NCBI GenBank assembly: GCA_011524855.1
Contig: WTJK01000017.1
Coordinates: 13,054-77,053 of the forward strand
Direction: 5' to 3'
DNA: 64,000 bases
Source: Methanobacteriota archaeon
GTDB taxonomy: Archaea > Thermoplasmatota > Poseidoniia > Poseidoniales > Poseidoniaceae
The translations under genes were made by a program, and so were the position numbers. Shown here in pieces: positions 1 to 64,000 of the stretch. How positions within the stretch are numbered: the first letter of the stretch is position 1; each line of letters starts with the position of its first letter. Below the pieces are notes generated by a model. That model had not been told where the DNA came from and did no database searches. It saw nothing but the letters and a program-made list of their open reading frames with translations.

Positions 1-1494
1 CATGAGTACGAAGGTGAGCGCTGGGTGTTTTCCAAAGGCAGCCTCGGTGGCTACGAGGGATTAGCAACCAGCAAGATCATTGGAAACGTCATCGTTCCGC
101 TCGAGGCCAATGATTGGGATGCTGTACTCGAACACAACAACACCATGGGCTCGCAAGCCATGCGCGTGATCGCCATTTTGGCCAAGAAGTTGGAACCCGA
201 AGCCGATGAGACCGATATTGCAACGGTTGAAAGCGACCTGACGTTCCTCGGATTGGTTGGCATCATGGACCCGCCGCGACCTGAGGTCAAGGCCGCCATC
301 GAAACTTGTCAGCGTGCGGGCATCAAAGTCAAGATGATCACGGGGGACCAAGCCATGACCGCCGCAGCCATCGGCGCCGAACTTGACATCAAATCAGGAG
401 CCGTACCTGCACTTGACGGCAAAACCCTGTCCAACATGGACAGCGATGCACTCGAAGAGGTGGCTCAGGATGTCTCGATTTATGCACGCGTCACGCCCGA
501 TCAAAAAATGAACATCGTTGCAGCACTCCAAGCGCGAGGTGAAATCGTTGCCATGACCGGTGATGGCGTGAACGATGCGCCAGCGCTCTCCAGGGCGAAC
601 ATCGGCATCGCCATGGGGGTCGCCGGAACCGACGTGGCCAAGGATGCTTCAGACATGGTGCTGCAGGATGACAATTTCGCCAACATCGTCCATGCTGTGG
701 AAGAAGGGCGTAAGATCTACCAAAACATACGCAACTTCGTTCGCTATCAGGTTTCAACCAACGTGGCTGCTGTGGCACTGATCATTGTGTCCACCTTCAT
801 TTTTGGGTGGTCCTTGCCGCTCACAGCCACCCAAATTTTGGTCATCAACATCCTGATGGACGGGCCGCCAGCCGTTGCCTTGGGTGTGGAAAAAGAGCAC
901 GGCAACGTGATGGAACAGCCCCCGAGACCGGTGGAAGAAAACCTCCCAAACGGAAAGGACATTTCCCTCATTTTCTACCTCGGTGCCGTCATGGTCACCG
1001 GGACGCTCGCTGTGTTCTTCCTTGCGGGCGGCGGATTGGCGCAATGCGAAATTCTTCCCACTGAGGCTTCCACCACGGCGTTTGACGTGGCAGCCTGCGA
1101 GGCGGGTGATGAAGCTGCCATACAAGCGTGGCAGGATTACGCTGACGGTCATTTCGAACACGCACAAACGATGGCCTTTGCCGTGTTCATCGTGTTCCAA
1201 TTGTTCAACGTGATCAACTGCCGATCCAATGACCAAAGCGTGTTTGAACTCGGGTTGTTCTCCAACAAAGCCATCAATTACGCGCTGATGATTTCGGGTG
1301 GATTGCTGCTCTTCTTTGTTCAACTGGCTGACGCATCCATTCCACTGACAAGCATCGAGATTGGCTCGTTGCTTTCCACAACCACCATCACCCTCAACGA
1401 TTGGGTCATCGTCGTGCTTGTCGCATCTGGCGTGTTCATCATTGAAGAATTCCGCAAATTGCTGGTGAAATCAAAGCTGTTCTCTGTTCGTTGA
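1..1494 (+). CDS. P-type cation-transporting ATPase (Ca2+/cation type), C-terminal portion. The 5' end is truncated by the window edge.
   Basis: Reading frame is open from nt 1. Contains the P-type hinge motifs 'MITGDQAMTAAAIGAELDI' and 'GDGVNDAPAL', followed by several C-terminal TM helices. Confidence 0.85.
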   Translation, partial: HEYEGERWVFSKGSLGGYEGLATSKIIGNVIVPLEANDWDAVLEHNNTMGSQAMRVIAILAKKLEPEADETDIATVESDLTFLGLVGIMDPPRPEVKAAIETCQRAGIKVKMITGDQAMTAAAIGAELDIKSGAVPALDGKTLSNMDSDALEEVAQDVSIYARVTPDQKMNIVAALQARGEIVAMTGDGVNDAPALSRANIGIAMGVAGTDVAKDASDMVLQDDNFANIVHAVEEGRKIYQNIRNFVRYQVSTNVAAVALIIVSTFIFGWSLPLTATQILVINILMDGPPAVALGVEKEHGNVMEQPPRPVEENLPNGKDISLIFYLGAVMVTGTLAVFFLAGGGLAQCEILPTEASTTAFDVAACEAGDEAAIQAWQDYADGHFEHAQTMAFAVFIVFQLFNVINCRSNDQSVFELGLFSNKAINYALMISGGLLLFFVQLADASIPLTSIEIGSLLSTTTITLNDWVIVVLVASGVFIIEEFRKLLVKSKLFSVR

Positions 1495-1542
1495 ACAAGG
1501 ACGGAAGCACACCTTCTTGAAGCGAAGGATGGACAGCGAGGT

Positions 1543-2739
1543 ATGGCAGTGGATGCGCTCGCTGGGGCCCACCCTGATTGGCCAGAGCGGCTGGCCGATT
1601 CACTCGGCTCGGTTCGATGGTCTTCGGTTCTGCAACCGATCGTTGAAAAATTGAAGCAGAACAGGCCGCTCACGGTCGATGATGGCCTGATGTTGTACCA
1701 CCACGCTGACCTCCATGAAGTGGGCCAACTCGCCCACCATGCACGGCTGGCTCGCTTCGGGCAGCGCACCTTCTTCAACGCCAATGTCCACGTCAACCAA
1801 ACCAATGTCTGCGTCCTCGCATGCAAGTTTTGCGCCTTTCGACGAGGCCCAAAAGCCAAGGACGCCTATGCCATGGAGGTTCAGGAATACATCGAGGATG
1901 TCGGCAAGTACGCCCCTCACGTCGATGAGGTTCACTCCGTTGGCGGTCTTCACCCAGAATGGGATGTCCACCACTACGTGGCGATGTTTGAGGGCGTGCG
2001 TGCTTTGCATCCACACGTGAGCCTCAAGGCGCTGACGGCGGTGGAAATCAAACATCTCGCCCAACAATCAGACATCTCAACCAAAGAGGTGCTTCAGCGA
2101 TTGAAGGATGCTGGCCTGACATCCTTGCCCGGCGGGGGTGCAGAGATCCTCGATGATGATGTCCGAGCCCACATTTGCAACGGGAAGGAAAGTTCCGAAG
2201 AGTACCTCCGTATCCACCAAGAGGCCCACGAAATTGGCCTCCCCTCGAATTGTACCATGCTGTTCGGCACCGTGGAATCGCTTGAGCAACGTTTGAGTCA
2301 CATGATTTCCCTTCGTCAGCTTCAATCCACGACCGGGGGATTCCAATGCTTCGTCCCCTATCCCTTCTTACCGGATGCGTCCCGATTGCCCGAAGCTCAA
2401 CTGGCAACGGCAGCAGAAGTTGTCCGCACCATCGCTGTTTCAAGGCTCATGCTCAACAACATTCCCCACATCAAGGCCTACCGCATGAACATCGGCGACC
2501 ACCTTGCCGAATTGGCGCTCCAATTTGGTGCGGATGACATTGACGGGACCGTTCAGAAAGAATCCATCATGCACCTTGCTGGTTCGACGGCACCGTTGGA
2601 CCACGACCGTAACAACCTGGCACGTTTGATCCGTGATGCTGGTGGCGAACCAATCCAACGCGACACGATTTACACCACGTTCACGCCCTATGTGCCGGTG
2701 GATGTGCCGTCCCGAATTTCGCTCCCCATGGCGTCCTGA
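1543..2739 (+). CDS. Radical SAM enzyme of the MqnE/MqnC family (aminofutalosine synthase or cyclic dehypoxanthinyl-futalosine synthase).
   Basis: Motif 'NANVHVNQTNVCVLACKFCAF' carries the Cx3Cx2C cluster typical of MqnC/MqnE/CofH. The gene sits immediately upstream of mqnA and mqnD. Confidence 0.7.
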   Translation: MAVDALAGAHPDWPERLADSLGSVRWSSVLQPIVEKLKQNRPLTVDDGLMLYHHADLHEVGQLAHHARLARFGQRTFFNANVHVNQTNVCVLACKFCAFRRGPKAKDAYAMEVQEYIEDVGKYAPHVDEVHSVGGLHPEWDVHHYVAMFEGVRALHPHVSLKALTAVEIKHLAQQSDISTKEVLQRLKDAGLTSLPGGGAEILDDDVRAHICNGKESSEEYLRIHQEAHEIGLPSNCTMLFGTVESLEQRLSHMISLRQLQSTTGGFQCFVPYPFLPDASRLPEAQLATAAEVVRTIAVSRLMLNNIPHIKAYRMNIGDHLAELALQFGADDIDGTVQKESIMHLAGSTAPLDHDRNNLARLIRDAGGEPIQRDTIYTTFTPYVPVDVPSRISLPMAS

Positions 2740-2750
2740 GGTGTTCACGG

Positions 2751-3542
2751 ATGTCGACGTGGTCAACGACCTTGGGCAGGGTAGCGTTCATCAATTGCGA
2801 CCCGTTGTTCCACGAATTGGACCCTTCCTGGAACGTGCTCGCTGCACCCCCTGCTTGGCTGACAGGTCACGTGCTCCGACGTGATTGCATCGTTGCTCCG
2901 GTACCAGCAGCGGACTATGCCAAGCACCACGATGAACTGGTGCTTCTCCCTGACATCGGTATCGGCTCCGAGGGCGAGGTGGGCAGCGTGCTCTTGTTCG
3001 GAGCACAGCCAATCGAGTCCATGAAAACCATTGCCCTTCCTTCGGATTCTGCGTCGTCCGTGGCGTTGCTCAAACACTTGCTGAAGACGCAGGGTCTTCC
3101 CATGAATTACATCACGACAGGGCCCGATTACGAACTCATGTTGGGCCGTGCGGATGGCGCTCTGCTCATCGGTGACCGCGCATTGGAAGTTGCCAAAGCC
3201 TTCCCCGACATGGTTCGCTTGGACTTGGGTCAAGCGTGGCTGGACCGCCATCAGTTGCCGATGATTTTCGGTGTCTTTGTGGCTCGAAAGGACACGCCCC
3301 TGCACCTTGTTCAAGCCGCTCATCAAGCGCTTCTCGCCAACCTCGAAGGCTTTGAAAACGATTCGGCCAAACGGCACGCCGTGATTGAGTGGTCGATGAC
3401 AAGGTCTGACCTCTCGTTTGAGCGTCTCGACCAGTACTACGGCGAGGTGTTCAACCGATTGAATTCACACCATGTGAAAGGTCTCAAAACCTTCCTCCGT
3501 GAAGCGTGCGAACTGGATGACGAACCCGAGTTTGCATGGTGA
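2751..3542 (+). CDS. mqnA: Chorismate dehydratase MqnA (futalosine pathway).
   Basis: N-terminal 'GRVAFINCDPLFHEL' matches the MqnA signature (I/V-x-x-L-N-C-x-P). Clustered with MqnD and a radical-SAM Mqn enzyme. Confidence 0.7.
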   Translation: MSTWSTTLGRVAFINCDPLFHELDPSWNVLAAPPAWLTGHVLRRDCIVAPVPAADYAKHHDELVLLPDIGIGSEGEVGSVLLFGAQPIESMKTIALPSDSASSVALLKHLLKTQGLPMNYITTGPDYELMLGRADGALLIGDRALEVAKAFPDMVRLDLGQAWLDRHQLPMIFGVFVARKDTPLHLVQAAHQALLANLEGFENDSAKRHAVIEWSMTRSDLSFERLDQYYGEVFNRLNSHHVKGLKTFLREACELDDEPEFAW

Positions 3543-3584
3543 TGAAAACGGTTGGTTCATGAAGGTCGGTTCGGTGGACAAAGC

Positions 3585-4463
3585 ATGGTCGTAGAATTGC
3601 CTTTGGACGAGGACGGAAATAAAATCGTGCGAATTGGCCATAGCCCGGACCCCGACGATGCGTTCATGTTCCACGCCATGACGACGGGCGCCTTTCCTAC
3701 CCCTGGATACACCTTCGTTCATGAACTCCAAGACATCGAGACCTTGAACCACCGTGCGATGAACCAAGACCTCGAAGTGTCAGCGGTCTCCATTCATGCC
3801 TATCCGGAAATCGCCGAGCACTATGCTTTGATGAATTGCGGCGCTTCCATGGGTGAGGGATACGGGCCCATGATCGTGTGCAAACAAGGCGTCACGGAGG
3901 AAGCGGCTCGAGCGGCCACCATCGCCGTGCCCGGCCTCAAAACCAGTGCCTACCTCGGATTGCGCTTGGCATGGGGGGATTGCACGGTTGAGGTTGTGCC
4001 CTTTGACGAGATCATCCCTCGCATTCTTGATGATACGTACCTCTCAGGTTTGATCATTCACGAAGGTCAGTTGACCTACGTCGACCACGATTTGGACGTT
4101 CTCATCGACCTTGGGAAGTGGTGGAACGCCTCGACCGACAACTGGCCCATGCCCCTCGGTGGTAACGTGGTTCGGCGAGACCTGGGCGAACAGGTGATGC
4201 AAGACATCACCCGGTACACCAAGATGAGCATCGAACACGCCATCAATTCACCCGATGATGCCTTGGAGTTTGCCAAAGCCTGGGGGCGAGGAATCGATGA
4301 TGACACCAACAAGGAGTTCGTCGGAATGTACGTGAACGACCGCACCATTGACTACCGGGATGAGGGGCGAGCATCGATCAGGAAATTCATCAACGATGGA
4401 CAAGCCATTGGTATGATTCGACCTGATTTTGACGTCCAGACCATTGACTTCATCGGCGCCTGA
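3585..4463 (+). CDS. mqnD: 1,4-dihydroxy-6-naphthoate synthase MqnD.
   Basis: Motif 'IGHSPDPDDAFMFHAMTTG' matches the MqnD 'GHSPCPNDTFMF' signature. Start is set at an internal ATG (MVVELPL...); an upstream alternative start at 3552 is possible. Confidence 0.75.
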   Translation: MVVELPLDEDGNKIVRIGHSPDPDDAFMFHAMTTGAFPTPGYTFVHELQDIETLNHRAMNQDLEVSAVSIHAYPEIAEHYALMNCGASMGEGYGPMIVCKQGVTEEAARAATIAVPGLKTSAYLGLRLAWGDCTVEVVPFDEIIPRILDDTYLSGLIIHEGQLTYVDHDLDVLIDLGKWWNASTDNWPMPLGGNVVRRDLGEQVMQDITRYTKMSIEHAINSPDDALEFAKAWGRGIDDDTNKEFVGMYVNDRTIDYRDEGRASIRKFINDGQAIGMIRPDFDVQTIDFIGA

Positions 4464-4514
4464 GGTGGGAGCATCGTCAACGCACCGGTACCTCAAGTAA
4501 GTCAATACGGCTCG

Positions 4515-4958
4515 GTGGACCCTGCTCCGCCCCAACCGAAGGGTGACGTTTTGGCATGGCGTACCACGCTCCTCGACGAGTCCTCCCCCATGTTCCAGCG
4601 CATGCGGGCGGTGTTTTCCCTGCGGAATCAGCGGTCTGACGAGGCATGCTTGGCCCTCTGTGACGGTTTCGTCGCGACCAGTGCATTGCTGCGTCATGAA
4701 ATTGCCTACGTACTCGGTCAGATGCAAAACAACGTCGCCCTGCCATCGCTGATCGAGCGACTTGAGGATGCCGACGAGCATGTCATGGTGCGTCACGAAG
4801 CAGCCGAAGCCATGGGGGCCATCGGCGATGTGTCCATCGTCCCTGTGCTGAGAAAGCACGCTCAAGATCCACTGCCAGAAGTATCAGAATCGTGCGATGT
4901 CGCTCTGGATTTACTGAAATGGGTGGCCAGCGCAGAATTTGAAAACGCCGAGTGGTGA
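4515..4958 (+). CDS. Half-length deoxyhypusine hydroxylase (DOHH)-like HEAT-repeat protein with two His-Glu motifs.
   Basis: 'ALLRHEIAYVLGQMQ' and 'MVRHEAAEAMGAIGD' match the DOHH HE-motif repeats. 'FQRMRAVFSLRN' and 'VSESCDVALDLLKW' match DOHH inter-repeat segments. The protein is only 147 aa, about half a eukaryotic DOHH. Confidence 0.55.
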   Translation: MDPAPPQPKGDVLAWRTTLLDESSPMFQRMRAVFSLRNQRSDEACLALCDGFVATSALLRHEIAYVLGQMQNNVALPSLIERLEDADEHVMVRHEAAEAMGAIGDVSIVPVLRKHAQDPLPEVSESCDVALDLLKWVASAEFENAEW

Positions 4959-5018
4959 GGAAGTTCTTCCCTCAAGTTCAAAGACTCAAACCAACACGAA
5001 ACATCAGGAAGGGTTTGC

Positions 5019-5228
5019 ATGCCACACGAACACGTCCAACTCGCCCAAGCGCCCAACGGTGAACTTGGCCCACGATGTCACACTTGCGGTATGCGTCTCA
5101 CGTTCGGTAACGCTATGGTGGTGGACAAGCACTACATGTGCTGGGAGCACTATGTTGAGGCCACTGGGGCCGATACGGTCACCAAGGTTGCTGCCGCAGA
5201 CGAGCGCTTCTGGATGAAGCAGGACTAA
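5019..5228 (+). CDS. Small hypothetical protein with a putative Cys/His metal site (CxxC...C..H).
   Basis: A 69-aa ORF in an otherwise uncovered gap between the DOHH-like gene and priS. 'RCHTCGMRLTFGNAMVVDKHYMCWEHY' looks like a zinc-ribbon-type motif. Confidence 0.3.
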   Translation: MPHEHVQLAQAPNGELGPRCHTCGMRLTFGNAMVVDKHYMCWEHYVEATGADTVTKVAAADERFWMKQD

Positions 5229-5278
5229 TCGGACGGTTCATGTAGCCTCGTCGGACCATTCCGAACGGGGCGACCACA

Positions 5279-6481
5279 TTGTCAGCAGGCTGGGCGAGGT
5301 TTGCACACCGGTTCAGCCAATACTACCGTCATGCCGATTTGTGGTCCCCACCGAGGGTGCGAACGCGAGAATGGATGTTCATCCCGTTCGGCGGCGCACC
5401 CCCCTTGCGTCACAAGGCGTTCTCGGCTGTCAACGACGTGCGCTCCTTTTTGAGCGAACGCGCCATGCATTCCTGTTTCTATTCTACCGCGTATTGGAAA
5501 CGACCGTATGAAATGAAGATGGCAGACAAAGGCTGGCATGGAGCAGACTTGATTTTCGACCTCGACGGCGACCACCTGCCAGGCGTCACGGATCGTGATT
5601 TTCCCGCCATGCTTGAGGTGATTCAAGAGCAGGCATGGACCCTTTGGAACGACTTTCTCCAGCCTGAATTTGGCTTTGAGGAACGTTACCTCCAAGTCAC
5701 GTTTTCAGGCCATCGGGGGTTCCATTTGCACTACCGAGACCCCAAATTCTTTCACCTCGATTCCGAAGCTCGCCGGGAACTTGTTGCTCACATCCGAGGA
5801 GAGGGTGTTGACGTTCAAGGAGGGCTTGCACGATTCAAAGATGCAGATGCGCAAGGGTGGACTCGCCGCTTGCGGTCTGGCATGGGTGACATGGTAGCGA
5901 CCCTCAGCAACATCAACCGTGGCGTTGAAGGTGCGTCAAGCGAATTGAAGCGGTTGGAAGCCTCGCTCAAAGAGCTCCAAGAGCGTGAAGGAAAGACCTC
6001 CCAAACAACCGCTGATTCCATTCGCAAATTGGCAGCACTGGTTGACCACCCCGACCGTTCCAAGCGATTAATGGAGGGTCGTTTCGACCTCCTGTCCAAT
6101 TACCAAGCACTGTTCTTGAATTTGCTCAAGTCGGACGCTTCGGTCGTCCTTGGCTCTGCGGGTGAAACAGATGAGGTGGTGACCATTGATGTGCGGCGTC
6201 AGATCCGTTGGCCATCATCCCTCCACGGCAAATCTGGAATGCGGGTCACGGAATTCCCGTTGGATCGGCTTGACCCCGACAAATCAACCTCATTCAATCC
6301 GTTGAAAGAAGCGTTCGTTCTGGGCCTTGATGAACAGGTGGAAGTGGAATTCACCGTGGATGATGCGGTGGCCCAATTCGGTGACCGCCGAATTGAGACC
6401 AAAGCCGGCCATCGTATCCGAACCCATGAATCGGGTGCCACGTTTTTGGTGATGAAAGGCTGGGCCAACATCGTGCCGTGA
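5279..6481 (+). CDS. priS: DNA primase small (catalytic) subunit PriS.
   Basis: Catalytic motifs 'ADLIFDLDGDH' (DxD) and 'FSGHRGFHLHY' (SGxRG.H), with a PriS-like N-terminus 'FAHRFSQYYRH...REWMFIPFGG...RHKAF'. Confidence 0.75.
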   Translation: MSAGWARFAHRFSQYYRHADLWSPPRVRTREWMFIPFGGAPPLRHKAFSAVNDVRSFLSERAMHSCFYSTAYWKRPYEMKMADKGWHGADLIFDLDGDHLPGVTDRDFPAMLEVIQEQAWTLWNDFLQPEFGFEERYLQVTFSGHRGFHLHYRDPKFFHLDSEARRELVAHIRGEGVDVQGGLARFKDADAQGWTRRLRSGMGDMVATLSNINRGVEGASSELKRLEASLKELQEREGKTSQTTADSIRKLAALVDHPDRSKRLMEGRFDLLSNYQALFLNLLKSDASVVLGSAGETDEVVTIDVRRQIRWPSSLHGKSGMRVTEFPLDRLDPDKSTSFNPLKEAFVLGLDEQVEVEFTVDDAVAQFGDRRIETKAGHRIRTHESGATFLVMKGWANIVP

Positions 6482-6558
6482 CAGAGGGCCGCGAAGCCCC
6501 CTGCCGTGACCTCGGATGAGGGAAGGTTCAAGGCTGGTTTGCCCTCCCTCCAAACGAG

Positions 6559-7542
6559 GTGCGTGAGATGGGGCTCCGTCGTGGCAAGAAATCCAAGAAC
6601 GCAACGAACAACGAATCGTTGCCTCCTGCCCCGCTCCCGATGCCCGGTGAACTGCCACCCATGCCCCTTCCGGGACAAATGCCAGCGCCCTTGCCCGATA
6701 TGCCGCTCCCCCCAGCGGCGAACGGCGCCCCTGAACCCCTTCCACTGCCCGATGCACCCCCCACCGAGGCTGCACCTGCGTCGCTGTCCGAGAAAGTCGA
6801 GTCCTCCGACTACGGAGCCCTCTGGGCCAAGCGCTCGGAAAAGCCCCTCCAACAAATCTACGGCCACATCGATCGAATCAGCAATCAAGAGGCGGGCTCC
6901 CTGCTTGACCGATACGCTGACCGGTTCGGCCATTCGTTGGACCGAGAAATCATCGTGATGCGAAAGGCATCCCTCGAGGAAAAACACGCCGAGGTTCGCG
7001 ACGCCCCAACGGTTGAATTGATCGGCGAAGAAGAACCAGTTGAGGATCTTTCGCCGGCCGAAGAGCTGAAAGCGGTCGAGGACGAACTGCGGCAACTCAA
7101 GCCGCTGTACCAGACGGCCAAGGCCAACGGTGATTCAGCCTCCCTTGCTGAACTCAAACCCGTGCTTCAGGAATTGATGAACCGTCGAAAGGAACTCAAG
7201 GGCGGTCAAACGAGCAGCGCACCGGTCGTGGCCGTGGCCGAGGCTGCAGGCGACAGCGAGATGGACGCTCTCTTCGAACAATTTGTGCATTTGGCAAACG
7301 ATTTGCTCGGCGACCATCTTCCGGAATCCATCGTGACCGAATTCATGAACAGTCCAGGATTTGACTTGCTCAAAACCGTCCACGCTGCACCCACCGAGAC
7401 CACGGACACGACACGTTCAGAATTTTATGCGATGGTGGACGACCTCCTGGGCAACATGTCCGAGGAATCCATCAATGCCTTCGTGGCATCCCCCGATTTC
7501 GACATTTACCGCCAAGTCGGTGAAGCGTACAAAGGAGCGTGA
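6559..7542 (+). CDS. Hypothetical protein with a proline-rich (PxLP/MPLP) N-terminal region and an internal duplicated ~25-aa segment.
   Basis: 'LPPAPLPMPGELPPMPLPGQMPAPLPDMPLPPAANGAPEPLPLPDAPP'. The segments 'LGDHLPESIVTEFMNSPGFDLLKTV' and 'LGNMSEESINAFVASPDFDIYRQV' are near-repeats. The stop overlaps the start of the next gene. Confidence 0.5.
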   Translation: MREMGLRRGKKSKNATNNESLPPAPLPMPGELPPMPLPGQMPAPLPDMPLPPAANGAPEPLPLPDAPPTEAAPASLSEKVESSDYGALWAKRSEKPLQQIYGHIDRISNQEAGSLLDRYADRFGHSLDREIIVMRKASLEEKHAEVRDAPTVELIGEEEPVEDLSPAEELKAVEDELRQLKPLYQTAKANGDSASLAELKPVLQELMNRRKELKGGQTSSAPVVAVAEAAGDSEMDALFEQFVHLANDLLGDHLPESIVTEFMNSPGFDLLKTVHAAPTETTDTTRSEFYAMVDDLLGNMSEESINAFVASPDFDIYRQVGEAYKGA

Positions 7543-8399
7543 AAAGAATGGGATTGCTCGATAAAGCAGCAGCAGCAGGTGGAAACGAAACGGCTGCTGC
7601 GAAGCCGAAAGCTGCCGCAGCGGCAAAGGCAGTCGCCAAGGCAAAACCTGCAGCCAAGGCCGCCAAAGCTGCCAAGGCAGCAAAAGCAGCAAAGGTCAAG
7701 GCACCGCGTGCCCGACCCGCGAGCCTTTCGGCAGATTTTGAACTCGCTTCCAGCATGAATCGCCGAATTTCCTGGTTGGTCAACTTCATCGTGAACTTTG
7801 GTGTGCTTTTCGCTGCGATCTTCATCGCTGCAGGGGACACCGGTGTGGTGACGACCATTCTGTTCGCTGTGAGCGGTGGCATCATCATCATCAACGTGAT
7901 TTTCATTCCCATGAAGTTCAGCCGGAACATCGGTCAATTTGTCTCTCGAACCAAATTTGTCCGTGGTGACGGTAAAAACCCGCTTTTCCTTCACGGAATC
8001 CTGGTGAACTCGACCGGTCTATCTGCTCTGATCGGTGTGATCATGATTGCGACGCAATTCCAAAAGTTGTCCGAGGAAGACAACACCACCGCGATCATCC
8101 TCTTTTCCCTTGGTGCGCTCTTCCTGATTCTTTGGTTCATCGACCGCTTCCTCCGCAACGGCAGCGAAATGACCCAAGGTCTCTACGACCTGCTGTTTGG
8201 GGCCTACTTGGTGAAATACGTGCCGTCCGAGGAGGAGCGCGCGACAGGTGTCTGGGCTCGACTTGAAAACATGGGGAATTTCGGCGACCAACTGCTTGAG
8301 CGTCAAGAAAAGCGTGCTGCCAAAGCGGCCCAAAAAGCCGCAAAGGCGGAAGAAAAGGCGGCGGAGAACGAAGGCTCAAGTGAAGAATCCACCGAGTGA
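7539..8399 (+). CDS. Membrane protein (RDD-like?) with Lys/Ala-repeat N- and C-terminal tails.
   Basis: N-terminus 'AAKPKAAAAAKAVAKAKPAAKAAKAAKAAKAAKVKAPR'. At least three predicted TM helices. C-terminus 'EKRAAKAAQKAAKAEEKAAENE'. GTG start overlaps the upstream stop (GTGA); an ATG alternative lies 9 nt downstream. Confidence 0.5.
   Translation: MKRMGLLDKAAAAGGNETAAAKPKAAAAAKAVAKAKPAAKAAKAAKAAKAAKVKAPRARPASLSADFELASSMNRRISWLVNFIVNFGVLFAAIFIAAGDTGVVTTILFAVSGGIIIINVIFIPMKFSRNIGQFVSRTKFVRGDGKNPLFLHGILVNSTGLSALIGVIMIATQFQKLSEEDNTTAIILFSLGALFLILWFIDRFLRNGSEMTQGLYDLLFGAYLVKYVPSEEERATGVWARLENMGNFGDQLLERQEKRAAKAAQKAAKAEEKAAENEGSSEESTE
7585..7725 (+). repeat. GCN/AAR trinucleotide-rich coding repeat encoding (K/A)n.
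   Basis: A run of gca/gcc/gcg/aag/aaa codons ('gcagccaaggccgccaaagctgccaaggcagcaaaagcagcaaag'). Its mirror gives spurious Ala-rich antisense ORFs. Confidence 0.6.
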
Positions 8400-8405
8400 C
8401 CCCGC

Positions 8406-9386
8406 ATGAGCGGTACCTTCTTTGGCCCGCACGGGAGAGAAATCGGTCTCTTCGCATTGTCGGGTGTTGTTCTTTCACTCACTGTCGGCCACCTTGCGTG
8501 GATAGCCGTCGCAGGCACCTATCTCGTCTGGCTTGCCTACATCGGTACCATGACCCGTTGGTCGTTTCGCGCTCCCTCAAGGCGGAAACCCCCCATTCAG
8601 GATTCGGCGTGGCGCCCCATGGACGTGGCCACGCGACGAGGGGACTTGCGGTTCTACCTCTCGGACACACAGCCTGGTGCTGATGTTGTGTTCGTGGTTC
8701 ACGGCTGGAGCTCAGCGTCCATGCGCATGACCGGTCGAGCTCGCGTCTTCCTTGAAGCGGGATTGAACGTCGTCCTGGTGGACTTGCCGAGCCATGGGGC
8801 CTCTGCCTCGCTCCCGTATTGGTCGGCGGAGGAGTCTGTGTCCATGTTGATCGATGGGCTGAACCACCTCCACCAGCAACGCCCCGACCATTTCGGACAT
8901 CGGATGTTCTTTTTCGGCCATAGCATGGGTGGTTTTGTTGGCCTTCGAATCAGCAAGCGACGAAATGAATTGTCTCTCAACGGCGCATGGTCGGGGTGGG
9001 TCCTGGAATCGCCGATGACAGGTTACAGTGAAATTTTTGATGAAACGTGTCGCCTTTTGAAACTGCCACGCGTGTTTCGCTGGTCCCTTGAAACACGCGT
9101 CTTGCGAAAATTTCGCGCCCTGAATCCAAGCAGCACAGTCAAGCATTTGCAAGACGCTGACATGCCTGCTTGGGGCATGCTTTCGGAACCCACGTTGCTC
9201 GTTCAAGCCTCCAACGACGAACGTCTTGGCAATGCACACCACGAGCGCTTGGTGCACGAAATGAAGCAGACCCCTTCTGTCCAACTGGATGTGCATTGTC
9301 TTGATTCACTCTCCCATTCGGGCGCTCATGAACACGCTGAGCGTGACCGATTGGTGGCTGCTTGGTTGGACGCTCAACCGTCCTGA
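8406..9386 (+). CDS. Membrane-anchored alpha/beta-fold hydrolase.
   Basis: Two N-terminal TM segments. 'VVFVVHGWSS' (HGW oxyanion-region motif) and 'FFGHSMGGFVG' (GxSxG nucleophile elbow). Confidence 0.6.
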   Translation: MSGTFFGPHGREIGLFALSGVVLSLTVGHLAWIAVAGTYLVWLAYIGTMTRWSFRAPSRRKPPIQDSAWRPMDVATRRGDLRFYLSDTQPGADVVFVVHGWSSASMRMTGRARVFLEAGLNVVLVDLPSHGASASLPYWSAEESVSMLIDGLNHLHQQRPDHFGHRMFFFGHSMGGFVGLRISKRRNELSLNGAWSGWVLESPMTGYSEIFDETCRLLKLPRVFRWSLETRVLRKFRALNPSSTVKHLQDADMPAWGMLSEPTLLVQASNDERLGNAHHERLVHEMKQTPSVQLDVHCLDSLSHSGAHEHAERDRLVAAWLDAQPS

Positions 9387-10465
9387 TGCTGACCAGATGC
9401 TTGCTGCTTGGCGAGTTCTCGCATGTCCTCAACTTCATCCAACTCGTCAACGATTTCCTTGCCCAGCAAGGTTTCCATGACGTCCTCCATGGTAAGAATG
9501 CCAGAGGTTCCCCCAAACTGGTCTTGGACGAGGGCGAATTGTTGCCGGTTCACCAACAGCACGTCCAACGCCTCTTCGATGGTGGTACCCAATTTGATGG
9601 ACAGGATGGGCTTCATCATGGATTTGAGCGTGGTGTCCCACTCGTCTCGACTGGCTGCCATGAGGATGTCGGATCGAATCACGAGTCCCATCACGTTGTC
9701 AATGTGCTCTTGATAGACAGGAATTCGAGAAAATCGAAGGATGGAGTGTTCATCGAGGACCTCTTTCACCGTGGCCTCCATGTCAAATGCACTGACGACC
9801 ACTCGAGGTGTCATTTCGTCATCCACGAGGATTTCACGAAGTTTCAACAGGTTGTGAATCACGGTTTCTTCGGATTCCTCCAGCGCCCCTTCAATCTCAC
9901 CGAGGTCTGCCATCAACGCCACGTCGTCCCGCGTCACCATGTTGACATCCCCCTTCGGCAGGACCGATTTGAGCACTTGAATGGGGCCGATCAGCCAGAA
10001 GAGGAATTTGGTCATGAAGGACAACACATAGGCAGCCGGTGTTGACAATCGCTTCCAATATGCCGTCCCAAGGGTCTTTGGAATGATCTCGGAGAGGAAG
10101 AGTACAGCGATCGTGAGTATGAAGGACGCGATGGTCAACCACTCGGAACCCCAGATGTTTTGCACTTCGCTGCCAACGCCCGCTGCGCCCATGGTATGCG
10201 CGATGGTGTTCAAGGTGAGGATGGCTGTCAGGGGCCGAACCGAGTCGTCGTCCTTGAGGTGGGACCACATGGAAGCGGTTTTCTTGCCGTCAGCCTCCAG
10301 CATGGCCACGTGTGTTTGTGGCATTGAAAGAACGATGGCCTCCAAGATGGAACACAAAAACGACACGCCGAGGGCCAATGAAAGATAAAAAATGAGGAGT
10401 GTTAAATCACCGCTCCCGGTGGGTTCTCCTGCGGGTAGCGTCGCTGCCATGGCGTTGTTGAGCAT
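9374..10465 (-). CDS. CNNM/CorC-HlyC family transporter (DUF21 TM domain, CBS pair, CorC_HlyC domain).
   Basis: TM N-terminus with 'LNTIAHTMGAAGVG', followed by CBS-type and C-terminal transporter-associated segments. Start is trimmed to an internal ATG (MLNNAM...) so that it does not overlap metG. Confidence 0.75.
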   Translation of the reverse strand: MLNNAMAATLPAGEPTGSGDLTLLIFYLSLALGVSFLCSILEAIVLSMPQTHVAMLEADGKKTASMWSHLKDDDSVRPLTAILTLNTIAHTMGAAGVGSEVQNIWGSEWLTIASFILTIAVLFLSEIIPKTLGTAYWKRLSTPAAYVLSFMTKFLFWLIGPIQVLKSVLPKGDVNMVTRDDVALMADLGEIEGALEESEETVIHNLLKLREILVDDEMTPRVVVSAFDMEATVKEVLDEHSILRFSRIPVYQEHIDNVMGLVIRSDILMAASRDEWDTTLKSMMKPILSIKLGTTIEEALDVLLVNRQQFALVQDQFGGTSGILTMEDVMETLLGKEIVDELDEVEDMRELAKQQASGQHQDG

Positions 10466-10613
10466 AGGTTGTGCAGAACCCCTGTCCAGATGGAACGGTT
10501 TAACCAAACGATTGGGGTTCTTGAAAATGACGCCACCTCGGCAATCATGAGGGGCGTTGTTTAAATCGGGGGTGAACCTCAAGAAGTGCCTGCATCTGGG
10601 CGGTTCGTTGAAC

Positions 10614-12866
10614 ATGCCCGACGAACACGTGCTGATTTGCGTGGCTTGGCCGTACGCCAACGGCCCGCTGCATTTGGGGCATGTTGCTGGGTGTTATTTG
10701 CCACCTGACATTCATTACCGCTTCGAGGTGGCTCGAGGCAATCGCGTGCTGATGGTCTCGGGTTCGGACGAACACGGAACACCCATCACCGTCACGGCAG
10801 AACAGAACGGGGAAACACCACAAGACGTCGTCGACCGCTTCCACGCCATCAACCAGCAGGCGTTGAACGACTTGGGGTGTGCATGGGCCAACAACATCGA
10901 CCATCGCGGCGTTGCGTACGGCGGGGCGTTGTTCAACCGAACGAGCGATGAGCGCCATCAAAGAAAGGTGCAAGATCACTTCAAACTCCTTCATGAAGCC
11001 GGCTTCTTTGAACAGCGCTCCATGGAACAATACTACGAACATCATCCGGATGGCGGTGGCCGTTTTTTGCCGGACCGGTACATCGAAGGCGTTTGTCCCG
11101 CTTGCCAAACCGATGGCGCCCGAGGCGACCAATGCGATGCTTGCGGTGCCACATACGAAGCGGTTGAGCTCAAGTCTCCCACCTCGAAGATGAACCCGTC
11201 CTATCGGGTGTCCATTGAAGAAACGGAACACCTGTTCTACCGTTTGGATCTGTTCCAAGATTTGTTGCAAAACCATGCGACCGGCCAACACAGCCGTTGG
11301 AAACCCAACGTTCGTGCGATGACGAAACAATGGCTCGACATGGGGCTCCGCCCAAGGGCGGTGACGCGCGATTTGGCATGGGGCATTGGGGTGCCGCTTG
11401 AGGGCGACGATTGGAACAGCAAATGCATCTATGTGTGGTTTGAAGCCGTGCAAGGGTACCTCACCTGTGCACAGATTTGGGCCGAAGAGCACGCAAGGTC
11501 GCACCCGGATGGCGCAGATGCTTGGCGCCGATGGTGGTGCGTTGGCGAGGACGGAGAATCGCCACGCCACCTCTACTTCCTCGGAAAGGACAACATCCCC
11601 TTTCACACCGTGATTTGGCCTTCGTTGATTCTTGGATTGAACGCCGCTTCTTCCGGGAAGACTGCCAAGGACGTCCTATCGCTGCCGAACGCGGGTGAGT
11701 TGGCGCTGGAACATAATGTCCCCGCAATGGAGTACCTGATGCTGTCCGGTGGCCAGTTTTCAAAATCAAGAAAACACGCTGTGTGGCTCCCTTCCTTCCT
11801 GGAGCGGTACGACCCCGATACGCTGCGATATTATCTCAGCATCAACATGCCCGAGCAGCACGACACGGATTTCAACTGGCCTGAATTTGTTGAGCGGGTG
11901 AACAGCGAACTGATCGCTGCATACGGAAATTTTGTGCATCGGGTCTTGACGCTCGGAGCCCGGCTACCGTTGGAGGGTGGCTCGCCCTTCACACCCTACG
12001 ACGGCCACCCCGACATGGAGGCGCATCAACGTCACGTCGAAGGCCTTTTTTCTCAAGCAACGGCTTCGCTGGAAGCCCACCGCTACAAGGAATCCTTGCG
12101 CCATCTCATGAGCATCGCTCAATACGGCAATCAAATTCTCCAAGCCGCTGCACCCTGGAAACACCTCAAAGAGCGTGGCGAGGGTCACGAAAGCAGTTTG
12201 GGCACCCTGGCCTTTTGCTGGCGCTTGGCTCGCACCCTCGCCATTGGTCTGCAACCGTTTTTGCCCACCAGCTCTCAGCGCCTTTGGTCCATGTTGGGCT
12301 TGTCAGGCCAGGTTGAACACCAGCGTTGGGATGAGGCAACCGATTGGTCCTCACCCATGACATGGTCGAGTGAACCCCCAAAGCCCTTGTTTGAACGGCT
12401 TGACTTGGAGGCCATTTTGACGGCTGAGACCGAGTTGATTGAGGTTGATGCACAGCACGATTCACCCGCCGTCCACGGCGTGAAAGGTGGAAAGAAATCA
12501 GGAGGAAAGCACGTGAAAGAAGTTGAGGAGGGTGTGGTCCACCTGAATTTTGAAGATTTTATGAAAGTTGAATTGAAGGTTGGTCGTATCGCCTCGGTCG
12601 AGGACCACCCCAATGCAGACAAACTCTATGTCGTTCGCTTGGACGATGGAACGGAAGATGGCCGGACCATCTGTGCAGGCTTGAAGGCACACTATTCCAT
12701 GGATGACCTGACCGGTAAAACCGTGGTTTTCGTTGCCAATCTTGCACCGAGAAAGCTTCGAGGTGTGATGTCGCAAGGGATGATGCTCGCCGCCGATGAC
12801 GGCGATGGTAACGTTCGATTGGTCACCGTCGACGGCGAGATCGCTTCGGGGTCCGAAGTTCGCTGA
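10614..12866 (+). CDS. metG: Methionyl-tRNA synthetase with a C-terminal tRNA-binding (EMAP/Trbp111-like) domain.
   Basis: 'PYANGPLHLGH' (HIGH motif), 'KMSKS'-like 'QFSKSRKH', and Zn knuckle 'CPACQTDGARGDQCDACG'. C-terminus has 'KVELKVGRIASVEDHPNADKLYV'. Confidence 0.9.
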   Translation: MPDEHVLICVAWPYANGPLHLGHVAGCYLPPDIHYRFEVARGNRVLMVSGSDEHGTPITVTAEQNGETPQDVVDRFHAINQQALNDLGCAWANNIDHRGVAYGGALFNRTSDERHQRKVQDHFKLLHEAGFFEQRSMEQYYEHHPDGGGRFLPDRYIEGVCPACQTDGARGDQCDACGATYEAVELKSPTSKMNPSYRVSIEETEHLFYRLDLFQDLLQNHATGQHSRWKPNVRAMTKQWLDMGLRPRAVTRDLAWGIGVPLEGDDWNSKCIYVWFEAVQGYLTCAQIWAEEHARSHPDGADAWRRWWCVGEDGESPRHLYFLGKDNIPFHTVIWPSLILGLNAASSGKTAKDVLSLPNAGELALEHNVPAMEYLMLSGGQFSKSRKHAVWLPSFLERYDPDTLRYYLSINMPEQHDTDFNWPEFVERVNSELIAAYGNFVHRVLTLGARLPLEGGSPFTPYDGHPDMEAHQRHVEGLFSQATASLEAHRYKESLRHLMSIAQYGNQILQAAAPWKHLKERGEGHESSLGTLAFCWRLARTLAIGLQPFLPTSSQRLWSMLGLSGQVEHQRWDEATDWSSPMTWSSEPPKPLFERLDLEAILTAETELIEVDAQHDSPAVHGVKGGKKSGGKHVKEVEEGVVHLNFEDFMKVELKVGRIASVEDHPNADKLYVVRLDDGTEDGRTICAGLKAHYSMDDLTGKTVVFVANLAPRKLRGVMSQGMMLAADDGDGNVRLVTVDGEIASGSEVR

Positions 12867-12869
12867 ACA

Positions 12870-13499
12870 TCAACCGTTCAGCCGATCACGCACAGCGTCC
12901 ATGACCAGTCGTCCATCGGTTCGAACTTGTTCTTTGACGCTGTCCAATTCACTGCGGATCGTTTCACCCATCTCGGCCGGCAAACCGTTGAGATTGATTT
13001 CAACGTTGAACAGCGCCCCCTTGGCTGCGGCACTGGCGAGTAATCCCGCTACACCGACATCCGAGACGGCGTTGGCGTTGCCCTTGGCTGCGAGTTCAGG
13101 GAGCATGGCGAGGAGTTCTGCGGCCTTGCATGCGGTCTCGTACGGTACTTCCGCTGCGTGCAAGGTGGCAGCGCGAATGGCCGTACGGCGTGCATTCACT
13201 TCCTCATCGTCGCCTTTCGGAAGTTTGAACGACGCCATCACCTCGTCAAAAGCATCGCTGTCTTGCTGAGCCAAGTCACCCGAGGCACCCATCATCGGGA
13301 TGGCTGAACGTTGAACACGCTCCGCCACGGGCCATCCGTCGGACCACTTCTCGTTGCTCAGGGTGAGGTCGGCCACCATGATGCTCAAGGAAGCGGCTTG
13401 CCCCAAAGCCACGGCAGCAGCGGTGCCTCCTCCCGGGGTGGGGGAGGATGATGCGAGGGCTGCCATGAACTCACGTTGTGTCATTTCCATCCAGTTCAT
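12870..13499 (-). CDS. Formimidoyltetrahydrofolate cyclodeaminase (stand-alone FTCD C-terminal domain).
   Basis: 'MTQREFMAALASSSPTPGGGTAAAVALGQAASL' is a typical cyclodeaminase N-terminus. Its ATG overlaps the stop of the upstream formiminotransferase gene (ATGA). Confidence 0.7.
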   Translation of the reverse strand: MNWMEMTQREFMAALASSSPTPGGGTAAAVALGQAASLSIMVADLTLSNEKWSDGWPVAERVQRSAIPMMGASGDLAQQDSDAFDEVMASFKLPKGDDEEVNARRTAIRAATLHAAEVPYETACKAAELLAMLPELAAKGNANAVSDVGVAGLLASAAAKGALFNVEINLNGLPAEMGETIRSELDSVKEQVRTDGRLVMDAVRDRLNG

Positions 13500-14539
13500 G
13501 CACTCAGCCCCCTGATCGCCCACTCAATGATGCTTTCGTCGGGCTCAAATCGGTGGTGTTCACGCAGTCCCAACCCGTTGATGGCAGCGTTGACCAATTC
13601 GTGCTCGTCCGATGCTTCCGGTAGGTAAAACCGACCGGCTTCCAGCATGGCGTTGAGCGGCACAAGTCCAACGATTTCACTGCCCGGGGTCACGGTGCCA
13701 TGGTCGCCAACGACGCTTTTCACCGTCTCATAGGCGAGGTGCAGTGGGCATGCATCCACATCCAAGAGGTTCATCGATACCTGGGAGATTCCCAATTCTT
13801 CCAACGTCACGCCCATGCCTTGCACGCTTGGGAGCAGACCTTGTGTTCGCATACGCTGGCCCGTGGGTGATTTGAGAAGACGTCCGCTCGAACGAACCAG
13901 CGAACCCACTTTTTTCGCCACGACGGCATCAGGTTCATCCACGTTCACGTTGTAGGCAACGAGAATGGAGCGGGCCCCCACCGTGATGCCTCCGGACCGT
14001 GCGACCGATTCGGACCACACCGAGGCCCCTTCGTCGGGCAACATCGTCGTTGCTTCGTGGCGACGGTTGCTTCCGTCCAATCGCGAGGCCAATTCCTCGT
14101 ATTCTCCTTTGCGAAGGTTCGACAACAACGTGCGTTCCGGGTGGCTCGCTGCGGCTCCGTAGAGAAACAAGGGCACCGCTGCAGCTGCTGCCACATCCTG
14201 CACCGTGCGGCGAGCAAGGTCGGCGCATGCCTCCATGGTGATTCCTTGAAGCGGCACGAAAGGGCAAACATCGACCGCACCCAACCGGGGATGCTCGCCT
14301 TGGTGCGTTCGCATGTCAATTTCATCGATCGCAGCAAGAATCAGTGCGACCGCGCCTTGCTGGACAGGCTGGGGCTCACCTGCGAGCGTGATGACGGTTC
14401 GATGGTAATCCCGATCGGGTTCGACTCCCAACACGTGGCAGCCTGCCACGGCACGTGCGGCTGCGACGATTCGCTCAATTTTGTCATCGTCCCTGCCTTC
14501 GGAAATGTTGGGGACGCACTCGACCAAGGCGTTGCTCAT
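13496..14539 (-). CDS. Glutamate formimidoyltransferase (stand-alone FTCD N-terminal domain).
   Basis: N-terminus 'MSNALVECVPNISEGRD' matches the formiminotransferase signature 'LVECVPNFSEGR'. Confidence 0.8.
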   Translation of the reverse strand: MSNALVECVPNISEGRDDDKIERIVAAARAVAGCHVLGVEPDRDYHRTVITLAGEPQPVQQGAVALILAAIDEIDMRTHQGEHPRLGAVDVCPFVPLQGITMEACADLARRTVQDVAAAAAVPLFLYGAAASHPERTLLSNLRKGEYEELASRLDGSNRRHEATTMLPDEGASVWSESVARSGGITVGARSILVAYNVNVDEPDAVVAKKVGSLVRSSGRLLKSPTGQRMRTQGLLPSVQGMGVTLEELGISQVSMNLLDVDACPLHLAYETVKSVVGDHGTVTPGSEIVGLVPLNAMLEAGRFYLPEASDEHELVNAAINGLGLREHHRFEPDESIIEWAIRGLSA

Positions 14540-14583
14540 GGGCTCGGTCGAGCATTTCCAGTCAATGAACGTTGTTCAACGGT

Positions 14584-15804
14584 TCACGAATACAGGCGCT
14601 CTGGGCTGGAGGTGGTGGATGACTGCGACCGCTTCTTCTCGAGGGTGGCCACAGCGGCCATCATGTCGTTTTGGGTGATGGAGGACCGACCGTCTCGAAT
14701 GGCGGTCATGCCGGCCTCGACACAGGTTGCCTTGAGTTCGGCACCGGAATATCCCTTGGTTTTCTCAACAACACGTTGAAGGTTCAATTTCTTGGTGTTC
14801 ATGGTTTTGAGGTGGACCTCGAGGATGGATTTCCGAGAACCGTCTTCAGGAATGGGGATCTCGATGACCCTGTCGAACCGTCCTGGGCGGAGCAAGGCAT
14901 CGTCCAAGATATCGGGTCGATTGGTGGCAGCGATAATTTTCACGTCCTTGAGTGCATCAAACCCGTCGAGCTCGGCGAGCAATTGCATCAACGTACGCTG
15001 AACTTCCCGGTCGCCGCTGGTTGAGCCGTCCAAGCGCTTGGCGCCAATGGCATCGATCTCGTCAAGGAAAATGATGCTCGGGGCCTTTTCCTTGGCGAGA
15101 GAAAAAAGCTCCCGTACCATGCGGCCACCCTCTCCAATGTATTTTTGAGCAAGCTCACTTCCTACCATGCGGATAAAGGTCGCTTCGGTTTGGTTTGCCA
15201 CGGCTTTGGCCAGCAACGTCTTCCCGCATCCCGGTGGGCCAACGAGCAACACCCCCTTGGGGGGTGTGATTCCCACCTTCTGGAACAGTTCAGGCTTCAC
15301 AAGTGGTAATTCAATGGCCTCGCGAACAAGCGAGACTTCGGTGTCGAGGCCGGCAATGTCGGCATAGGTGGTGGTGGGTTTGCCGACCATTTCAGCACCG
15401 CTGACCATCGGGTCCCATGCCTCGTGAAGAACTTCAATCACCGAGAGGCTGTCCTGATTGAGTGCGACACGCGTGCCAGGTTTGAGTTTGTCAGGGTCGA
15501 GTCGTTGGTTCAGGGACACTTGGAACACCGTTCCGTTCGACGATCGCACAATGGCACGTTCATGGTCGAGCACATCTTGGAGATGGCCAATGATGAGCGG
15601 TGGCATTTTCATGATGTTCACGTTTTCTTCGAGCCGGTCGACTTTCTTCCGAAGACCTCGAATTTCGGTTTCGAGCGCATTCCGTTCCGTGATCAGGTTT
15701 TGAGATTCTTCACGGAGATCGAGCAACGAGGCTTCAAGTTGCTTCAACTCGTCCTCAGGAAGCCGGTTGACTGCGTTGTCCGTCCGCTCAACCTCTGTGC
15801 CCAT
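14584..15804 (-). CDS. pan: Proteasome-activating nucleotidase PAN (AAA+ ATPase).
   Basis: N-terminal coiled coil, then Walker A 'GPPGCGKTLLAKAVA', then 'IIFLDEIDAIGAKR' and 'ATNRPDILDDALLRPGRFDR'. Start is set at the internal ATG (MGTEVERTD), giving 406 aa. Confidence 0.9.
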   Translation of the reverse strand: MGTEVERTDNAVNRLPEDELKQLEASLLDLREESQNLITERNALETEIRGLRKKVDRLEENVNIMKMPPLIIGHLQDVLDHERAIVRSSNGTVFQVSLNQRLDPDKLKPGTRVALNQDSLSVIEVLHEAWDPMVSGAEMVGKPTTTYADIAGLDTEVSLVREAIELPLVKPELFQKVGITPPKGVLLVGPPGCGKTLLAKAVANQTEATFIRMVGSELAQKYIGEGGRMVRELFSLAKEKAPSIIFLDEIDAIGAKRLDGSTSGDREVQRTLMQLLAELDGFDALKDVKIIAATNRPDILDDALLRPGRFDRVIEIPIPEDGSRKSILEVHLKTMNTKKLNLQRVVEKTKGYSGAELKATCVEAGMTAIRDGRSSITQNDMMAAVATLEKKRSQSSTTSSPERLYS

Positions 15805-15898
15805 GGGCGAACCTGCCGGCGAGCATCTAAAAGAATTGACATCGCCTTCGTGCAACGGTGTCAAAGAGTTCAAAGACGGTCGTGGAAAAAAAACCGAC

Positions 15899-16378
15899 AT
15901 GGGCGAATGTGAATTGTGCGGTGCCGTCAAGGTCGGTGTGCGACAGGTGCCAACGGGAAAAACCACCGTCACCGCATGCGCTCGTTGTGTGGAAAAAATG
16001 AATCTGGGACCGAAAAAGGAGGCGCCTGGCCTTGCCCGAGCGCGCACCATGCGTGCTGCGCCTCGGCGTTCGTCCTCTTCCACGTTCATGGCATCTGGAC
16101 CAAAGGAACTGGCCGATGATTTTCACAAACGAATCGCCAGCGCACGGTCGGCTCAAAACATGTCCCAGCAACAGCTTGCGAAAAAAATGGCAGAAACCGT
16201 GAACGTGATCAAGTCTGCAGAATCAGGGAAACGACCGACCGACACCGTTGTTCGCAAGTTCGAGCGTATTCTGTCTATCGAATTGATGGTGGCACGTTCT
16301 GCAGAGGAAACCAGGCATGTTTCAGCCGGACCACAGCGCGGCATGACCTTCGGTGATTACCTCAACAACTTGGAGTGA
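15899..16378 (+). CDS. Archaeal multiprotein-bridging factor 1 (aMBF1): zinc ribbon plus HTH (XRE).
   Basis: 'MGECELCGAVK...VTACARCVEKM' zinc ribbon, then 'SARSAQNMSQQQLAKKMAETVNVIKSAESGKRPTDTVVRKFERIL' HTH region. Confidence 0.75.
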   Translation: MGECELCGAVKVGVRQVPTGKTTVTACARCVEKMNLGPKKEAPGLARARTMRAAPRRSSSSTFMASGPKELADDFHKRIASARSAQNMSQQQLAKKMAETVNVIKSAESGKRPTDTVVRKFERILSIELMVARSAEETRHVSAGPQRGMTFGDYLNNLE

Positions 16379-16932
16379 CGAAATTGTCGGTTCGGGTCCA
16401 TGCGATTTGGCTGGCCCAGGACGATCCGAAAAAGAACACCGCTGTCCTTGCGGCAAAACGCGGAAACCTCACGCTTCACAAATCCATGCGGGACTTACCC
16501 CGCAAAGGCATCATCCTTGAGCCGTTGTGCGGGAAAGTCTTCGGCCCAGAGGACCATGCGCTCGTCCTCGAACAACGTGGTTCGTTGGTTGGCTTGGATT
16601 GCAGTTGGGCTCATATTGAAACCAGCGTGGACAAGGTGATGCGCCGGACACGACTGAAACCACGGATGCTTCCCATGCTCCTTGCAGCCAACCCAGTCAA
16701 CTGGGGAAAACCAGGACGGTTGACAACCGCTGAGGCTTTGGCGGCCTGTCTGTACATGATGGGCAAAGGTGAACAAGCCCGAGAGGTCTTGGGGGCCTTT
16801 CGTTGGGGGCACCGCTTCTTTGAACTAAACCAGGAACCGTTGGATGCCTACGCCGGTGCCCTGACCAGTCAGGAACTGGTCGATCTTCAATTCGAATTTT
16901 TTGATCTTGACCGAGAAGGTTTGGAGGGCTGA
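16375..16932 (+). CDS. tsr3: 16S rRNA aminocarboxypropyltransferase Tsr3 (DUF367).
   Basis: 'GLDCSWAH', 'ANPVNWGKP' and 'LTTAEALAACLYMMG' are typical of Tsr3. Confidence 0.7.
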   Translation: MTKLSVRVHAIWLAQDDPKKNTAVLAAKRGNLTLHKSMRDLPRKGIILEPLCGKVFGPEDHALVLEQRGSLVGLDCSWAHIETSVDKVMRRTRLKPRMLPMLLAANPVNWGKPGRLTTAEALAACLYMMGKGEQAREVLGAFRWGHRFFELNQEPLDAYAGALTSQELVDLQFEFFDLDREGLEG

Positions 16933-16934
16933 AC

Positions 16935-17723
16935 ATGCTGCACGAAAACCGGCCTGTTCAGCGCGTGTCGGAAGACAATCGTCGCTTGGAACACGATGCG
17001 ATGGCGGACGAATCGCTTGTTACCATCGTACACAGAGGTCGCACCTTGACGCGCCTGCTGGCCTCACGCGAGGACTTGAAGGCACTCACGGTCGGACACA
17101 TGGCACTGGAGCACGGGTGTTCCTTGGAGGAGGAATCCCTGTCGGCTGACCTCCGGTCGGACGGTTCGGTAAACATCGTCATCGATGATGCCATCGAGGT
17201 CCCAGCCTCTGCTGCACGCCCGGACATTGTGACATCGTCATGCGGTGCATGTCACCATCCTTCGCTCGCCGAAATGGTGACAACAGCCTCGACCGCATTG
17301 CAGGCCCCGTCCTACGCCTCCATTGATCACGTTTCACATGCCTTTGACATGATGGAGCACCAACAACCAGGATTCGTAGCCACCGGGGGCCTCCACGCAG
17401 CGATGCTTTGGGCTCCCGATGGGACCTACCTGGTGAAGGAGGACATTGGACGACACAACGCCGTTGACAAGGCGTGGGGTGCATGGAGGCAAAGCCACCC
17501 GCATCGTCAACCAACGATGTTGCTGTTGTCAGGTCGTTTGGGGTGGGACATCACCGCCAAAGCGATGCACATTGGTGTGTCAACCATCGCTTGTCGAGGG
17601 GCTGCATCCACGCTTGCCGTTGATACAGCACGCGCCAACGGTCTGCGGTTGGTGACCTTCTGGAAGTCAACTGGGTGCGTGGTGATTGGGCCGCTTGAGG
17701 GGTCGTTTGACGCAAAGGATTGA
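16935..17723 (+). CDS. fdhD: Formate dehydrogenase accessory sulfurtransferase FdhD.
   Basis: 'EDIGRHNAVDKAWG' and 'LLSGRLGWDITAKAMHIGVSTIACRGAAS' match FdhD motifs. Confidence 0.75.
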   Translation: MLHENRPVQRVSEDNRRLEHDAMADESLVTIVHRGRTLTRLLASREDLKALTVGHMALEHGCSLEEESLSADLRSDGSVNIVIDDAIEVPASAARPDIVTSSCGACHHPSLAEMVTTASTALQAPSYASIDHVSHAFDMMEHQQPGFVATGGLHAAMLWAPDGTYLVKEDIGRHNAVDKAWGAWRQSHPHRQPTMLLLSGRLGWDITAKAMHIGVSTIACRGAASTLAVDTARANGLRLVTFWKSTGCVVIGPLEGSFDAKD

Positions 17724-20053
17724 GAACGGATGCGTTGACCCCGCGCCGGGATGGAACCATGTCGCGCAACGTGAATCCTACAACGCCCCCCGACCCACAT
17801 CGCCTTCGCCTCGGAACGCCAAAAGCAAAGGCGGCGGGCGTTGCAGCCGCCGTATCGTCGTTGTATCACGGCATCACGAAGATGGGTGTGAGCAAGACGG
17901 TCAAAACCCTCCGGACGGTGAATCAACACGAAGGCTTTGATTGCCCTGGATGCGCATGGCCGGACCCTGAACACCGGACAGCGTTCGAATTTTGTGAAAA
18001 CGGTGCCAAGGCGGTGGCAGATGAATCCATGGCAGCCCGGGTGGACGCAGATTTCTTTGCGCGTCATTCGGTTCATGACCTCTCAACTTGGTCTGACCAT
18101 CGTCTGAATCGGGCTGGACGGCTCGCGCAGCCCATGTATCTCGCAGCTGGAGCCGACCGATACGCACCCATCGAATGGGATGCGGCGCTGGATATGATCA
18201 CTCAACATCTGAACGCCATGGCATCACCCGAACGCGGCGTGTTCTACACCTCCGGGCGCACGAGCAACGAGGCTGCGTTTCTGTACCAGGCCATGGTACG
18301 GGGCCTCGGTACCAACAATCTTCCAGATTGCTCAAACATGTGCCATGAGTCGAGCGGAAAAGGCCTCGGTCAAACCATCGGCATCGGCAAGGGAACGGTT
18401 AGCCTCGAGGATTTTAACCACGCGGACTTGATCATGGTCATCGGACAAAATCCCGGGACCAACCACCCCCGAATGTTGACCGCACTGCGTGATGCCAAAC
18501 ATCGTGGCACACGCATCATCCATGTCAATCCGCTCCCAGAAGCAGGATTGACGGCGTTCAAACATCCCCAAGATTACATGAAGGCAAACTTTGGTTCCAC
18601 AACCCTCGCAGACCTCCATCTCCCTGTTCGCATCGGCGGGGATGCAGCCCTGTTGAAGGGGCTCATGAAAATCATGCTCCGGGACGGAACGCTTGATTCG
18701 ACGTTCATCAACGAGAAGACCACCGGCTTTGATGCGCTGGTTGCCTCACTGGCTGATGAACAATGGTCAACACTGGAACATGAATCAGGACTTTCACGCG
18801 CTCAGATGGAGCAAGCCGGCCGTATGGTGGTGGCCTCCAAAGCGACCATCGCTTGTTGGGCCATGGGGCTGACCCAACACCGCAACGGGGTTGCGGTCAT
18901 TCAAGAAGTGGTCAACTTGTTGCTGATGGGGGGTCACATCGGCCGACCTGGCGCAGGACTGTGTCCCGTTCGCGGGCATTCCAACGTCCAAGGTGATCGA
19001 ACGGTTGGCATTTGGGAAGCGCCCACAGAAACCTTCCTGCAACGAATGGAGGAAGGGCTTGGATTTGCAATGCCTTCGAGCCATGGTTACGACGTCGTGC
19101 GTTCAATTGAAGCGATGCTCGAGGACAAAGTGGATGTGTTCTTCTGCATGGGAGGGAACTTCCTCTCGGCCACACCGGACACCAAACTGACGGCTTCAGC
19201 ACTCAACCGAGTTGGCCTCACGGTTCAGGTTTCGACAAAACTGAACCGTTCTCACTTGGTGACGGGTCATGAAGCACTCATTTTGCCCTGCTTGGGCCGA
19301 ACGGAAATTGACGTGCAGGCCAACAACGAACAGTTCGTGACCGTTGAAAATTCCATGGGCATGGTTCACACCTCCGTGGGGGGGTTGCGACCTGCCTCTC
19401 CTCATCTCAAGAGTGAACCTTGGATCGTCGGTCAACTCGCCCATCGCTGCCTGCCCGATTCTCCCTTGCCTTGGCTTGAACTGATCGAGGATTACGACCG
19501 AATTCGCGACTTGATGTCCGTCTGCTTGGCGGGTTTTGATGCGTACAACGAACGGGTGCGCCAGCCCAACGGCTTTGCGTTGCCCAACCCTCCACGGGAT
19601 GATCGGCGTTTCGAGACGCCCGATGGAAAAGCACACTTCACCGTGCATCCTCGACCCAACCTCGAGGTTGGCGCTGAACGGTTTGTACTGATGACCCTCC
19701 GAAGCCACGACCAGTACAACACCACCATTTACGGCTTGCACGATCGGTATCGAGGCATACACGGCAACCGTCGTGTGCTGATGATGAACGCTGAAGACAT
19801 GGTTGAAAGGGGTTGGAAGGCACGAACCAACGTGAACATCACAAGCCACTTTGAAGGCGAAGAACGTCATTCTTCATCTTGGCTCCTCGTTCCTTACGAG
19901 ATTCCGCGAGGAAACCTTGCAGCCTATTTCCCTGAAGCCAATGAATTGGTGCCGTTGCGGTCCACAGCAGCCTTGTCCAACACACCCACCTCGAAGTGGG
20001 TGGTCGTTTCGCTGAAGGCGGCAGGAGACGCTGCCAACGGGGAAGAAGAATGA
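17720..20053 (+). CDS. Molybdopterin-dependent oxidoreductase alpha subunit, FdhF/YdeP-like.
   Basis: 'FDCPGCAWPDP' is the YdeP-family Cys motif. The MopB fold has 'CSNMCHESSG'. It lies directly downstream of fdhD. Confidence 0.7.
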   Translation: MRTDALTPRRDGTMSRNVNPTTPPDPHRLRLGTPKAKAAGVAAAVSSLYHGITKMGVSKTVKTLRTVNQHEGFDCPGCAWPDPEHRTAFEFCENGAKAVADESMAARVDADFFARHSVHDLSTWSDHRLNRAGRLAQPMYLAAGADRYAPIEWDAALDMITQHLNAMASPERGVFYTSGRTSNEAAFLYQAMVRGLGTNNLPDCSNMCHESSGKGLGQTIGIGKGTVSLEDFNHADLIMVIGQNPGTNHPRMLTALRDAKHRGTRIIHVNPLPEAGLTAFKHPQDYMKANFGSTTLADLHLPVRIGGDAALLKGLMKIMLRDGTLDSTFINEKTTGFDALVASLADEQWSTLEHESGLSRAQMEQAGRMVVASKATIACWAMGLTQHRNGVAVIQEVVNLLLMGGHIGRPGAGLCPVRGHSNVQGDRTVGIWEAPTETFLQRMEEGLGFAMPSSHGYDVVRSIEAMLEDKVDVFFCMGGNFLSATPDTKLTASALNRVGLTVQVSTKLNRSHLVTGHEALILPCLGRTEIDVQANNEQFVTVENSMGMVHTSVGGLRPASPHLKSEPWIVGQLAHRCLPDSPLPWLELIEDYDRIRDLMSVCLAGFDAYNERVRQPNGFALPNPPRDDRRFETPDGKAHFTVHPRPNLEVGAERFVLMTLRSHDQYNTTIYGLHDRYRGIHGNRRVLMMNAEDMVERGWKARTNVNITSHFEGEERHSSSWLLVPYEIPRGNLAAYFPEANELVPLRSTAALSNTPTSKWVVVSLKAAGDAANGEEE

Positions 20054-21303
20054 CGCAAACGTCGTACATCTCACTCGTGAGAAACAACGCATCGTTTCGG
20101 CGATTGTGGCTCGCTGCCGTCGTGTCCATGCTCGGCGAGTGGTTCAACACCATCGCCTTGTTTCTCCTCATCTTGACCTACACGGAAAGCGAGTGGTTGC
20201 TCGGTGTTCTCTTCACCGTACGAATGGCTGGGTTTGCCCTCCTCCAACCGTTCATCGGGATGATGGCTGATCGGTTTTCTCGGAAGATGCTGATGATCGT
20301 GTCCAACCTTGCCCAAGCTGTGCTTGCGCTGTGTTTCCTGTTGGTTGACGGCCCGGAAGACATCGTGTGGATGATCGGTTTGTCCGGCGTGATGATGATT
20401 CTTCACGGCGTCTACATGACAGCAGAGCGTGCATCCATTCCAAACGTTGTGAGTGAAGAAGAATTGGCGACTGCCAATGCCTTGGATGCTGCATCGTGGT
20501 CCACTGCCCTTTGCATCGGTGCGATGTTGGGTGGCTTGGTGGTCTCTGCGTGGGGAACAGAGGCGGCCTTCATCATTGATTCCTTGACCTTCTTGTTTGG
20601 CACCGTGCTCCTCCTCAAACTGAACCTTCCACAAACCATAGAGGATGTTGCTGAAGCAGGTTGGGTTCGAACAGCGTTTGGCAACATCAAACGAGGATTT
20701 CAACGAATTCGCTCCGAACCGCGCCTGTACCGCATCGTCTTTGCCAAGGCATCATGGAACATTGCAGGGGGTGGCTTGGCCGGTGTCTATTTGGTCTTGC
20801 TTGGCAACGACGTCGATGGGTTTGGTGCCGCTTTTGGTTTCGGGTTGTTCTTCTTCGCTCGTGGCATTGGTACCGGCATCGGTCCGATCATTGCGAGAAA
20901 CCTGTTCACCGATCAAAGCCGGTGGCCGTCACTCATCGGCAAACTCATCGTGTGTTCCGGTTTGCTTTACTTCCTCGTGGGGTGGTCCGTTGGTGGCGCC
21001 CTTTGGGTCACGGTTGTGCTTGTTATCCTCGCTCACAGCGCAAGCGGTGCAAACTGGGTGTTGTCAACCATCATGGTCCAACAATGGGTGGAGGACGAGG
21101 TCCGCGGGCGTGTCTTCTCGGCAGACATGTTGGTCCTCTCGGTGGCCTTTTCGATTTCATCGAGTTTAGCAGGCTACCTGATGGAGTCCAACACGTTCAA
21201 CGTACAGCAAGGCATCATGGTGTATGCCGTCGTCATGGTCGCCTCGGGAGTCTTGTTTACGGTCTGGCGCCCGGATGTGCGCCATCAGGCCGTAGCGGCT
21301 TGA
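20050..21303 (+). CDS. MFS-family transporter.
   Basis: About 12 predicted TM helices. 'GMMADRFSRK' resembles the MFS loop 2-3 motif. The ATG overlaps the upstream stop. Confidence 0.6.
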   Translation: MTQTSYISLVRNNASFRRLWLAAVVSMLGEWFNTIALFLLILTYTESEWLLGVLFTVRMAGFALLQPFIGMMADRFSRKMLMIVSNLAQAVLALCFLLVDGPEDIVWMIGLSGVMMILHGVYMTAERASIPNVVSEEELATANALDAASWSTALCIGAMLGGLVVSAWGTEAAFIIDSLTFLFGTVLLLKLNLPQTIEDVAEAGWVRTAFGNIKRGFQRIRSEPRLYRIVFAKASWNIAGGGLAGVYLVLLGNDVDGFGAAFGFGLFFFARGIGTGIGPIIARNLFTDQSRWPSLIGKLIVCSGLLYFLVGWSVGGALWVTVVLVILAHSASGANWVLSTIMVQQWVEDEVRGRVFSADMLVLSVAFSISSSLAGYLMESNTFNVQQGIMVYAVVMVASGVLFTVWRPDVRHQAVAA

Positions 21304-23237
21304 AGACAGCGTTCATGCGTGCACACGGGTGGCGTGAAATATCGTCGCTCGTCCGGGTCAAAGGTGTCGAGTTGCAGCGTTGATGTCGACCCCTCTTGGA
21401 CCGACACGATGGCCGATGTACTGGCGGGAAGGTAGTCCTCACCGGTCGAGGCCAACGTCAAGCGGAGCGTGTGGCCTTCAGGGATTTCAGCGTCCAGTGG
21501 CAAGAATTCCATCTTGGCGTTGATGGTGTCCAGCAACGGCAGCCAGGTTTGGATGGTGTCACCTCCAGCATGGTATCGCAAGTCCATGATGGCGTGTCCA
21601 ACATGGATGCAATTGTCGCTGGGATTGCAGTCCTCGAGCAAGGCATACAGTTGGCCACCCACTGCGCTGGTTGACACATCCACGTGCAAACGTGGCACAC
21701 CGGCGAGGTACATGGTGGTGGAGAGGGGTTCAGACTGCCAAACGGGGCCGGAGGATGCGTCGGGGAGGACCGTCAGCGACCCACCGACAAGGGTCATGTC
21801 ATTGCCGAGTTCCATGGACACCACCGTAACATCGGAAGGTGGATAGCGTTCTTCAAGGCGCCAGCTGCCCTGATTGGATTGAATTTCAATCCATTGGCCG
21901 GGCTGTGGGCCGATGTTTTTCAGATAATAGTCGAACCATTCCAACAAATCCTGCATCCAATCAAAGCGTACCATCTCTGGGAAGGCCTCGCCGCCTCGTC
22001 CACCAAGGTCCGAACGATCGTCCAGTTGCACCGGACGGTCCGGGTAATCGTGGTCCCATTGACCAAACAACCCTTTGGCCTCAATGCCGGCGTCGATGAG
22101 CGCATTCATGGTTGGCACGGCCATGTGCGGATCAACGTTCCAGTCGTGCATGCCTTGAATCAAGTACACGCTTCCGGTGTAATGCTCCAACACCCTGTCG
22201 AGGAAGAATCGCTCCTCCCAGTAGGTTCCGGCAACTTCGGACCCAAAGACATAGGCCGACACACCGGTTCCTGGTCCGAGGATGTAATCCGGGCAGATGT
22301 TTTGGTAATCCTCCTCATCACCGTCCAAACCATAACTTCCGTACACCCCGTTGTGCATGATGGGTGCTCGGGCCTCGGCCGATCCGTTTCGCCACATCAA
22401 TTCCTTGACGCCGATGAGACCGGAAATCGGTACGATGGTTTTCAGATAATCGTGCTCGGCACCAAACATCGCCGCTTGCCACGGCGTGCTGCCGTCGTAG
22501 GATTTACCGATCAAGGCCACGGCCCCGTTGGACCACGGTTGTTCACCGAGCCAGCGCACGGCCGCGTCGTTTCCGAGTTGTTCGGCCGTTCCCATCAGGT
22601 CCATGCAGTGGTTTGAGCGACCGGTGCCGGCCACAGATACCTGTGCGAAAGCGTAGCCATGCGGGAGGATTTGGTCGATGATCATTTGACCCAACCAGCT
22701 GCCGGGGACCTCAATGGTCGGCGTCTGGACGCTAGGTTCCTGGAAATAGGGACCGATCTCAGCGATCACCGGGACGGTCACGCCCTCTGGAACGTTTGGC
22801 CGCCACACAGCGAGACTGATGAGTCCATTGGGAGCTGCACCGCCCTCCTCGATGGGCAGGACGTACTCAACAAACGTGTGGGTTGAATTCCATTCGTTGT
22901 CGGTCGGGAGGACGCTGTAAGGACCGACTTCAAGAGCAACGCCAAATTCACCCGACGTCTGGTAGGGTTGATCGGCTCGTTCCCAAACGGGAACACGGGC
23001 ACCACGGGAATCGTCGTCACCGTCGATGATGGACAGCACGGCGTTGTTAAGCACGGCTGAGGCAAACAAAAAGGCCAGTGCGACCGCCACGGTCGCCCCA
23101 AGAACGGCATTGAATTCCGTGGAGGCTTGACGAAGTGTTGAGCCTGATGAACCCTCTTCCACACGATGCACCCGTGTTGGCCTAGCGTTCCCGTTTTTTG
23201 AGGTTGTGGACCGACCGTTCGTAAGTCCATGCAACAA
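21285..23237 (-). CDS. Membrane-anchored secreted alpha/beta hydrolase, X-Pro dipeptidyl-peptidase (S15/CocE-NonD)-like.
   Basis: N-terminal signal-anchor, then 'VALIGKSYDGSTPW' (GxSYxG nucleophile motif). The size and layout fit the CocE/NonD family. Confidence 0.5.
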   Translation of the reverse strand: MLHGLTNGRSTTSKNGNARPTRVHRVEEGSSGSTLRQASTEFNAVLGATVAVALAFLFASAVLNNAVLSIIDGDDDSRGARVPVWERADQPYQTSGEFGVALEVGPYSVLPTDNEWNSTHTFVEYVLPIEEGGAAPNGLISLAVWRPNVPEGVTVPVIAEIGPYFQEPSVQTPTIEVPGSWLGQMIIDQILPHGYAFAQVSVAGTGRSNHCMDLMGTAEQLGNDAAVRWLGEQPWSNGAVALIGKSYDGSTPWQAAMFGAEHDYLKTIVPISGLIGVKELMWRNGSAEARAPIMHNGVYGSYGLDGDEEDYQNICPDYILGPGTGVSAYVFGSEVAGTYWEERFFLDRVLEHYTGSVYLIQGMHDWNVDPHMAVPTMNALIDAGIEAKGLFGQWDHDYPDRPVQLDDRSDLGGRGGEAFPEMVRFDWMQDLLEWFDYYLKNIGPQPGQWIEIQSNQGSWRLEERYPPSDVTVVSMELGNDMTLVGGSLTVLPDASSGPVWQSEPLSTTMYLAGVPRLHVDVSTSAVGGQLYALLEDCNPSDNCIHVGHAIMDLRYHAGGDTIQTWLPLLDTINAKMEFLPLDAEIPEGHTLRLTLASTGEDYLPASTSAIVSVQEGSTSTLQLDTFDPDERRYFTPPVCTHERCLQAATA

Positions 23238-23263
23238 CCCTCAAAGGCATCGGACGATGACAG

Positions 23264-25303
23264 ATGAGCATGGCACATGATTGGGGGCCGCTTCGACAAT
23301 CCATTCTCGAAGGCATCCCGGAACATCTTCCACCATCAACGCCCCTGGACTCGAGCGTTGACCATGCCCCCGCCCGAAAACAAGTCCTCTCGAACGAGGA
23401 GAAACACTTGGCCGTGTGCAATGCGCTGCGATACATTCCACCTGCTCACCACGAGGTTTTGTACCCCGAATTTATGGATGAATTGGAGACCTTCGGTCGG
23501 ATTTTGATGCGACGCTATCGCCCCACCGAACATCCGATGCGAGCCCACCCGATCAACGCATATCCAGCCAAGTCGCCCCAAGCCGCTGCCATCATGCTCA
23601 TGATTCAAAACAACCTTGACCCCGATGTTGCTCAATTTCCACATGAATTGATCACGTACGGCGGAAACGGTTCCGTGTTCCAAAACTGGGCCCAATATCG
23701 ATTGGCCATGAAGTACCTCAGCGAGATGGATGAGGACCAAACGTTGGTCATGTACTCGGGCCACCCCATGGGTTTGTTTCCTTCCTCGCCTGAAGCACCG
23801 AGGGTGGTGGTGACCAACGGGATGGTGATTCCCAACCACTCCTCGCCTACGGATTATGAGCGCATGAATGCCCTTGGCGTCACACAGTACGGCCAAATGA
23901 CGGCGGGGTCGTACATGTACATTGGCCCGCAGGGAATTGTGCACGGGACCACCATCACGCTGTTGAACGCAGCGCGAATGCACCTCGGCCTCGACGATGA
24001 CGCAACGTTGGCCGGCGTCACCTTCGTCACCAGCGGGTTGGGCGGCATGTCCGGTGCCCAAGCCAAAGCTGCGACCATCGCTGGGGCGGCGTGCATCATT
24101 GCCGAAGCCAACGCCCATGCGGCACACAAGCGACATGAACAGGGATGGTTGACCGATGTTACGGACGACGTGGACCAAGCCATCGATCTCATGACCGAGG
24201 CAGCGAGCACGGGTCAAACGATTTCAGTTGGCTACATCGGCAACATCGTTCGTCTTTGGGAACGGCTGGTTGAGCGGAACGTGAAGGTGGACCTGGGCAG
24301 CGACCAGACCAGTTTGCACAATCCTTTCCAGGGAGGCTATTTCCCGGTTGACCGCTCCTTTGAGGCCTCGACCGTGATGATGTCGTCCGACCCCGAAGCC
24401 TTTGAGGATGCTGTCCGCGCAACGCTCCGTCGGCACGCAGATGCCATCAACACCATGGTCAGCCGCGGGATGTACTTTTGGGATTACGGCAATGCCTTTC
24501 TCTTGGAGGCCTCTCGAGCGGGCGCCGATGTCCTTTCAGCCGATGGTTCGTTCCGATACCCGAGCTACGTGGAGGACATCATGGGGCCGTTGTGCTTTGA
24601 CTACGGTTTCGGGCCATACCGATGGATTTGTACCAGCGGGCTGGCATCGGATTTAGAAGAAACCGACCGCATTGCGGAATCGGTGTTGGTCGCCATGCTC
24701 GAGGAAGCGCCTCCCGACATTCGTCGCCAAATTCAAGACAACCTCATTTGGATCCGGCAAGCAGGGAGCAACTCCCTGGTCGTCGGGAGCCAAGCTCGGA
24801 TCCTCTACGCCGATGACGAGGGTCGTCGACGTATCGCACAAGCCATGAATCAAGCCGTTCGAGACGGCCGGTTGGACGGGCCGGTGGTCCTTGGTCGCGA
24901 CCACCATGACGTGTCCGGGACCGACAGCCCCTACCGTGAAACAGCGAACATTCGAGACGGGTCGATGTTTACGGCGGACATGGCCGTGCAGAACGTGATT
25001 GGCGACGCCTTCCGAGGTGCAACATGGGTCAGCATCCACAACGGCGGCGGTGTTGGTTGGGGTGAAGTGATGAACGGCGGGTTTGGATTGTTGCTGGACG
25101 GCTCTACCGAGGCCGATCGTAAACTCGACAGCATGCTTCATTGGGATGTGAACAACGGTGTTGCACGCCGAGCTTGGGCACGAAACCCCGGTGCGGAGTT
25201 TGCGATTCGCCGAGCCATGGAGGCCAACGACCGATTGACCGTCACCATGCCCCATCACGTCGAGGAACAGGTGTTTCGGCAACACGGAGGGCGTCTGTCT
25301 TGA
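23264..25303 (+). CDS. hutU: Urocanate hydratase (urocanase).
   Basis: Long archaeal/eukaryal-type urocanase with conserved 'GGMSGAQ' and 'HNGGGVGWGEV' regions. Adjacent to hutH. Confidence 0.9.
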   Translation: MSMAHDWGPLRQSILEGIPEHLPPSTPLDSSVDHAPARKQVLSNEEKHLAVCNALRYIPPAHHEVLYPEFMDELETFGRILMRRYRPTEHPMRAHPINAYPAKSPQAAAIMLMIQNNLDPDVAQFPHELITYGGNGSVFQNWAQYRLAMKYLSEMDEDQTLVMYSGHPMGLFPSSPEAPRVVVTNGMVIPNHSSPTDYERMNALGVTQYGQMTAGSYMYIGPQGIVHGTTITLLNAARMHLGLDDDATLAGVTFVTSGLGGMSGAQAKAATIAGAACIIAEANAHAAHKRHEQGWLTDVTDDVDQAIDLMTEAASTGQTISVGYIGNIVRLWERLVERNVKVDLGSDQTSLHNPFQGGYFPVDRSFEASTVMMSSDPEAFEDAVRATLRRHADAINTMVSRGMYFWDYGNAFLLEASRAGADVLSADGSFRYPSYVEDIMGPLCFDYGFGPYRWICTSGLASDLEETDRIAESVLVAMLEEAPPDIRRQIQDNLIWIRQAGSNSLVVGSQARILYADDEGRRRIAQAMNQAVRDGRLDGPVVLGRDHHDVSGTDSPYRETANIRDGSMFTADMAVQNVIGDAFRGATWVSIHNGGGVGWGEVMNGGFGLLLDGSTEADRKLDSMLHWDVNNGVARRAWARNPGAEFAIRRAMEANDRLTVTMPHHVEEQVFRQHGGRLS

Positions 25304-26853
25304 CCAAATCAACGGTTTACGTTGACGGCGTCACACTGACGGTGACAGATGTGATGATGGTGGCTCATCGTGGTATGCAGGTGGAGGTTTCTGAAGATGC
25401 TTGGCCCAAGATTCATGCTGCCCGCGCCGTGGTCGACCGGATCGTCGCGAACAACGAAACCGTTTACGGCATCAACACCGGCTTCGGTGCATTGGTGCAT
25501 CAGCGCATCTCTCCGGACGATCTCGCTCAACTCCAAGTCAACCTGATCCGTTCTCATGCCACTGCCATCGGTCCAACCATGTCGGTGCCTGAGGTTCGAG
25601 CCATGATGTTGATTCGCTTGAATTCTCTTTGCAAAGGCCACTCTGGCGTGCACCCCGATGCCATTCAGCAACTGGTCTTGTTTCTCAACGAGGGCCTCCA
25701 CCCCGAAGTTCCACGGATCGGCAGCCTGGGTGCGAGCGGCGACCTTGCACCGTTGTCTCACCTTGCACTTGCGTTAATCGGAGAGGGACGGCTGGTGACA
25801 GAGGGCGGTGAAATTCGACCCACCAAAGAGGTGCTGTATGAACGAGGTGTGCTTCCACTCCAGCTCACGGCAAAAGACGGGTTGTCGCTCATCAATGGAA
25901 CCTCCCAAATGTCCGCCTACATGGCGACATCCGTTGCTCGACTGTCCGAATTGCTCGTGCTTGCTGACGTGGTGCTGGCGATGTCCATGGAAGCCCGTCA
26001 GTGCAGTTTAACACCGTTTCGAGAAGAAGTCCACAACGTTCGCCCACATACCGGACAGCGGATCGTTGCGCAGCGCGTTCGCACGATGCTTGATGGCTCC
26101 CCCATCATGGCAGGCCATGCTGATTGCGATCGCGTCCAAGACCCTTACTCCTTCCGATGCGCGCCCCAGGTCCATGGTGCGGTTTACGAGTCGTTCCTTG
26201 ACGTGCAACGAACCATTGACGTTGAGTTGAACAGCACCACGGACAACCCGCTCATTTTCCCGACCCCCGACCAGCCGGGCTCTCACGAAGTCGTGAGTCA
26301 GGGCAACTTCCATGGTGAAGTGCTCGCCATCCGAGCGGACCAGATGGCCTTGGGATTGTTTGAATTGGCCTCGATCAGCGAACGTCGGATGGACCAAATG
26401 TTGGACCGGTCCCGCAGCGGTCTCCCCGCGTTTTTGGCAAAAAATTCTGGGCTCGAATCCGGATTGATGATTGTGCAATACGTCGCAGGAGCATCGCTTG
26501 CTGAACTGCGCGGTCACGCCTCGCCAAGGTCAGCGTTCTCGACGTCGACATCCGCCGGCCAAGAAGACCATGTCAGTTTGGGGGCAACGGCCAATCACAA
26601 CCTTCTGGTGGCCACGGAGCGTTTGGCGGAGGTTCTCGCATGCGAAGCCCTCATCGCCTCAGAAGCTCTGACACACCAGCCCGTCCAACCGGTGGGCCAT
26701 GTCGCAGGTATGGTTGACTTGGTGCGAGCGATTGCTCCGCCTCTCAATGGGGATCGGAGTACCTCAGACGAACTCATCTCCATCGCCCAAGCCATGACGG
26801 GCGGGGGCTGGCTGGCTCGCCTTGAAGCTGAACACGGTCGCCTACCTCGATGA
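25300..26853 (+). CDS. hutH: Histidine ammonia-lyase.
   Basis: 'GSLGASGDLAPLSHLA' is the Ala-Ser-Gly MIO-forming motif. A TTG start overlaps the hutU stop (TTGA). The ORF-track start at 25141 is probably too far upstream. Confidence 0.9.
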   Translation: MTKSTVYVDGVTLTVTDVMMVAHRGMQVEVSEDAWPKIHAARAVVDRIVANNETVYGINTGFGALVHQRISPDDLAQLQVNLIRSHATAIGPTMSVPEVRAMMLIRLNSLCKGHSGVHPDAIQQLVLFLNEGLHPEVPRIGSLGASGDLAPLSHLALALIGEGRLVTEGGEIRPTKEVLYERGVLPLQLTAKDGLSLINGTSQMSAYMATSVARLSELLVLADVVLAMSMEARQCSLTPFREEVHNVRPHTGQRIVAQRVRTMLDGSPIMAGHADCDRVQDPYSFRCAPQVHGAVYESFLDVQRTIDVELNSTTDNPLIFPTPDQPGSHEVVSQGNFHGEVLAIRADQMALGLFELASISERRMDQMLDRSRSGLPAFLAKNSGLESGLMIVQYVAGASLAELRGHASPRSAFSTSTSAGQEDHVSLGATANHNLLVATERLAEVLACEALIASEALTHQPVQPVGHVAGMVDLVRAIAPPLNGDRSTSDELISIAQAMTGGGWLARLEAEHGRLPR

Positions 26854-27729
26854 GGTCCTGCTCAAGATGCTGGCGGATGTTTCATCAACATCAACGAGGT
26901 TGAACAAGCGATACGACCAGCGTTCCAATTCCGCAACGGTGAACACGTCCGTTGAGGCGTGCAGGTGCAACAGGGCTTCGGTTGCTGTACGGATGCGCTC
27001 TTCCACCGCCTGGTAAGTGGCGTACGCTTCGTCGTTGTTGCTCATGCTCAGGGCCGGTTCAAGTTCGGTGAGATCGAACCCCATACGACGCCACTGAAGC
27101 ATACGTTTTGACAGCAGACCTCGGTGAAACCCCAATTTCGGTAAGGAAACGAGTTGGGCCAGCACAGGTTGGTGAACTTCATGCTCGCTGATCGACTGAG
27201 GTTGTCCTTCGACCGGTGCGATCTTGTTGCTCGTGGATGGTTTTGGTGAGCTGGGTTCGTTGACCGTTGAGGCGATGAGGGGGGACATACGCATCCAAAC
27301 ATTGGATGGAAAGGTCAGCGGGTCGAGCACGAGATGGATTGAAAGCCGGTGGAGTTGGCTTAATTCCGTGAGCCATGCCATCAATGCAAACACGGGAACC
27401 GGCCCTTCTTCATCAAACACCGCATCAAGGCCTTCGAGGATGACCACGCCTTCGTTGTGCTCTGGCGCCCATGAACCCAGGGAAGCCCGTATCGCATCCG
27501 TTGACGGGAAGACCGAATCGTTGGTTTCGAGGTGCGTCAGCCACCGAAACGTGGTCATGTGCGGGCTCAAATGGCGAAGCAGCCTTCGCGTGGGTGAACG
27601 GCTGAGAATGAGGCGGGGTCGACCTTCTTCCACGGACAATTCGTCGTAGATGACCATCAGTTTGTCAAAGCGAGTGATGTGAAGGGCGTTCACCGTGCCC
27701 GCCGTCACCACCATGGTTGACGATGGCAA
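26842..27729 (-). CDS. DUF835-like domain protein (N-terminal DUF835-like domain plus an uncharacterised C-terminal domain).
   Basis: 'FRWLTHLE...GVVILEGLDAVFDEEGPVPVFALMAWLTEL...LVLDP' resembles the DUF835 pattern. It is divergent from the EF-hand protein gene. Confidence 0.35.
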   Translation of the reverse strand: MPSSTMVVTAGTVNALHITRFDKLMVIYDELSVEEGRPRLILSRSPTRRLLRHLSPHMTTFRWLTHLETNDSVFPSTDAIRASLGSWAPEHNEGVVILEGLDAVFDEEGPVPVFALMAWLTELSQLHRLSIHLVLDPLTFPSNVWMRMSPLIASTVNEPSSPKPSTSNKIAPVEGQPQSISEHEVHQPVLAQLVSLPKLGFHRGLLSKRMLQWRRMGFDLTELEPALSMSNNDEAYATYQAVEERIRTATEALLHLHASTDVFTVAELERWSYRLFNLVDVDETSASILSRTSSR

Positions 27730-27814
27730 GTCCTGTCTAAAGAAATACCTCCGACAGTGCCACGCCCGTCAAGGATTATATCCGAAGTGGTCCTCCTCGC
27801 CTTTGGGTGCTCTG

Positions 27815-29611
27815 ATGGCAGACAAGGATGACAACAAAGTCGGGATGGCCGAATGCGGTTCATGCCGCGCCGTGATTCCCATCGATTCCAAAGCGTGCCC
27901 CGAATGCAACACCTCCTTCCAAGGCGTTTCTGACGAAGCCCTTGGCGAGTGCGGTGCGTGCCAGAGCCTGGTCCCCCTCGATTCCACCCGATGCCCAGAA
28001 TGCAGTGTTCTGTTTGTGGCGGACGATGTCGTGGACGTACTGCGCCAGTGGGTTTCCAACACGGGCATCGACTTGCGAAAACTCTTCGACAAGTTCGACG
28101 AAAACGGTGACGGGATGATCGACTCTTCGGAGTTGCGCGAAGGACTGCTCAGCCTCAACCTCGCCGACCTCCCGCCCAGTCAAGTGGAACGCTTGGTGAA
28201 GGAAATTGATGAAGACGACAACGGCGTGATCGACCTGGATGAGTTCATTGACATCCTCTCATCGGGCGAATCGGATGCGTCGGACGATGCAACCACAGAA
28301 GACGTGGGTGAAGAGGAAGAACCGTCCGCTGACGAAGAGCACGACAACGCTGATGCGGTCAGCGAGGATGCGGATGAACCATCCGATGCTGATGCCGAGG
28401 AGGACGAAGGCCAAGACGATGGTGAGGCGGATGACACTGGCGATGAGGTTGCTGAACCCGAGGACGAGCCAGCGGAGGAAGTTGAGGCTGTTGACGATGC
28501 CGTCGATGAAGGCGACATGTCCCACAAAGAGGTCGTTTCGCTCAAGAATCCACTCCTTGATTTGGCGAACATGATGGATGAGATGGGCGTCTCTGCTCAA
28601 CGCGTGTTCAATGACCTTGACCGCGATGGCAACGGCATTATTTCCAAAGACGAGCTGATGAAACTCATCGAGTCCGACTACGGTGAAGACATGGACATGG
28701 AAACCGTTGAGATGCTGATGGAGCAGCTCGATGACGACGGCGATGGCTCCGTTGACCTAGCAGAATTTTACGCCTCGCTCGAGGAGCTTGACGACCACGA
28801 GGACGCCGTTGAAGAGACCGTGGAGGAGGACTACTTCCCCACGCCCATGCAAAAGCGGATGATGTCCAAAGCTTGGAACGACGCAGTCTGGCCCATCCTC
28901 CACACGGGTTTTGCCTTGATGTTGATCCTCGTGTTGGTCAACGCGCTTGTTGGTCCGGTTGACGGAACAGGTGGGGCTGTTGTGTACGAGCCGATGGACA
29001 ACGGCCTCGTTCCGAGCGGTTTGAACCCCGGTGATGTCTTCCCTTGTGACGAAAAATACCAACAGGGAGGTTGTTCGAATTCCTTGACCCTGTTCAGTGG
29101 AGAAAACGGAGCTTCATCCATGCCAAAGGGGTTCTATCTCGATGGCATCATCTTCATGATTCTGAGTTTGATTGGTCTGGGTGGTTCGTTGTTCATGCAC
29201 CTGGTCCGCGTTCCTGCTTGGCGCGCACGTGCGAGGGCCATGCGTGAGTTCGAGGCGGACAAAGCAGATGCCGCAAAAGAAGCAACCGACGAGTCCGTCG
29301 ACAATGACGACACGGACGAGCACGAAGATTCAGACGATGAGGAGAGAGATGACCTTGTTGATGAAGAAGATGTTGGTGTCGAAGAAGAAGTTGATGCCGA
29401 CGAGGACATGGGAGAAGACGACGACGAGGGTGAGACGGACGCCGAAGACGATGAAATCGATGTGGGCTCCCACATCGGCCTGGTCTTTGATGACGAGGAA
29501 GTCTTCGGGACCATTGTTGAATTCGATGACGAAGAAGGAACCGTGACCATCGAAGAGGACGGCAGCGGGGATTTGGTCACCGGTTATCAGGACGATATGT
29601 TTCTTGAGTGA
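27815..29611 (+). CDS. Very acidic membrane protein with an N-terminal double zinc ribbon and four EF-hand loops.
   Basis: Zinc ribbons 'CGSCRAV..CPEC' and 'CGACQSL..CPEC'. EF loops 'DENGDGMIDSSEL', 'DEDDNGVIDLDEF', 'DRDGNGIISKDEL' and 'DDDGDGSVDLAEF'. Two TM helices and long D/E tracts. Confidence 0.6.
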   Translation: MADKDDNKVGMAECGSCRAVIPIDSKACPECNTSFQGVSDEALGECGACQSLVPLDSTRCPECSVLFVADDVVDVLRQWVSNTGIDLRKLFDKFDENGDGMIDSSELREGLLSLNLADLPPSQVERLVKEIDEDDNGVIDLDEFIDILSSGESDASDDATTEDVGEEEEPSADEEHDNADAVSEDADEPSDADAEEDEGQDDGEADDTGDEVAEPEDEPAEEVEAVDDAVDEGDMSHKEVVSLKNPLLDLANMMDEMGVSAQRVFNDLDRDGNGIISKDELMKLIESDYGEDMDMETVEMLMEQLDDDGDGSVDLAEFYASLEELDDHEDAVEETVEEDYFPTPMQKRMMSKAWNDAVWPILHTGFALMLILVLVNALVGPVDGTGGAVVYEPMDNGLVPSGLNPGDVFPCDEKYQQGGCSNSLTLFSGENGASSMPKGFYLDGIIFMILSLIGLGGSLFMHLVRVPAWRARARAMREFEADKADAAKEATDESVDNDDTDEHEDSDDEERDDLVDEEDVGVEEEVDADEDMGEDDDEGETDAEDDEIDVGSHIGLVFDDEEVFGTIVEFDDEEGTVTIEEDGSGDLVTGYQDDMFLE

Positions 29612-29991
29612 ACATGACCGAAGGTGAACGCGACCCCCTGGACGCTTTTCACGGCGTAGCATCGTGTACGGTGTGCGGTTGTTTTGCCAAAAAGGGAACA
29701 TTGCGTTGTCCGGAATGTGGGACCTTCCACTCCGGCGCAGTCATGGTTGAGCGACCTGCTCCTTCACCGGAAGAACGCGTGGCTGCGGAACCCTCGGCAC
29801 CCGATCCAAGCATGTATTCCCTCGGCCCGGCATCGACGATCGCCGAGGAGGCGTTTGAGGAATCCGAGGACGTGCGAGCGTGGACTGGCGGCAGCACGGA
29901 TTTCACGTTTGAGGACGATGATGAGCCCGTGGCAACATCGACACCCGCCTTGTCTGCAGCGCCCGAAGTTGTCGCAAGCAATGAAGATTAA
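29608..29991 (+). CDS. Small zinc-ribbon protein with an acidic C-terminal tail.
   Basis: 'CTVCGCFAKKGTLRCPECGTF' plus an acidic tail 'EEAFEESEDVRAWTGGSTDFTFEDDDEP'. Overlaps the upstream stop. A likely ATG start lies at 29614. Confidence 0.45.
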   Translation: MNMTEGERDPLDAFHGVASCTVCGCFAKKGTLRCPECGTFHSGAVMVERPAPSPEERVAAEPSAPDPSMYSLGPASTIAEEAFEESEDVRAWTGGSTDFTFEDDDEPVATSTPALSAAPEVVASNED

Positions 29992-30075
29992 TCAAAAGTC
30001 TTTCAGAGGCCAATTAATATTTATGTTCCCGGTTTGCCTTGTGGCCGACATTCATGCTAGCCTAAAGTTGACAAC

Positions 30076-30152
30076 TGGTGGGCTCGGAGAGAATCGAACT
30101 CTCGATCTTTGCCATGTCAAGGCAACGTCATAAACCCCTAGACCACGAGCCC
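30076..30152 (-). tRNA. tRNA-Val (anticodon GAC) with genomically encoded 3' CCA.
   Basis: Reverse complement is GGGCUCGUGGUCUAGGGGUUUAUGACGUUGCCUUGACAUGGCAAAGAUCGAGAGUUCGAUUCUCUCCGAGCCCACCA. It has a 7-bp acceptor stem, GG in the D-loop, anticodon loop UUGACAU and T-loop UUCGAUU. Confidence 0.85.
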
Positions 30153-30178
30153 TAGGTAGTTGCTCCACCTGCCTGCTC

Positions 30179-30186
30179 TCTTTAAC
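30179..30186 (-). promoter_or_regulatory. Candidate archaeal TATA box for tRNA-Val.
   Basis: The minus-strand sequence 'GTTAAAGAG' is centred about 30 nt upstream of the tRNA 5' end. Confidence 0.3.
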
Positions 30187-30210
30187 GAATTCGGTGGAGG
30201 ACTCCGCTGG

Positions 30211-30363
30211 TCAACGTATGATCTTTGATATCTTCCCTGTGCATGGGTTGTTGGAACACAAGCCGGCATAGCGCGTACGACCGTTGGCCATGGAAACTTC
30301 TTTGCCATCGCGAATAGGCCCGTAGGTTTTGCATTTCATACAGTACCCTTCGATGGCTGACAT
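30211..30363 (-). CDS. Small Cys-rich protein, DUF5679-like zinc-ribbon.
   Basis: 'YCMKCKTYGPIRDGKEVSMANGRTRYAGLCSNNPCTGKISKII' matches the CxKCK...G.C..C pattern of DUF5679. Confidence 0.45.
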   Translation of the reverse strand: MSAIEGYCMKCKTYGPIRDGKEVSMANGRTRYAGLCSNNPCTGKISKIIR

Positions 30364-30570
30364 GTTCCTCAACCCCTGTCGCTTCGGTGGACGATTTGAA
30401 TCCTTTGTCAAGACGCCGAAAAGTTTGGTGTTTTTGGCCTCTGAGGGTATACGTGGAGGAGAGATTTTTGGAATCTTGGGAGGTCGGGATTCGAAGCTTG
30501 TTGAAAAACAGCGTACTGCGCTTCATTCGCAGTTCAAAGCAAGAACCGAGCGGATGCCAAGTTCTCTGAA

Positions 30571-30598
30571 TTGTCGCATAACTCACATTATGCGACGA
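30571..30598. other. Near-perfect 11-bp inverted repeat (hairpin or palindromic site) inside a ~250-nt lower-GC non-coding region.
   Basis: 'ttgtcgcataa ctcaca ttatgcgacga' is a TCGCATAA-N6-TTATGCGA palindrome, lying 13 nt beyond the stop of the minus-strand gene 30611..30934. Confidence 0.5.
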
Positions 30599-30610
30599 AG
30601 AGGCCCCCTC

Positions 30611-30934
30611 CTAATCGGACGGTTTGGTCACGAACTCACCCTCATCGATTTCAAACACTCCAATCAAGGGTGGACCCAGCATTTGCGACTCCAAACCTCC
30701 GTCCTTCACGTCGATCGTCGACTGAATTTCTTCAGCAACACGCTGCCAGTCCTCGCGAGTCGCAAACACCGATTGGACCAGGTGCATGCTGGTCCCCCCT
30801 GGTGCGGACGCAATCCAAGCAGCGATGCATCCCTCCGACCGACGTTTGTACGCCTGGCGAGCTTTGAGCATGCGCAACATCCGTGCTTGGCACCCGTCTT
30901 TTGGCGAACACACCACCGTCTCAATCCAATACAT
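30611..30934 (-). CDS. Hypothetical protein, possibly with an ABM/Dabb-like (antibiotic biosynthesis monooxygenase) fold.
   Basis: Size (107 aa) and the pattern '...EGCIAAWIAS.PGG..MHLVQSVFATREDWQRVAEE' resemble ABM-domain proteins. Weak. Confidence 0.35.
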   Translation of the reverse strand: MYWIETVVCSPKDGCQARMLRMLKARQAYKRRSEGCIAAWIASAPGGTSMHLVQSVFATREDWQRVAEEIQSTIDVKDGGLESQMLGPPLIGVFEIDEGEFVTKPSD

Positions 30935-31006
30935 GAAATCTCCTCAAATACCATTTCAACGATGATTAATTCAATGATGCATCACGGCCCGAGTTTCGAG
31001 AATTCA

Positions 31007-32290
31007 TCAGCGCACGTGTTGAATCATTTCACCCTCCAACATGGTGGACCACACAGGACTGTGGCTGGGCTGGAGGGACCACGATTCCCAGTGCGGGCTT
31101 GCCAGCACATTGAGGTTCGCAACAGCACCTTCTCGAATCACACCGTGTTCCAATCCACTCGGGTGGGGCGAGGTCGCCGCTGCTCTGCACGTCACCGCCT
31201 TGAGCGCTTCCATCGGATGCACGCCTGCCCGCTGCACCATGAGCGACCCCATAAACGGTAAACTCAGGGTTTGGCAGTTTGGATTGAAATCGGTGGCCAG
31301 CGTGAAATGCAGTTCGTTGTCAACGACCTCGCTCATGTTTGGAAAAGCATCGCCCATGGCATAAGGCGTCCCAGGGAGGTAACCGGTGTTCACGCCCGCT
31401 TCGGTCATGGCCATGCGCGTTTCGAGGGGGGTGTGATATGCATGATCGGCGGTCTGAACCCTGTATTCTACCGCAAGGTCTCCGCCACCACCGTTCGTAA
31501 ATTCATCAACATGCAAACGCAAGTCGAGCCCTCCCTTCTTTCCTGCTGTGAGCAAGTCCGAGGTTTGTTCGACGGAGAACCATCCTGGTTCACAAAACAC
31601 ATCCATGGACCGTGCAATACCTTGGTCCAACACCGCAGGGAGTTGGTCGCTCAACAGTGCATCCGTGTATTCACTGATGGTAGCACCCGGGGGCGCATCA
31701 TGCGCCCCCATCCACGTGATGTCCAACGATGGCAGCCCTGACTCGCGATTGAGCCGATCCATGGTGTTGAGAAGATCGAGCTCGGAAGGCGTGGACAAGC
31801 CGTAACCACTCTTGGCTTCCATGTGCGTGGTGCCACTTCGAAGTGCCGTTTTCATCCGATCCACCCCTCGGAAAAACAAACTTTGGGGCGTTGACGCTCG
31901 TGTAGCAGCGACCGTCGAAGCGATACCGCCACCAAGTTGAGCGATGTCAACGTAAGATTTCCCTTCGTGGCGCCATCTGACCTCTTGCGAACGGTCTCCT
32001 GCCCAGAGCAAGTGGGTGTGGGTGTCAATGAAGCCAGGGACGACCGCACGTCCACCCGCATCGAACATGATGTGCTCCTCAACTGCTTCCATGCCGTATT
32101 CATCGACCACCTCGCTTGAAGGTGCGACTTGTTCAATAACGCCGCGATTTACAACAATTGCCATGTCTTCGGCAATTGCCTCTTCATCATTGGATGCATC
32201 GGCACCGTCCAAGTGCACCAAGACGCCGATGTTGTGCACGACGGTGGCCACGATGGTCAACGGGTGAAGAGGGTTGAAGAACAATGGCAT
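31007..32290 (-). CDS. hutI: Imidazolonepropionase.
   Basis: Amidohydrolase with 'VVPGFIDTHTHLLWAG' and a HutI-like metal-ligand distribution. HutU, HutH and FtcD are in the same window. Confidence 0.85.
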   Translation of the reverse strand: MPLFFNPLHPLTIVATVVHNIGVLVHLDGADASNDEEAIAEDMAIVVNRGVIEQVAPSSEVVDEYGMEAVEEHIMFDAGGRAVVPGFIDTHTHLLWAGDRSQEVRWRHEGKSYVDIAQLGGGIASTVAATRASTPQSLFFRGVDRMKTALRSGTTHMEAKSGYGLSTPSELDLLNTMDRLNRESGLPSLDITWMGAHDAPPGATISEYTDALLSDQLPAVLDQGIARSMDVFCEPGWFSVEQTSDLLTAGKKGGLDLRLHVDEFTNGGGGDLAVEYRVQTADHAYHTPLETRMAMTEAGVNTGYLPGTPYAMGDAFPNMSEVVDNELHFTLATDFNPNCQTLSLPFMGSLMVQRAGVHPMEALKAVTCRAAATSPHPSGLEHGVIREGAVANLNVLASPHWESWSLQPSHSPVWSTMLEGEMIQHVR

Positions 32291-32302
32291 GGTGGTTTGA
32301 AC

Positions 32303-33310
32303 ATGTCAGGCTGGACCCTTGGCATTGAAACCACCGCACACACCCTCTCCTTCGGGTTGGTCAACCCTGACGGGGAACCGTTCCCTGCTGCATCGGATAC
32401 ACTGCGGCCCGATGAAGGGGGTATTCACCCACGGGAAGCTGCCGATCACCACAAAGACGTTGCCGCAGGTCTCTACCAAAAGGTCCTCGACATGCACGGC
32501 CTCCAACCTACCGACCTTGGTGCGGTGGCCTATTCACAAGGACCAGGGCTCGGGCCGTGCCTCCGTGTGGGGGCTTCCATTGCCCGCGGCATAGCGACCC
32601 GCCTCAACGTCCCCCTCATCGGCGTGAATCATTGCGTGGCACACATCGAAATTGGTCGACAACAATGCGGATGCGATGACCCCGTCCTCCTCTACGTGTC
32701 GGGTGGAAACACACAGGTCATCGCTCGACTCAACGGCCGGTATCGGGTTCTGGGTGAAACCCTGGACATTGGCATCGGAAACATGCTAGATAAATTCGCA
32801 CGGCAGCAAGGCATACCGTTCCCCGGTGGGCCGAAGATCGAATCCCTTGCCAAGGCATACCTCGAGCGATGCCCTGAGCCCTCCATGGAGGGGTTGGAAC
32901 TCCCTTACGCCGTCCGCGGGATGGACCTGGCGTTCTCTGGGTTGCTGACCGCTGCTCAGCGTTTGGTGGACAACGGGCAACCTTTGGACGCTGTTTGTTG
33001 GTCGCTCCAAGAACATGCGTTCGCCTCATGCGTGGAAGTTGCAGAGCGTGCCATGGCCCACACGGGCAAGCGAGAATTACTCCTTGGCGGAGGTGTGGCC
33101 TGCAACGAACGCATGCGCTCAATGTCCACGATGATGGCAGAGGATCGAGACGGATCTTCGCACGCACCGCCGAAGATGTATTGCATTGACAACGGGACCA
33201 TGATTGCCCTCTTGGGTGCACTTGAATTGGCCAACCGAACCACTTCGCTTGAAGGCAGCGCCATTGATCAATACCTCCGGACCGATCAAACACCCATTCA
33301 ATGGGCGTGA
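32303..33310 (+). CDS. kae1: tRNA N6-adenosine threonylcarbamoyltransferase Kae1.
   Basis: 'WTLGIETTAHTLSFGLV', 'GIHPREAADHH' and 'LIGVNHCVAHIEIG' match Kae1/TsaD. At 336 aa it has no fused Bud32 kinase domain. Confidence 0.85.
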   Translation: MSGWTLGIETTAHTLSFGLVNPDGEPFPAASDTLRPDEGGIHPREAADHHKDVAAGLYQKVLDMHGLQPTDLGAVAYSQGPGLGPCLRVGASIARGIATRLNVPLIGVNHCVAHIEIGRQQCGCDDPVLLYVSGGNTQVIARLNGRYRVLGETLDIGIGNMLDKFARQQGIPFPGGPKIESLAKAYLERCPEPSMEGLELPYAVRGMDLAFSGLLTAAQRLVDNGQPLDAVCWSLQEHAFASCVEVAERAMAHTGKRELLLGGGVACNERMRSMSTMMAEDRDGSSHAPPKMYCIDNGTMIALLGALELANRTTSLEGSAIDQYLRTDQTPIQWA

Positions 33311-33347
33311 GTGAGACCCCATATCGTTTTAACAGGTCAACCTACCG

Positions 33348-34238
33348 TTGCGCTTGGGGGATTCATCCATCGACCGACGCAGGCCACCACGAAAGCAGGA
33401 GTTCAATCCGTTTGCTAAGGATGCCCAGCAACAGGCACGGCGACGGAGAGACGAACGCGATCGTCAAGCCGGCCGTCGGCCACCCGCCCAACCCGAAACG
33501 ACGGAGGCGCCGAAAAAAGACATCCAAGCTGACCTGTTGAGAAAGCAGGCCGAAGCTCGTCAAAAATTGGTCCAAAAGGGCGATGTCGCCGCTCCCGCAG
33601 TGCAGCCAGCAGCCGTTAAACACACCACGCGAGTTGAACACAAACCTTCGACCAACGACATTGTTCGGAAGCAATCTCGCGAAGACCGACTCGCAGAACT
33701 CCGTCGAAAATCCGAGGAACTCAAGAAGAATGCCGCAGAGACGGTTGAGGTCCACGCTGACGCTGAATCCACTTCGACAGGGAGTGAGGAGGAGTTGGTC
33801 GCATCAACATCCACCTCCACCACCGCACCTGTTGCTGTTGAAACGGCACCTGCGGCTCCATCAGCCCCAGATGTCGTCACCCCGGCTCCACAAAACGTGT
33901 TCAAGAAGATCGAAACCAAGGTGAAACCGAAGGATCACCGGGGTCGAAAGCGTCGGCGATTTGACAAAACCGGCGGTGGACGCCAAAAGGCAGAGAAATT
34001 GCTCAACCGTCAAAAATACCTTGAGTACAAATACGCTGCCAAAGACATCCTCAACAACCCCGATGTGGCTGAGGAACATCGCTCCAACGTGCTTGGGCAA
34101 ATCTGGGCGAAAGGAGAGCGTATGGGTGTTGATGAGTCCCATGCGTTCATCGATCAGAAAGTGGAGGAACTCATCCTCAGTGAAGCCGTCGCCAATGAAT
34201 TGCGACAACTTGTCAATCGCATGACAACCAGGAGATGA
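33348..34238 (+). CDS. Hypothetical highly charged protein (R/K/E/D-rich low-complexity N-terminus, ~90-aa C-terminal globular region).
   Basis: 'RRRRDERDRQAGRRP', 'ELRRKSEELKKN', then an Ala/Pro/Thr/Ser-rich linker, then 'KYLEYKYAAKDILNNPDVAEEHRSNVLGQIWAKGERMGVDESHAFIDQKVEEL'. Confidence 0.45.
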   Translation: MRLGDSSIDRRRPPRKQEFNPFAKDAQQQARRRRDERDRQAGRRPPAQPETTEAPKKDIQADLLRKQAEARQKLVQKGDVAAPAVQPAAVKHTTRVEHKPSTNDIVRKQSREDRLAELRRKSEELKKNAAETVEVHADAESTSTGSEEELVASTSTSTTAPVAVETAPAAPSAPDVVTPAPQNVFKKIETKVKPKDHRGRKRRRFDKTGGGRQKAEKLLNRQKYLEYKYAAKDILNNPDVAEEHRSNVLGQIWAKGERMGVDESHAFIDQKVEELILSEAVANELRQLVNRMTTRR

Positions 34239-34242
34239 AACC

Positions 34243-34749
34243 ATGAGCAACAACATGAAAATCGAAGCCAACACGGTCGCCAGCGTCCATTACACCGGAA
34301 CACTCCCTGAGTCAGGTGAAGTGTTTGATTCAAGCGAAGGCCGCGACCCGTTGTCCTTCCTCGTTGGTCACAACCAGATGATCCCCGGTTTTGAAGCCAA
34401 TCTCATGGGTTGTGGCATCGGAGAACGAAAAGAATTCACCCTCACGGCAGATGAAGCGTACGGCCAGCGTGACGACGAAGCCGTGATGCAAATTGAGCGG
34501 GCCAATTTCGCGCAACTCGAACAAGAAGCGGCGCTTGAAGTGGGCATGCAACTCGTGGCGCAGATGCCACACGGTCCTGCCCCGTTCACGATCACTGCCC
34601 TCACCGATGACACCGTCACCGCCGACTTCAACCACGCTCTGGCAGGTGAGTCGCTGACCTTTGCTGTTGAGGTCGTCGACGTGCGTGAAGCCAGTGCGGA
34701 AGAACTCGCTCACGGTCATGCTCACGGTCCGGGCGGCCACCATCACTGA
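34243..34749 (+). CDS. FKBP-type peptidyl-prolyl cis-trans isomerase (SlyD-like) with a His-rich C-terminus.
   Basis: 'VHYTGTLPESGEVFDSSEGRDPLSFLVGHNQMIPGFE' is an FKBP fold with an IF insertion. The C-terminus 'HGHAHGPGGHHH' is a metal-binding tail. Confidence 0.8.
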   Translation: MSNNMKIEANTVASVHYTGTLPESGEVFDSSEGRDPLSFLVGHNQMIPGFEANLMGCGIGERKEFTLTADEAYGQRDDEAVMQIERANFAQLEQEAALEVGMQLVAQMPHGPAPFTITALTDDTVTADFNHALAGESLTFAVEVVDVREASAEELAHGHAHGPGGHHH

Positions 34750-34760
34750 ACACCAACCGA

Positions 34761-36377
34761 GTGTTCATACACGGCCATGCGTTCAGTCGGAACATGGTCA
34801 AAGAACGGAAAGACCGGTGGGCGACCCTTAGCGGTATCGATCTCCCTTCTTCGGATGCACCAGAAGATGCTGATTGGCCTCGTTCACCAGCAGGGACCCC
34901 ACCGTACACGCGAGGGGTTCATCCAAACATGTACCGAAGCCGGTACTGGACCATGCGTCAATACGCTGGGTTTTCCAGTGCTCGGGAGACCAACGAACGG
35001 TTCAAACTCCTGCTTGAACGGGGTCAGATGGGGCTTTCCGTCGCCTTTGATTTGCCCACACAACTCGGCATGGACGCCGACGACGAACTCTCGTACGGCG
35101 AGGTCGGAAAAGTCGGCGTTTCCATTTGCAGTGTTGAAGACATGAAGGTGCTCTTTGACGGCATTCCACTCGACAAAGTCAGCACGTCCATGACCATCAA
35201 CGCACCTGCCATGGTGCTTTTGGCCATGTACATCGTTGCTGCCGAAGAGCAAGGGGCGTCGCCATCGAGCCTGCGAGGCACCATTCAAAACGATATTCTG
35301 AAGGAATACATCGCCCGCGGGACGTACGTGTTCCCGCCCGGCCCTTCCATGCGATTGATCACCGACATTTTCGCCCACTGCGCCAAGGAAGTCCCCCAGT
35401 GGAACACCATTTCCATTTCCGGATACCACATACGCGAGGCAGGCTCGACGGCGGTTCAAGAGTTGGGGTTCACCTTGGCCAACGCGTTGGCGTATGTCGA
35501 TGCTGCCATTCAATCGGGTCTGGAGATTGATGAATTCGCCCCGCGTCTGTCGTTTTTCTTTAACTGCCACAACGATTTTTTCGAAGAGATCTCAAAATTC
35601 AGAGCAGCACGCACCCTGTGGCACGACCTGTTGGTGGAGCGTTATCAACCGTCCAGCGAAAAAGCGCTCAAGCTCAGATTTCACACCCAGGTGGCTGGCG
35701 TCAGTTTGACAGCACAACAACCGTTGAACAATGTCTCTCGCGTCACGATCCAAGCCCTTGCTGCTGTGTTGGGGGGGACACAAAGCCTTCACACCAATGC
35801 ATACGACGAGGCCCTCGGTCTCCCAACGGAAGCATCGGCAACGGTGGCATTGCGAACCCAACAAATCATTGCCGAAGAATCGGGAGCCGCCGATGTTGTG
35901 GATCCCTTAGGTGGATCATGGTTCGTTGAGCGCCTGACCGATGAAATGTATGCGCAAGCTCGAGCATTGATTGAGGAAGTTGAACACAGAGGTGGGGCCT
36001 TGACCGCCATCGAGCAGGGTTGGCCTCAACAGCAAATTCATGCCTCTGCATACCGCTACCTCAACGAAATCGAGCAAAACGAACGGCGCATCGTGGGAGT
36101 CAACCACGGCGTGATGGATGAACCGCAGTCCATACCGGTGATGAAGTTGGACCCATCGTTGGGTGACCGGCAGACCGAGCGTTTGGTCGCGCTGCGCGCT
36201 TCTCGGGACGCTGATCGCGTAAAGCGGGCGTTGGATGCGGTACGGGATGCGGCTGGTTCGGACACAAACTTGTTCCCGCCCGTTCTTGAAGCGGTTCGGG
36301 CAAGGGCCACCCTCGGGGAGATCATCAACGTCATGAAAAATGAATTCGGCACCTACATGGCGCCCAGTGGATTTTGA
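34761..36377 (+). CDS. Methylmalonyl-CoA mutase large subunit (catalytic N-terminal domain, no B12-binding domain).
   Basis: 'RSRYWTMRQYAGFSSARETNERFKLLLERGQMGLSVAFDLPTQLGMD' matches the MCM alpha signature. GTG at 34761 or ATG at 34794 are both possible starts. Confidence 0.85.
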   Translation: MFIHGHAFSRNMVKERKDRWATLSGIDLPSSDAPEDADWPRSPAGTPPYTRGVHPNMYRSRYWTMRQYAGFSSARETNERFKLLLERGQMGLSVAFDLPTQLGMDADDELSYGEVGKVGVSICSVEDMKVLFDGIPLDKVSTSMTINAPAMVLLAMYIVAAEEQGASPSSLRGTIQNDILKEYIARGTYVFPPGPSMRLITDIFAHCAKEVPQWNTISISGYHIREAGSTAVQELGFTLANALAYVDAAIQSGLEIDEFAPRLSFFFNCHNDFFEEISKFRAARTLWHDLLVERYQPSSEKALKLRFHTQVAGVSLTAQQPLNNVSRVTIQALAAVLGGTQSLHTNAYDEALGLPTEASATVALRTQQIIAEESGAADVVDPLGGSWFVERLTDEMYAQARALIEEVEHRGGALTAIEQGWPQQQIHASAYRYLNEIEQNERRIVGVNHGVMDEPQSIPVMKLDPSLGDRQTERLVALRASRDADRVKRALDAVRDAAGSDTNLFPPVLEAVRARATLGEIINVMKNEFGTYMAPSGF

Positions 36378-36386
36378 GGTGAGAGG

Positions 36387-36812
36387 ATGACGTTTGGACC
36401 CATTTACATCGACCACATTGGCATTGCATGCACCAATCTCGATGATGCAAGCTCGTTTTGGAACCTCATCGGCCTCGCACAAGGTGCACACGATGAAACC
36501 GTCCAGGATCAAGGTGTCACCACCCGATTTTTCTCGACTTCACGTCCATTCACCGGACGTCCCTCCAAGGTGGAATTGTTGGAGCCCACGGGCCCTGACA
36601 CCCCGATCGGTCGATTTCTTGAGAAACGGGGTCCGGGTGTTCAACAGGTATGTTTCCGTGTCGGGGACCTTGTCGGGCTGCTTCAACATCTCAAGGCCAA
36701 CGGCGTACGTCTGATTGATGAGGTCCCACGCACAGGTGCTGGTGGCATGCAAATTGCCTTTGTTCACCCTTCATCGACCGGTGGCGTCCTGGTTGAGTTG
36801 GCTCAAGGTTGA
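36387..36812 (+). CDS. Methylmalonyl-CoA epimerase (VOC/glyoxalase family).
   Basis: 'IDHIGIACTNLDDA' and 'GPGVQQVCFRVGDL'. Positioned directly downstream of the MCM large subunit. Confidence 0.7.
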   Translation: MTFGPIYIDHIGIACTNLDDASSFWNLIGLAQGAHDETVQDQGVTTRFFSTSRPFTGRPSKVELLEPTGPDTPIGRFLEKRGPGVQQVCFRVGDLVGLLQHLKANGVRLIDEVPRTGAGGMQIAFVHPSSTGGVLVELAQG

Positions 36813-36851
36813 ATCGCAACCTACATAGGCGTTCAACCAAATTTCTCCCTG

Positions 36852-37157
36852 ATGAGGACCTGTGTCGATGAATTGCTTGCTTTGCCACACCTCAACGGTC
36901 CTCGATTGAAGCAAGAGGTGGATTTTCTCGCCAACCGTTTGGAAGAACTTCGTTTAAACCGTCGAATCAGCAACGATGCATACCTTGACGCTGGTGCAGT
37001 TCAAGGGGCCATTGCCTTGGCAGCCAACATGGCTGACATGGGCGTTTCCCAACATGAAGTGCAGCAAACCCTTCGTTCAACCTTGTCGCGAGCAAAGCGC
37101 CTTGAAACCAAGCACCCTGGGCTCAACTGGGCGGTTGAATCCGGCCGTGCGAGTTGA
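36852..37157 (+). CDS. Hypothetical protein.
   Basis: ORF in the gap between the epimerase and the ABC ATPase. No recognised motif. Confidence 0.3.
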   Translation: MRTCVDELLALPHLNGPRLKQEVDFLANRLEELRLNRRISNDAYLDAGAVQGAIALAANMADMGVSQHEVQQTLRSTLSRAKRLETKHPGLNWAVESGRAS

Positions 37158-37161
37158 ACCC

Positions 37162-37992
37162 ATGACCCAACCCATGCTGGTGGCAGAACGCGTTTCCAAA
37201 GCGTTTGGTGATGTGCGAGCTCTCGAGGATGTTTCACTCACCATTGGCGAGGGTGAGATCGTTGGCTTGGTGGGCTCCAATGGAGCAGGCAAAACCACCT
37301 TGCTGCGATTGCTTGCAGGCGTGTATCGCCCCACGGCGGGTTCCTTGTCCTTGGGTGACGGAACCGACGTGGCAGAGGGGCGTCGTCAACTCGGTGTTGT
37401 ACCCGAGGCAACAGGGTTGTACAGTCGATTAACGGCCTGGGAGAACATCCGTTACCACTCGCGCCTGCATGGCGTCCCTGACGACGTCGCATGGACGCGC
37501 ACCCAGCATTACGCACGTCTGCTTGACATGCTGCCTTACTTGGGACGTCATACCAAAGGGTTCTCCCGTGGCATGCGTCAAAAAACCGCCTTGCTGCGCG
37601 CACTGGCGCACCATCCGAGCATGTTGTTGCTGGATGAGCCAACCGCGGGCTTGGATGTAACGAGCGCTCGAACCGTGAAGCAATTGGTCCGCTCGCTTGG
37701 CGATGAAGGAAAGACCGTCATCTATTCCACCCACCAGCTTGCGGAGGCAGAACAAGTGTGCACCCGAATCATCATCATCCACAACGGTGAGGTCCGAGCA
37801 GACGGCACGCCAGAAGAATTGCTCGCTTTGACACAGACAGCCAGTCTCGAAGAGGCTTACGTGGCTCTGTCCAGCGATCGCGCTCGGAGTGTGGATGAAG
37901 CCGAGAAGCCCTTGTCGGCTTGGAGTCGACGCTGGCGGGGCTTGTTTACACCCCGCACGCCCACTTCAACGGAGGTGAGCGAGGATGAGTGA
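37162..37992 (+). CDS. ABC transporter ATP-binding protein.
   Basis: Walker A 'GSNGAGKTTLL', signature 'FSRGMRQKTALLRAL' and Walker B 'LLLDEPTAGLD'. Start is trimmed to the internal ATG (MTQPMLVAER). Confidence 0.8.
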   Translation: MTQPMLVAERVSKAFGDVRALEDVSLTIGEGEIVGLVGSNGAGKTTLLRLLAGVYRPTAGSLSLGDGTDVAEGRRQLGVVPEATGLYSRLTAWENIRYHSRLHGVPDDVAWTRTQHYARLLDMLPYLGRHTKGFSRGMRQKTALLRALAHHPSMLLLDEPTAGLDVTSARTVKQLVRSLGDEGKTVIYSTHQLAEAEQVCTRIIIIHNGEVRADGTPEELLALTQTASLEEAYVALSSDRARSVDEAEKPLSAWSRRWRGLFTPRTPTSTEVSEDE

Positions 37993-39202
37993 ACGTCGGC
38001 GCAGGGTGACGACCATCGCCAAGAAAGAATTGGTTGAATTCGTTCGGGATTGGCGAACCATTGTCGCCATTCTTGTGATTCCTGTCCTCATGTTCCCTGT
38101 TTTGTTCATCCTGTTCCCGTTGTTGCTTCAGGCAGAAGCAGAGGAGCTCGATTCGTTGGTTGTGCGCGTCGAATTGCAAGCGAACGATCCACCCAGCATG
38201 TTGTTGCATGCCCTCGAACAACCCGGAATTGACTTGGTCGTTGTTGAGTTACCTGCTCTGGAGAACCTGACCGATGCGACCAGCGATGTTGAGCGATTGC
38301 GAGCGGGTCAACTGGATGCGTTGCTTCGGGTCCGTGCCAACAACAGCACATGGGAGTACGCAACCTTGCACCTTTCCACCTCAGAGCAAAGCAACGAAGC
38401 CAGAGCAAGGGTGCTTTCCGCGGTCGCAGATTGGGAGCGAAACGAAACGACCACCCGGATAGAATCAGCGGGCTTGAACGCGAACAACACGCTCAATCCT
38501 GTTGTCTGGAACGGTTCCATCGCCGATGCCGATGCAGCAAGCAAAGGCGAACAAGCCGGATTGGCGTTGTCCTTGTTCATTCCTTTGGTGCTCGCAGTGT
38601 GGACCTTCTCATCCGCCATTCAACCTTCCATTGACATGACAGCGGGCGAACGGGAGCGTGGCACACTTGAAGCGTTGTTGGGGTTGCCTTGCACGCGCAT
38701 GGAATTGCTGCTGGGCAAGTGGTTGGCCGTGGCGACCATCACGGCCGCAGGCGTCTTGCTTCAAATCGCTGGCCTGATTTTCGCCATCGGCTACCTGGCT
38801 ACATCCGATATCATTGCCGTCCCGTCGTTGTCCATGGCCGTTGTTCTGTTGTTGTGCGTCGCTGTGCTGCTGTTCGCCATCACGGTGGTCGCGATTGAAT
38901 TGGCCTTGGCCATGCGCTCACACAGCGTCAAAGAAGCAGGCTCAGTGCTCGGTCCAGCTGTATTGCTCATTCTCTTCCCAGCGCTGTTCACCCAGGTCAT
39001 CAACCTCGACAACATCGAGATGTTTTGGTTTGCCATCCCTGTGGTGAACGTTTTGCTGGCCCTTCGCGAATTGTTGCTCAATCGGGTGGTGCTGAGCCAC
39101 GTCGCCGTGTGGTTCCTCAGTTCGGCGTTGTATGCCACGCTGGCTGCTGTGTATGCTGCACGCCAATTCAAGCGTGAGGACATCGTCACGACGTTGTCTT
39201 GA
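37985..39202 (+). CDS. ABC-2 type transporter permease.
   Basis: N-terminal TM, a large extracytoplasmic loop, then five C-terminal TM helices. Start overlaps the ATPase stop. Confidence 0.65.
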   Translation: MSERRRRVTTIAKKELVEFVRDWRTIVAILVIPVLMFPVLFILFPLLLQAEAEELDSLVVRVELQANDPPSMLLHALEQPGIDLVVVELPALENLTDATSDVERLRAGQLDALLRVRANNSTWEYATLHLSTSEQSNEARARVLSAVADWERNETTTRIESAGLNANNTLNPVVWNGSIADADAASKGEQAGLALSLFIPLVLAVWTFSSAIQPSIDMTAGERERGTLEALLGLPCTRMELLLGKWLAVATITAAGVLLQIAGLIFAIGYLATSDIIAVPSLSMAVVLLLCVAVLLFAITVVAIELALAMRSHSVKEAGSVLGPAVLLILFPALFTQVINLDNIEMFWFAIPVVNVLLALRELLLNRVVLSHVAVWFLSSALYATLAAVYAARQFKREDIVTTLS

Positions 39203-40721
39203 CCATGAACGCTTCGATCGCTTCTTTGACGATGCTGATCAGCAGGTCAATTTCATCAGACGTGATGTTGAAGTGAGGTGTGAATCGCAGTGCGTTTACA
39301 CCACCGTGGATGACGCCTAATCCTCGTCGACGGCACCACGGCTCAACGGCGTCCATGCCCACCACGGGGAAGCGGGTGGGTTCCAACTCGGCGCTGCACA
39401 ACAGCCCGGTGCCCTGCACTTTGGTGATCACCTCAGGGTATTCCGCCTGGAGGCCTTTCAATTTCTCAACGAACTCATCACCACGGGCCTTGATGTTGTG
39501 GCGCAACTCGGGCGTCATTCGGTCCAAGACGGCCACGGCCGTTTCCAATGCTCGAGGGTTGGTGGTCATCGTGTTCCCGTAGATACCTGTTACGTACAGC
39601 GATGCAGCACGCTCGTTCATCCCCAGGACGGAAAGTGGGTATTGGCCGGCATTGAGCGCTTTGGACCATGTTTCCAGATCGGGCACCTCACAGTCTGCAA
39701 AACCGTCGTAATCAATCACGGAAAGCGTGCCTTGCCCACGAATGCCTGCTTGGATGGAATCGACCAACAGCATTGAACCGTGTTCAAGGGTGATGGCGCG
39801 TGCTGCATCGTAAAATTCCCTCGTGACGCACTGTCCGGGATTGCCTTCTCCCTGAACGGGCTCGATGGCCAACAGTTCGATGAACACGTTGTCTTGATCG
39901 GCTTGTTTGTAGGCTGCGTGAAGGGCTGCGACGTCGTTGGCAGGAATCAGGATCAAGTTGTCGCGAGATTGGAAGCTTGCGAGATGTTGATCGTATTTGC
40001 TCTTGCAGGAATGCGACATTTGTGCGGGACGATCAGTTCGACCGTGGAAGCCTTGCTCAATGGCCATGATTTTGATGGATTTCCCTTCATGGCGGCCACC
40101 CGGCCCGGTCATGCGCTGTGCGTTGACATCAGCAATGCGCATGCTCACCGTCACGGATTCTGAGCCGCTGTTCATGCAAATGAATTGAGTGAAGGGACAA
40201 TGCCCACGCGTGTGGCCCAATTCGTTGCGCAAGCGCTCTTCCAACCGCTTTTGAGAAAACGATGGCGTCATCACGTTGGCCATCACCCAATTGTCCGACA
40301 TGGCGTTGATGATTTCGTGCGGCCCGTGGCCTGCGCCCAACATCCCGTAACCACCGTTGTCATGCACGACAGCACCATGGGAAGTCACCACCCAGGGGCC
40401 ACGTGCTGCGATGGCGACGTAGGGGTTGACGGTCGCAGGGTTGTAAAAATTCACATAGCCAGATTGCAACTCTGTGATAAGGTCCATTTCAGCATGCATC
40501 AACGTCTCGCCGTACTCGTGTTGGAGGCGATCGAACACATCGCTGGCCTCTCCGATGGCTTGCTCGAGCAGGGGGTCCAACGACAAAAACCGCTGAATTT
40601 CTTCATCGTTCAATCCGGGAGTTGTGGCAGGACCGGTGTTCTCTCGAATCCTGTGCAGTTGCCCGATGGACGGTGACAGCGTCATCATGGTGGACCGTCC
40701 GACGAGGCCTTCTTTGAACAT
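39186..40721 (-). CDS. Class-III (PLP-dependent) aminotransferase.
   Basis: 'DSIQAGIRGQGTL', 'YGNTMTTNP' and the Lys region 'FSQKRL'. Start is trimmed to an internal ATG so it does not overlap the divergent RHH gene. The ORF-track start is 40844. Confidence 0.7.
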   Translation of the reverse strand: MFKEGLVGRSTMMTLSPSIGQLHRIRENTGPATTPGLNDEEIQRFLSLDPLLEQAIGEASDVFDRLQHEYGETLMHAEMDLITELQSGYVNFYNPATVNPYVAIAARGPWVVTSHGAVVHDNGGYGMLGAGHGPHEIINAMSDNWVMANVMTPSFSQKRLEERLRNELGHTRGHCPFTQFICMNSGSESVTVSMRIADVNAQRMTGPGGRHEGKSIKIMAIEQGFHGRTDRPAQMSHSCKSKYDQHLASFQSRDNLILIPANDVAALHAAYKQADQDNVFIELLAIEPVQGEGNPGQCVTREFYDAARAITLEHGSMLLVDSIQAGIRGQGTLSVIDYDGFADCEVPDLETWSKALNAGQYPLSVLGMNERAASLYVTGIYGNTMTTNPRALETAVAVLDRMTPELRHNIKARGDEFVEKLKGLQAEYPEVITKVQGTGLLCSAELEPTRFPVVGMDAVEPWCRRRGLGVIHGGVNALRFTPHFNITSDEIDLLISIVKEAIEAFMVKTTS

Positions 40722-40786
40722 TGGGACGAAAAAGCACGCCTGCGGCCAGATTCCATGAATGGTGTATGCCTTGGATATTCGCACAG

Positions 40787-40795
40787 TATTATGTA
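40787..40795 (+). promoter_or_regulatory. Candidate archaeal TATA box for the RHH-folE-queE-queC-queD operon.
   Basis: 'TATTATGTA' is centred about 26 nt upstream of the RHH ATG (40817), which is leaderless-promoter geometry. Confidence 0.35.
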
Positions 40796-40816
40796 GGTGG
40801 TCCATGTGCATCAACC

Positions 40817-40990
40817 ATGCCAAAAGTATCGTTGGACATGCCAACCGAACTCATGGAGGACTTGCGTATGCACGTTGGTGACGACAAAAAATTCGTGAGT
40901 TTTGCCGACGCTGTGCGTACGGCATGTCGGAAAATGTTGGATCATCTCGACGAAGTGGATCGACGCCATGGGCGAGGTGAACTCTCATGA
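40817..40990 (+). CDS. Ribbon-helix-helix (CopG-like) small protein.
   Basis: 57 aa. 'MPKVSLDMPTELMEDLRMHV...FVSFADAVRTACRKMLD' has an RHH-like beta-alpha-alpha pattern. Its stop overlaps the folE ATG (ATGA). Confidence 0.45.
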   Translation: MPKVSLDMPTELMEDLRMHVGDDKKFVSFADAVRTACRKMLDHLDEVDRRHGRGELS

Positions 40991-41562
40991 CGACCAAAGA
41001 CGAGGCCATGACCGCCGTTCGAACACTTCTTGCCTACCTTGAGGGAGAAGGCAATGCAAACAGAGAGGGTTTGGAAGCCACACCTCAACGGGTGATTGAT
41101 TCCTGGGGTGAAGTGTTCTCAGGGTACGGGCAGTCTGCTGCTGAGCTGCTCAACGCCACCTTCAACGGTGAAGGTTACGATGGGATCGTGTTGTTGCGAA
41201 ACATTGAGTTCCATTCCACCTGTGAACACCACCTTCAACCGTTCCGTGGTCGTGCTCATGTGGCATACATTCCCGTTGAACGCATCGTTGGCATCAGCAA
41301 GCTTGCTCGACTCGTTGACCTGCACGCCCGCCGCTTGCAGAACCAAGAGCGTATCACCAAATCAGTCGCGGACGACCTTGAAACGCACTTGCACCCGTTG
41401 GGTGCTGCTGTGATTTTGGAAGCCTCTCATGGATGCATGCAATGTCGCGGGGTGGCCAAACAGGAAGCGATCATGACAACGTCCGCCATGCGTGGTGTGT
41501 TTTTCGATAAAAGTGAGGCCCGGTCTGAACTGATGCAATTGATTCAACAACCGGTTCTCTGA
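40987..41562 (+). CDS. folE: GTP cyclohydrolase I (FolE).
   Basis: 'FHSTCEHHLQPF' and 'ISKLARLVDLHARRLQNQERIT' match FolE active-site motifs. Confidence 0.85.
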   Translation: MTTKDEAMTAVRTLLAYLEGEGNANREGLEATPQRVIDSWGEVFSGYGQSAAELLNATFNGEGYDGIVLLRNIEFHSTCEHHLQPFRGRAHVAYIPVERIVGISKLARLVDLHARRLQNQERITKSVADDLETHLHPLGAAVILEASHGCMQCRGVAKQEAIMTTSAMRGVFFDKSEARSELMQLIQQPVL

Positions 41563-41563
41563 G

Positions 41564-42226
41564 GTGAAGGGTATGGAGGCGTGTTCCAGAGGTGGTGGCC
41601 CGTTGGGCGATGACCCCGCCGACCTTGCGGCAGAATACAACATCGTGGAAATATTCCACAGCGTGCAAGGGGAAGGCTACCATGCTGGGATTCCGCACGT
41701 GTTCATTCGCTTTGGCCGATGCAACCTTCGGTGCGAATGGTGCGACACCGATTTTGACACCTTTGATGTGATGTCTGCCTTGGATGTGCTCGGTGAGGTG
41801 TTGAAGTTCCCTTGCCGACGGGTGATCTTCACCGGAGGTGAGCCGATGCTGAACGACCTCTGGCCACTGCAGCGCTTGCTGAAAGCACGGGGATACAACC
41901 TCGCCGTGGAGACCAACGGCACGGTGGAAATTCCTGAGGGCCTGATGGATTGGGTGTGTGTGTCTCCAAAAGACCAGGTCTACCCCAATGTGACCATCCG
42001 CCAGCGGACGGGCGATGAACTCAAATGCGTGTATGTTGGTCAATCGCTTTCAATGTACGACGAATTGGTCGATGGTTTCAGCCATCGGTTTCTTCAACCG
42101 TTGTACGACGAATCGGCTACGGTTGAAGCGAACGGCGTGAGTTTTGCCTTAACAGAAGCCGTGGTGAAAAACAACCCCCCATGGCGGTTGTCGTTGCAGA
42201 CCCACAAATGGATGGGGGTGGACTGA
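41564..42226 (+). CDS. queE: 7-carboxy-7-deazaguanine synthase QueE (radical SAM).
   Basis: 'QGEGYHAGIPHVFIRFGRCNLRCEWCDT' is the QueE-type cluster motif. Confidence 0.8.
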   Translation: MKGMEACSRGGGPLGDDPADLAAEYNIVEIFHSVQGEGYHAGIPHVFIRFGRCNLRCEWCDTDFDTFDVMSALDVLGEVLKFPCRRVIFTGGEPMLNDLWPLQRLLKARGYNLAVETNGTVEIPEGLMDWVCVSPKDQVYPNVTIRQRTGDELKCVYVGQSLSMYDELVDGFSHRFLQPLYDESATVEANGVSFALTEAVVKNNPPWRLSLQTHKWMGVD

Positions 42227-42227
42227 G

Positions 42228-43385
42228 GTGAACCAAGCTGTCATGGCGCTCAGCGGTGGCATGGATTCCACCGCTTTGTTGCTGCATCTGCTTGCGAGCG
42301 ACCACCACGTCACGTGCCTCTCCTTCGATTACGGGCAACAACATCGGTTGGAACTCGATAAAGCCGAGGAACTCATTCTCCTCCTCCGTGAGAACGGCCA
42401 CGCCGTCACACACAGAACTGTGGACCTCTCATCGGCCATGGGCTTGTTCTCAAGCCATCTGTTGGCCACCGGAGATGACGTTCCGGAGGGGCACTACGAA
42501 GAAGAGGCCATGAAGGCGACGGTGGTGCCAAATCGGAACGCTATCTTTGCATCCCTGTTGTACGGCACGGCCCTGTCGATTGCCAATGAGACCGATGTCG
42601 ATGTCGCCGTGGCGCTTGGGGTGCATTCTGGCGATCACGCTATTTATCCAGATTGCCGACCGGAATTCTACGACGCACTGGGTGAAGCCTTCCGCATCGG
42701 AAACTGGGGCGCGGAACGCATCACGTTCGCACTCCCTTACCTTGAGATGGACAAAGCTGGCATCTTGTTTGATGCCGAGAGGACGACCGAAGCATTGGGC
42801 CTTGACTTTGACGACGTGTTCGCGAGGACGTTAACCACCTATGCCCCAACCAAAGACGGGAAAAGCCACGGAAGAACAGGCTCAGACATTGAGCGTATCC
42901 TCGCTTTCCATGCCGTCGGTCGGGAGGACCCGTTCTCCTACGTTGGAGGTTGGAAGGCAGTTCTCGAGCACGCACTGGAAGAGGATCGCCGTCATCGTGC
43001 AAAGGCACTGGCCGAGCGGCTTACTCCACTCCAGTGGCATGTGACGCAAGAAGCAGGAACGGAACGTGCGTTCACGGGAGAATTTTGGGACACCTCTTTG
43101 GAAGGATCCTACGCCTGTGTTTGCTGCGGCAAGCTGTTGTTTGACCACACACAAAAGTTCAGTTCAGGGTGCGGTTGGCCATCGTTTCACACCGAGCTCG
43201 ACCGCGCCCGTATTCACCGTTTGGTTGACCGAACGCACGGCATGGTTCGAACAGAGGTGCGCTGTTCGACGTGTGACGCCCACTTGGGTCACGTCTTCGA
43301 TGATGGCCCACGCCAACACGGCGGTGAACGTTATTGCATCAATTCAGCGTCATTGACATTCATTTCCAAGGAGGAACAAGCATGA
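42228..43385 (+). CDS. queC: 7-cyano-7-deazaguanine synthase QueC domain (Zn-site cysteines absent) fused to methionine-R-sulfoxide reductase MsrB.
   Basis: N-terminus 'AVMALSGGMDSTALLL...FDYGQQHRLEL' is the QueC PP-loop. C-terminus 'GTERAFTGEF...CVCCGKLLF...WPSFH...CSTCDAHLGHVF...RYCINSASL' is MsrB. The QueC C-terminal region reads 'TTYAPTKDGKSHGRTGSD' where the Cys ligands normally sit. Confidence 0.75.
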   Translation: MNQAVMALSGGMDSTALLLHLLASDHHVTCLSFDYGQQHRLELDKAEELILLLRENGHAVTHRTVDLSSAMGLFSSHLLATGDDVPEGHYEEEAMKATVVPNRNAIFASLLYGTALSIANETDVDVAVALGVHSGDHAIYPDCRPEFYDALGEAFRIGNWGAERITFALPYLEMDKAGILFDAERTTEALGLDFDDVFARTLTTYAPTKDGKSHGRTGSDIERILAFHAVGREDPFSYVGGWKAVLEHALEEDRRHRAKALAERLTPLQWHVTQEAGTERAFTGEFWDTSLEGSYACVCCGKLLFDHTQKFSSGCGWPSFHTELDRARIHRLVDRTHGMVRTEVRCSTCDAHLGHVFDDGPRQHGGERYCINSASLTFISKEEQA

Positions 43386-43831
43386 CCACCACCATTCGCC
43401 GTTTTGTTGAGACCGATACAGGCCATCGCGTCCCCAATCACAAGTCAAAATGCCGCCACATGCACGGCCATCGCTATCGGTTCGAAGCTGAGATTTCAGG
43501 TGACGTTGTGGCGGAAACTGGGGTCTCAGAAGAAGGCATGCTCATGGATTTTTCAGACGTGAGTTCCATTTTGATGGAACATGTTCACGACGTGGTCGAC
43601 CATGCCTTTGTTGTGTATTCGGGAGATACGGATGCTCGCTCCGCGCTTGAGCTCATGGGGACTGAACATCGAACCGTTGTGGTCGACTTTATCCCCACAG
43701 CAGAAAACCTTGCCAAGTGGGCGTTTGAGCAGGTCGCACCCCATGTGCAATCGGTGTACGGTAACCGGTTGCGTCTCGTTGCCATGCATTGCCGAGAAAC
43801 CCCCAAATCCGTGGCCACTTGGCGGCCTTGA
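43382..43831 (+). CDS. queD: 6-carboxy-5,6,7,8-tetrahydropterin synthase QueD.
   Basis: 'ETDTGHRVPNHKSKCRHMHGHRYRFE' is the QueD/PTPS Cys-His motif. The ATG overlaps the queC-msrB stop. Confidence 0.8.
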   Translation: MTTTIRRFVETDTGHRVPNHKSKCRHMHGHRYRFEAEISGDVVAETGVSEEGMLMDFSDVSSILMEHVHDVVDHAFVVYSGDTDARSALELMGTEHRTVVVDFIPTAENLAKWAFEQVAPHVQSVYGNRLRLVAMHCRETPKSVATWRP

Positions 43832-44656
43832 TCACTTGAGTTTCCGGCGACGATCGTTCACCCAATCCGGGTGTCCAGCAGCATGTTGGAGGGCGGTGGT
43901 CGCCTCAACAAACCCGCCCACCATACGGGTGGCTTCTTCATCGGTGGGCATGGCTTTCGCAAGGTTGCGAACAACGGTCTGGCGCCATGATTCCCGGCGT
44001 TCTTCGGGCCAGGTGAGGGCCGTTGAAAGTTGGTGGACAGCTCTGTTGAGCACTGTGCGAACCTCCGGTGAGAGGTGACGCTGGAGCGGAACAACTTCCG
44101 GCAAACCGGGTTCACCACCTTGATGGCTCAGCACACGTCGCCGGTGAAGTTCGTAAACCAAGGCCGTCACCGCATGGCTGAGGTTCGCAATGGGGTACCC
44201 CTCCCATGTGGGCAAGGTCACCAAGAAATCGCATGCATCCAAGTCGGGTGTGGAGAGGCCCTTCCCCTCTTCGCCAAACACCAAGGCGACCGTGGAGCCG
44301 GTACCTTCCAGACGATCGGCAAGTTCCCATGGCATCACGAAATGCCGGAACAGTGTTTTTTCGCCCAATTCCCGCTTTCCTGACGTGCCAACCACAACGC
44401 TGCACTCCGCCACGGCGTCTTCGAGCGTTGCGAAGGTGCGGCACTCGTCCAACAACCGCCCGGCGTGCTTTGCCCGGTTTCTTGTCTCTGTGTCGTTCGG
44501 GTCACATGTTGGGTTGACGAGGTGGAGGCGATCAAATCCATAATTCAACATGGTTCTGCAGATGGCGCCCAAGTTTCCTGGGTGACTGACACCAACCAAG
44601 ACGACAATCAGACGATAATCGCCAACTGGAAGCGGAATGTCCGATCGCTCACCCAT
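43832..44656 (-). CDS. SpoU/TrmH-family RNA 2'-O-methyltransferase.
   Basis: 'VVLVGVSHPGNLGAICRTMLNYGF' and a C-terminal SPOUT knot region. Start is trimmed to an internal ATG. Confidence 0.7.
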   Translation of the reverse strand: MGERSDIPLPVGDYRLIVVLVGVSHPGNLGAICRTMLNYGFDRLHLVNPTCDPNDTETRNRAKHAGRLLDECRTFATLEDAVAECSVVVGTSGKRELGEKTLFRHFVMPWELADRLEGTGSTVALVFGEEGKGLSTPDLDACDFLVTLPTWEGYPIANLSHAVTALVYELHRRRVLSHQGGEPGLPEVVPLQRHLSPEVRTVLNRAVHQLSTALTWPEERRESWRQTVVRNLAKAMPTDEEATRMVGGFVEATTALQHAAGHPDWVNDRRRKLK

Positions 44657-44873
44657 TCGACCGCTCTCCGTTGATGTAATCTGCAATCCACCGCGGGTCA
44701 CACACTTGGTAGATGAAGAACAAGAACCCGCCATCTTCCCTGTCGTCCATGATGATGGACCGTTTTCGAACGTTGTGTGTGTTCCGCAGGTGCATCATCA
44801 AGCCTTCGAGGATCTCGCGGTTCTCGCTGTGAACGCTGATCGGCGTCCGGTCCCATTTGACACGGACGGTCAA
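44649..44873 (-). CDS. Hypothetical small protein (74 aa) downstream of S17e.
   Basis: ORF that is co-directional and near-contiguous with the ribosomal cluster. No recognised motif. Confidence 0.3.
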   Translation of the reverse strand: MTVRVKWDRTPISVHSENREILEGLMMHLRNTHNVRKRSIIMDDREDGGFLFFIYQVCDPRWIADYINGERSNG

Positions 44874-44884
44874 GTCACCACCGT

Positions 44885-45085
44885 TCAGTCCGTGCGGCGC
44901 TGGCGGTATCGTGTCACGTACCCGGCGATCCAGTTTCGAAGTTTCTTCGATTCAACATCGGTCAGCTGGGTGACCATGTGTTTGTTGTGCTCAAAGTCGT
45001 TGGTGAATTTCTCACCGTGCTCTTCGCACAGACGGATGGCTCGGATTTTGATAAAACTCGGTCGAATGTTGCCCATGTTGCTCAC
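44885..45085 (-). CDS. rps17e: Ribosomal protein S17e.
   Basis: 'MGNIRPSFIKIRAIRL..E.GEKFTNDFEHNKHMVTQLTDVESKKLRNWIAGYVTR' matches archaeal S17e. Confidence 0.8.
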   Translation of the reverse strand: MSNMGNIRPSFIKIRAIRLCEEHGEKFTNDFEHNKHMVTQLTDVESKKLRNWIAGYVTRYRQRRTD

Positions 45086-45357
45086 TCCTTTACGAGCGTC
45101 ACTTCAACGGGAATTCCGGGCTCGTCGTGACGCGTGACAAGCAGACGGACCTTGCGAGGCGGGTTTTCAATCCCACGCTTCCAGATGTGTTCGTTGACCT
45201 CGGGGTCAATGTAGAGTTCTTCATCCTCTCGAACCTTCAGGTGCTGGATGACCTGTTCACGGATGATTTGCATGGCGCGTGGGGCGCGCTTGTAGCGGGT
45301 GATGTTCCAAGCATTGCGCAGTGGAACAATGAGTTCAGATTCGTTGGGTCGTGCCAT
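45082..45357 (-). CDS. rpl31e: Ribosomal protein L31e.
   Basis: 'ELIVPLRNAWNITRYKRAPRAMQIIREQV...IDPEVNEHIWKRGIENPPRKVRL' matches L31e. Start is trimmed to the internal ATG. Confidence 0.85.
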   Translation of the reverse strand: MARPNESELIVPLRNAWNITRYKRAPRAMQIIREQVIQHLKVREDEELYIDPEVNEHIWKRGIENPPRKVRLLVTRHDEPGIPVEVTLVKE

Positions 45358-45367
45358 GATCTTCACC

Positions 45368-45523
45368 TCAGCGCTGGAGTTTGCTGCGCCTCCATTGGTG
45401 TCGCTTGGGGTGGGACACGGTGTTTCGGTCGGTCTTGAGCATGACCCAAACAGGGACACGCCGGTTCTGTTTTCCTGCCTTCAAGAGGCGAATTTTCTTT
45501 GCTGCTGGTTTGTTTTTTGACAT
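45368..45523 (-). CDS. rpl39e: Ribosomal protein L39e.
   Basis: '[51 protein letters not shown]' is a canonical L39e of 51 aa. Confidence 0.85.
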
Positions 45524-45536
45524 ATCGAGCACCTTC

Positions 45537-45917
45537 TCAGATTCTCCGGATGGACGCATTGCTGCGGCTCTTGGATTGCGATGCCAGCAAGGCCTTCAGT
45601 TGCTGGTCGGTGACGGCCGAGGGGAGTTGGCCGGCGGCATGTTGCTGTGCCAGGTGAGCTTTGACCTGGTTGGCACGGTTGGGGTCGACGAGCGCAATGC
45701 GTGCGAGCCGTGAACGTGCTTCCGGTGTCAGAACGTGGCGCATTTGGCCGTCGAGGTTGGCCTGTTGTTCGGCTTCCTGTCGAGTTTGTTCCTCGTTGGC
45801 CAGCTGCTGCATGGCTTGCTCCTGCATTTGCTGTTGAAGTTCCTGAAGACGGCGTGCGCGCAGGGCTTCAACGCTAGCATCACGAGCGTTGTCCACCATG
45901 CTGGCCACCGTGTTCAC
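45537..45917 (-). CDS. PDCD5/TFAR19-like dsDNA-binding protein (archaeal 'DNA-binding protein' conserved next to rpl39e).
   Basis: '[16 protein letters not shown]...[36 protein letters not shown]...DQQLKALL' matches the family pattern. Confidence 0.7.
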
Positions 45918-45922
45918 TCCAA

Positions 45923-46414
45923 TCAGTACTTGCTCAGGCCGGGGTAGAGAGCTTCAGCCTCTTCCCGCACCGAGTGAGCAACGTTGTCGACCAACTTTTG
46001 GCCAGCGGCGGTGATGCGGCGACCGGCGTAGAGTTGAACCGGACCGTCTTCGCCTTCAACGACCTTGGTGGGGACCTTCTCCACCAAACCAGCATCCTCG
46101 AGTTGCTGGAGGGCCGTGCGGATGATGTGGCGGGATGCCACGCCGGGTGTGTTGGGCATAGCACCGTTGTCCTTCTTGCCGCCAAAGGCCTGTGCAAGAT
46201 GGGTCACGCCAATGGGTCCGCTGCGGGCGATTTTCCGGAGGATAGCACCGGTGCGTGCGTACCACCAGTCTGCTTGCACGGGGGGTCGCTCACGATCCAC
46301 GGCGGTCTTGACGTATCCCGCCCATTCGGGCATGGAGACGGCGTCTTGTTCTGCCATGGCTTTGGCGAGCGCTGGGTTAAACAGGTCAGCGGGGATGTCA
46401 AACACGGTCGTCAT
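45923..46414 (-). CDS. rps19e: Ribosomal protein S19e.
   Basis: 'MTTVFDIPADLFNPALAKAMAE...WWYARTGAILRKIA...GGKKDNGAMPNTPGVASRHIIRTALQQLE' matches S19e. The ORF-track upstream extension is not coding. Confidence 0.85.
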   Translation of the reverse strand: MTTVFDIPADLFNPALAKAMAEQDAVSMPEWAGYVKTAVDRERPPVQADWWYARTGAILRKIARSGPIGVTHLAQAFGGKKDNGAMPNTPGVASRHIIRTALQQLEDAGLVEKVPTKVVEGEDGPVQLYAGRRITAAGQKLVDNVAHSVREEAEALYPGLSKY

Positions 46415-46549
46415 AACGATACACCAAGCAACTTGCCGACCGTCCGCCCCTATATGAAAAGCACGGGTCGTCACGGCCTTCCTTGCGCAGAGGCCAGCGG
46501 TTCCCTGCGATACAAGCCTTCTTGAAACCGGCACGGTTGGTGCGTTTCG

Positions 46550-47410
46550 ATGAAGAAGGCGTTGGCACAGAATCCAAACCTTTTGCGAACCCTGATCGGG
46601 ATGTCGCTCACCCTCATTTTTCTGCTCAGCTACGCCGTCTACGGCGCCACGGTCTCGCCTTCGGTATACATGTACGAAACCGAGCCCACCATCACCGAAC
46701 ACGCAACCAGCGACGACGAAGACAGCATTGAGCGAACGTACGACGACGAAGCCAACACCACCACTTGGGCGTGGCCGGTGACCATGAACGGGAACAACCT
46801 CACGTGGGTTAACGTGACGGCGACGGACCTGTCCAGCGGTTCCGTCGTCCGCATCATCAACGTCGCAAAACTCTACAGTCACGAGTTGCTCGGCAACACC
46901 TACGACCTCGAAAACCCGCTTGAGGAGGAATTCTCATGCGCCGATTTGTGCGACCACATGGCCACGCACGTCCGAGAGCCAGACGACAACGGCGAAGTGC
47001 TGTTCCATGCGCTCACCTCAACGGACCCCGCACGACGGTCCAACGGTTCCGTGTTCGCACAAGACCTGGCAGAGGCCGAAGAAAAAGCTCGTGGACTCAT
47101 CGCGTACGAACACTTCCCGGCCTTGTTGCGTATCGAAATCGTTGAGCAAGGTAACCGGACCACCAATCCGAACATTGAGGTCGAGACCGTGAACGAGGCG
47201 TTCGCAAGTGTGGACGTGTTTTCGGTGGACACCGCCACTGAATTCCTTTGGGCTCTTGCCGCTGTTGTGGGCTGCTTTGCCATGGTGTTGGTTCCGTCCT
47301 TCACCGTTTACTTCGCTGCTCGAGCCAAGGAAAAGCGGGCCGAGGCGAAACTCGTTTCGGATGAACAATCCGTACAGGAGAGCCTCCAACCTTCAACCAC
47401 GGAGACATGA
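46550..47410 (+). CDS. Surface-anchored secreted protein (N-terminal signal/TM, C-terminal TM anchor) rich in N-glycosylation sequons.
   Basis: Signal-like 'LLRTLIGMSLTLIFLLSYAVYGA'. Sequons NTT, NLT, NVT, NRT and NGS. C-terminal TM 'LWALAAVVGCFAMVLVPSFTVYFAA' followed by a basic tail. Confidence 0.5.
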   Translation: MKKALAQNPNLLRTLIGMSLTLIFLLSYAVYGATVSPSVYMYETEPTITEHATSDDEDSIERTYDDEANTTTWAWPVTMNGNNLTWVNVTATDLSSGSVVRIINVAKLYSHELLGNTYDLENPLEEEFSCADLCDHMATHVREPDDNGEVLFHALTSTDPARRSNGSVFAQDLAEAEEKARGLIAYEHFPALLRIEIVEQGNRTTNPNIEVETVNEAFASVDVFSVDTATEFLWALAAVVGCFAMVLVPSFTVYFAARAKEKRAEAKLVSDEQSVQESLQPSTTET

Positions 47411-47448
47411 ACATCGCTCCTAAATAGATTGACGACCTTGCGTCACCC

Positions 47449-50400
47449 ATGGCTCACCGGAGATGGCCGGCCCTCGCTTTGATGGCCCTGTTGTGTTTCT
47501 CCATCCAACTCCAGCCGGTGTTGACAGCGTCGCAACCTGCGCGACATCATGCACCCTCCAACCCCACCGGCGTGGACATTGAGGTCACGGGTGTCTCGAT
47601 TGCGTACACCAACAACGCAGACGTCAATTCGTACCGTATGTTTTCCTCCAACCACCCCATCGCCGGGTTCAACCGGCCTGCGAATCTGTATGTGATCGAT
47701 GGCATGGTGGACACCGGTTCAACGTTAACCGTCACCGTGGAAAACATCGGAACGGCCAACAGCGGCGTGGTGGACGTGACCGTGACCCTTCTTCATGACG
47801 AATATGCCTTTTTTGAATTCGTCAACACCACCGTTCAGATGAACGGGCTCTCCCCTGCTGCCATTGATACGGTCGAAATCCCCATCACACCCGGCTATGC
47901 AGGGAACCATTCCATGCTCATCACGGCCACACCAACGGTGAACGACGATGACCCGAGCAACAACGTCTTCAATCGCCATTTCACCGTGGGTTACCGTTAC
48001 TACAACTGCGACACAACGGCCAATCACACGTTTGGCCCGGGTTGGTCCCTCAGCACCGACACCTCGATTTCCAAAGGGTCCAGCTGCCATGTTGGAAACG
48101 GCCAGACGGGGACCTACACGAACAACATGATGACGGCCCTGGTGACGCCGGTCATGGACATGTCGGATGCCGTGCAGTCGCCGTTACGAACAAACGGATT
48201 GTCCTTTTACTACACGGGGAGCAGCGCCGCCAACGATGTGTTGAAGATTTACGGTGCAGATACCATGGGCGCATGGGTGGAAATCGCATCACTGACGGGA
48301 ACAGTGGATCAAAATTTCTTTGACGGAGCCAACTGGCAAACGTTCAGTTTCAACAACAAAGGCGCCGCTTCCCCTTTGATTCCTATCCAAACAGCGCTGT
48401 TCCACAGCGCATCGCAATTCAAATTCGAGTTCACCTCAGACGCCAGTGGGACGGACATGGGCTTTTACATCGATGAAATCGTGATGGTGTACGACCAAAA
48501 GGTCCGCATTCATGAGTTTGATGTGAGCGCGCAAGGTGTCGGCACGACCGGCGCGTTGCCCGGTGAGTGGGGCAGCGTGACGGTCGAAATCGTCAACGAC
48601 GGCAACATCACCGAGACCTTTGTGCCCTCTGTCAGCGGCATACCGGAGGGCTGGGGTGTGTACTTTGCTCGGCCCTCTGGCACGAGTTTCAACCCTGCCT
48701 CCGGATTAACGGTGACACCCGGAACCCCCTCGGCATTCAAACTGATGCTCAATCCCGACGAGAACGCTTCAACCGGATTCCAACAGATGCAAATCGATGT
48801 TCGCTCGGTGCAATATTCGAGCGTAAACACCTCGCTTCCTGTTCAATTCCTGGTCAAGGCTGACAGGATCCCGGTGATGACAGCCCCTGTCCTCCGTCCC
48901 AGCTGTCCGCCCACACAGAGCTGTTCGTTCAGCATTGAAATCAACAACGCTGGTGAAGCGACCGACGTGTTCGACCTCTCCTTGAACACCTCAACCTTGC
49001 CATCGGATTGGTCCGTGAACCTTGACTGGATGCAACGAACATCGGTTCAAGTGCGACCGCAACAGCCCGAGCAGGTCGGTTTGGTGATGACGGTTCCTGC
49101 CAGTGCAGCACCGGACACCGTCGTTCAATTCTCAATGACCATGGCGGCTCAGAACGATTCACGCCGAACACTGACCACAGTGTTCGACGTGTCTGCAAGC
49201 ATGATCAGCAATGCAAGTCTCCTCATGACGAGCCACCAGACCACCGACACCGTGGAGGTTCTCCCCGGCGAAACAACCTTGCTGTCCTACACCGTCACCA
49301 ACCATGCCCCACGGCAGGATATTTTTGACGTGCGAATACAAGCCGAAAACCTTGGGCAGTGGACCGTCGAACAACCATCACGCCCCGCAATGGTGTTGAA
49401 CAGCGGGTCAACGTCCACTTTCAACGTCCGCATCACGGCCCCCGAGACAGCACAGGCTGGCGACCGTGGCCCCGTCATCACCCCCATCATCGAGTCGCAA
49501 CGGAGTTTCATGACCGTGGAGGGTGAGGGCTTCAGCGGTTTGCGAGCAGGGAGTGTTCACGACGTCGCCCTCGATGCCGTTGAACTCCCGCAGCGCATCC
49601 TACCGGGTGGGTCCAACCTGCTGATGTTCAACGTGAGCAATCAGGGTAACGGGCCGGCCAGCACGCATCTGGTGGCGGAAGATTTGCCCGCAGGCTGGAG
49701 TTACACCATGCTGCTCAACGACGAACCGGTGAACGGCAGCATCGACCTCTCTGCCATCTACGGCATGCAACCCTACACGGTGGTTCAGGTGCAAGTGCAT
49801 GTTCCGTCTTCCGAGGATGCAGGTGCCCGAACCACCATGCGATGGTCCTTGGATTTGGAATCCCAAACACAGGACGTTGACCTGTCAAACAACGTCATTG
49901 AATGGACGACAGTGACAGCCGCTGTGAAAATTGTTGAACTGGACGATGCGGTAGGGTCAACCCGTGCGGCGGTGGGCGGTACTGCCTTTGCAGAAGCGGT
50001 GATCAGGAACATCGGGAATGCACCTGAATCGACGTTGGCTGTCATCGCCACCGTGTCAGCATCACCACCCAACCCCGATTTGGTGGCCTTGTTCTCTGTG
50101 AACGGTGCCGACAAATCGCTGGCTGAGCAGGCGCCGATAAACGTGGCAGCAGGTGGGAACACGACCTTCCGCGTTGACCTCTTGATTCCTGAAGGGATGG
50201 AATTAAACACGCGTATTGTGGTCAGGTTTGAAGTGTTGAACGCCGTTGATGAAGAAGGGTTACCCGTCCCCATGATGGCGGAGCAACTTGTGGTTGTTGA
50301 TCAACGCCGTTCAATCTCCCTCACCGCAATGCCTGCCAACGCCGAAGCGACGACGTGGAATGGTGCGGCATTGGTGTGGGTGAACTTGACCAGCACCTCG

Positions 50401-51021
50401 ACGCAGACAGAAAACCTCACCCTCGCCGCTGTTGGCCCCAGCGCCTGGCAAATCAGTTGCCAACAGCGCATCCTCAACACCTCAGGCGAAGCCCTGGTCA
50501 TCGCACCCGGCCACCTTAACCCTCAAGCAGAACGTCGTTTGTGTGAAATCGTCAACCTGGACGCAACGTGGCAAGGGGAAGTTGCCTTTACCATCAGCGA
50601 TGACCAGCAGACGGTGATGGCTGATGCGTCGGTCGAATTGAGTTTCAGGGAACCTGAAGAATCCCAATCGTTCGCCTCGGGCGCCATGCTGGCGGGTGGA
50701 GGCGGTCTCGTCATCACCATCGCCGTTGGGCTCTTGTTCCTGCGTCGAAGAGCACCTGCAACATCGACGGTGTTGGCGAACGAACCGAAGGTTGCGCCTT
50801 CGTTAGCGTCGGCTGTTCTGGCAGGCCCCCCTGCGACTTCCGGAGGGACCGACACGATGAGCGGAGAGCCGGAGCAACACGGCCCTGAACCACGCGATGT
50901 TGAGGTGCAGAAGGCGATGAACGAGGAGGGCCCACCGCTCCCGGCCGAAGGCCTGCCCCCGGGCTGGACGATGGAGCAGTGGAGGTACTATGGCCAGCAA
51001 TACCTTGATGGGACCTTGTAA
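47449..51021 (+). CDS. Large (1190 aa) cell-surface glycoprotein (S-layer or adhesin-like) with tandem beta-rich Ig/CARDB-like domains, a C-terminal TM anchor and a cytoplasmic tail.
   Basis: Signal peptide 'ALALMALLCFSIQLQPVLTA'. More than 20 N-x-S/T sequons. Recurring 'VTV...N.G' domain periodicity. TM 'LVITIAVGLLFLRRR' near the C-terminus. Confidence 0.6.
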   Translation: MAHRRWPALALMALLCFSIQLQPVLTASQPARHHAPSNPTGVDIEVTGVSIAYTNNADVNSYRMFSSNHPIAGFNRPANLYVIDGMVDTGSTLTVTVENIGTANSGVVDVTVTLLHDEYAFFEFVNTTVQMNGLSPAAIDTVEIPITPGYAGNHSMLITATPTVNDDDPSNNVFNRHFTVGYRYYNCDTTANHTFGPGWSLSTDTSISKGSSCHVGNGQTGTYTNNMMTALVTPVMDMSDAVQSPLRTNGLSFYYTGSSAANDVLKIYGADTMGAWVEIASLTGTVDQNFFDGANWQTFSFNNKGAASPLIPIQTALFHSASQFKFEFTSDASGTDMGFYIDEIVMVYDQKVRIHEFDVSAQGVGTTGALPGEWGSVTVEIVNDGNITETFVPSVSGIPEGWGVYFARPSGTSFNPASGLTVTPGTPSAFKLMLNPDENASTGFQQMQIDVRSVQYSSVNTSLPVQFLVKADRIPVMTAPVLRPSCPPTQSCSFSIEINNAGEATDVFDLSLNTSTLPSDWSVNLDWMQRTSVQVRPQQPEQVGLVMTVPASAAPDTVVQFSMTMAAQNDSRRTLTTVFDVSASMISNASLLMTSHQTTDTVEVLPGETTLLSYTVTNHAPRQDIFDVRIQAENLGQWTVEQPSRPAMVLNSGSTSTFNVRITAPETAQAGDRGPVITPIIESQRSFMTVEGEGFSGLRAGSVHDVALDAVELPQRILPGGSNLLMFNVSNQGNGPASTHLVAEDLPAGWSYTMLLNDEPVNGSIDLSAIYGMQPYTVVQVQVHVPSSEDAGARTTMRWSLDLESQTQDVDLSNNVIEWTTVTAAVKIVELDDAVGSTRAAVGGTAFAEAVIRNIGNAPESTLAVIATVSASPPNPDLVALFSVNGADKSLAEQAPINVAAGGNTTFRVDLLIPEGMELNTRIVVRFEVLNAVDEEGLPVPMMAEQLVVVDQRRSISLTAMPANAEATTWNGAALVWVNLTSTSTQTENLTLAAVGPSAWQISCQQRILNTSGEALVIAPGHLNPQAERRLCEIVNLDATWQGEVAFTISDDQQTVMADASVELSFREPEESQSFASGAMLAGGGGLVITIAVGLLFLRRRAPATSTVLANEPKVAPSLASAVLAGPPATSGGTDTMSGEPEQHGPEPRDVEVQKAMNEEGPPLPAEGLPPGWTMEQWRYYGQQYLDGTL

Positions 51022-51027
51022 GCACCG

Positions 51028-51207
51028 ATGATTATGACCGAATACCCTGTCACGTGGTACGGTCTTTGGTTCGTCGTCTCCGCTTGCGGGGTCGCTGCGT
51101 GGTACCTTCGCCACTTCACACAACGCGTGCAGGCCCTGCGCCTCGTCGCACTCACAGGTGTGGCCAGCATGTTGACGTTGGTGTTGTGGACTTGGATGGA
51201 GTTTTGA
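51028..51207 (+). CDS. Small (59 aa) Trp-rich two-TM-helix peptide (below the ORF-track size cutoff).
   Basis: ATG 7 nt after the stop of the surface protein gene. Translation is MIMTEYPVTWYGLWFVVSACGVAAWYLRHFTQRVQALRLVALTGVASMLTLVLWTWMEF. It is in frame with, and 9 nt upstream of, the PqqD-like gene. Confidence 0.35.
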   Translation: MIMTEYPVTWYGLWFVVSACGVAAWYLRHFTQRVQALRLVALTGVASMLTLVLWTWMEF

Positions 51208-51216
51208 GGTGGTTCC

Positions 51217-51720
51217 ATGGACCTGGCCAATGCATCATCACACCCGCTGGCAGAACAATTCCCGTGCAGAACACCGGTGTGGTGGGCTCGGGTAGGTCCA
51301 GAGGAGCGCAACCCAGGCACGGTGGGCGTGAGCGGCAGGAACGTCGTCTTACGCATTGAAAAACGGTTTAATCGCCTCGAACGATGGTTGGCTCGTTGGT
51401 TTCGGGCCCCAAGGGAAGTTCGACGTCCCCTTGACCGAATGAACAGCATGGTATGGGAGTTGTGCGACGGTTCCCGCACGTTCTTGGAGGTGTGCGCGGT
51501 GCTCAACGATGTTTTTGCCGAAGAGGTCGCCCCGGTGGTTTCCCGGACGGCCATGGCACTGGCTCAACTTCAGCGCAACAACCTGCTGTTGATGCTGGAT
51601 GAACCGCTGAACGGTCGGTGGTGCATTGGTCCCGGCTTGACGCCTGATCACCAATCGCTTGACCCTCGAACCGACCTTGAGGGGTACGACGTCACTCGCC
51701 TTCCCGATGAAGCGGCGTGA
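51217..51720 (+). CDS. PqqD-family (RiPP recognition element-like) peptide-chaperone domain protein.
   Basis: 'RMNSMVWELCDGSRTFLEVCAVLNDVFAEEVAPVVSRTAMALAQLQRNNLLLM' matches the PqqD pattern (LN..a..iW.L.DG.rTv.Ei...L...y..........v..fl..L...gLl). Confidence 0.55.
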   Translation: MDLANASSHPLAEQFPCRTPVWWARVGPEERNPGTVGVSGRNVVLRIEKRFNRLERWLARWFRAPREVRRPLDRMNSMVWELCDGSRTFLEVCAVLNDVFAEEVAPVVSRTAMALAQLQRNNLLLMLDEPLNGRWCIGPGLTPDHQSLDPRTDLEGYDVTRLPDEAA

Positions 51721-51726
51721 CGGATG

Positions 51727-52485
51727 TCAGTTTGAGGATGGTTCTTCTGGCTCCCACACCAAACGCAACCCGAGTCCATCACTTCGCTTCTCGGGGGGGG
51801 CCGAGGACCGTGCAGTGCTACGAGTGGCATCGCTTTCCGTGAACCACGCCCCGCCGCGAATGACCCTTCGGTGCCCATCCAAGGCGATGAATGCTTCTTG
51901 CTTCCTTGGTTCATCGTAACGTTGTGTGTAGTGGTCTTCGCACCACTCGTAAATCAAGCCGTTCATATCATGGAGACCCCAGGGGTTGGATGACTTGGAG
52001 CCCACCTCTCTGGTGGTCCCCCCGGAGTTGCCGGCGTGCCAGCCGTTGTCATCGAGATCCCTGTCGCGATCACCGAACCACCAGCGCGATTCGGTGCCCG
52101 CCTTCGCGGCGTATTCCCATTCGGCCTCGCTGGGAAGGCGCCATCGTCCAATGAATCCCAACCTGACAACCTCCAAGTCACGTTCATTCAGGCGCTGCAG
52201 GAAGTGATTCACCTCGTCGAGAGTCATCGATTCCACCGGACGGAGGCCTGCACTCCAACCCTCTTGGAATTTCGAGGGATTGGACCCCATCACGTCAAAC
52301 CATTGAGCTTGTGTCACCGGACGCTCGCCCATAAAAAACGGGCGCTCGATCTCAACATCGTGGGCGGGTTGCTCGTTCCGCGCACCGTCTCCGCGCGTGT
52401 CACCCATCGTGAACCGACCGGGTTCGATCAACCGGTACGTGCCGCCCCAGTGGTCGGAAAAAACAGGCTGGTCCATGGCGATCAC
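51727..52485 (-). CDS. FGE-sulfatase (SUMF1/EgtB/PvdO-like) domain protein.
   Basis: 'RLPSEAEWEYAA', 'NPWGLHDMNGLIYEWC', 'RVIRGGAW' and 'GLGLRLV' are FGE-domain hallmarks. Confidence 0.7.
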   Translation of the reverse strand: MIAMDQPVFSDHWGGTYRLIEPGRFTMGDTRGDGARNEQPAHDVEIERPFFMGERPVTQAQWFDVMGSNPSKFQEGWSAGLRPVESMTLDEVNHFLQRLNERDLEVVRLGFIGRWRLPSEAEWEYAAKAGTESRWWFGDRDRDLDDNGWHAGNSGGTTREVGSKSSNPWGLHDMNGLIYEWCEDHYTQRYDEPRKQEAFIALDGHRRVIRGGAWFTESDATRSTARSSAPPEKRSDGLGLRLVWEPEEPSSN

Positions 52486-53036
52486 GTGCGGTCACGCAGC
52501 ATGGTAGCCGTGGCCAACACCGAACGCACGAGGTTCTCGAGCCGTTCAACAATGGACGGATCCACCAATCTTCCGTCCTCGTCAAACGCCTCTTTGACAT
52601 GACCAACGGCGAGTTGTTCGGGCACGGGCCAAGCGTGCAACCAGCGGCATGCGATTCTCATGTGATTCAGCGTGTTGGCATTGGTCACGCCCCCGAGGGT
52701 GGACATCAAGCCAACGGCTTTTCCACCGACGTGTTTGTCGTACATCCAGTCCAGCGTGTTCTTCATCACGCCCGACATGGTTCCGTGATATTCGGGTGAT
52801 GACAACAGGACGGCGTCGGCGTTAGTAACCGACTCTTGAAACGCCGCCACATGAGGGTGCGACCAACAACCGTCTTCGCCCACCAGCGGGAGCGGGTGTG
52901 TCGCGAGGTCCCAAAATTCGATGTCTGCTCCTGCTTCTTGTGCGATCTCAAGGGCCAGGTTGGCCAACATGCCTGATTTGGAGGAGGAACGGTACTCACC
53001 AGCAAGGGCAAGAACTCGGAGCGGTCGTTGACTCAT
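52482..53036 (-). CDS. NAD(P)H-dependent FMN reductase (flavodoxin-like fold).
   Basis: 'LRVLALAGEYRSSSKSGMLA' and 'AVLLSSPEYHGTMSGVMKNTLDW' match the family. Its stop overlaps the start of the FGE-like gene, which suggests they are translationally coupled. Confidence 0.7.
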   Translation of the reverse strand: MSQRPLRVLALAGEYRSSSKSGMLANLALEIAQEAGADIEFWDLATHPLPLVGEDGCWSHPHVAAFQESVTNADAVLLSSPEYHGTMSGVMKNTLDWMYDKHVGGKAVGLMSTLGGVTNANTLNHMRIACRWLHAWPVPEQLAVGHVKEAFDEDGRLVDPSIVERLENLVRSVLATATMLRDRT

Positions 53037-53153
53037 GGGTGAACGATGGGCCCGAGGCACATGAAGGTGTTCGTTGCACATCGTCCAAGCCTCTCGCAGG
53101 AAGAGACAACACTTATTGGCGAATGGACACTCGTTTCAAACAAGTGAGTCCAC

Positions 53154-55442
53154 ATGAACAGCGATGGTGATGGCGCCAACATGGCAGGGCTCGAAAACGC
53201 CGTTCTTCAAGGGATGGATGACGCTTTGGCTGCCGTAAAAAACGATGAGGTAGAATCCTCGGCAGCGGCCCAACCATCCCCGTCCGATTCATTCCCTGAA
53301 CTGGCGTCTGTTGAAGACACCACGGCCATGGTTGAAGGGCTGTTGCAGACCGGTGAAGAACGGAGCAAGAAGGGGGACGTCAAAGGCGCCCTTGCAGCGT
53401 TTAACAAAGCCATCGCGCTTGACCCTGCATCGGACATGGCATGGTTCAACCGAGGTGTGCTGCTTGAGGCGCAACAGGACGCCCGTGGAGCCCGCCAAGC
53501 GTTCCAAATTTGTCTTGATCTCAACGAAGACCATGCCCCTGCGACGGCCAACATGGCCATTCTGCTGGAGCGAATCGGTGATTTGGAAGGGGCCCACGCC
53601 ATGGCCACCAAAGCGCTGTCCTTCTACCCGGGCCACCCGATGTTGGTTGAGTTGCAAACCCGCACCAAGGACAGCGGCCTGGCGGTGCCGATGGAGGCCA
53701 TGAAGCCCTCGCTTGATGTGCAACAAACGGTCGACATGGAGGTCGTCCAACAGGTGGCCGAAAAAGCCGGCATTGAGGACGCCGAGGCACTCCTCCAGGA
53801 GGCCATGCATCACGATCACGACCATGATGATACAATTTCAACAGAGGAATTGGAAAGCGCCGCAGCCGTCGTCGTGGCCACCCAAAGCATCAGCCAAAAT
53901 TTGAACAGCACCAACGCTGAACCTCCTTCGCCGGTTACGGAAACACCAACGGTGGATGCACCGGTCGTTGACCTGGATGCCCTCAGTGAACAGGCCACGG
54001 ACCTGCTCAAATCGGGTCAAGCCAAAGAAGCCCTGCAACTGCTCAAACCTCACTTGAAAACCGTGGGTGCACAGCACGCCAACGCATGGCGTGTGGCAGG
54101 CGGTGCGATGGCCCGCATGAAACTTGACACCCACGCCATGGCCGCCATGTCTCACGCACAAAACTTGGATTCAACGCATGCGGCCGGCTGGTTCAATCTT
54201 GGCTCCATTCAACAACGAAACGACATGAACACCGAGGCGATTCAAGCGTACAAACGCGCCATGGCAGCCGATGCATCGTACGTCAAAGCCGGAGAAAAAA
54301 TGGCGCATTTGGCAGAGGAAAAGGGATGGATTGACCACTACCTCGACGCCTGTCGCAGCGTGACGGCTCACGACCCAACGCACCCACTCCGTCAAGCCCT
54401 GATCGACACGCTCCTTCAGTTGGCCAGCGGTGAACACGATGCGCTGGAGCACGCAGCTGGCCTTCCACCCACCGTTCCCGCCGGTCCGGAGCTGGCGAGT
54501 GAAGCCCTCACGCTTCTGGAGGACGTCTCCACACCTGAACGAGCACGTGCCTTGTCGTTGTCCCTTCAACACAGCGATGCGGTGCTGATGTGGAAAGGGC
54601 TGATTCAAAACGACCAACACGCAGCAGAACATTGGACAGGGCTCGCACGTGCGCTCGAACGAGCGGGTGACGAGGCGACGGCTGCGAAGTGCCACGCGAA
54701 AGCGGCTGCCCTTGGTTCGCATGCACCCGCAGCAACGCCTTCTCTTACCCCCAACGAGCCACCCGCCGTACCCGTGCTGACGGTGCCCAACCCCGAACCG
54801 TCCAACCCAGGGTTTCCCGATCTCGGTCAGCCATCAGCACCATCCACGCCATCACCCATCAACGCAGCTGCTGATCTCCTGATGCAGCCCCTTCAACCGG
54901 TCCAACCAGCAACGACCGTCGCCCCGGCTGCTCAGCCACAGGTCGACTTGGCCAAGGCAGCCTTGGACGCAGCCCAAACGGTCGCGAGGACGCAACCCCA
55001 GACGACGGCGTCGAGTTCCGTCGCGAATCAGGACATCGCCTGGTTCAATCAAGGGGTCCAGTTGATCGAGGATGGGAAATACCGCGAGGCCCTTTCTTCA
55101 TTTGACAAAGCCCTGCCCGCCTTTGCTGGTGACGATGACATGATCATCCGCATTTTGAACAACCGAGGCAACGCCTTCTATTTCCTCGAAGAATACCCCA
55201 AATGCGTTGAAGCGTACCACCAAGCCATGACAATTCGGCCCACCGAAGTTCGTGGAGAAACCCTCTACAACATGGGGACAGCCTACGCCGAAATGGAACG
55301 CTACGCCGACGCCATCAAGTGCTTTGAGCAAGCCATCCCCCGCGGTCTGGACAACGCTGCATCAAAACGAGCCAAGGATCAAATCCGACGATGCAGAATC
55401 CTCCAAAAAGCCCTTGAGAAGAAAATGAAACGCCGCCGTTGA
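53154..55442 (+). CDS. Large TPR-repeat protein.
   Basis: Multiple 34-aa TPR-like units (e.g. 'GALAAFNKAIALDPASDMAWFNRGVLLEAQQDARGARQAFQICLDLN', 'EAIQAYKRAMAADASYVKA', 'KCVEAYHQAMTIRP'). Confidence 0.7.
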   Translation: MNSDGDGANMAGLENAVLQGMDDALAAVKNDEVESSAAAQPSPSDSFPELASVEDTTAMVEGLLQTGEERSKKGDVKGALAAFNKAIALDPASDMAWFNRGVLLEAQQDARGARQAFQICLDLNEDHAPATANMAILLERIGDLEGAHAMATKALSFYPGHPMLVELQTRTKDSGLAVPMEAMKPSLDVQQTVDMEVVQQVAEKAGIEDAEALLQEAMHHDHDHDDTISTEELESAAAVVVATQSISQNLNSTNAEPPSPVTETPTVDAPVVDLDALSEQATDLLKSGQAKEALQLLKPHLKTVGAQHANAWRVAGGAMARMKLDTHAMAAMSHAQNLDSTHAAGWFNLGSIQQRNDMNTEAIQAYKRAMAADASYVKAGEKMAHLAEEKGWIDHYLDACRSVTAHDPTHPLRQALIDTLLQLASGEHDALEHAAGLPPTVPAGPELASEALTLLEDVSTPERARALSLSLQHSDAVLMWKGLIQNDQHAAEHWTGLARALERAGDEATAAKCHAKAAALGSHAPAATPSLTPNEPPAVPVLTVPNPEPSNPGFPDLGQPSAPSTPSPINAAADLLMQPLQPVQPATTVAPAAQPQVDLAKAALDAAQTVARTQPQTTASSSVANQDIAWFNQGVQLIEDGKYREALSSFDKALPAFAGDDDMIIRILNNRGNAFYFLEEYPKCVEAYHQAMTIRPTEVRGETLYNMGTAYAEMERYADAIKCFEQAIPRGLDNAASKRAKDQIRRCRILQKALEKKMKRRR

Positions 55443-55458
55443 ACACGGTTCAGCGTCT

Positions 55459-55881
55459 TTGTTTGGTCAAGTTCAAAAACCAGCCCCGCCTGCGTTCATC
55501 ATGGACTGTGGAACGTGCGAGTCAGCCTCACCCGTTGTGGTCAACGCCCCTAAGGAAGTGGACGTGTCGTTGACCATGACCACCAAAGCGGTGGAAATGC
55601 TCAGCGATGCCTTTGGAGACGATCGTTCCCATGCACTCCTCGTCGGTGTGCTCAGCGGGGGTTGCTCCGGCTACATGTACGACCTGCAAATCGTGGAATC
55701 CACCGAAACCCCGTGCCAAGAATTGGACATTGATGGGTTCAAGGTCTTGGTTCCCCGTGCTTCAAGCCACCTCCTCGATGGCATCGAAATCGACTACGTG
55801 GACCGTCTCATGGGCGGTGGCTTCAAAATCAACAATCCCAATGCTTCGGCTTCGTGCGGATGCGGTGAATCCTTCTCCTGA
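55459..55881 (+). CDS. Fe-S cluster assembly A-type carrier (IscA/SufA/ErpA family).
   Basis: 'LLVGVLSGGCSGYMY' and C-terminal 'CGCGESFS' are the three A-type carrier cysteines. The true start may be an internal ATG. Confidence 0.75.
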   Translation: MFGQVQKPAPPAFIMDCGTCESASPVVVNAPKEVDVSLTMTTKAVEMLSDAFGDDRSHALLVGVLSGGCSGYMYDLQIVESTETPCQELDIDGFKVLVPRASSHLLDGIEIDYVDRLMGGGFKINNPNASASCGCGESFS

Positions 55882-55889
55882 GGCATTGC

Positions 55890-56543
55890 ATGCTCGTTCG
55901 GGACCATTCAGCCTCGGTTCTCTGGTGCGAAGGAAACGATACCCTTGCGTTCATCAACGGTTTATCCACCAACCTTGTCGACGGTCCTTGTACCACCGTG
56001 GTGCTGACACCACAGGCAAAAATCGTGGACGTCGTGGACGTCATTTGTTTGCCTAACGGCGTGGCGTTGGTTGGTTCTGCTGCCAACCGTGCCAGCCTTC
56101 TCAGCCACCTCTCTCAACGGATGCTCGGTCGCGATGTCAGCCTTCGAGATGTATCTGCACTCAATCAAGTTCTCCTTTGCAATGTTCAGCCCGAGCCTGA
56201 ACCGGGTGTAACCGTGCACAAGAGTTTCTTCGGATGGATGCGGATCGCACCGCTTGCAAAATCGTTGGAGCCAAACTGGGAGGACGACGATTGGAACGAA
56301 CATCGTGTGATGGCCATGCTCCCCTACCACGGCCATGAGATCACCGGACGGCACCACCCCCTTGCGTGCGGCCTTGAATCGTTGGTCCACGAACAAAAGG
56401 GGTGCTACACAGGTCAAGAGTTGATGGCCCGCATGCGATCAAGAGGACGCCAGGGGCATCGACTTGTTCGCCTGGCCGGTCAACCCGAAGGCGCAACGAC
56501 AATCGGACGAACCCATTCGTTGGCTATCGAACGCGACAGTTGA
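55890..56543 (+). CDS. YgfZ/CAF17-family folate-binding Fe-S cluster repair/tRNA-modification protein.
   Basis: 'HEQKGCYTGQELMAR' carries the KGCY.GQE signature. It pairs with the adjacent IscA gene. Confidence 0.65.
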   Translation: MLVRDHSASVLWCEGNDTLAFINGLSTNLVDGPCTTVVLTPQAKIVDVVDVICLPNGVALVGSAANRASLLSHLSQRMLGRDVSLRDVSALNQVLLCNVQPEPEPGVTVHKSFFGWMRIAPLAKSLEPNWEDDDWNEHRVMAMLPYHGHEITGRHHPLACGLESLVHEQKGCYTGQELMARMRSRGRQGHRLVRLAGQPEGATTIGRTHSLAIERDS

Positions 56544-56584
56544 CAACTGGGCCCGTCTGCTCGACCCTGCTTCGCCAACGTCGC

Positions 56585-57529
56585 TCAATAACCAAGCAAA
56601 TCGCTCAGCTGTGATTTGTAAAATTCACCCGAACCTTGCAGCGACGACAGTTCTTCTTCGGTCAGCTCGAGTTCGAACATGCGTTCAACTCCGCGAGCAC
56701 CAATGATGCATGGAACGCCGATGTACACGTCGTCGAGACCGTACTGACCGGTTAGCAAACAAGAGGCGGGGAGAAGCCGCTTGCGGTCGTTGAGGACGGA
56801 TTCAGCCATGATCGCCGCTGCAGAACCCGGTGCGTAAAACGCGGAACCACGCTCAAGCAACTTTACGATCTCACCGCCGCCCCCGGCGGTCCGTGCGCTG
56901 ATGGCCGCGATGGTATCCTGGTCCATGAGTTGCGTGATGGGGATCCCGCCAACCGTGGTGTACCGTGGCAGCGGCACCATCGTGTCGCCGTGGCCACCCA
57001 ACACCATGGGCGACACGTCTTCTTCTGCACAGCCAATTTCAAGAGCAATGAAGTGAGCCATGCGTGCACTGTCAAGCACACCTGCTTGGCCAATAACCCG
57101 TTCTGCAGGGAAACCCGTGACTTTTTGCATGTGGTAGGTCATCAAATCCAGCGGATTGGTGACCACGATCACCACGCTCTCGGGAGCGTGTTCTTTGATG
57201 CCGGTGCCAACCTGCGTCACAATGTCGGCGTTCTTTCCGATCAGGTCTTCTCGAGTCATGCCCGGTTGTCGCGGGAAACCCGACGTCACGACCACCACAT
57301 CTGCACCTGCGATGTCCTCGTAGGAGCTGGTTCCCGTGATGGCGCCGTCGTAATTGAGCACGTTTGCATTTTGTGACATGTCGAGGGCTTTCCCTCGAGC
57401 AAAACCTTCGTGGATGTCAAGCAACACCACGTCGCCGAGGTTCTTCTGCGCCAACACAAAGGCGCACGTTGCACCCACATTTCCTGCTCCAATCACTGCG
57501 ATTTTTCGTCGACCGGCTGCCATTTTCAT
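56585..57529 (-). CDS. mdh: Malate dehydrogenase (LDH-like MDH).
   Basis: 'KIAVIGAGNVGATCAF' Rossmann motif, 'GFPRQPGMTR' (substrate-specificity Arg) and 'VIGQAGVLDSARM'. Confidence 0.85.
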   Translation of the reverse strand: MKMAAGRRKIAVIGAGNVGATCAFVLAQKNLGDVVLLDIHEGFARGKALDMSQNANVLNYDGAITGTSSYEDIAGADVVVVTSGFPRQPGMTREDLIGKNADIVTQVGTGIKEHAPESVVIVVTNPLDLMTYHMQKVTGFPAERVIGQAGVLDSARMAHFIALEIGCAEEDVSPMVLGGHGDTMVPLPRYTTVGGIPITQLMDQDTIAAISARTAGGGGEIVKLLERGSAFYAPGSAAAIMAESVLNDRKRLLPASCLLTGQYGLDDVYIGVPCIIGARGVERMFELELTEEELSSLQGSGEFYKSQLSDLLGY

Positions 57530-57677
57530 CACCTGCACCCCTACCACCGGTTGCAGGCACATAAGGACCGTGGTCTGCCGGTACGGTCGAACGAAAGCAA
57601 GACAGAAACAACCCGAGCGTGGTATCTAAAAACCCCCTTTTGGTGGCGGAAGTGTCCCACACCTCGTGGGCGGTGAG

Positions 57678-58856
57678 ATGAACGGCATGAAACTCGGTGT
57701 ACCAAAGGAACCAACCGGCGAACAGCGTGTTGGCATCGTCCCATCCAGCATGAAAAAACTCGCAAAAGCAGGGTTCGAAGTTTATGTCGAATCCGGTGCT
57801 GGCGTCGCTGCCAACTACCTCGACCAGGACTACATCGACGCAGGTGCTCACGTCGTCAGTCGAGCCGAAGCCATGGCATGCGAAAACATCGTTGCCGTTC
57901 GGTTCCCGGGTCTTGAAGGCGTGGCTGCTGGAACCAACCTGGCCTGCGTGGCTGACCCGTTCCGACACCCAGAACACGTGAAGGCCTGCATGGAAGCCAA
58001 CGTGACGTTGCTGTCCATGGACATGATTCCTCGCCGACTCTCCCGTGCTCAAAGCATGGACGTCAACTCCAGCCAGGACAACTTGGCCGGTTACAAAGCC
58101 GTCTTGCTCGGTGCATCACACGTCCCCAAGGGCATCCCAATGATGACCACCTCTGCAGGCACCGTTCGACCTGCCAAAGTGGTGATCATGGGCTCGGGCG
58201 TCGCCGGCCTCCAAGCCATCGCCACCGCCAAGCGTTTGGGCGCTGTCGTCTACGCCTCCGATGTGCGAAAGAGTGCAGCAGAACAAATCGAATCCGTTGG
58301 TGGTCGATTCATCGAGGTGGATGGCATGGACGATTTTGAGGACGAATCGGGGTACGCCAAGCCGTTGACACCCGAGTTCATCCAGAAAGTCAACGACACC
58401 GTTTGCGGGGTCGCTGCCGACGCTGACATCATCGTGACCACTGCTCGAATTTTCGGACGTCCCGCCCCCATCACCGTCCCTGCGAGTGCGGTTGCCTCGT
58501 TCAAACCGGGTGCCGTGGTCGTCGACATGAACGCCGACGTCGGTGGAAATTGTGAATCGACGATTCCCGGTGAAATCACGGTCACAGAAAACGGCGTTAT
58601 CGTGGTGGGCACCTCCAACCTTCCGGGCACGTTGGCCACCACATCGAGCATGCTCTATTCCAACAACCTGACCACCTTCTACACCTCCCTTGTGGACAAG
58701 GAATCGGGTGCGGTCACGATTGCCGACGACGACGATATTCTGGTCGGCGCTCCCGAGGGCTCCGACTTCTATGTGAGCGGCATGGGTGGCGTCCTCATTT
58801 GCAAAGACGGGACCATTCATCCCAAACAAACTCGCCTCGCAGGGGTGGTTGAATGA
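57678..58856 (+). CDS. pntA: NAD(P) transhydrogenase alpha subunit part 1 (PntAA).
   Basis: 'KLGVPKEPTGEQRVGIVP' and 'VVIMGSGVAGLQAIATAKRLGA' match the AlaDH/PNT family. Confidence 0.8.
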   Translation: MNGMKLGVPKEPTGEQRVGIVPSSMKKLAKAGFEVYVESGAGVAANYLDQDYIDAGAHVVSRAEAMACENIVAVRFPGLEGVAAGTNLACVADPFRHPEHVKACMEANVTLLSMDMIPRRLSRAQSMDVNSSQDNLAGYKAVLLGASHVPKGIPMMTTSAGTVRPAKVVIMGSGVAGLQAIATAKRLGAVVYASDVRKSAAEQIESVGGRFIEVDGMDDFEDESGYAKPLTPEFIQKVNDTVCGVAADADIIVTTARIFGRPAPITVPASAVASFKPGAVVVDMNADVGGNCESTIPGEITVTENGVIVVGTSNLPGTLATTSSMLYSNNLTTFYTSLVDKESGAVTIADDDDILVGAPEGSDFYVSGMGGVLICKDGTIHPKQTRLAGVVE

Positions 58857-59164
58857 TTACAGAAGCCTCTTTGATCGCTAACTTGACGCTCTTCATGCTT
58901 GCCATTTTCCTTGGATTTGAACTCATCACCAAGGTCCCCGCCACCCTCCACACACCGCTCATGAGCGGAGCCAACGCCATCTCAGGCATCAGCGTGGTCG
59001 GCGCATTGCTCGGAGCGAACGTTGCTTACAAAGGAGGCGCGACCGCCGTTTCGGGGTTGCTCGCTTTCGTTGCACTGGTGCTGGCCATGATCAACGTGGT
59101 CGGTGGTTTTGCTGTCACCAACCGAATGCTGAACATGATCGCCGGCAAGAACAGGAGGGCTTGA
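58853..59164 (+). CDS. NAD(P) transhydrogenase alpha subunit part 2 (PntAB, membrane).
   Basis: About 100 aa with three TM helices, 'HTPLMSGANAISGISVVGALL'. Sits between pntAA and pntB. Confidence 0.75.
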   Translation: MITEASLIANLTLFMLAIFLGFELITKVPATLHTPLMSGANAISGISVVGALLGANVAYKGGATAVSGLLAFVALVLAMINVVGGFAVTNRMLNMIAGKNRRA

Positions 59165-59165
59165 G

Positions 59166-60587
59166 ATGGAGGCATGGATTCCGCTTGGCTACCTGCTTTC
59201 TGCCGCCCTCTTCATCTTTGGTTTGAAGAAACTCGGCCACCCTCGTACCGCACCTCGAGGCAATCAGTACGGTGCCTTGGGCATGTTGGTGGCCGTCATC
59301 ACCACGGTCATTGACATGCAACTCGCCGACGGCGGGTTGAACCTCGAACTCATCGTGGCCGGGTTGGTCATCGGTTCCATCATCGGGATCATCATGGCCG
59401 TGAAGGTCGAGATGACCGGTATGCCGGAATTGGTGGCGTTGTTCAACGGATTCGGTGGGGCAGCTTCGGCTTTGGTGGCACTCTCTGAAACCTGGAAGTA
59501 CATCGAGGACTCATCCCTTGACCTCCCCACCGGTCTTTCCTTGCAAGTCGTGGTCGTCGCCGCAGGATTGTCGGCGCTGGTCGGTTGGATGACGCTCACC
59601 GGTTCGATCCTGGCCATGTTCAAGCTAAAGGGCGGTGTTGAACTCTTTGGCAAGTGGTTCAGCACACCAACGTGGGGTCCTGCTTGGCTCAACCCCGTCA
59701 AGGTGTTGCTTACCATCAGTGTGCTGGCTTTGATCGTGATGTCGATCAACGACCCAACCAACACGACCTACCTCTGGGCCATCATCATCATCTCGTGCTT
59801 GCTCGGCATCATTCTCGTGCTCCCCATCGGCGGTGCCGACATGCCTGTCGTTGTCTCTCTGCTCAACTCACTTTCAGGCATTGCCGCTGCGTTCACGGGT
59901 TTCATCATCAGCAATCCCGTGTTGATCGTGGCCGGTTCCCTCGTTGGTGCATCTGGGCTGATCCTGACATTCATCATGTGCAAAGCGATGAATCGGACCC
60001 TGCCAGATGTGCTCTTCAAGTCCTTTGGTGGCAGCACCAAAGAGAAGGTCACGCGAACCAAGGTTGGTTCGGACCCCGACGAAGTGGCCATGATGGTGGA
60101 CGGCGCTCAAAAGGTCATCATTGTCCCCGGATACGGCATGGCTGTGTCCCAATGCCAGCATCAGGTCAAAGAATTCGGCGATTTGCTCGAGGAAAAATTC
60201 GGAACCGAGGTCAAATACGCCATTCACCCGGTTGCTGGCCGCATGCCCGGTCACATGAACGTGCTCCTCGCTGAAGCGAACGTGCCGTACGAGCAACTCA
60301 TCGAAATGGACGAAATCAACCCGGAATTCCCTGAATGCGATGTCGCCGTGATCATCGGTGCCAACGACACCTGCAACCCCGCTGCTCGAACCGGCGAAGG
60401 CCCGCTCGCTGGAATGCCCATCATTGACGCGGACCAAGCCCGGACCGTTGTCATCATCAAGCGCTCCCTCTCTGTTGGCTACGCCGGTGTTGACAACGAC
60501 CTGTTTTACATGGACAAGACCATGATGCTGTTTGGTGACGGGAAGGCCATGATGACCGGTCTGAACAACGCCATCAAAGAGGTCTAA
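59166..60587 (+). CDS. pntB: NAD(P) transhydrogenase beta subunit PntB.
   Basis: N-terminal TM domain plus C-terminal dIII 'VIIVPGYGMAVSQCQHQV...HPVAGRMPGHMNVLLAEA...VIIGANDTCNP'. Confidence 0.85.
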   Translation: MEAWIPLGYLLSAALFIFGLKKLGHPRTAPRGNQYGALGMLVAVITTVIDMQLADGGLNLELIVAGLVIGSIIGIIMAVKVEMTGMPELVALFNGFGGAASALVALSETWKYIEDSSLDLPTGLSLQVVVVAAGLSALVGWMTLTGSILAMFKLKGGVELFGKWFSTPTWGPAWLNPVKVLLTISVLALIVMSINDPTNTTYLWAIIIISCLLGIILVLPIGGADMPVVVSLLNSLSGIAAAFTGFIISNPVLIVAGSLVGASGLILTFIMCKAMNRTLPDVLFKSFGGSTKEKVTRTKVGSDPDEVAMMVDGAQKVIIVPGYGMAVSQCQHQVKEFGDLLEEKFGTEVKYAIHPVAGRMPGHMNVLLAEANVPYEQLIEMDEINPEFPECDVAVIIGANDTCNPAARTGEGPLAGMPIIDADQARTVVIIKRSLSVGYAGVDNDLFYMDKTMMLFGDGKAMMTGLNNAIKEV

Positions 60588-60655
60588 TCGTTGCCCTCCT
60601 CGCAACCTTGAAGGAACATTCAAAGAGCCTTGGGGATTCCAAACAAACAGGTGAG

Positions 60656-61618
60656 CAGATGCAGCGACGCAACCGTAACATCTCGTTGATGATTCTTCTC
60701 ACCTTGATGCTCGCAGCGCCTGCGCTGGGCAACCCGAACGGTCCGCCTTGGGACGCTGGCGGTGGCAGTTTGGTCATCGATAACGGGTGCACCTGCCACG
60801 GTGGCGGTGCCCCATCAACCGAAGTTGTGGTCTCCGTTTCCAACGTGCCTCGCGCCTACAACCTGAGCGAAACCTACGAGTTCACCATCTCACTGCAACA
60901 CGCATCAAACGCAGACGGTGGGTTCCTGTTCTACGACTTTGGTGTTGGAACCCTCCTTGCCGGCGAAGGATCACAAACCGTGCCCGACGAACCTGGAGCG
61001 CTCTCGCAGAGCGAACCTGGCAACGATTGGGTCGTTCAGTGGGTGGCGCCCGCTACGGACGAAGGACCGGTGTACTTCCAACTCGTTGGCAACGCCGTCA
61101 ACGGCAACGGAGCCCCAGATGAAGGGGACAAGTGGAACATCCTTGGCTTCACGATTGGAGCACCCGGCGACGTTGAAATCAGCACCGATGAAGACATCAC
61201 GATGCGGACCATCAGCGTGGGTGATTACGATTCCCTCTTCGTCGCTGAAGAAGATCCAGAAGCCATCGAAGCTGCCCGCCAAGAGGGCATCGCCCACAAT
61301 TTCTTTGAGAACGGCAACTTGTACTACTGGACCACTCTTTCCCTCATCATTGTGGCTGCGGTCATTCAGGGCGAATTCTACGAACGTCGATTTGGAGGTG
61401 GCCCGCCCCACCTTGACCGTCGCCTCGCCATTCCCCAAGGCCTTCGCCGAGGCGCCTTGGCCGCTGGTCTTGCTCTCCTGTTTGCGTACATCGTGGACGA
61501 CGGCATGCCGTGGGGATACGCCCTGGTGACGGGTATGTTGACCCTCTGGGCGATCTACGGCGTCTATCGCACCATCGTCCAGGCACGTGCGCCCCAACAA
61601 TACACCGATTTGGTGTGA
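60656..61618 (+). CDS. Secreted/membrane-anchored protein with a single CxxCH motif (possible mono-heme c-type cytochrome) and a C-terminal TM region.
   Basis: Signal 'ISLMILLTLMLAAPALG', then 'NGCTCHGGGAP', a beta-rich domain, and C-terminal TM helices 'LYYWTTLSLIIVAAVI' and 'ALAAGLALLFAYIV'. Confidence 0.4.
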   Translation, partial: QMQRRNRNISLMILLTLMLAAPALGNPNGPPWDAGGGSLVIDNGCTCHGGGAPSTEVVVSVSNVPRAYNLSETYEFTISLQHASNADGGFLFYDFGVGTLLAGEGSQTVPDEPGALSQSEPGNDWVVQWVAPATDEGPVYFQLVGNAVNGNGAPDEGDKWNILGFTIGAPGDVEISTDEDITMRTISVGDYDSLFVAEEDPEAIEAARQEGIAHNFFENGNLYYWTTLSLIIVAAVIQGEFYERRFGGGPPHLDRRLAIPQGLRRGALAAGLALLFAYIVDDGMPWGYALVTGMLTLWAIYGVYRTIVQARAPQQYTDLV

Positions 61619-62866
61619 GTGGGTCGCATGGCCCTCCATGTGGACGGTGATGGTTCCACCTCCACACAAGTTCACTTGGATGAGTTAACGCAACGCACCA
61701 CGCGTGTGTTCTTGGTCGTGGGTCTTGCCTCGCTTGTCTGGTACCGTTCTGTCGACGTCGTGCTCGATGATCTGATGGCCCGCCTGTCGCCATGCGTCGA
61801 AGACTGTTTGAACATCTACGAACCTGCCCAATGGAGCGTCGTGCGCTGGATGACGGCCCTTTTGTTGGGTGCATTGAGTGGGTTGCCCTATGCGTTGCAC
61901 CAGGCGTTCCAATTTGCCAAACCCGGCTTGTTGCTGACGGAGCGCCGTGCGCTTCGTGCGTGGATGATGTTCACTCTCACCGTCGTCCTGACCGGTTCAT
62001 GGCTCTTGGTGGCGGTGGCTGTTCCAGAGGTGTACGCTCGCGGGTACGTCCATCACCGATCTATTGGACTGGACGCACAGTACAGTGCAATCCATCTGAT
62101 CTCGATGGCGGGGTTCGCTGTGTTGATGTGGTTGACCATGACCAGCGTTTGGTGCTCCACCGTGAGTTTGGGGTGGATGGGGTGGATCACACGTGCCACG
62201 GCACCCGTCTGGCGATGGCGTTTGTACGGCGCTGCCACGTTGATCATGGTGGCTGCCAGCCCTCCCACAGCGCGGTCAGCTATCCTTCCCATGGTGTTGG
62301 TAACCGTTGCCATCAACGAGCAATTGGGGCACCGCTGGTGGAGGTCTCTCCCGTTTCAGCACGGCACCCTCACCGAGATGTTCGATGACCTCGGGGCGAG
62401 AAGACGTCGCCTTTACGTGGATTGTTCGTGCGCAGGTGCGAACGCATTTGGCGGGGCCATGATGGAGCGAGACGAAGCGAGCGTACGAGCGACAGCCTTG
62501 TGTTTGCATCGTACGGAGCAAGAACGGCTTGTCCAACATGTGGTGGGTGCAAACATCACGGATGTGGTGATCACAGGATGCGACGGCAAGCCATGTCCAT
62601 CCCTTCTCAAGCGCAACTTGAACGGCCTGCAATGCACGTTATCAGGTCTGAATTTGATGGGCATGGCATCGCATCGTGGGGACCCCGCTTTCATTCATCC
62701 ACTCGATTTGGACCATGCCATCTTGGGACATTGTGTCCCCCTAGGCCTCATGCACGGAAGTGTCGAACGCACAACCGGTGATGCTGTGGGTCCCTTGGGT
62801 GAGATGACAACCGTCCAACATACAATGAATTGGGTCCCCGCCGAATCGCCGGTTGGGCGCCAGTGA
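61619..62866 (+). CDS. tatC: TatC-like Sec-independent translocase subunit with a ~150-aa Cys-containing C-terminal extension.
   Basis: 'VHLDELTQRTTRVF' (TatC N-terminal HL.ELR motif), 'QAFQFAKPGLLLTERRALRAW' (cf. E. coli 'QVWAFIAPALYKHERRL') and 'SPPTARSAILPMV' (cf. 'TPPDVFSQTLLAIP'). The extension has 'CSCAG...GCDGKPCPS...C'. Confidence 0.6.
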   Translation: MGRMALHVDGDGSTSTQVHLDELTQRTTRVFLVVGLASLVWYRSVDVVLDDLMARLSPCVEDCLNIYEPAQWSVVRWMTALLLGALSGLPYALHQAFQFAKPGLLLTERRALRAWMMFTLTVVLTGSWLLVAVAVPEVYARGYVHHRSIGLDAQYSAIHLISMAGFAVLMWLTMTSVWCSTVSLGWMGWITRATAPVWRWRLYGAATLIMVAASPPTARSAILPMVLVTVAINEQLGHRWWRSLPFQHGTLTEMFDDLGARRRRLYVDCSCAGANAFGGAMMERDEASVRATALCLHRTEQERLVQHVVGANITDVVITGCDGKPCPSLLKRNLNGLQCTLSGLNLMGMASHRGDPAFIHPLDLDHAILGHCVPLGLMHGSVERTTGDAVGPLGEMTTVQHTMNWVPAESPVGRQ

Positions 62867-62940
62867 ACCACAGCCATGATGGTTGTTTCTGCCACGCAAC
62901 GGCGACGAAAGTTCAAACACACGCACAAGGTGTCCGAACC

Positions 62941-64000
62941 ATGCGAACGGTCATTGCTTGGCTGTTTGCAGCGTTGTTCACGACAACGGGCGGATGGATG
63001 TGGGCGAACGATGCCACGGTCGCATCGTGGATTCAAAACCAAATCGTCGAGGATGGCGATGAACTCGCACCGTTGCTCGGCCTCCAAACCGAGGAGCGCT
63101 GGCTGGTGGTGATCACCGATTTTTCAGACTCGCCTTCCGGAGGAAATGACCTCCAGATGGCAGAACAACTCTTGGAACAAAGCGCCGTTGATTACGTGCA
63201 CCAAATGAGTGGTGGCACAAGTGAACTCGACATCGATGTTCACCCTCGTGTGGTTCGCGCTCCCTCACCCTTGTCCACCTACGGAGCCGACCGAAACGGA
63301 CGCGACACAGGAACCGATGGTGCCTTTCTCCCCCTTGCGTTGGCCGAACATGTCGTTCAATCCATCGCAGACGAAGTGAATTGGTCCGTTTACGACCTGA
63401 ACGACGATGGGAGCGTTGACCGTTTGTTGATCCTTCACACCACCATCGGACAAGAGGAATCGCCGTCCAACACCCAACGAATTTGGAGTCATTTCACCCA
63501 TTTTGAAACGACCATCTCGGTGGGTGTGGACACAGAACTGGCCCATTACACCATGGCAAGTTTGGAAACAGGCTCGAGCGGTGTTGGCACCATCGTCCAC
63601 GAAATGCTTCACCAAATGGGGGCGTTGGACCTCTACCCCGTCCACTCCGAAAGTTCCTACCAAGCGTGGAAGGGCGTGGGGGATTGGGACATCATGGCGA
63701 GCGGCAATTGGAACGGTGGCGGTCGATGGCCTGCCCTTCCGACCGGCGCAACGCTCGACATCATCAACGCAGACCGAACACTCAACCTTGACCTGACATG
63801 GCCCGAAGGGAGCGCTCACCCGTGCTTTGGTCCAACCGTCCCCCTCGACCCCCTCTCAGAAGGTGGCCAAGTTTTGGCGGTTCCCATCGGGTCAGATGAA
63901 ACCGTGTACATCGAGTGGCGCAACGACTCTGGTTACGATGCACGTCTCCCCGGTCACGGCGTGTTGGTGACGGTCTTGGACCGAAGTGTCGGCGATGTGG
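62941..64000 (+). CDS. Secreted zinc metalloprotease (HExxH; M6/immune-inhibitor-A-like), 3' truncated by the window edge.
   Basis: Signal 'MRTVIAWLFAALFTTTGGWMWA'. 'TIVHEMLHQMGALDLYP' resembles the M6 'HEYGHNLGLPD' zinc site. The ORF runs off the window end. Confidence 0.5.
   Translation, partial: MRTVIAWLFAALFTTTGGWMWANDATVASWIQNQIVEDGDELAPLLGLQTEERWLVVITDFSDSPSGGNDLQMAEQLLEQSAVDYVHQMSGGTSELDIDVHPRVVRAPSPLSTYGADRNGRDTGTDGAFLPLALAEHVVQSIADEVNWSVYDLNDDGSVDRLLILHTTIGQEESPSNTQRIWSHFTHFETTISVGVDTELAHYTMASLETGSSGVGTIVHEMLHQMGALDLYPVHSESSYQAWKGVGDWDIMASGNWNGGGRWPALPTGATLDIINADRTLNLDLTWPEGSAHPCFGPTVPLDPLSEGGQVLAVPIGSDETVYIEWRNDSGYDARLPGHGVLVTVLDRSVGDV

What the first reader, a model, noticed from the sequence alone, without database searches (positions are those of the whole stretch)
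4515..4958. Stand-alone half-size deoxyhypusine hydroxylase (DOHH)-like protein in an archaeal context
The 147-aa ORF carries two HEAT-like repeats with His-Glu dyads, 'LLRHEIAYVLGQMQ' and 'MVRHEAAEAMGAIGD'. Flanking segments 'FQRMRAVFSLRN' and 'SESCDVALDLLKW' also match. Together these look like one of the two internally duplicated halves of eukaryotic DOHH, where four HE motifs ligate a di-iron centre. No second half is encoded nearby in any frame. A homodimer of this half-protein could rebuild the four-HE di-iron site. Archaeal aIF5A hypusination chemistry is incompletely understood, and a canonical DOHH is generally reported as missing in archaea. This is therefore a candidate missing or minimal ancestral hydroxylase.
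Basis: partly seen in the sequence, partly recalled or inferred. Interest (0 to 1): 0.7.

Follow-up and report, generated by a model that had tools for sequence, protein, structure and literature searches.

The report
Half-size deoxyhypusine hydroxylase in marine archaea
Marine Group II archaea carry a conserved stand-alone gene matching one half of the eukaryotic enzyme that completes the hypusine modification of translation factor 5A, although the hypusine literature says archaea have no such gene.

Summary
ORF 4515-4958 (+) encodes one four-HEAT-repeat domain with two His-Glu motifs. It matches both halves of human DOHH (PDB 4D4Z, E=2.7e-68). An AlphaFold model superposes on one half at 1.5 Å with 51% identity. 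Generic HEAT/PBS-lyase proteins match far worse.

The window comes from a Poseidoniales (Marine Group II) archaeon. The gene is a conserved single-copy ORF of 159-178 aa in all 80 species-level genomes examined. It always lies between mqnD and a 69-aa ORF followed by primase PriS. dN/dS is about 0.02. No second half exists within 64 kb here or within ±6 kb elsewhere. The true start is probably 14 codons upstream, at 4473.

All residues known to bind iron or substrate in one DOHH half are invariant. The protein is equally similar to N- and C-halves and branches between them, so it is not a truncated C-half.

Published MGII supplements already auto-label it DOHH (K06072). They also list DHS and aIF5A in these genomes, but nobody discusses this.

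Best reading: a homodimeric di-iron deoxyhypusine hydroxylase. Dimerisation, iron binding and activity are untested. Verdict: new variant of a known kind, interest 0.62.

The parts
4473..4958 (+). Probable full coding sequence of the half-size DOHH homologue (161 codons plus TGA stop). Position 4473 is ATC, where the closest relatives have ATG.
   Evidence: Homologues are 159-178 aa and start about 14 codons upstream of VDPAPP. DNA alignment with L001 and L002 shows ATG at the position of the window's ATC. The family HMM aligns from nt 4482. Arm residues S10-P20 are at least 90% conserved in 119 sequences.
4515..4958 (+).
4462..4467 (+). Shine-Dalgarno-like GAGGTG overlapping the mqnD stop codon (TGA 4461-4463), 5 nt upstream of codon 4473.
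   Evidence: Read directly from the sequence. The same TGAGG-N-ATG arrangement is seen in many related loci. Function is inferred.
4491..4532 (+). Conserved N-terminal arm PQVSQYGSVDPAPP. It corresponds to the Y-x-S-V-D-P-A-P-P inter-domain linker motif that precedes the C-half of eukaryotic DOHH.
   Evidence: The motif occurs in 116/119 MGII proteins, in the linker of 62/90 full-length DOHHs, and before the N-half in 0/90.
4680..4727 (+). First His-Glu motif helix SALLRHEIAYVLGQMQ. H61 (4695-4697) aligns to Fe ligands H56/H207. E62 (4698-4700) aligns to substrate-binding E57/E208. G68 (4716-4718) aligns to the substrate-binding Gly (G214 in the C-half).
   Evidence: Alignment to 4d4z; invariant in 119 homologues; residue roles from PMC9117371.
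4785..4829 (+). Second His-Glu motif helix MVRHEAAEAMGAIGD. H94 (4794-4796) and E95 (4797-4799) align to Fe ligands H89/E90 and H240/E241. The spacing from the first motif is 33 residues, as in DOHH.
3552..4463 (+). Upstream neighbour: MqnA/MqnD-family menaquinone (futalosine pathway) gene, in the same frame. It ends 9 nt before codon 4473 and is a conserved synteny partner (context only).
   Evidence: Pfam PF02621; adjacent in 80/80 related loci; labelled mqnD in an MGII MAG annotation.
5019..5228 (+). Downstream conserved 69-aa ORF (CxxC...CxxH) of unknown function (context only).
   Evidence: Present in 79/80 loci; no Pfam, NCBIfam or PDB match.
5279..6481 (+). DNA primase small subunit PriS: an archaeal marker and conserved downstream neighbour (context only).
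   Evidence: present in 78/80 loci.

Best explanation
The gene encodes a single-domain (four HEAT repeat) orthologue of deoxyhypusine hydroxylase. It is a core gene of Marine Group II archaea (Poseidoniales). Each chain supplies the ligand set that one half of eukaryotic DOHH gives to one iron: two His and one Glu (H61, H94, E95 in 147-aa numbering). It also supplies the residues that bind the deoxyhypusine side chain (E62, G68). I infer that two chains associate head to head, as the N- and C-halves of eukaryotic DOHH do, and build a non-haem di-iron centre at the interface. That centre would activate O2 and hydroxylate C2 of deoxyhypusine on aIF5A to give hypusine. The conserved N-terminal arm (SQYGSVDPAPP), which is the inter-domain linker in eukaryotes, probably packs on the partner subunit. 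Shown here: specific homology, fold, conservation of all functional residues, half size, single copy, purifying selection, and the presence of DHS and aIF5A in this aerobic lineage. Inferred: dimerisation, iron binding, substrate and activity. Eukaryotic DOHH is then most simply a duplicated and fused version of such a half-gene.
For: 1. Specific homology. Human DOHH 4d4z matches at E=2.7e-68, and both halves align over the full length of the query. The nearest non-MGII relatives in 1.8 billion representatives are two-domain proteins of about 300-330 aa at 43-52% identity. Those that carry a source name are eukaryotic DOHH or come from eukaryotic transcriptomes.
2. Fold. The AF2 model has pLDDT 89.9. 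Foldseek gives 4d4z TM 0.85-0.87, rmsd 1.5 Å and 51% identity. The next hits are alphaRep proteins at TM 0.68.
3. Functional residues. H, E, G, H and E are invariant in 119 homologues. Their roles come from PMC9117371 and PMC3306375. Of 25 columns that are conserved and identical in both halves of full-length DOHH, 24 are kept.
4. It is a real, selected gene. dN/dS is 0.019 against the closest relative, and synonymous sites are saturated against the others. It is a stand-alone 159-178 aa ORF with fixed synteny in 80/80 genomes, one copy per assembly.
5. No partner half. None is found in the 64-kb window or within ±6 kb in 80 genomes.
6. Pathway context. The 'MGII Core' table of Tully 2019 lists DOHH (K06072) in 119/158 and 72/92 genomes of the two clades, and DHS in 153/158 and 91/92. 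One MAG carries K06072 next to mqnD, DHS next to SAM decarboxylase, and aIF5A. MGII are described as obligate aerobes.
7. Symmetry-compatible sequence. The protein scores equally against the N-half and C-half HMMs: 163.6 vs 162.1 bits.
Against: A single chain has only two of the four His-Glu motifs that define DOHH. From memory only (the source papers could not be retrieved), isolated halves of human DOHH are not reported to be active. Neither DHS nor aIF5A lies near the gene. Its conserved neighbours are menaquinone and primase genes, so context does not point to translation. A divergent second HEAT partner elsewhere in the genome cannot be excluded, because whole genomes could not be scanned. 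The modification state of MGII aIF5A is unknown.
Confidence: 0.6

Rival explanations
1. The gene is a truncated C-terminal half of a eukaryotic DOHH, acquired by horizontal transfer into an MGII ancestor and later adapted. This concerns origin; the function could still be that of a DOHH.
For: Identity to eukaryotic DOHH halves is high, up to 52%. The family was seen here only in Poseidoniales among prokaryotes. The N-terminal arm Y-x-SVDPAPP is shared with the linker and start of C-halves and is absent before N-halves. With the arm included, the MGII HMM scores C-halves higher than N-halves.
Against: On the 130 core columns the MGII proteins score equally against the N-half and C-half HMMs (difference -1.5 ± 1.8 bits), whereas true C-halves differ by +36.5 ± 6.5. 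At discriminating columns the split is 2 N-like to 2 C-like. MGII is closer to both halves (0.99 and 1.08) than the halves are to each other (1.28), and it has the shortest branch. In NJ trees the MGII clade attaches between the N and C clades in 4/4 subsamples and 157/300 bootstraps, and inside C in only 20/300. No eukaryotic half is more than 52% identical, so there is no recent donor.
Confidence: 0.15
2. It is a DOHH-like iron oxygenase that acts on something other than aIF5A. It could be a di-iron dimer, or a monomer using its 2-His-1-carboxylate set as a mononuclear site. One candidate role is linked to the adjacent menaquinone (futalosine) genes.
For: It is adjacent to mqnD in 80/80 genomes and probably translationally coupled to it. 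It is not linked to DHS or aIF5A. One chain carries exactly a His/His/Glu set.
Against: Identity to an enzyme of extreme substrate specificity is 41-52%. The residues assigned to binding the deoxyhypusine side chain (E57/E208 and the Gly equivalents) are invariant. 24 of the 25 columns conserved in both DOHH halves are kept. No HEAT-repeat enzyme is part of the known futalosine pathway (general knowledge). The downstream neighbour is primase, so the synteny is not a functional operon theme.
Confidence: 0.13
3. It is one subunit of a heterodimeric DOHH. The second, more divergent HEAT-repeat subunit is encoded elsewhere in the genome.
For: Eukaryotic DOHH is asymmetric, with N and C halves only 37% identical. 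Whole MGII genomes could not be scanned here.
Against: There is one hit per assembly among 80 genomes. There is no second copy in 64 kb or within ±6 kb. In the held part of one MAG's annotation table, only this gene carries a HEAT/PBS-lyase label. Tully's pangenome assigns a single gene cluster to DOHH. The N/C-equidistant sequence is what a symmetric homodimer would predict.
Confidence: 0.08
4. It is a non-catalytic generic HEAT/PBS-lyase-type repeat scaffold protein, and the DOHH resemblance is only repeat-level similarity.
For: Pfam reports only HEAT_PBS (50.8 bits) and HEAT_2. Prokka, eggNOG and NCBI name it a HEAT-repeat or PBS-lyase protein.
Against: Pfam has no DOHH-specific model. A single domain aligns end to end with DOHH at 129 bits, against 24 bits or less per repeat for alphaRep proteins. 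NCBIfam CpcE scores 22.6 bits against a cutoff of 330. Structural rmsd to DOHH is 1.5 Å, against 2-5 Å at TM 0.68 for generic HEAT proteins. Both His-Glu dyads are invariant.
Confidence: 0.03

Closest known systems
Eukaryotic deoxyhypusine hydroxylase (DOHH / yeast Lia1; human structure PDB 4D4Z; KEGG K06072, EC 1.14.99.29)
   Same: The HEAT-repeat fold is the same: rmsd 1.5 Å and 51% identity to one half. The two His-Glu motifs sit 33 residues apart. The Fe-ligand set (His, His, Glu) and the substrate-binding Glu and Gly are the same. The SVDPAPP linker motif is shared. 24 of the 25 columns conserved in both halves are kept. DHS and IF5A co-occur in the lineage.
   Different: It has one domain of four HEAT repeats (about 161 aa) rather than eight repeats in a pseudo-symmetric dyad (about 300 aa). 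A chain therefore has two His-Glu motifs, not four, and must oligomerise to form a di-iron site. It is equidistant from the N- and C-halves rather than belonging to either. The host is archaeal. No biochemical data exist.
Homodimer versus duplicated-and-fused pairs (retroviral aspartic protease and pepsin; homodimeric and heterodimeric type I photosynthetic reaction centres)
   Same: The evolutionary logic proposed here is the same: an active site lies on a twofold axis between identical subunits in one lineage, and between two diverged, fused or paralogous halves in another (general knowledge; analogy only).
   Different: The folds and chemistry are unrelated, and the homodimer has not been demonstrated here.
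PBS-lyase HEAT-like repeat proteins (Pfam PF03130: CpcE/CpcF, NblB, MTH187, the alphaRep scaffold)
   Same: They share the same repeat type at the Pfam level.
   Different: They lack the paired His-Glu motifs. Similarity is much weaker: CpcE scores 22.6 bits against a cutoff of 330, MTH187 has E=0.012, and alphaRep reaches TM 0.68. Their functions differ.

Membership tests
Deoxyhypusine hydroxylase (DOHH) | Sequence homology specific to DOHH rather than to generic HEAT repeats | tested here: met
   4d4z matches at E=2.7e-68, with 129 and 103 bits per half and full-length alignment. The best non-MGII relatives are two-domain DOHHs at 43-52% identity.
Deoxyhypusine hydroxylase (DOHH) | HEAT-repeat alpha-solenoid fold superposable on a DOHH domain | tested here: met
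   AF2 pLDDT 89.9. Foldseek gives TM 0.85-0.87 and rmsd 1.5 Å to 4d4z_A/B.
Deoxyhypusine hydroxylase (DOHH) | Iron ligands His-His-Glu of a half-site (H56/H89/E90 or H207/H240/E241) | tested here: met
   H61, H94 and E95 align to them and are invariant in 119 homologues.
Deoxyhypusine hydroxylase (DOHH) | Residues that bind the deoxyhypusine side chain (E57/E208 and the Gly of LGQ) | tested here: met
   E62 and G68 are aligned and invariant.
Deoxyhypusine hydroxylase (DOHH) | Eight HEAT repeats in a symmetrical dyad with four His-Glu motifs in one polypeptide | tested here: not met
   There is one four-repeat domain with two His-Glu motifs. The ORF is 159-178 aa in 80 genomes, bounded by stops, with no second half nearby.
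Deoxyhypusine hydroxylase (DOHH) | Binuclear iron centre formed between two HEAT domains (here it would require a homodimer) | not testable with these tools
Deoxyhypusine hydroxylase (DOHH) | O2-dependent hydroxylation of deoxyhypusine on IF5A | not testable with these tools
   This needs biochemistry or proteomics. The host is described as an obligate aerobe.
Deoxyhypusine hydroxylase (DOHH) | Co-occurrence with deoxyhypusine synthase and IF5A in the genome | tested here: met
   They are not in this window. Published MGII annotations list DHS in 153/158 and 91/92 genomes. One MAG carries DHS, aIF5A and the K06072 gene together.
PBS-lyase HEAT-repeat proteins (CpcE/CpcF/NblB type) | Score above the curated family threshold for a phycobiliprotein lyase or NblB model | tested here: not met
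   CpcE scores 22.6 bits against a cutoff of 330, and NblB 19.8 against 300. Only the generic repeat model PF03130 passes.

The most novel reading that the evidence does not exclude
The MGII protein is a living representative of the pre-duplication form of DOHH. It would be a C2-symmetric homodimeric di-iron hydroxylase that fully hypusinates aIF5A in an archaeon. Eukaryotic DOHH would then have arisen by tandem duplication and fusion of such a half-gene, with the N-terminal arm becoming the inter-domain linker. That would be the first archaeal DOHH and would overturn the textbook statement that archaea lack one.
Probability: 0.4. Interest if true: 0.78.

Novelty: new variant of a known kind. 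Interest (0 to 1): 0.62.

Why it matters
Reviews of hypusine biology repeatedly state that no DOHH homologue exists in archaea, even though some archaea contain hypusine. Here there is a clear homologue in one of the most abundant archaeal groups of the surface ocean, core to both of its clades, alongside DHS and aIF5A. If it is active, four things follow.

1. It would be the first archaeal deoxyhypusine hydroxylase, and it predicts that MGII aIF5A carries hypusine.
2. It would be a natural half-enzyme showing how the pseudo-symmetric di-iron HEAT enzyme of eukaryotes arose by duplication and fusion.
3. It would offer a minimal symmetric scaffold of about 160 aa for studying the unusually stable peroxo-diiron intermediate.
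4. It raises a question about gene flow between MGII and the eukaryotic stem, or about loss in other archaea.

It does not solve how Crenarchaeota make hypusine.

Tried and rejected
Model coordinates are not exposed, so ligand geometry could not be measured.
- The AFDB50 fold search, meant to find named half-size homologues outside MGII, was unavailable.
- The genome-contig scan returned only the best 80 of 387 confirmed hits, all Poseidoniales. The taxonomy of the other 307 is unknown.
- The representative search lists only the top 150 hits, which are dominated by two-domain proteins. Other half-size families scoring below about 160 bits would not be visible.
- The Rinke 2019 supplements did not contain the UBA identifiers needed to assign loci to MGIIa or MGIIb. 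The Tully 2019 core table was used instead.
- The original DOHH papers (PMC1324997, PMC1868894) are not held. My recollection that isolated human halves are inactive is therefore unverified.
- A motif scan for the aIF5A loop and Pfam scans of DHS-sized ORFs found neither gene in the window.
- The bacterial promoter and terminator scan was uninformative.
- The 69-aa neighbour has no Pfam, NCBIfam or PDB match.
- Rejected as explanations: a generic HEAT scaffold; a pseudogene or fragment (dN/dS 0.02, conserved length); eukaryotic contamination (fixed archaeal synteny on contigs up to 2 Mb).

Full report
**Observation.** The two His-Glu dyads are H61-E62 (nt 4695-4700) and H94-E95 (nt 4794-4799), 33 residues apart.

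Pfam sees only generic repeats: HEAT_PBS at 50.8 bits and HEAT_2 at 48.3 bits. NCBIfam phycobilin-lyase models score far below threshold, with CpcE at 22.6 bits against a cutoff of 330. Pfam has no DOHH-specific model, so the decisive comparison is with solved structures.

Human DOHH (4d4z) matches at E=2.7e-68. The whole query aligns once to the C-half (129 bits) and once to the N-half (103 bits). Designed alphaRep HEAT proteins reach their totals only by summing repeats of 24 bits or less.

An AlphaFold2 model built on 119 homologues has mean pLDDT 89.9. It superposes on one half of 4d4z with TM 0.85-0.87, rmsd 1.5 Å and 51% identity. The next hits are alphaRep proteins at TM 0.68.

**Organism and family.** The closest database proteins come from Poseidoniales (Marine Group II) MAGs. 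They are 153-177 aa long and 66-94% identical. NCBI names them 'HEAT repeat domain-containing protein' and JGI names them 'deoxyhypusine monooxygenase'.

A scan of one genome per prokaryotic species found 387 confirmed matches. The best 80 are all Poseidoniales contigs, including the MG-II chromosome CM001443.1. One contig is labelled Verrucomicrobiales but has full MGII synteny, so it is probably misbinned. There is one hit per assembly.

In all 80 loci the gene is a stand-alone ORF of 159-178 aa (mode 162), bounded by stop codons, with no second DOHH-like domain within ±6 kb. The 64-kb window likewise has no second copy in any frame.

Synteny is fixed: mqnD, then the half-DOHH, then a 69-aa ORF, then priS. 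This holds in 78-80 of 80 loci.

Selection is strongly purifying. dN/dS is 0.019 against the closest relative (dS 1.43). Synonymous sites are saturated against the rest, while pN stays at 0.09-0.27. The gene is therefore neither a fragment, a pseudogene nor contamination.

**Start codon.** Homologues begin about 14 codons upstream of the reported GTG. They carry a nearly invariant arm, SQYGSVDPAPP. In the window this arm is encoded in frame upstream of 4515.

At the position where L001 and L002 have ATG, the window has ATC (4473-4475). It is preceded by an SD-like GAGGTG that overlaps the mqnD stop codon. Within the eight codons PQVSQYGS, all four differences from L001 are synonymous. The real product is therefore probably 161 aa, starting at 4473. 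The ATC is either a near-cognate start or a sequence error.

**Functional residues.** Reviews assign H56, H89, E90, H207, H240 and E241 of human DOHH to the di-iron centre. They assign E57, E208 and a Gly in each half to binding the deoxyhypusine side chain.

The aligned residues here are H61, H94, E95, E62 and G68. All are invariant in 119 MGII sequences. Of the 25 columns that are at least 80% conserved and identical in both halves of 90 full-length DOHHs, the MGII consensus keeps 24. The exception is a conservative Leu to Met change.

**Relationship to the two eukaryotic halves.** The nearest non-MGII relatives are two-domain proteins of about 300-330 aa at 43-52% identity. Those that carry a source name are eukaryotic.

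With the N-terminal arm included, C-halves score higher against the MGII HMM. The arm motif itself occurs in the linker of 62/90 full-length proteins and never before the N-half.

On the 130 shared core columns, however, the MGII proteins are exactly intermediate:
- They score 163.6 bits against an N-half HMM and 162.1 against a C-half HMM, a difference of -1.5 ± 1.8. True N-halves differ by -31.3 ± 8.4 and true C-halves by +36.5 ± 6.5.
- Discriminating columns split 2 N-like to 2 C-like.
- Mean distances are 1.08 (MG-N) and 0.99 (MG-C), against 1.28 (N-C). MGII has the shortest branch of the three: 0.41, against 0.67 and 0.58.

In NJ trees MGII is monophyletic in 196/200 bootstraps. It attaches on the branch between the N and C clades in 4/4 taxon subsamples and in 157/300 bootstraps, and inside C in only 20/300.

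This argues against a recently truncated C-half. It fits a lineage that separated at or before the internal duplication. It also fits a protein held at the 'average' of both halves by homodimer symmetry. The tree is unrooted and only 130 columns long, so the direction of any transfer between MGII and stem eukaryotes remains open.

**Pathway context and prior knowledge.** Neither an aIF5A hypusine loop nor a DHS gene is in the window.

Published MGII annotations supply the context. Supplementary Data 10 of Tully 2019 has an 'MGII Core' sheet, where core means present in at least 70% of genomes of both MGIIa and MGIIb. It lists 'DOHH; deoxyhypusine monooxygenase' in 119/158 and 72/92 genomes, and DHS in 153/158 and 91/92.

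In the supplement to Damashek 2021, MAG SIMO Bin 19-2 has a 160-aa K06072 gene overlapping mqnD by 9 nt, with a non-zero transcript value. The same MAG has DHS next to SAM decarboxylase, and aIF5A. MGII are described as obligate aerobes, which suits an O2-dependent enzyme.

Neither paper's listed main-text counts include 'hypusine'. Four further full-text searches found no paper linking DOHH to MGII, Asgard or a half-size form. Reviews from 2012, 2016, 2020 and 2021 still state that no DOHH homologue or orthologue is known in archaea. The label therefore exists in automatic annotation, but the architecture and its implications have not been described in the searchable literature.

**Mechanism.** My best explanation, at confidence 0.6, is as follows. 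Two identical four-HEAT-repeat chains pair as the N- and C-domains of eukaryotic DOHH do. Each gives two His and one Glu to one iron of a binuclear centre. The enzyme then hydroxylates deoxyhypusine on aIF5A.

Homology, fold, ligand conservation, selection, half size and pathway co-occurrence are shown. Dimerisation, metal binding, substrate and activity are inferred and could not be tested here.

The rivals are:
- HGT of a truncated C-half (confidence 0.15; this is an origin scenario and does not exclude the same function).
- A DOHH-like oxygenase acting on another substrate, possibly as a mononuclear site (0.13).
- A heterodimer with an unseen partner (0.08).
- A non-catalytic HEAT scaffold (0.03).

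**Verdict.** It is a new variant (single-domain, stand-alone) of a known enzyme family, found in a domain of life where that family is reported absent. It is already auto-annotated but undiscussed. It does not explain hypusine in Crenarchaeota. Interest is 0.62. The most novel reading, a living pre-duplication homodimeric DOHH and the first archaeal DOHH, gets probability about 0.4 and interest 0.78 if true.

Noticed in passing
window 4461-4475: The conserved ATG start of this gene family is ATC in the window (4473-4475). It is preceded by an SD-like GAGGTG (4462-4467) that overlaps the in-frame TGA stop of mqnD. The first canonical start is the GTG 14 codons downstream, inside the conserved SVDPAPP arm. 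This is either a near-cognate start or a sequencing or strain variant.
   Followed up: partly
window 5019-5228 (+): A 69-aa ORF with a CxxC...CxxH pattern lies between the half-DOHH and PriS. It is conserved at 59-94% identity in 79/80 MGII loci. It has no Pfam, NCBIfam or PDB match, and its function is unknown.
   Followed up: partly
L069 (NZEQ01000006.1, 54.6 kb): This contig is deposited as 'Verrucomicrobiales bacterium isolate ARS100'. It carries the complete MGII synteny block (P-ATPase, mqnE/C, mqnA, mqnD, half-DOHH, orf69, PriS) at 71-86% identity, so it is almost certainly a misbinned Poseidoniales contig.
   Followed up: partly
window 6559-7542 (+) and 7539-8399 (+): Two adjacent ORFs of 327 and 286 aa lie downstream of PriS. 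They are conserved in 64-69 of 80 MGII loci but have no significant Pfam or NCBIfam family; the only hit is a sub-threshold Peptidase_U4 match.
   Followed up: no
window 1543-4463 (+): A futalosine-pathway menaquinone cluster lies directly upstream. It has a radical-SAM gene whose best match is MqnE (423 bits, just under the 434.55 cutoff; MqnC scores 336) and two PF02621 genes of MqnA/MqnD type. In some MGII lineages an insertion of about 2.3 kb separates mqnA from mqnD (for example L026, L046, L054).
   Followed up: no
window 45923-46882 (-): This 319-aa ORF call has its ribosomal protein S19e domain only at residues 158-306. Either the ORF is over-extended at the N-terminus or S19e carries an unusual extension.
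   Followed up: no
window 30076-30152 (-): A single tRNA-Val(GAC) is the only Rfam/ARAGORN RNA gene in the 64 kb.
   Followed up: no

Follow-up and report, generated by a model that had tools for sequence, protein, structure and literature searches.

A lineage-specific EF-hand and double-zinc-ribbon membrane protein of Marine Group II archaea, with a predicted cytoplasmic orientation

Organization and conservation of the locus

The ORF list of the window (the whole 64,000-nucleotide stretch that was analyzed) contains all three genes that an initial annotation had described here: a gene for a 598-aa EF-hand and double-zinc-ribbon membrane protein, a small acidic zinc-ribbon gene directly downstream, and a divergently transcribed DUF835-like gene upstream (Table 1). 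The last of these also overlaps, in a convergent arrangement, the 3' end of hutH by 12 nt.

Table 1. Features of the locus, in positions of the window
Feature	Position	Strand	Details
DUF835-like gene	26842..27714	-	290 aa from ATG 27714; stop codon 26842-26844
DUF835-like C-terminal helical domain, aa 188-290	26845..27153	-	invariant basic motif LPxxGF..LxKRxLQWxRMGxD..E.A.
DUF835-like N-terminal domain, aa 1-148	27271..27714	-	inactivated KaiC/RecA-like alpha/beta fold (iKaiC)
Divergent promoter region	27715..27814		100 bp between DUF835-like and EF-hand genes
EF-hand/double-zinc-ribbon membrane protein gene	27815..29611	+	598 aa; stop codon 29609-29611
Double zinc ribbon, aa 11-68	27845..28018	+	CxxC pairs C14/17, C28/31, C46/49, C60/63
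EF-hand pair 1, aa 72-152	28028..28270	+	loops aa 95-106, 132-143; Pfam EF-hand models
Acidic disordered linker 1, aa 153-243	28271..28543	+	pLDDT 30-37
EF-hand pair 2, aa 246-327	28550..28795	+	loops aa 269-280, 306-317; Pfam EF-hand models
Membrane hairpin TM1-loop-TM2	28886..29209	+	ortholog hydropathy, AlphaFold helices
Acidic disordered linker 2, aa 491-547	29285..29455	+	pLDDT 33-54
C-terminal small beta domain, aa 548-598	29456..29608	+	IDxGSHIGLxFDDEEVFGxIVEFDDEEGTVTIEEDGxGDLVTGYQxDMFxE
Small acidic zinc-ribbon protein gene	29608..29991	+	127 aa from GTG 29608, or 125 aa from ATG 29614

For the DUF835-like gene, the ATG start is favored over an alternative TTG at 27729, which would give 295 aa; homologs are 283 to 291 aa long, and an identical 290-aa gene call is found in public data. 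With the start placed according to homologs and public gene calls, the promoter region shared by the two divergent genes is longer than the 85 bp first reported. It contains an A/T box, ATTATAT (27775-27781), 33 nt upstream of the ATG of the EF-hand gene, and a second box, CTAAAGAAATA (27737-27747), on the side of the DUF835-like gene. Both are position-conserved in dozens of orthologous intergenic regions, as ..CATCAA(T/G)xATTATAT.. and CTAAGGAATTA, alongside a GGTG near the ATG. We infer that the two conserved boxes are archaeal TATA boxes.

The small zinc-ribbon gene overlaps the stop codon upstream of it, as the initial annotation had noted: the overlap is 4 nt from the GTG start, and the alternative ATG lies 2 nt past the stop. 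Across loci, this gene is translationally coupled to the EF-hand gene in 66/67 cases, with a gap of -11 to +7 nt. Its product carries one ribbon (aa 20-41, nt 29665-29730), which resembles each ribbon of the EF-hand protein (pairwise E = 2e-4), followed by a disordered tail with the conserved short motifs ERxAP, DPSxYSLGP, and WxGGSTDF.

Relatives are encoded in at least 151 species genomes, and 80 loci were kept. Of these loci, 78 are labeled as Poseidoniales, Poseidonia, or an unresolved archaeal taxon, and the other two are contigs binned as bacteria. As far as the searches reach, the EF-hand protein is restricted to Marine Group II archaea (Poseidoniales), and in all Poseidoniales genomes examined it occupies one and the same locus together with its two partner genes. 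The conservation of the neighborhood, on which the proposal of a three-gene module depended, is complete: the DUF835-like gene is adjacent and divergent to the EF-hand gene in 80/80 genome loci and in all 66 metagenome loci with enough flanking sequence. The conserved order also takes in the genes for hutU, hutH, hutI, kae1, FKBP, and methylmalonyl-CoA mutase, in the most divergent loci as well, and no locus with a broken hutU-to-kae1 synteny was found among the 80 genome and 66 metagenome loci. Since the hut and kae1 flanks are equally conserved, the gene order reflects an order-wide synteny and carries little specific weight for a link to the DUF835-like gene, whose membership in a module is not proven by synteny alone. 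Operon-level evidence is confined to the downstream zinc-ribbon gene with its short gaps.

The DUF835-like protein consists of an inactivated KaiC/RecA fold plus a family-specific helical domain. NCBI names some of its orthologs “DUF835 domain-containing protein”. The window protein itself scores below the cut-off of the Pfam model DUF835 (PF05763; E = 3.8e-6, 27.2 bits against 33.1), and all 22 aligned orthologs match it at E <= 0.01, with a best value of 9.3e-14. In the N-terminal domain, the Pfam match covers aa 17-136 of the 290-aa form and the AlphaFold pLDDT is about 85-95. Foldseek pairs this domain with DnaB, Sso2452, RadA, KaiC, and FlaH (probability 1.00, E about 1e-3 to 1e-2) at about 10% identity and with target-normalized TM-scores of up to 0.49, and a PDB profile search returns FlaH at E = 0.006. 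A Walker A motif ([AG]xxxxGK[ST]-like) is present in 0/22 orthologs; a KaiC/RecA/FlaH fold that has lost Walker A fits the published view of DUF835 as a KaiC that has been inactivated (iKaiC) and acts as an output domain in response regulators of archaea (PMC5847659). Unlike those response regulators, the window protein has no receiver, PAS, or membrane segment and has its own helical domain. The helices of this C-terminal domain (198-288) are predicted at pLDDT 81-93; it has no Pfam match, and only 59 matching clusters were found among 1.84 billion representatives. Full-length matches (about 275-336 aa) bear the domain C-terminally, and the shorter ones look like fragments.

These results bear on the possibility that the locus is not a three-gene module, i.e., that the EF-hand and zinc-ribbon genes form one operon and the DUF835-like gene is a neighbor with an unrelated role, frozen in a syntenic, streamlined genome. 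The same order of hut, kae1, FKBP, and mutase genes at every locus, together with the separate promoter box of the DUF835-like gene, favors this reading, to which we assign slightly less than even odds. Against it, the EF-hand and DUF835-like families apparently occur in the same lineage only and always together (66/66 metagenome and 80/80 genome loci), the C-terminal helical domain is confined to this family of about 290 aa, and DUF835 is a known signaling output domain (PMC5847659).

Architecture of the EF-hand protein

Gene calls identical or 99% identical to the 598-aa protein exist in public assemblies. No Pfam or NCBIfam model covers the full-length family, and no paper describing it was found in the literature searched, in agreement with the earlier remark that it is not a described family. 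The architecture is uncharacterized, lineage-specific, and new, and its component domains are already known. Pfam, hydropathy, and AlphaFold bear out the domain inventory first read from the sequence (zinc ribbons, EF-hands, two TM helices, and acidic tracts), with one exception: what had been called a C-terminal acidic tail of ~120 aa is really an acidic disordered linker of ~55 aa followed by a conserved, folded beta domain of ~50 aa.

The protein belongs to the EF-hand superfamily, on the basis of Pfam scores, the loop consensus, and paired helix-loop-helix units. The model EF-hand_7 matches both pairs with 82.2 bits (cut-off 30, E = 3.5e-23), and EF-hand_6 (71.5 bits, cut-off 25) and EF-hand_1 (69 bits, cut-off 25.4) each match four stretches. 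The four loops, DENGDGMIDSSE, DEDDNGVIDLDE, DRDGNGIISKDE, and DDDGDGSVDLAE, are canonical at positions 1, 3, 5, 6, 8, and 12. Positions 1, 3, 5, and 12 had been set beforehand as the test of the EF-hand assignment, and they are canonical in all 62 species-level orthologs of the EF-hand protein on which the conservation counts are based: in every loop, D occupies position 1 and E position 12, D or N fills positions 3 and 5, and position 8 holds I, V, or L. Both pairs align with calmodulin lobes by sequence (E = 2e-14), helices flank each loop in the AlphaFold model (pLDDT about 66-85 across the two pairs), and Foldseek matches the predicted pairs to centrin, calmodulin, and troponin C, with E values from 3e-5. 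Some orthologs carry an extra EF-hand pair inside the linker 1 region, and some have additional EF-loop matches after TM2; in some clades the total number of EF loops rises to 6-7. From these sequence features, we expect the EF-hands to bind Ca2+ and to switch conformation. The statement that EF-hand proteins are rare in archaea loses some of its force for Poseidoniales, where calcium-binding-domain families specific to subgroups have been mentioned in passing (PMC9258230).

The Pfam model DZR has a cut-off of 27.3 bits, which the whole protein narrowly misses (25.8 bits) and the N-terminus by itself exceeds (30.9 bits). The eight zinc-ribbon cysteines are invariant in 62/62 orthologs. The TM helices lie at about aa 358-380 and 443-465 by ortholog hydropathy (352-378 and 438-492 in AlphaFold), and the loop of ~62 aa between them is conserved, holds CDEKYQxGGCxNSLT, and carries C411 and C420, likewise invariant in all 62.

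D and E make up 29% of the residues, versus about 12-13% in other ORFs of the window. Across the order, identity is 44-78% in the ordered parts and 16-19% in the acidic linkers, which nonetheless keep their acidic composition: linker 1 has a mean ortholog identity of 16%, a length of 52-274 aa, and a median D+E fraction of 0.45, and linker 2 has corresponding values of 19%, 34-108 aa, and 0.68. The highest mean identity of all regions (78%) is that of the C-terminal beta domain, which AlphaFold models as four strands (aa 553-591, pLDDT 79-86). No sequence relatives of this domain were found in Pfam or the PDB, the best match being a non-significant one to the RimP SH3 domain (E = 0.27). The full-length AlphaFold model is poor (mean pLDDT 57.5, pTM 0.23), so contacts between domains cannot be read from it.

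The resemblance to calmodulin, centrin, and troponin C lies in the two pairs of canonical 12-residue EF loops within helix-loop-helix units, and the 598-aa protein differs from all three by its zinc ribbons, TM hairpin, extra beta domain, and archaeal host. Calmodulin proper is soluble and small (~150 aa), with a short central helix between its two lobes, and it is ruled out as an identity by the length of 598 aa, the membrane hairpin, and the disordered acidic linker of ~90 aa that takes the place of that helix. Canonical EF-hands are shared with the prokaryotic proteins CabD, calsymin, calerythrin, and EfhP (PA4107) of Pseudomonas aeruginosa. EfhP has been proposed to relay Ca2+ signals and binds Ca2+ with a Kd of 13.7 uM and a change of conformation (PMC9132961). 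It has two EF-hands and a signal peptide and is predicted to be periplasmic (PMC9132961), whereas the 598-aa protein has four, lacks a signal peptide, and is predicted to face the cytoplasm; nor does EfhP have the zinc ribbons, TM hairpin, or acidic linkers. No sequence relationship between the two was detected beyond the EF-hand domain, and an EfhP-type sensor is ruled out by the four EF-hands, the missing N-terminal hydrophobic segment, and the predicted orientation. STIM1 offers a functional analogy only, in that partners could be recruited to a membrane according to the Ca2+ occupancy of membrane-anchored EF-hands. It differs in sensing luminal Ca2+ via EF-SAM, in its single TM helix, and in its coiled-coil effector arm, and the EF-hand_STIM1 model matches the 598-aa protein far below cut-off (E = 0.023), so that the homology is that of generic EF-hands. 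Prokaryotic membrane proteins with DZR (PF12773), a generic module, likewise carry two tandem CxxC..CxxC ribbons at the N-terminus, and a fusion of DZR with an EF-hand pair was found by profile searches in no annotated family.

Predicted topology and proposed function

We predicted the topology by sequence rules alone (charge distribution, cysteine pattern, and domain placement). No N-terminal hydrophobic segment or signal peptide was found in the 598-aa protein, and K and R account for 4/21 residues in the N flank of the hairpin, 2/64 in the loop, and 6/27 in the C flank. The EF-loop matches after TM2 in some orthologs would place both arms in one compartment. The predicted arrangement is N-in/C-in, with the EF-hands facing the cytoplasm, an arrangement that favors a Ca2+ sensor or scaffold inside the cell over a Ca2+ module at the surface. 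The initial annotation had suggested a link to large surface glycoproteins that the window encodes at other places. Large surface proteins carrying CARDB and Ig-like domains do occur there, but nothing connects them to this locus, and the predicted side of the EF-hands is the cytoplasm.

We propose, with a probability of roughly 0.5, that the 598-aa protein is a calmodulin-like Ca2+-binding protein, anchored in the membrane and facing the cytoplasm, that putatively senses intracellular Ca2+. The two-helix hairpin would serve as the membrane anchor and leave both termini inside the cell, exposing outside only the short conserved loop, which is probably disulfide-bonded. The N-terminal arm would comprise the double zinc ribbon and the two EF-hand pairs, held apart by a long acidic disordered spacer, and the C-terminal arm a second acidic spacer and the small, strongly conserved beta domain. 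On binding cytoplasmic Ca2+, the four canonical EF-hands would switch conformation like calmodulin lobes and thereby alter which partners the zinc ribbons and the beta domain retain at the membrane. The first candidate for such a partner is the product of the translationally coupled zinc-ribbon gene, in whose disordered tail short motifs with prolines and aromatic residues are conserved. The inactivated-KaiC (DUF835) protein encoded divergently would be a second, weaker candidate, with an invariant basic motif at its C-terminus that would be complementary to the very acidic surfaces of the EF-hand protein. We infer all of these protein-protein contacts. For the three proteins, matches to PADLOC anti-phage defense models were insignificant throughout (E >= 0.056).

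The proposal can be taken further, to an archaeal intracellular Ca2+ second-messenger relay made up of all three proteins, with the coupled zinc-ribbon protein as an adaptor, in which a membrane-tethered “split calmodulin” would recruit or release a KaiC-like output on Ca2+ transients, perhaps triggered via the outside loop; we regard this extension as unlikely.

Among the alternatives for the EF-hand protein itself, a Ca2+ buffer or store, quite unlikely in our judgment, would take up Ca2+ at the inner membrane face in a calsequestrin-like manner, with the EF-hands and polyacidic tracts acting at low affinity and high capacity and no signal being relayed, and would protect a small cell living in seawater with 10 mM Ca2+. 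The very acidic composition equally suits low-affinity Ca2+ buffering, its conservation in the linkers in the face of diverging sequence is consistent with such a role, and so is the larger number of EF loops in some clades. Buffering does not need a membrane anchor, however, and it leaves unexplained several strictly conserved parts unrelated to Ca2+, namely the double zinc ribbon, the outside loop and its two cysteines, the C-terminal beta domain with its 78% identity, and the coupled zinc-ribbon partner.

Very unlikely, in turn, is a polyanionic membrane tether that acts independently of Ca2+ on basic partners such as nucleoid proteins, ribosomal proteins, or cytoskeletal filaments, with a purely structural role for the EF-hands. 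The long stretches of acidic disorder and the zinc ribbons, which are of a generic interaction type, would suit a tether, as would electrostatic binding of the invariant motif KRxLQWxRMG in the neighboring protein. However, all Ca2+-ligand positions of the four loops are kept in 62 species while their surroundings fall to 44-67% identity, and this conservation of ligands amid diverging surroundings points to selection on metal binding itself.

Finally, it is scarcely credible that the protein is an extracytoplasmic, Ca2+-stabilized envelope protein with both arms outside and permanently Ca2+-loaded EF-hands, perhaps organizing S-layer or surface glycoproteins. In its favor, a periplasmic or secreted location is common among bacterial EF-hand proteins, EfhP with its current periplasmic prediction being an example (PMC9132961), and the window encodes the CARDB/Ig-like proteins. 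Against it, the protein lacks a signal peptide or N-terminal hydrophobic segment by which a highly acidic arm of 350 aa could be exported, Cys4 zinc ribbons typically belong to the reducing cytoplasm, both hairpin flanks fall inside by the positive-inside rule, the sole conserved non-zinc cysteine pair sits in the inter-helix loop, as expected for the outside part, and no conserved adjacency to surface-protein genes is seen at the loci.

Few planktonic archaea are as abundant as those of Marine Group II. To our knowledge, they have no cultured representative, so conserved lineage-specific proteins are the main handle on their cell biology. Calmodulin-like EF-hand Ca2+ signaling is well established in eukaryotes and only emerging in bacteria, and no defined archaeal example was found in the literature searched. 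Were the 598-aa protein only a buffer or a tether, it would be a routine lineage-specific family. If the relay were true, Archaea would have in it their first defined calmodulin-type signaling module, one fixed throughout an entire order of planktonic archaea that is abundant worldwide. The protein also brings parts without described relatives, namely the hairpin's conserved outside loop and, at the C-terminus, the conserved beta domain, to which the DUF835-like neighbor adds a conserved basic helical domain. With four strictly conserved EF-hands, the same locus throughout, and a coupled partner, it offers a concrete, expressible target for the study of possible cytoplasmic Ca2+ signaling in archaea.

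Architecture and distribution of the EF-hand family

The three open reading frames named in the initial annotation are all present in the window, and its description of the 598-aa product as an EF-hand protein with a double zinc ribbon was upheld by profile matches. Specifically, a Pfam scan of this protein recognized two EF-hand pairs (EF-hand_7, E=3.5e-23), resolved as four units by EF-hand_1/EF-hand_6, and the isolated N-terminus scored 30.9 bits against the DZR cut-off of 27.3, although the whole protein falls slightly below that cut-off. By these matches, the protein is a member of both the EF-hand and the DZR families, and no Pfam or NCBIfam model covers its full length. The EF pairs align with the calmodulin lobes (E=2e-14) and, in a structure search with the AlphaFold model, resemble centrin, calmodulin, and troponin C. 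The model of the full protein is poor overall (pLDDT 57.5); its ordered parts comprise the pair of zinc ribbons, both EF pairs, two long helices that form a hairpin, and a small four-strand beta domain (aa 553-598, pLDDT 79-86), and two long tracts (aa 152-243 and aa 492-546) are predicted to be disordered.

Features of the window and of the 598-aa protein (nucleotide positions are those of the window)
Feature	Position	Strand	Remark
ORFs resembling formiminotransferase and cyclodeaminase	12870-14539	-	by N-terminal sequences
hutU, hutH	23264-26853		immediately upstream of module
DUF835-like ORF	26842-27729	-	295 aa at longest
Intergenic region	27715-27814		two conserved A/T boxes
EF-hand gene	27815-29611	+	598 aa, ORF call
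Four EF loops	aa 95-106, 132-143, 269-280, 306-317		all canonical
Zinc-ribbon gene	29608-29991	+	127 aa from GTG, 4-nt overlap with upstream stop; alternative ATG 2 nt past stop
tRNA-Val(GAC)	30076-30152	-
Small Cys-rich ORF	30211-30411	-	beside tRNA-Val(GAC)
hutI	31007-32290		downstream of module, other strand
1190-aa surface-type protein	47449-51021	+	CARDB, NPCBM-associated, and Ig-like domains

Aspartate and glutamate make up 29% of the 598-aa protein versus ~12-13% elsewhere in the window, so that the acidity characterizes this protein rather than the proteome. DNA tandem repeats were considered as the origin of the acidic tracts and rejected, as no such repeats lie beneath them. Positions 28001-30000 show a GC skew of up to +0.13, the window maximum, and an AT skew of +0.075, in keeping with the succession of GAN (Asp/Glu) codons that the acidic genes carry.

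A search at the protein level recovered more than 1,500 relatives of the same architecture, every one from marine metagenomes or metagenome-assembled genomes, and a scan with one genome per species found a relative in 151 species. Among the 80 loci kept, 78 carry the label Poseidoniales, Poseidonia, Poseidoniaceae, or an unresolved archaeal taxon. Two contigs that were binned as bacteria make up the remainder, L059 (CAXQWT010000101.1, Salipiger bermudensis) and L070 (CALDQY010000076.1, Rhodobiaceae). Both hold the complete archaeal arrangement of hutH, DUF835-like, EF-hand, and zinc-ribbon genes, and they are probably mis-binned Poseidoniales contigs. As far as the searches reach, the family is restricted to Poseidoniales and is present at every locus examined there.

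Residue conservation was counted over 62 complete species-level orthologs. The eight zinc-ribbon cysteines and two cysteines of the loop between the helices are invariant, as are positions 1 and 12 of all four EF loops, and only D or N occurs at positions 3 and 5, so that the loops proposed from the initial reading do fit the EF-hand consensus. Conservation is uneven along the protein: both acidic linkers vary in length and retain their D+E fraction.

Mean identity of orthologs to the window protein, by region
Region	Mean identity	Length	D+E fraction
Zinc ribbons	76%
EF pair 1	67%
Acidic linker 1	16%	52-274 aa	~0.45
EF pair 2	44%
Membrane hairpin	55%
Acidic linker 2	19%	34-108 aa	~0.68
C-terminal beta domain	78%

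Orthologs carry four to seven EF loops. Many are 690-770 aa long and have a third EF-hand pair in the first acidic linker, giving six to seven loops (longer orthologs or an extra pair occur at loci L031, L043-L055, L059, L062, L064, L069, L071, L072, L077, and L080), and three (L034, L035, L054) have extra EF-loop matches past the second transmembrane helix. As such, the number of EF-hands varies and the remaining architecture is fixed. A profile search for relatives combining the hairpin and beta domain with other N-termini yielded shorter matches, and the ones inspected proved to be the same gene called from an internal start or as a fragment; two came from frameshifted long-read assemblies with identical synteny. 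In the pilon-polished long-read assemblies L081 and L082, frameshift errors have apparently broken both urocanase and the EF-hand gene into several short calls, and such splitting is probably the source of many 240-380-aa "homologs" from this search.

Taken in isolation, the C-terminal beta domain, the membrane hairpin, and the C-terminal domain of the DUF835-like protein gave no significant match in Pfam scans (best insignificant matches, RimP SH3 at E=0.27 and UBA at E=0.11), and the beta domain found no match in a PDB profile search. The family is a new architecture that joins known domains to three undescribed conserved parts. In the literature on DUF835, Poseidoniales EF-hands, and Marine Group II calmodulin we found no description of it; the only trace is a passing remark that families with calcium-binding domains occur in the gene modules specific to Poseidoniales subgroups (PMC9258230).

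Conserved gene order and the two partner genes

In 66 of 67 loci, -11 to +7 nt separate the EF-hand gene from the zinc-ribbon gene, which is good evidence that the two form one operon and suggests that their translation is probably coupled. The zinc-ribbon protein has a single ribbon (CxxCGC..CxECGTFH), weakly similar to each ribbon of the 598-aa protein, and an acidic, disordered tail with conserved short motifs (ERxAP, DPSxYSLGP, WxGGSTDF).

In 80/80 genome loci and 66/66 metagenome loci, the latter recovered using the DUF835-like protein itself as the query, the DUF835-like gene lies next to the EF-hand gene and points away from it. The predicted conservation of the neighbourhood is thus borne out at all loci, but it does not prove a DUF835 link, since hutU, hutH, hutI, kae1, and further genes keep an identical order everywhere, including at the most divergent loci. 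The arrangement of hutU-hutH upstream, the module, and tRNA-Val(GAC), hutI, and kae1 downstream is that of the window, and the hutU-hutH, module, hutI-kae1 order is maintained in all related loci. None of the 80 genome and 66 metagenome loci has broken synteny; therefore, adjacency cannot tell functional linkage from frozen gene order. The link between the EF-hand and zinc-ribbon genes is well supported, and that of the DUF835-like gene to the EF-hand gene is plausible. The small Cys-rich ORF downstream has a DUF5679 match below the 27-bit cut-off (E=2e-4, 21.7 bits), and the related contigs L083 and L084 have a gene call of 53 aa in the corresponding place.

For the DUF835-like gene, we favour a predicted start at ATG 27714, giving 290 aa and a 100-bp intergenic region, because homologs are 283-291 aa long and public gene calls are identical. 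This region and its orthologs contain two A/T boxes conserved in position, one per gene, which we read as putative archaeal TATA boxes. GGTG lies 5-10 nt 5' of the EF-hand ATG in most loci, so the transcript is probably not leaderless but starts with a short leader that holds a ribosome-binding site.

The DUF835 match of the window protein is weak and below the Pfam cut-off; each of the 22 aligned orthologs has a match, with 9.3e-14 for the best. In the model (pLDDT 77), Foldseek groups the N-terminal alpha/beta domain with DnaB, Sso2452, RadA, KaiC, and FlaH, a profile search reached FlaH (E=0.006), and no aligned ortholog (n=22) has a Walker A motif. Fold and Walker A loss are those of DUF835/iKaiC proteins, and with this KaiC/RecA/FlaH-type fold, the protein agrees with the description of DUF835 as an inactivated KaiC acting in archaeal response regulators as an output domain (PMC5847659). 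Its C-terminal helical domain bears an invariant basic motif (LxKRxLQWxRMGxD) and no Pfam match; an exhaustive HMMER search of 1.84 billion representatives found it only in the ~290-aa family and fragments, in no other architecture.

Predicted topology and a calcium-responsive reading

The EF-hand protein lacks an N-terminal hydrophobic segment, and lysine and arginine are denser in the hairpin flanks (4/21 and 6/27) than in the loop (2/64). The Cys4 ribbons lie on the N arm, the sole other conserved cysteine pair is in the loop (CDEKYQxGGC), and some orthologs have EF-loop matches on both arms. By sequence rules, these features indicate an N-in/C-in hairpin with ~60 conserved residues outside; the cytoplasm would then hold every EF-hand, both zinc ribbons, and the beta domain. 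The initial annotation had proposed a Ca2+ membrane module, perhaps linked to surface glycoproteins. From sequence, a Ca2+-binding membrane module is plausible, but the surface link is not: nothing ties the module to the 1190-aa surface-type protein, and the predicted topology is cytoplasmic. The initial annotation probably had this 1190-aa protein in mind when it spoke of "large surface glycoproteins".

Most likely, the protein is a "split calmodulin" tethered to the membrane and facing the cytoplasm, and Ca2+ occupancy of the EF pairs would alter binding by the zinc ribbons and beta domain at the membrane. The first candidate partner would be the coupled zinc-ribbon protein and the second the iKaiC protein, and the conserved loop on the outside could serve to anchor the protein or to pick up a cue from beyond the cell. 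A role as a Ca2+ buffer is supported by the acidity but leaves the conserved parts that do not bind Ca2+ unexplained. Topology rules oppose an extracytoplasmic structural protein, and the perfect conservation of the ligand residues opposes a Ca2+-independent polyanionic tether. A defence system was considered and rejected, as no PADLOC model matches.

The "split calmodulin" reading does not make the protein a calmodulin proper, outside which it falls; nor is it a periplasmic sensor of the EfhP type (PMC9132961) or a homolog of STIM. With its predicted function and its uncultured host, the EF-hand protein gives a specific case in which Ca2+ signalling by archaea could be tested.

Follow-up and report, generated by a model that had tools for sequence, protein, structure and literature searches.

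The window, a 64,000-nt stretch of DNA from a marine archaeon of the Poseidoniales (Marine Group II), carried an uninterrupted open reading frame (ORF) of 385 aa in which a QueC domain was followed by an MsrB domain. The ORF was located in an operon of preQ0 genes, and the features of the locus, with their positions in the window, were as follows.

40817..40990, + strand: conserved ORF of 57 aa, the first of the operon, with a stop overlapping the folE ATG (ATGA)
40987..41562, + strand: folE, GTP cyclohydrolase I (type IA), the first step towards preQ0 (PF01227, E 2e-63)
41564..42226, + strand: queE, radical-SAM 7-carboxy-7-deazaguanine synthase with CNLRCEWC motif (PF04055)
42228..43385, + strand: fused queC-msrB ORF, 385 aa, GTG start 1 base after the queE stop
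42228..42989, + strand: QueC domain, residues 1-254 (Pfam PF06508 over residues 3-229)
42252-42269, + strand: PP-loop SGGMDS, residues 9-14, invariant in the family
42330-42353, + strand: YGQQHRLE, residues 35-42 (YxQxHxxE motif), invariant in 53 fusion proteins
42525-42539, + strand: VPNRN, residues 100-104 (VPxRN motif), invariant in 53 fusion proteins
42645-42656, + strand: YPDC, residues 140-143, invariant in 53 fusion proteins
42837..42887, + strand: former zinc loop, residues 204-220 (T204-Y205...H214-G-R-T217-G-S-D220), placed by alignments
42948..43019, + strand: linker, the long helix closing the QueC part, residues 241-264 (AlphaFold2 model)
43020..43364, + strand: MsrB domain, residues 265-379 (SelR/MsrB, PF01641, E 4.4e-48)
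43116-43118 and 43125-43127, + strand: zinc CxxC pair C297 and C300, invariant in 121 sequences
43170-43172, + strand: resolving Cys C315 (GCGWPSF), invariant in 121 sequences
43263-43265 and 43272-43274, + strand: zinc CxxC pair C346 and C349, invariant in 121 sequences
43335-43337, + strand: catalytic Cys C370 (RYCINS), invariant in 121 sequences
43382..43831, + strand: queD, 6-carboxytetrahydropterin synthase, CRHMHGH as CxxxHGH motif (PF01242, E 3.3e-26)

The genes were arranged in the order folE-queE-queC/msrB-queD and spaced by gaps of 1 nt or overlaps of 4 nt, the ATG of queD overlapping the TGA of the fused ORF (ATGA), and this operon was kept in the nearest relative and in 63 related genomes or loci. 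The flanking genes folE, queE and queD, as named in an initial annotation of this DNA, were confirmed by Pfam and NCBIfam matches. FolE scored 226 bits with NCBIfam model NF006825 (cut-off 174) and QueD 82 bits with TIGR03367, slightly below the cut-off of 89, while for queE only QueE models stood among the top NCBIfam matches (TIGR04508, E 3.7e-40), each scoring under its cut-off. The 57-aa ORF was detected by tblastn with 65-81% identity upstream of folE at nearly all Poseidoniales loci and was included in the gene annotation of the closest relative; it had no match in Pfam and none among PDB sequences, and judged from its sequence it is possibly a small ribbon-helix-helix-like regulator. 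No tRNA-guanine transglycosylase was found by tblastn with E. coli Tgt in the window or 80 related loci, which says little because about 16 kb per genome was covered, and the window and the flanks of the related loci yielded neither arcTGT nor archaeosine synthase.

The Pfam matches of both domains of the fused protein were far beyond chance. PF06508 matched residues 3-229 with E 2.1e-36 and 125.9 bits (cut-off 22). In NCBIfam, the equivalog model for QueC, TIGR00364, gave 121.2 bits against a cut-off of 150.3. All QueC signatures but the zinc motif were retained, namely SGGxDS, YxQxHxxE, VPxRN, YPDC and the essential Tyr, and Y205 and K176 were invariant as well. The mutants Y35A, R99A, Y131A and Y189A of E. 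coli QueC are inactive (PMC13329287), and the residues matching these four positions were all present. Two domains were obtained in the AlphaFold2 model of the fusion (mean pLDDT 81.8), for which Foldseek returned QueC structures 2pg3 (E 3.7e-9) and 3bl5 (E 1.3e-8). C143 was the sole invariant Cys left in the QueC domain, and M6, M12 (P-loop) and M95 (beside VPNRN) were invariant Met residues of the fusion family. The same C-terminal helical extension was observed in the stand-alone QueCs P0122, P0124 and P0125, and unfused Poseidoniales QueCs terminated at this helix. The initial annotation had read the 385-aa ORF as QueC joined to a complete MsrB, and both this reading and the strings on which it was based (SGGMDSTALLL, FDYGQQHRLEL, TTYAPTKDGKSHGRTGSD and RYCINS) were borne out. 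No sequence identical to the window protein was retrieved from the assembly collection.

The same annotation had taken the protein for a QueC-type enzyme of a preQ0 operon and not another PP-loop paralogue, and this held, with the catalytic motifs kept and the defence models weak. Cap9 of type IV CBASS (PDB 9NTO) and QatC have the PP-loop fold in common with the window protein, but Cap9 was a weak match in both structure and sequence, and the generic "QueC" model of PADLOC (PDLC00911) reached only 42 bits over residues 2-42, the P-loop region. Cap9 and QatC still have motifs rich in cysteine and are accompanied by CD-NTase or QatABD proteins (PMC13329287), whereas the neighbours of the fused ORF were biosynthetic and ribosomal genes, and a defence QueC-like protein was rejected. 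With canonical QueC (E. coli b0444; B. subtilis 3BL5; Pectobacterium 2PG3) the window protein shared the fold, the PP-loop, YxQxHxxE, VPxRN, YPDC and the essential Tyr, as well as the partners queD and queE; in contrast to it, the window protein had T, H, T and D for C(x)8CxxCxxC, carried a fused MsrB and scored below the TIGR00364 cut-off.

QueC has been described as a zinc enzyme with C(x)8CxxCxxC as its hallmark, and zinc is held to be necessary for function (PMC13329287, 2026). The ligand positions were mapped by alignment to E. coli QueC and the closest Cys-containing relatives (T-C-Y...S-C-G-K-C-G-S-C-x-E-R), and the four Cys positions corresponded to T204, H214, T217 and D220 of the fused protein. 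A mapping of C197 to R216, C200 to S219 and C203 to E222 was discarded, as the tail of E. coli QueC had been dragged onto MsrB in the global alignment. No Cys was present in residues 196-232 of the window protein or of 120 homologous fusion proteins, and the loss of all four zinc ligands asserted at the outset was thus verified. Compared with E. coli QueC, the loop was three residues longer, about 35 residues of helical extension came after it, and Y205 matched the essential Y189. The replaced loop was the most conserved stretch of the QueC C-terminal region: G211, S213, G215, T217, G218, S219, D220, E222 and R223 were invariant in 53 fusion proteins, the subfamily consensus was T/S...S/H-G-x-T/S-G-S/A-D-I/V-E-R-I-L-A-F, and residues 201-230 were modelled by AlphaFold2 with pLDDT 81-90.

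The MsrB domain scored 173.1 bits with TIGR00357 (cut-off 113.05), and Foldseek matched it to MsrB 3cez with E 4.5e-15. In a phmmer search of PDB, 3cez was found with E 4.9e-44 and every Cys aligned. Identity to this B. pseudomallei enzyme was 56%, with a TM-score of 0.86 normalised to the target, and the catalytic, resolving and CxxC Cys were shared with known MsrB (3CEZ; E. coli 6SYM), but here the domain sits on the C-terminus of QueC. The six Cys were invariant in 121 sequences and aligned with those of solved structures, in agreement with the complete MsrB, including both CxxC pairs and the catalytic Cys, that had been proposed.

Since queC and msrB were in some relatives two genes parted only by an overlapping stop and start, a single-base error could make a false fusion. 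It is nevertheless almost certain that no such error, in sequencing or in assembly, has removed a stop or caused a frameshift to join two separate genes. The continuous fused ORF recurred in 30 species-representative genomes and in 120 independent protein clusters (62-90% identity) from many assemblies; the closest relative (90% identity) carried it unbroken on a polished contig of 2.09 Mb. The linker residues W242, L246, A249 and L265 were conserved as protein, and no ATG for a separate MsrB start lay between the two domains in the window. An artefact was rejected on this recurrence, and the claim of a real fusion with no stop between the domains stood.

Three arrangements were distinguished at 63 related loci of Poseidoniales and MGIII, where queC and msrB were fused (30), present as separate overlapping genes with junctions of the TAATG/ATGA type (22), or lacking msrB at that place (11). 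When msrB adjoined or was fused to queC (52 of 63 loci), it was always between queC and queD, and the fused, separate and msrB-less states were intermixed on the QueC tree. The survey of related genomes suggested earlier thus found the fusion again in 30 of 63, but only as one of three states.

The zinc-free QueC was also not peculiar to the fusion; its sequences define a subfamily spread widely among archaea, Planctomycetota and viruses. It was carried by Poseidoniales and MGIII, by Pirellulaceae and Mariniblastus of the marine Planctomycetota, and by viral contigs numbering several hundred, one of them a Baltic Sea phage. The initial view of an unusual zinc-free QueC welded to MsrB was accordingly right about the fusion and the lost ligands, but the zinc-free type itself extended far beyond the fusion. 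All 80 IMG/VR relatives of P0133 had S-D-S-S at the ligand positions with all motifs kept, and FolE, QueE or QueD was encoded within 6 kb in 58 of them. For the stand-alone relatives P0122 and P0124, nothing closer than 55% identity was obtained in the genome scan. The QueC of Flavobacterium phage immuto was Cys-free and 47-48% identical to the window QueC domain. This phage encodes FolE, QueD, QueE, QueC, QueF and DpdA3, and every G of its DNA is replaced by fdPreQ1, a preQ0 derivative (PMC10516641). The modified base lends indirect support to preQ0 formation by a zinc-free QueC, as preQ0 could also come from the host.

The zinc-free QueCs of phage immuto and other viruses shared with the window QueC the catalytic motifs, a C-terminal GRxDP..Y extension, the absence of the zinc Cys and membership of a FolE/QueD/QueE/QueC pathway. 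Differently, most viral copies had S-D-S-S at the ligand positions against S/T-x-T/S-D, they were never fused to or beside MsrB, and the immuto product enters DNA as fdPreQ1 while that of the window QueC presumably enters tRNA. MsrB was likewise absent near the zinc-free QueC at every planctomycete locus examined. No description of the zinc-free QueC subfamily or of the queC-msrB linkage, and nothing relevant on QueC in Poseidoniales or Planctomycetes or on archaeosine in Marine Group II, was present in the literature searched.

Taken together, we consider it reasonably probable that the window encodes a bifunctional protein, a zinc-independent preQ0 synthase and an MsrB that most likely act independently, joined by loss of the stop codon between operon neighbours. 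The N-terminal domain would be a QueC-type ATP-dependent synthase converting 7-carboxy-7-deazaguanine to preQ0, with its substrate provided by FolE, QueD and QueE of the same operon. The Cys4-zinc site of its C-terminal helical domain appears to have been swapped for a conserved non-metal loop, and zinc was probably rendered dispensable in the subfamily by the C-terminal helical extension, which was already found in the nearest Cys-containing relatives. With its catalytic residues retained, QueC activity would persist without zinc, and preQ0 presumably goes to archaeosine at G15 of tRNA. The C-terminal domain is predicted to reduce methionine-R-sulfoxide as a canonical MsrB of the two-cysteine, zinc-containing type. 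As to the origin of the fusion, msrB lies immediately 3' of queC in the Poseidoniales operon, where the queC stop and the msrB start overlap; loss of that stop would have joined the two genes, and the joining may have arisen or persisted in several lineages.

Loss of the zinc site could instead have changed the chemistry, so that the QueC domain stops at the amide (ADG), as proposed for Campylobacter phage QueC*, or ligates something else. Three points speak for such a change: the zinc motif is regarded as the mark of a QueC that forms preQ0 (PMC13329287), the TIGR00364 score was below its cut-off, and a QueC homologue proposed as ADG synthase does exist (PMC10516641). That homologue, QueC* of phage CP220 (CPT_0114), also belongs to a deazaguanine pathway, but it displays the opposite pattern: it retains four Cys and has altered catalytic motifs (YGSNH and FPDC), whereas the window protein has YGQQH and YPDC and has lost the Cys motif. 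As the CP220 signature was absent, a QueC*-type ADG synthase was rejected as a better match. Every residue whose mutation kills E. coli QueC was kept, the operon was the standard preQ0 gene set, and phage immuto, which has a zinc-free QueC, bears a preQ1-derived base that needs the nitrile; altered chemistry is therefore held to be very doubtful. Loss of the Cys in response to very scarce zinc in surface seawater was also considered, and it would explain the concentration of the subfamily in marine archaea, Planctomycetota and aquatic phages. FolE2 is a zinc-independent counterpart of type-I FolE. Simple zinc sparing was weakened, since three zinc enzymes of the same operon keep intact ligands, namely type-I FolE, QueD (CxxxHGH) and MsrB (both CxxC pairs), and horizontal transfer among co-occurring organisms could equally give the same pattern; we regard zinc sparing as unlikely, though worth bearing in mind.

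The position of msrB beside or within queC at so many loci could be a functional link, for whose persistence the reading as independent enzymes has no account. MsrB might serve the pathway by mending oxidised Met of QueC (M6, M12 and M95) or of QueE, and loss of an oxidisable Zn-thiolate together with recruitment of MsrB might harden preQ0 synthesis against oxidants in sunlit surface water. Such coupling is consistent with the constant place of msrB between queC and queD, with a fusion that arose or persisted in several lineages, and with the three invariant Met and the single invariant Cys (C143) of the QueC domain. Against it, M12 and M95 were also present in zinc-free QueCs that lack MsrB (phage immuto, P0133 and P0122), 11 related genomes had the same zinc-free QueC in an operon without msrB, no viral or planctomycete locus had MsrB near QueC, and the MsrB domain was unmodified and canonical. 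We thus think it rather improbable that the two activities are coupled. It is very improbable, too, that zinc-thiolate loss and MsrB recruitment form one adaptation, in which MsrB would act in cis on the Met-bearing active-site loops of a metal-free QueC and the preQ0/archaeosine pathway would be made resistant to photo-oxidation in surface-ocean archaea; if true, this would be the first example of fusion committing a repair enzyme to an enzyme of nucleoside modification.

The protein also differed from known fusions of either domain. Gat-QueC is also a natural QueC fusion of the deazaguanine pathway, found in archaea and phages and acting in archaeosine or dG+ synthesis (PMC10516641), but its partner is a class-II amidotransferase in the same chemistry, while MsrB, the partner here, repairs proteins and is not known to act in the pathway. 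Pfam found only QueC and SelR in the window protein and no GATase domain. Where a matched solved structure contained a known MsrB fusion, the partner was MsrA (for example 5FA9, 3E0M, 7E43 and PilB MsrA/MsrB proteins).

The fused proteins are labelled only as "MsrB" by the NCBI pipeline and missed by the QueC equivalog model, so automated surveys would wrongly class the abundant Marine Group II archaea as unable to make preQ0. A zinc-free subfamily that keeps the catalytic residues and the pathway context would offer a direct test of zinc as a merely structural element of QueC, and its members may lend themselves, as scaffolds without metal, to the rare conversion of a carboxylate to a nitrile. 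The three-state polymorphism in Poseidoniales and MGIII, with queC alone, queC with msrB, and the two fused, would provide a clean natural series for the evolution from operon neighbours to a fused protein.

The fused queC-msrB gene was found to be the third enzyme gene in a compact operon on the + strand, where neighbouring genes were separated by 1-nt gaps or overlapped through ATGA. The folE, queE and queD genes, from which the initial annotation had described the operon context, were all located beside it:

40817-40990, + strand: conserved 57-aa ORF at the head of the operon, its stop overlapping the folE start
40987-41562, + strand: folE
41564-42226, + strand: queE
42228-43385, + strand: queC-msrB fused ORF, 385 aa, uninterrupted
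43382-43831, + strand: queD

Downstream of the operon, a SpoU-type methyltransferase gene and archaeal ribosomal protein genes were encoded on the other strand. The names attached to homologues ('Poseidonia sp.', 'Euryarchaeota archaeon') mark the source as a Poseidoniales (Marine Group II) archaeon. Elsewhere in the window (1543-4463, 12870-16089, 23264-26853 and 27695-29611) were futalosine-type menaquinone genes (a radical-SAM CofH/MqnC-like gene and two VitK2_biosynth genes), histidine-utilisation genes (formiminotransferase-cyclodeaminase, urocanase and histidine ammonia-lyase), a proteasome-activating AAA ATPase, and a 638-aa protein with a double zinc ribbon and several EF-hand pairs.

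That a single ORF joins QueC to MsrB, as proposed earlier, was confirmed by Pfam, which placed a QueC domain (PF06508, E 2.1e-36) at residues 3-229 and a SelR/MsrB domain (PF01641, E 4.4e-48) at residues 265-379. In NCBIfam, the MsrB part scored above its equivalog cut-off (TIGR00357, 173 vs 113 bits), and the QueC part, with TIGR00364 as the best non-MsrB match, scored below (121 vs 150 bits). The ORF starts with GTG, 1 base past the queE stop; this start was preferred over an internal ATG at Met6 because residues 2-5, which make up strand beta-1 of the model, are conserved among homologues and A4 hardly varies. With 53 family members as input, AlphaFold2 gave a model (mean pLDDT 81.8) of two domains connected by a long helix (241-264). 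By Foldseek, the N-terminal domain matched both solved QueCs (2pg3, E 3.7e-9; 3bl5, E 1.3e-8) and the C-terminal domain matched MsrB structures (3cez, E 4.5e-15, 56% identity).

Five motifs characterize canonical QueC, namely SGGxDS, YxQxHxxE, VPxRN, YPDC and the zinc motif C(x)8CxxCxxC, and the E. coli substitutions Y35A, R99A, Y131A and Y189A abolish activity in vivo (PMC13329287); Y189 is the Tyr adjoining the first zinc Cys. The zinc motif alone was missing from the window protein, and SGGMDS (9-14), YGQQHRLE (35-42), VPNRN (100-104), YPDC (140-143) and Y205 were invariant throughout the fusion family. The claimed loss of all four zinc-ligand cysteines was upheld by alignment with both E. 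coli QueC and Cys-containing relatives. In the global alignment, E. coli C188 (sequence from NC_000913) fell on T204. The closest Cys-containing relatives read T-C-Y-x-P-D-x-x-G-x-S-C-G-K-C-G-S-C-x-E-R at the zinc site, where the window protein reads T-T-Y-A-P-T-K-D-G-K-S-H-G-R-T-G-S-D-I-E-R, which assigns the ligand positions to T204, H214, T217 and D220. No Cys was present within residues 196-232 of the window protein or of 120 homologous fusion proteins.

The replaced loop has not degenerated. G211, S213, G215, T217, G218 and S219, and likewise D220, E222, R223, L225, A226 and F227, were invariant among 53 sequences 62-89% identical to the window protein, and the loop was modelled with pLDDT 81-90. 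H214 varied among homologues and was mostly Ser, which makes it unlikely that His and Asp form a new metal site. The window protein thus shares the catalytic motifs and que gene context of canonical QueC and lacks its zinc motif; since it departs from canonical QueC in this motif and scores below the strict equivalog cut-off, it was filed as a zinc-site-free variant rather than a canonical member. The gene context and a PADLOC match that was weak and confined to the P-loop ruled out a defence-type QueC homologue. Membership of the fusion in the MsrB family was complete. Its MsrB domain matched B. pseudomallei MsrB (E 4.9e-44), and its cysteines (both CxxC zinc pairs, the resolving Cys in GCGWPSF, the catalytic Cys in RYCINS) aligned with MsrB and were family-invariant, in agreement with the complete domain reported before; it is an ordinary MsrB.

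Related genomes were surveyed by scanning one genome per GTDB species, with about 16 kb seen per genome, and 80 loci (L083-L162) were obtained, 79 of them usable since the L143 QueC ORF was broken. In L143, a Poseidoniales MAG, only a 90-aa QueC fragment was left beside intact msrB and queD, either a pseudogene or an assembly error. The archaeal folE-queE-queC context was found in 63 of the 80 loci (Poseidoniaceae, Thalassarchaeaceae and MGIII), a count including L093 and L139. These two, from MAGs labelled Rhodobiaceae and Phycisphaerae, carried a complete Poseidoniales-type operon (small ORF, folE, queE, queC, msrB, queD) and a SpoU gene at archaeal identity levels; probably, the contigs are archaeal and the bacterial MAGs received them by misbinning.

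Among these 63 archaeal loci, 30 had the fusion as a single ORF of 362-388 aa; queC and msrB were two genes in 22, and msrB was absent, with queD directly after queC, in 11, the MGIII loci lacking queD too. The two-gene state is genuine, because the queC stop overlaps or abuts the msrB ATG (TAATG, TGAATG or ATGA; e.g. L083:8784-8788 and L085:8780-8783) and the unfused MsrB carries its own N-terminal extension. On a neighbour-joining tree of the QueC domain, computed without support values, fused, separate and absent states were interleaved, indicating that fusion or fission occurred several times. Both Poseidoniales families held more than one msrB state; the feature needing explanation is therefore the placement of msrB between queC and queD, and by comparison the fusion is secondary and evidently easily made, through the loss of one stop codon. 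That an assembly artefact made the fusion is extremely improbable; the nearest relative, 90% identical, has the same fused gene with identical synteny on a polished 2.09-Mb contig.

The initial annotation had regarded the fusion as containing an unusual zinc-free QueC. The zinc-free description stood, but QueCs of this kind are not peculiar to the fusion. The zinc Cys were absent in 79/79 usable loci, one MGIII genome retaining the first Cys alone, and the archaeal zinc-loop consensus was T-S-Y...G-R-S-S-G-x-S/T-G-A/S-D-V-E-R-I-L-A-F. Stand-alone zinc-free QueCs of 249-273 aa were encoded at 17 loci of marine Planctomycetota (Pirellulaceae, Mariniblastus and Planctomycetaceae; L088, L095, L101, L111, L113, L116, L121, L132, L137, L140, L147, L149, L151, L153, L156, L157 and L162). 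They were 53-59% identical to the window QueC domain by tblastn, with the archaeal-type sequence GRSHGLTGSDVERILAFH, and no que genes lay near them, which suggests acquisition by horizontal transfer; viruses with the same QueC type (e.g. L166-L171) were possibly the vehicle. A HMMER search run exhaustively over 1.84 billion representative proteins revealed more stand-alone zinc-free QueCs, and also ones that carry inteins or an HNH fusion. The inteins, which in some cases contain LAGLIDADG domains, were seen in the homologues P0127, P0129, P0132, P0142 and P0146, and a preceding HNH endonuclease domain in P0141; such relatives include both zinc-free and Cys-containing QueCs. These elements in close relatives point to mobile or viral origins.

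Viral contigs were the largest reservoir among the sources examined. Relatives of one stand-alone zinc-free QueC were encoded by 327 IMG/VR stretches; in each of the 80 that were inspected, the ligand positions were S-D-S-S and every catalytic motif was kept, and in 58 of these FolE, QueE or QueD was encoded no more than 6 kb away. The window protein had relatives on at least 600 stretches, none with the MsrB part; among 80 inspected, 68 read S-D-S-S, 2 C-C-C-C, and 10 had an archaeal-type pattern with Asp in last place (6 S-S-S-D, 3 S-S-T-D, 1 S-N-T-D). On the subfamily tree (neighbour-joining, without support values), rooting on E. coli QueC placed every zinc-free sequence in one terminal subfamily with a few C-C-C-C members inside, and the two replacement patterns suggest that Cys was lost twice. 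Some canonical relatives (P0241, P0244 and P0252) carry C-C-C-D, with Asp for the fourth Cys, and the QueC of L144, a MGIII single-cell genome, reads C-S-S-D; both are possible intermediates of zinc-site decay. The nearest Cys-containing relatives already had a longer loop and a C-terminal GRxDP..Y...W..VL..AL extension, which together probably made zinc dispensable.

Evidence on activity came from Flavobacterium phage immuto. Its QueC has no zinc Cys, and 7-(formylamino)methyl-7-deazaguanine, which derives from preQ1 and so ultimately from preQ0, takes the place of every guanine in its DNA (PMC10516641). Production of the nitrile by a zinc-free QueC is thereby supported indirectly, as the host could also be a source of preQ0. 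We consider, with reasonable though modest confidence, that the fusion is a bifunctional protein of two independently acting enzymes: loss of the stop codon between translationally coupled queC and msrB would have joined an N-terminal half making preQ0 without zinc and a C-terminal half repairing methionine-R-sulfoxide. Cys loss driven by zinc sparing, which would fit the marine distribution, is unlikely given the intact zinc motifs of FolE-I, QueD and the fused MsrB in the same operon. A functional link between QueC and MsrB is quite unlikely: adjacency of the genes persists in 52/63 genomes, but the partner is missing from 11 related genomes, all planctomycete loci and all viral loci, and the conserved QueC methionines also occur in MsrB-free relatives. 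Changed chemistry, stopping at the amide as proposed for QueC* of Campylobacter phage CP220, is very unlikely, since QueC* keeps all four Cys and alters the catalytic motifs (YGSNH, FPDC), whereas the window protein has no zinc Cys and retains YGQQH and YPDC.

With regard to preQ0 use, one tRNA gene of the window was inspected:

30076-30152, - strand: tRNA-Val(GAC), with an encoded CCA end and G at position 15

Position 15 is where archaeosine usually occurs. Neither the window nor the regions flanking related loci (about 16 kb per related genome) yielded a transglycosylase, so archaeosine is the presumed use of preQ0 here, by analogy with Euryarchaeota in general. The 57-aa ORF, MPKVSLDMPTELMEDLRMHVGDDKKFVSFADAVRTACRKMLDHLDEVDRRHGRGELS, occurred upstream of folE at 65-81% identity in nearly all Poseidoniales loci and is an annotated gene in the closest relative; it had no Pfam match and no PDB sequence match, and its strand-helix-helix pattern suggests a putative ribbon-helix-helix regulator of the operon.

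Known fusions differ from this one: Gat-QueC joins enzymes of the same pathway, and where a matched solved structure contained an MsrB fusion, the partner was MsrA. Neither a Cys-free QueC nor a QueC-MsrB fusion was mentioned in the literature searched, including the 2026 QueC family study (PMC13329287). NCBI names the fused proteins P0045, P0053, P0055, P0104 and P0115 'peptide-methionine (R)-S-oxide reductase MsrB' alone, and JGI uses '7-cyano-7-deazaguanine synthase'. Because the TIGR00364 score is below the cut-off, Poseidoniales genomes annotated by PGAP do not reveal the QueC function. The QueC-MsrB fusion is a curiosity of one lineage; of more use is the finding of a large, previously unremarked subfamily of zinc-free QueC, together with the labelling of its fused members as MsrB only by annotation pipelines.
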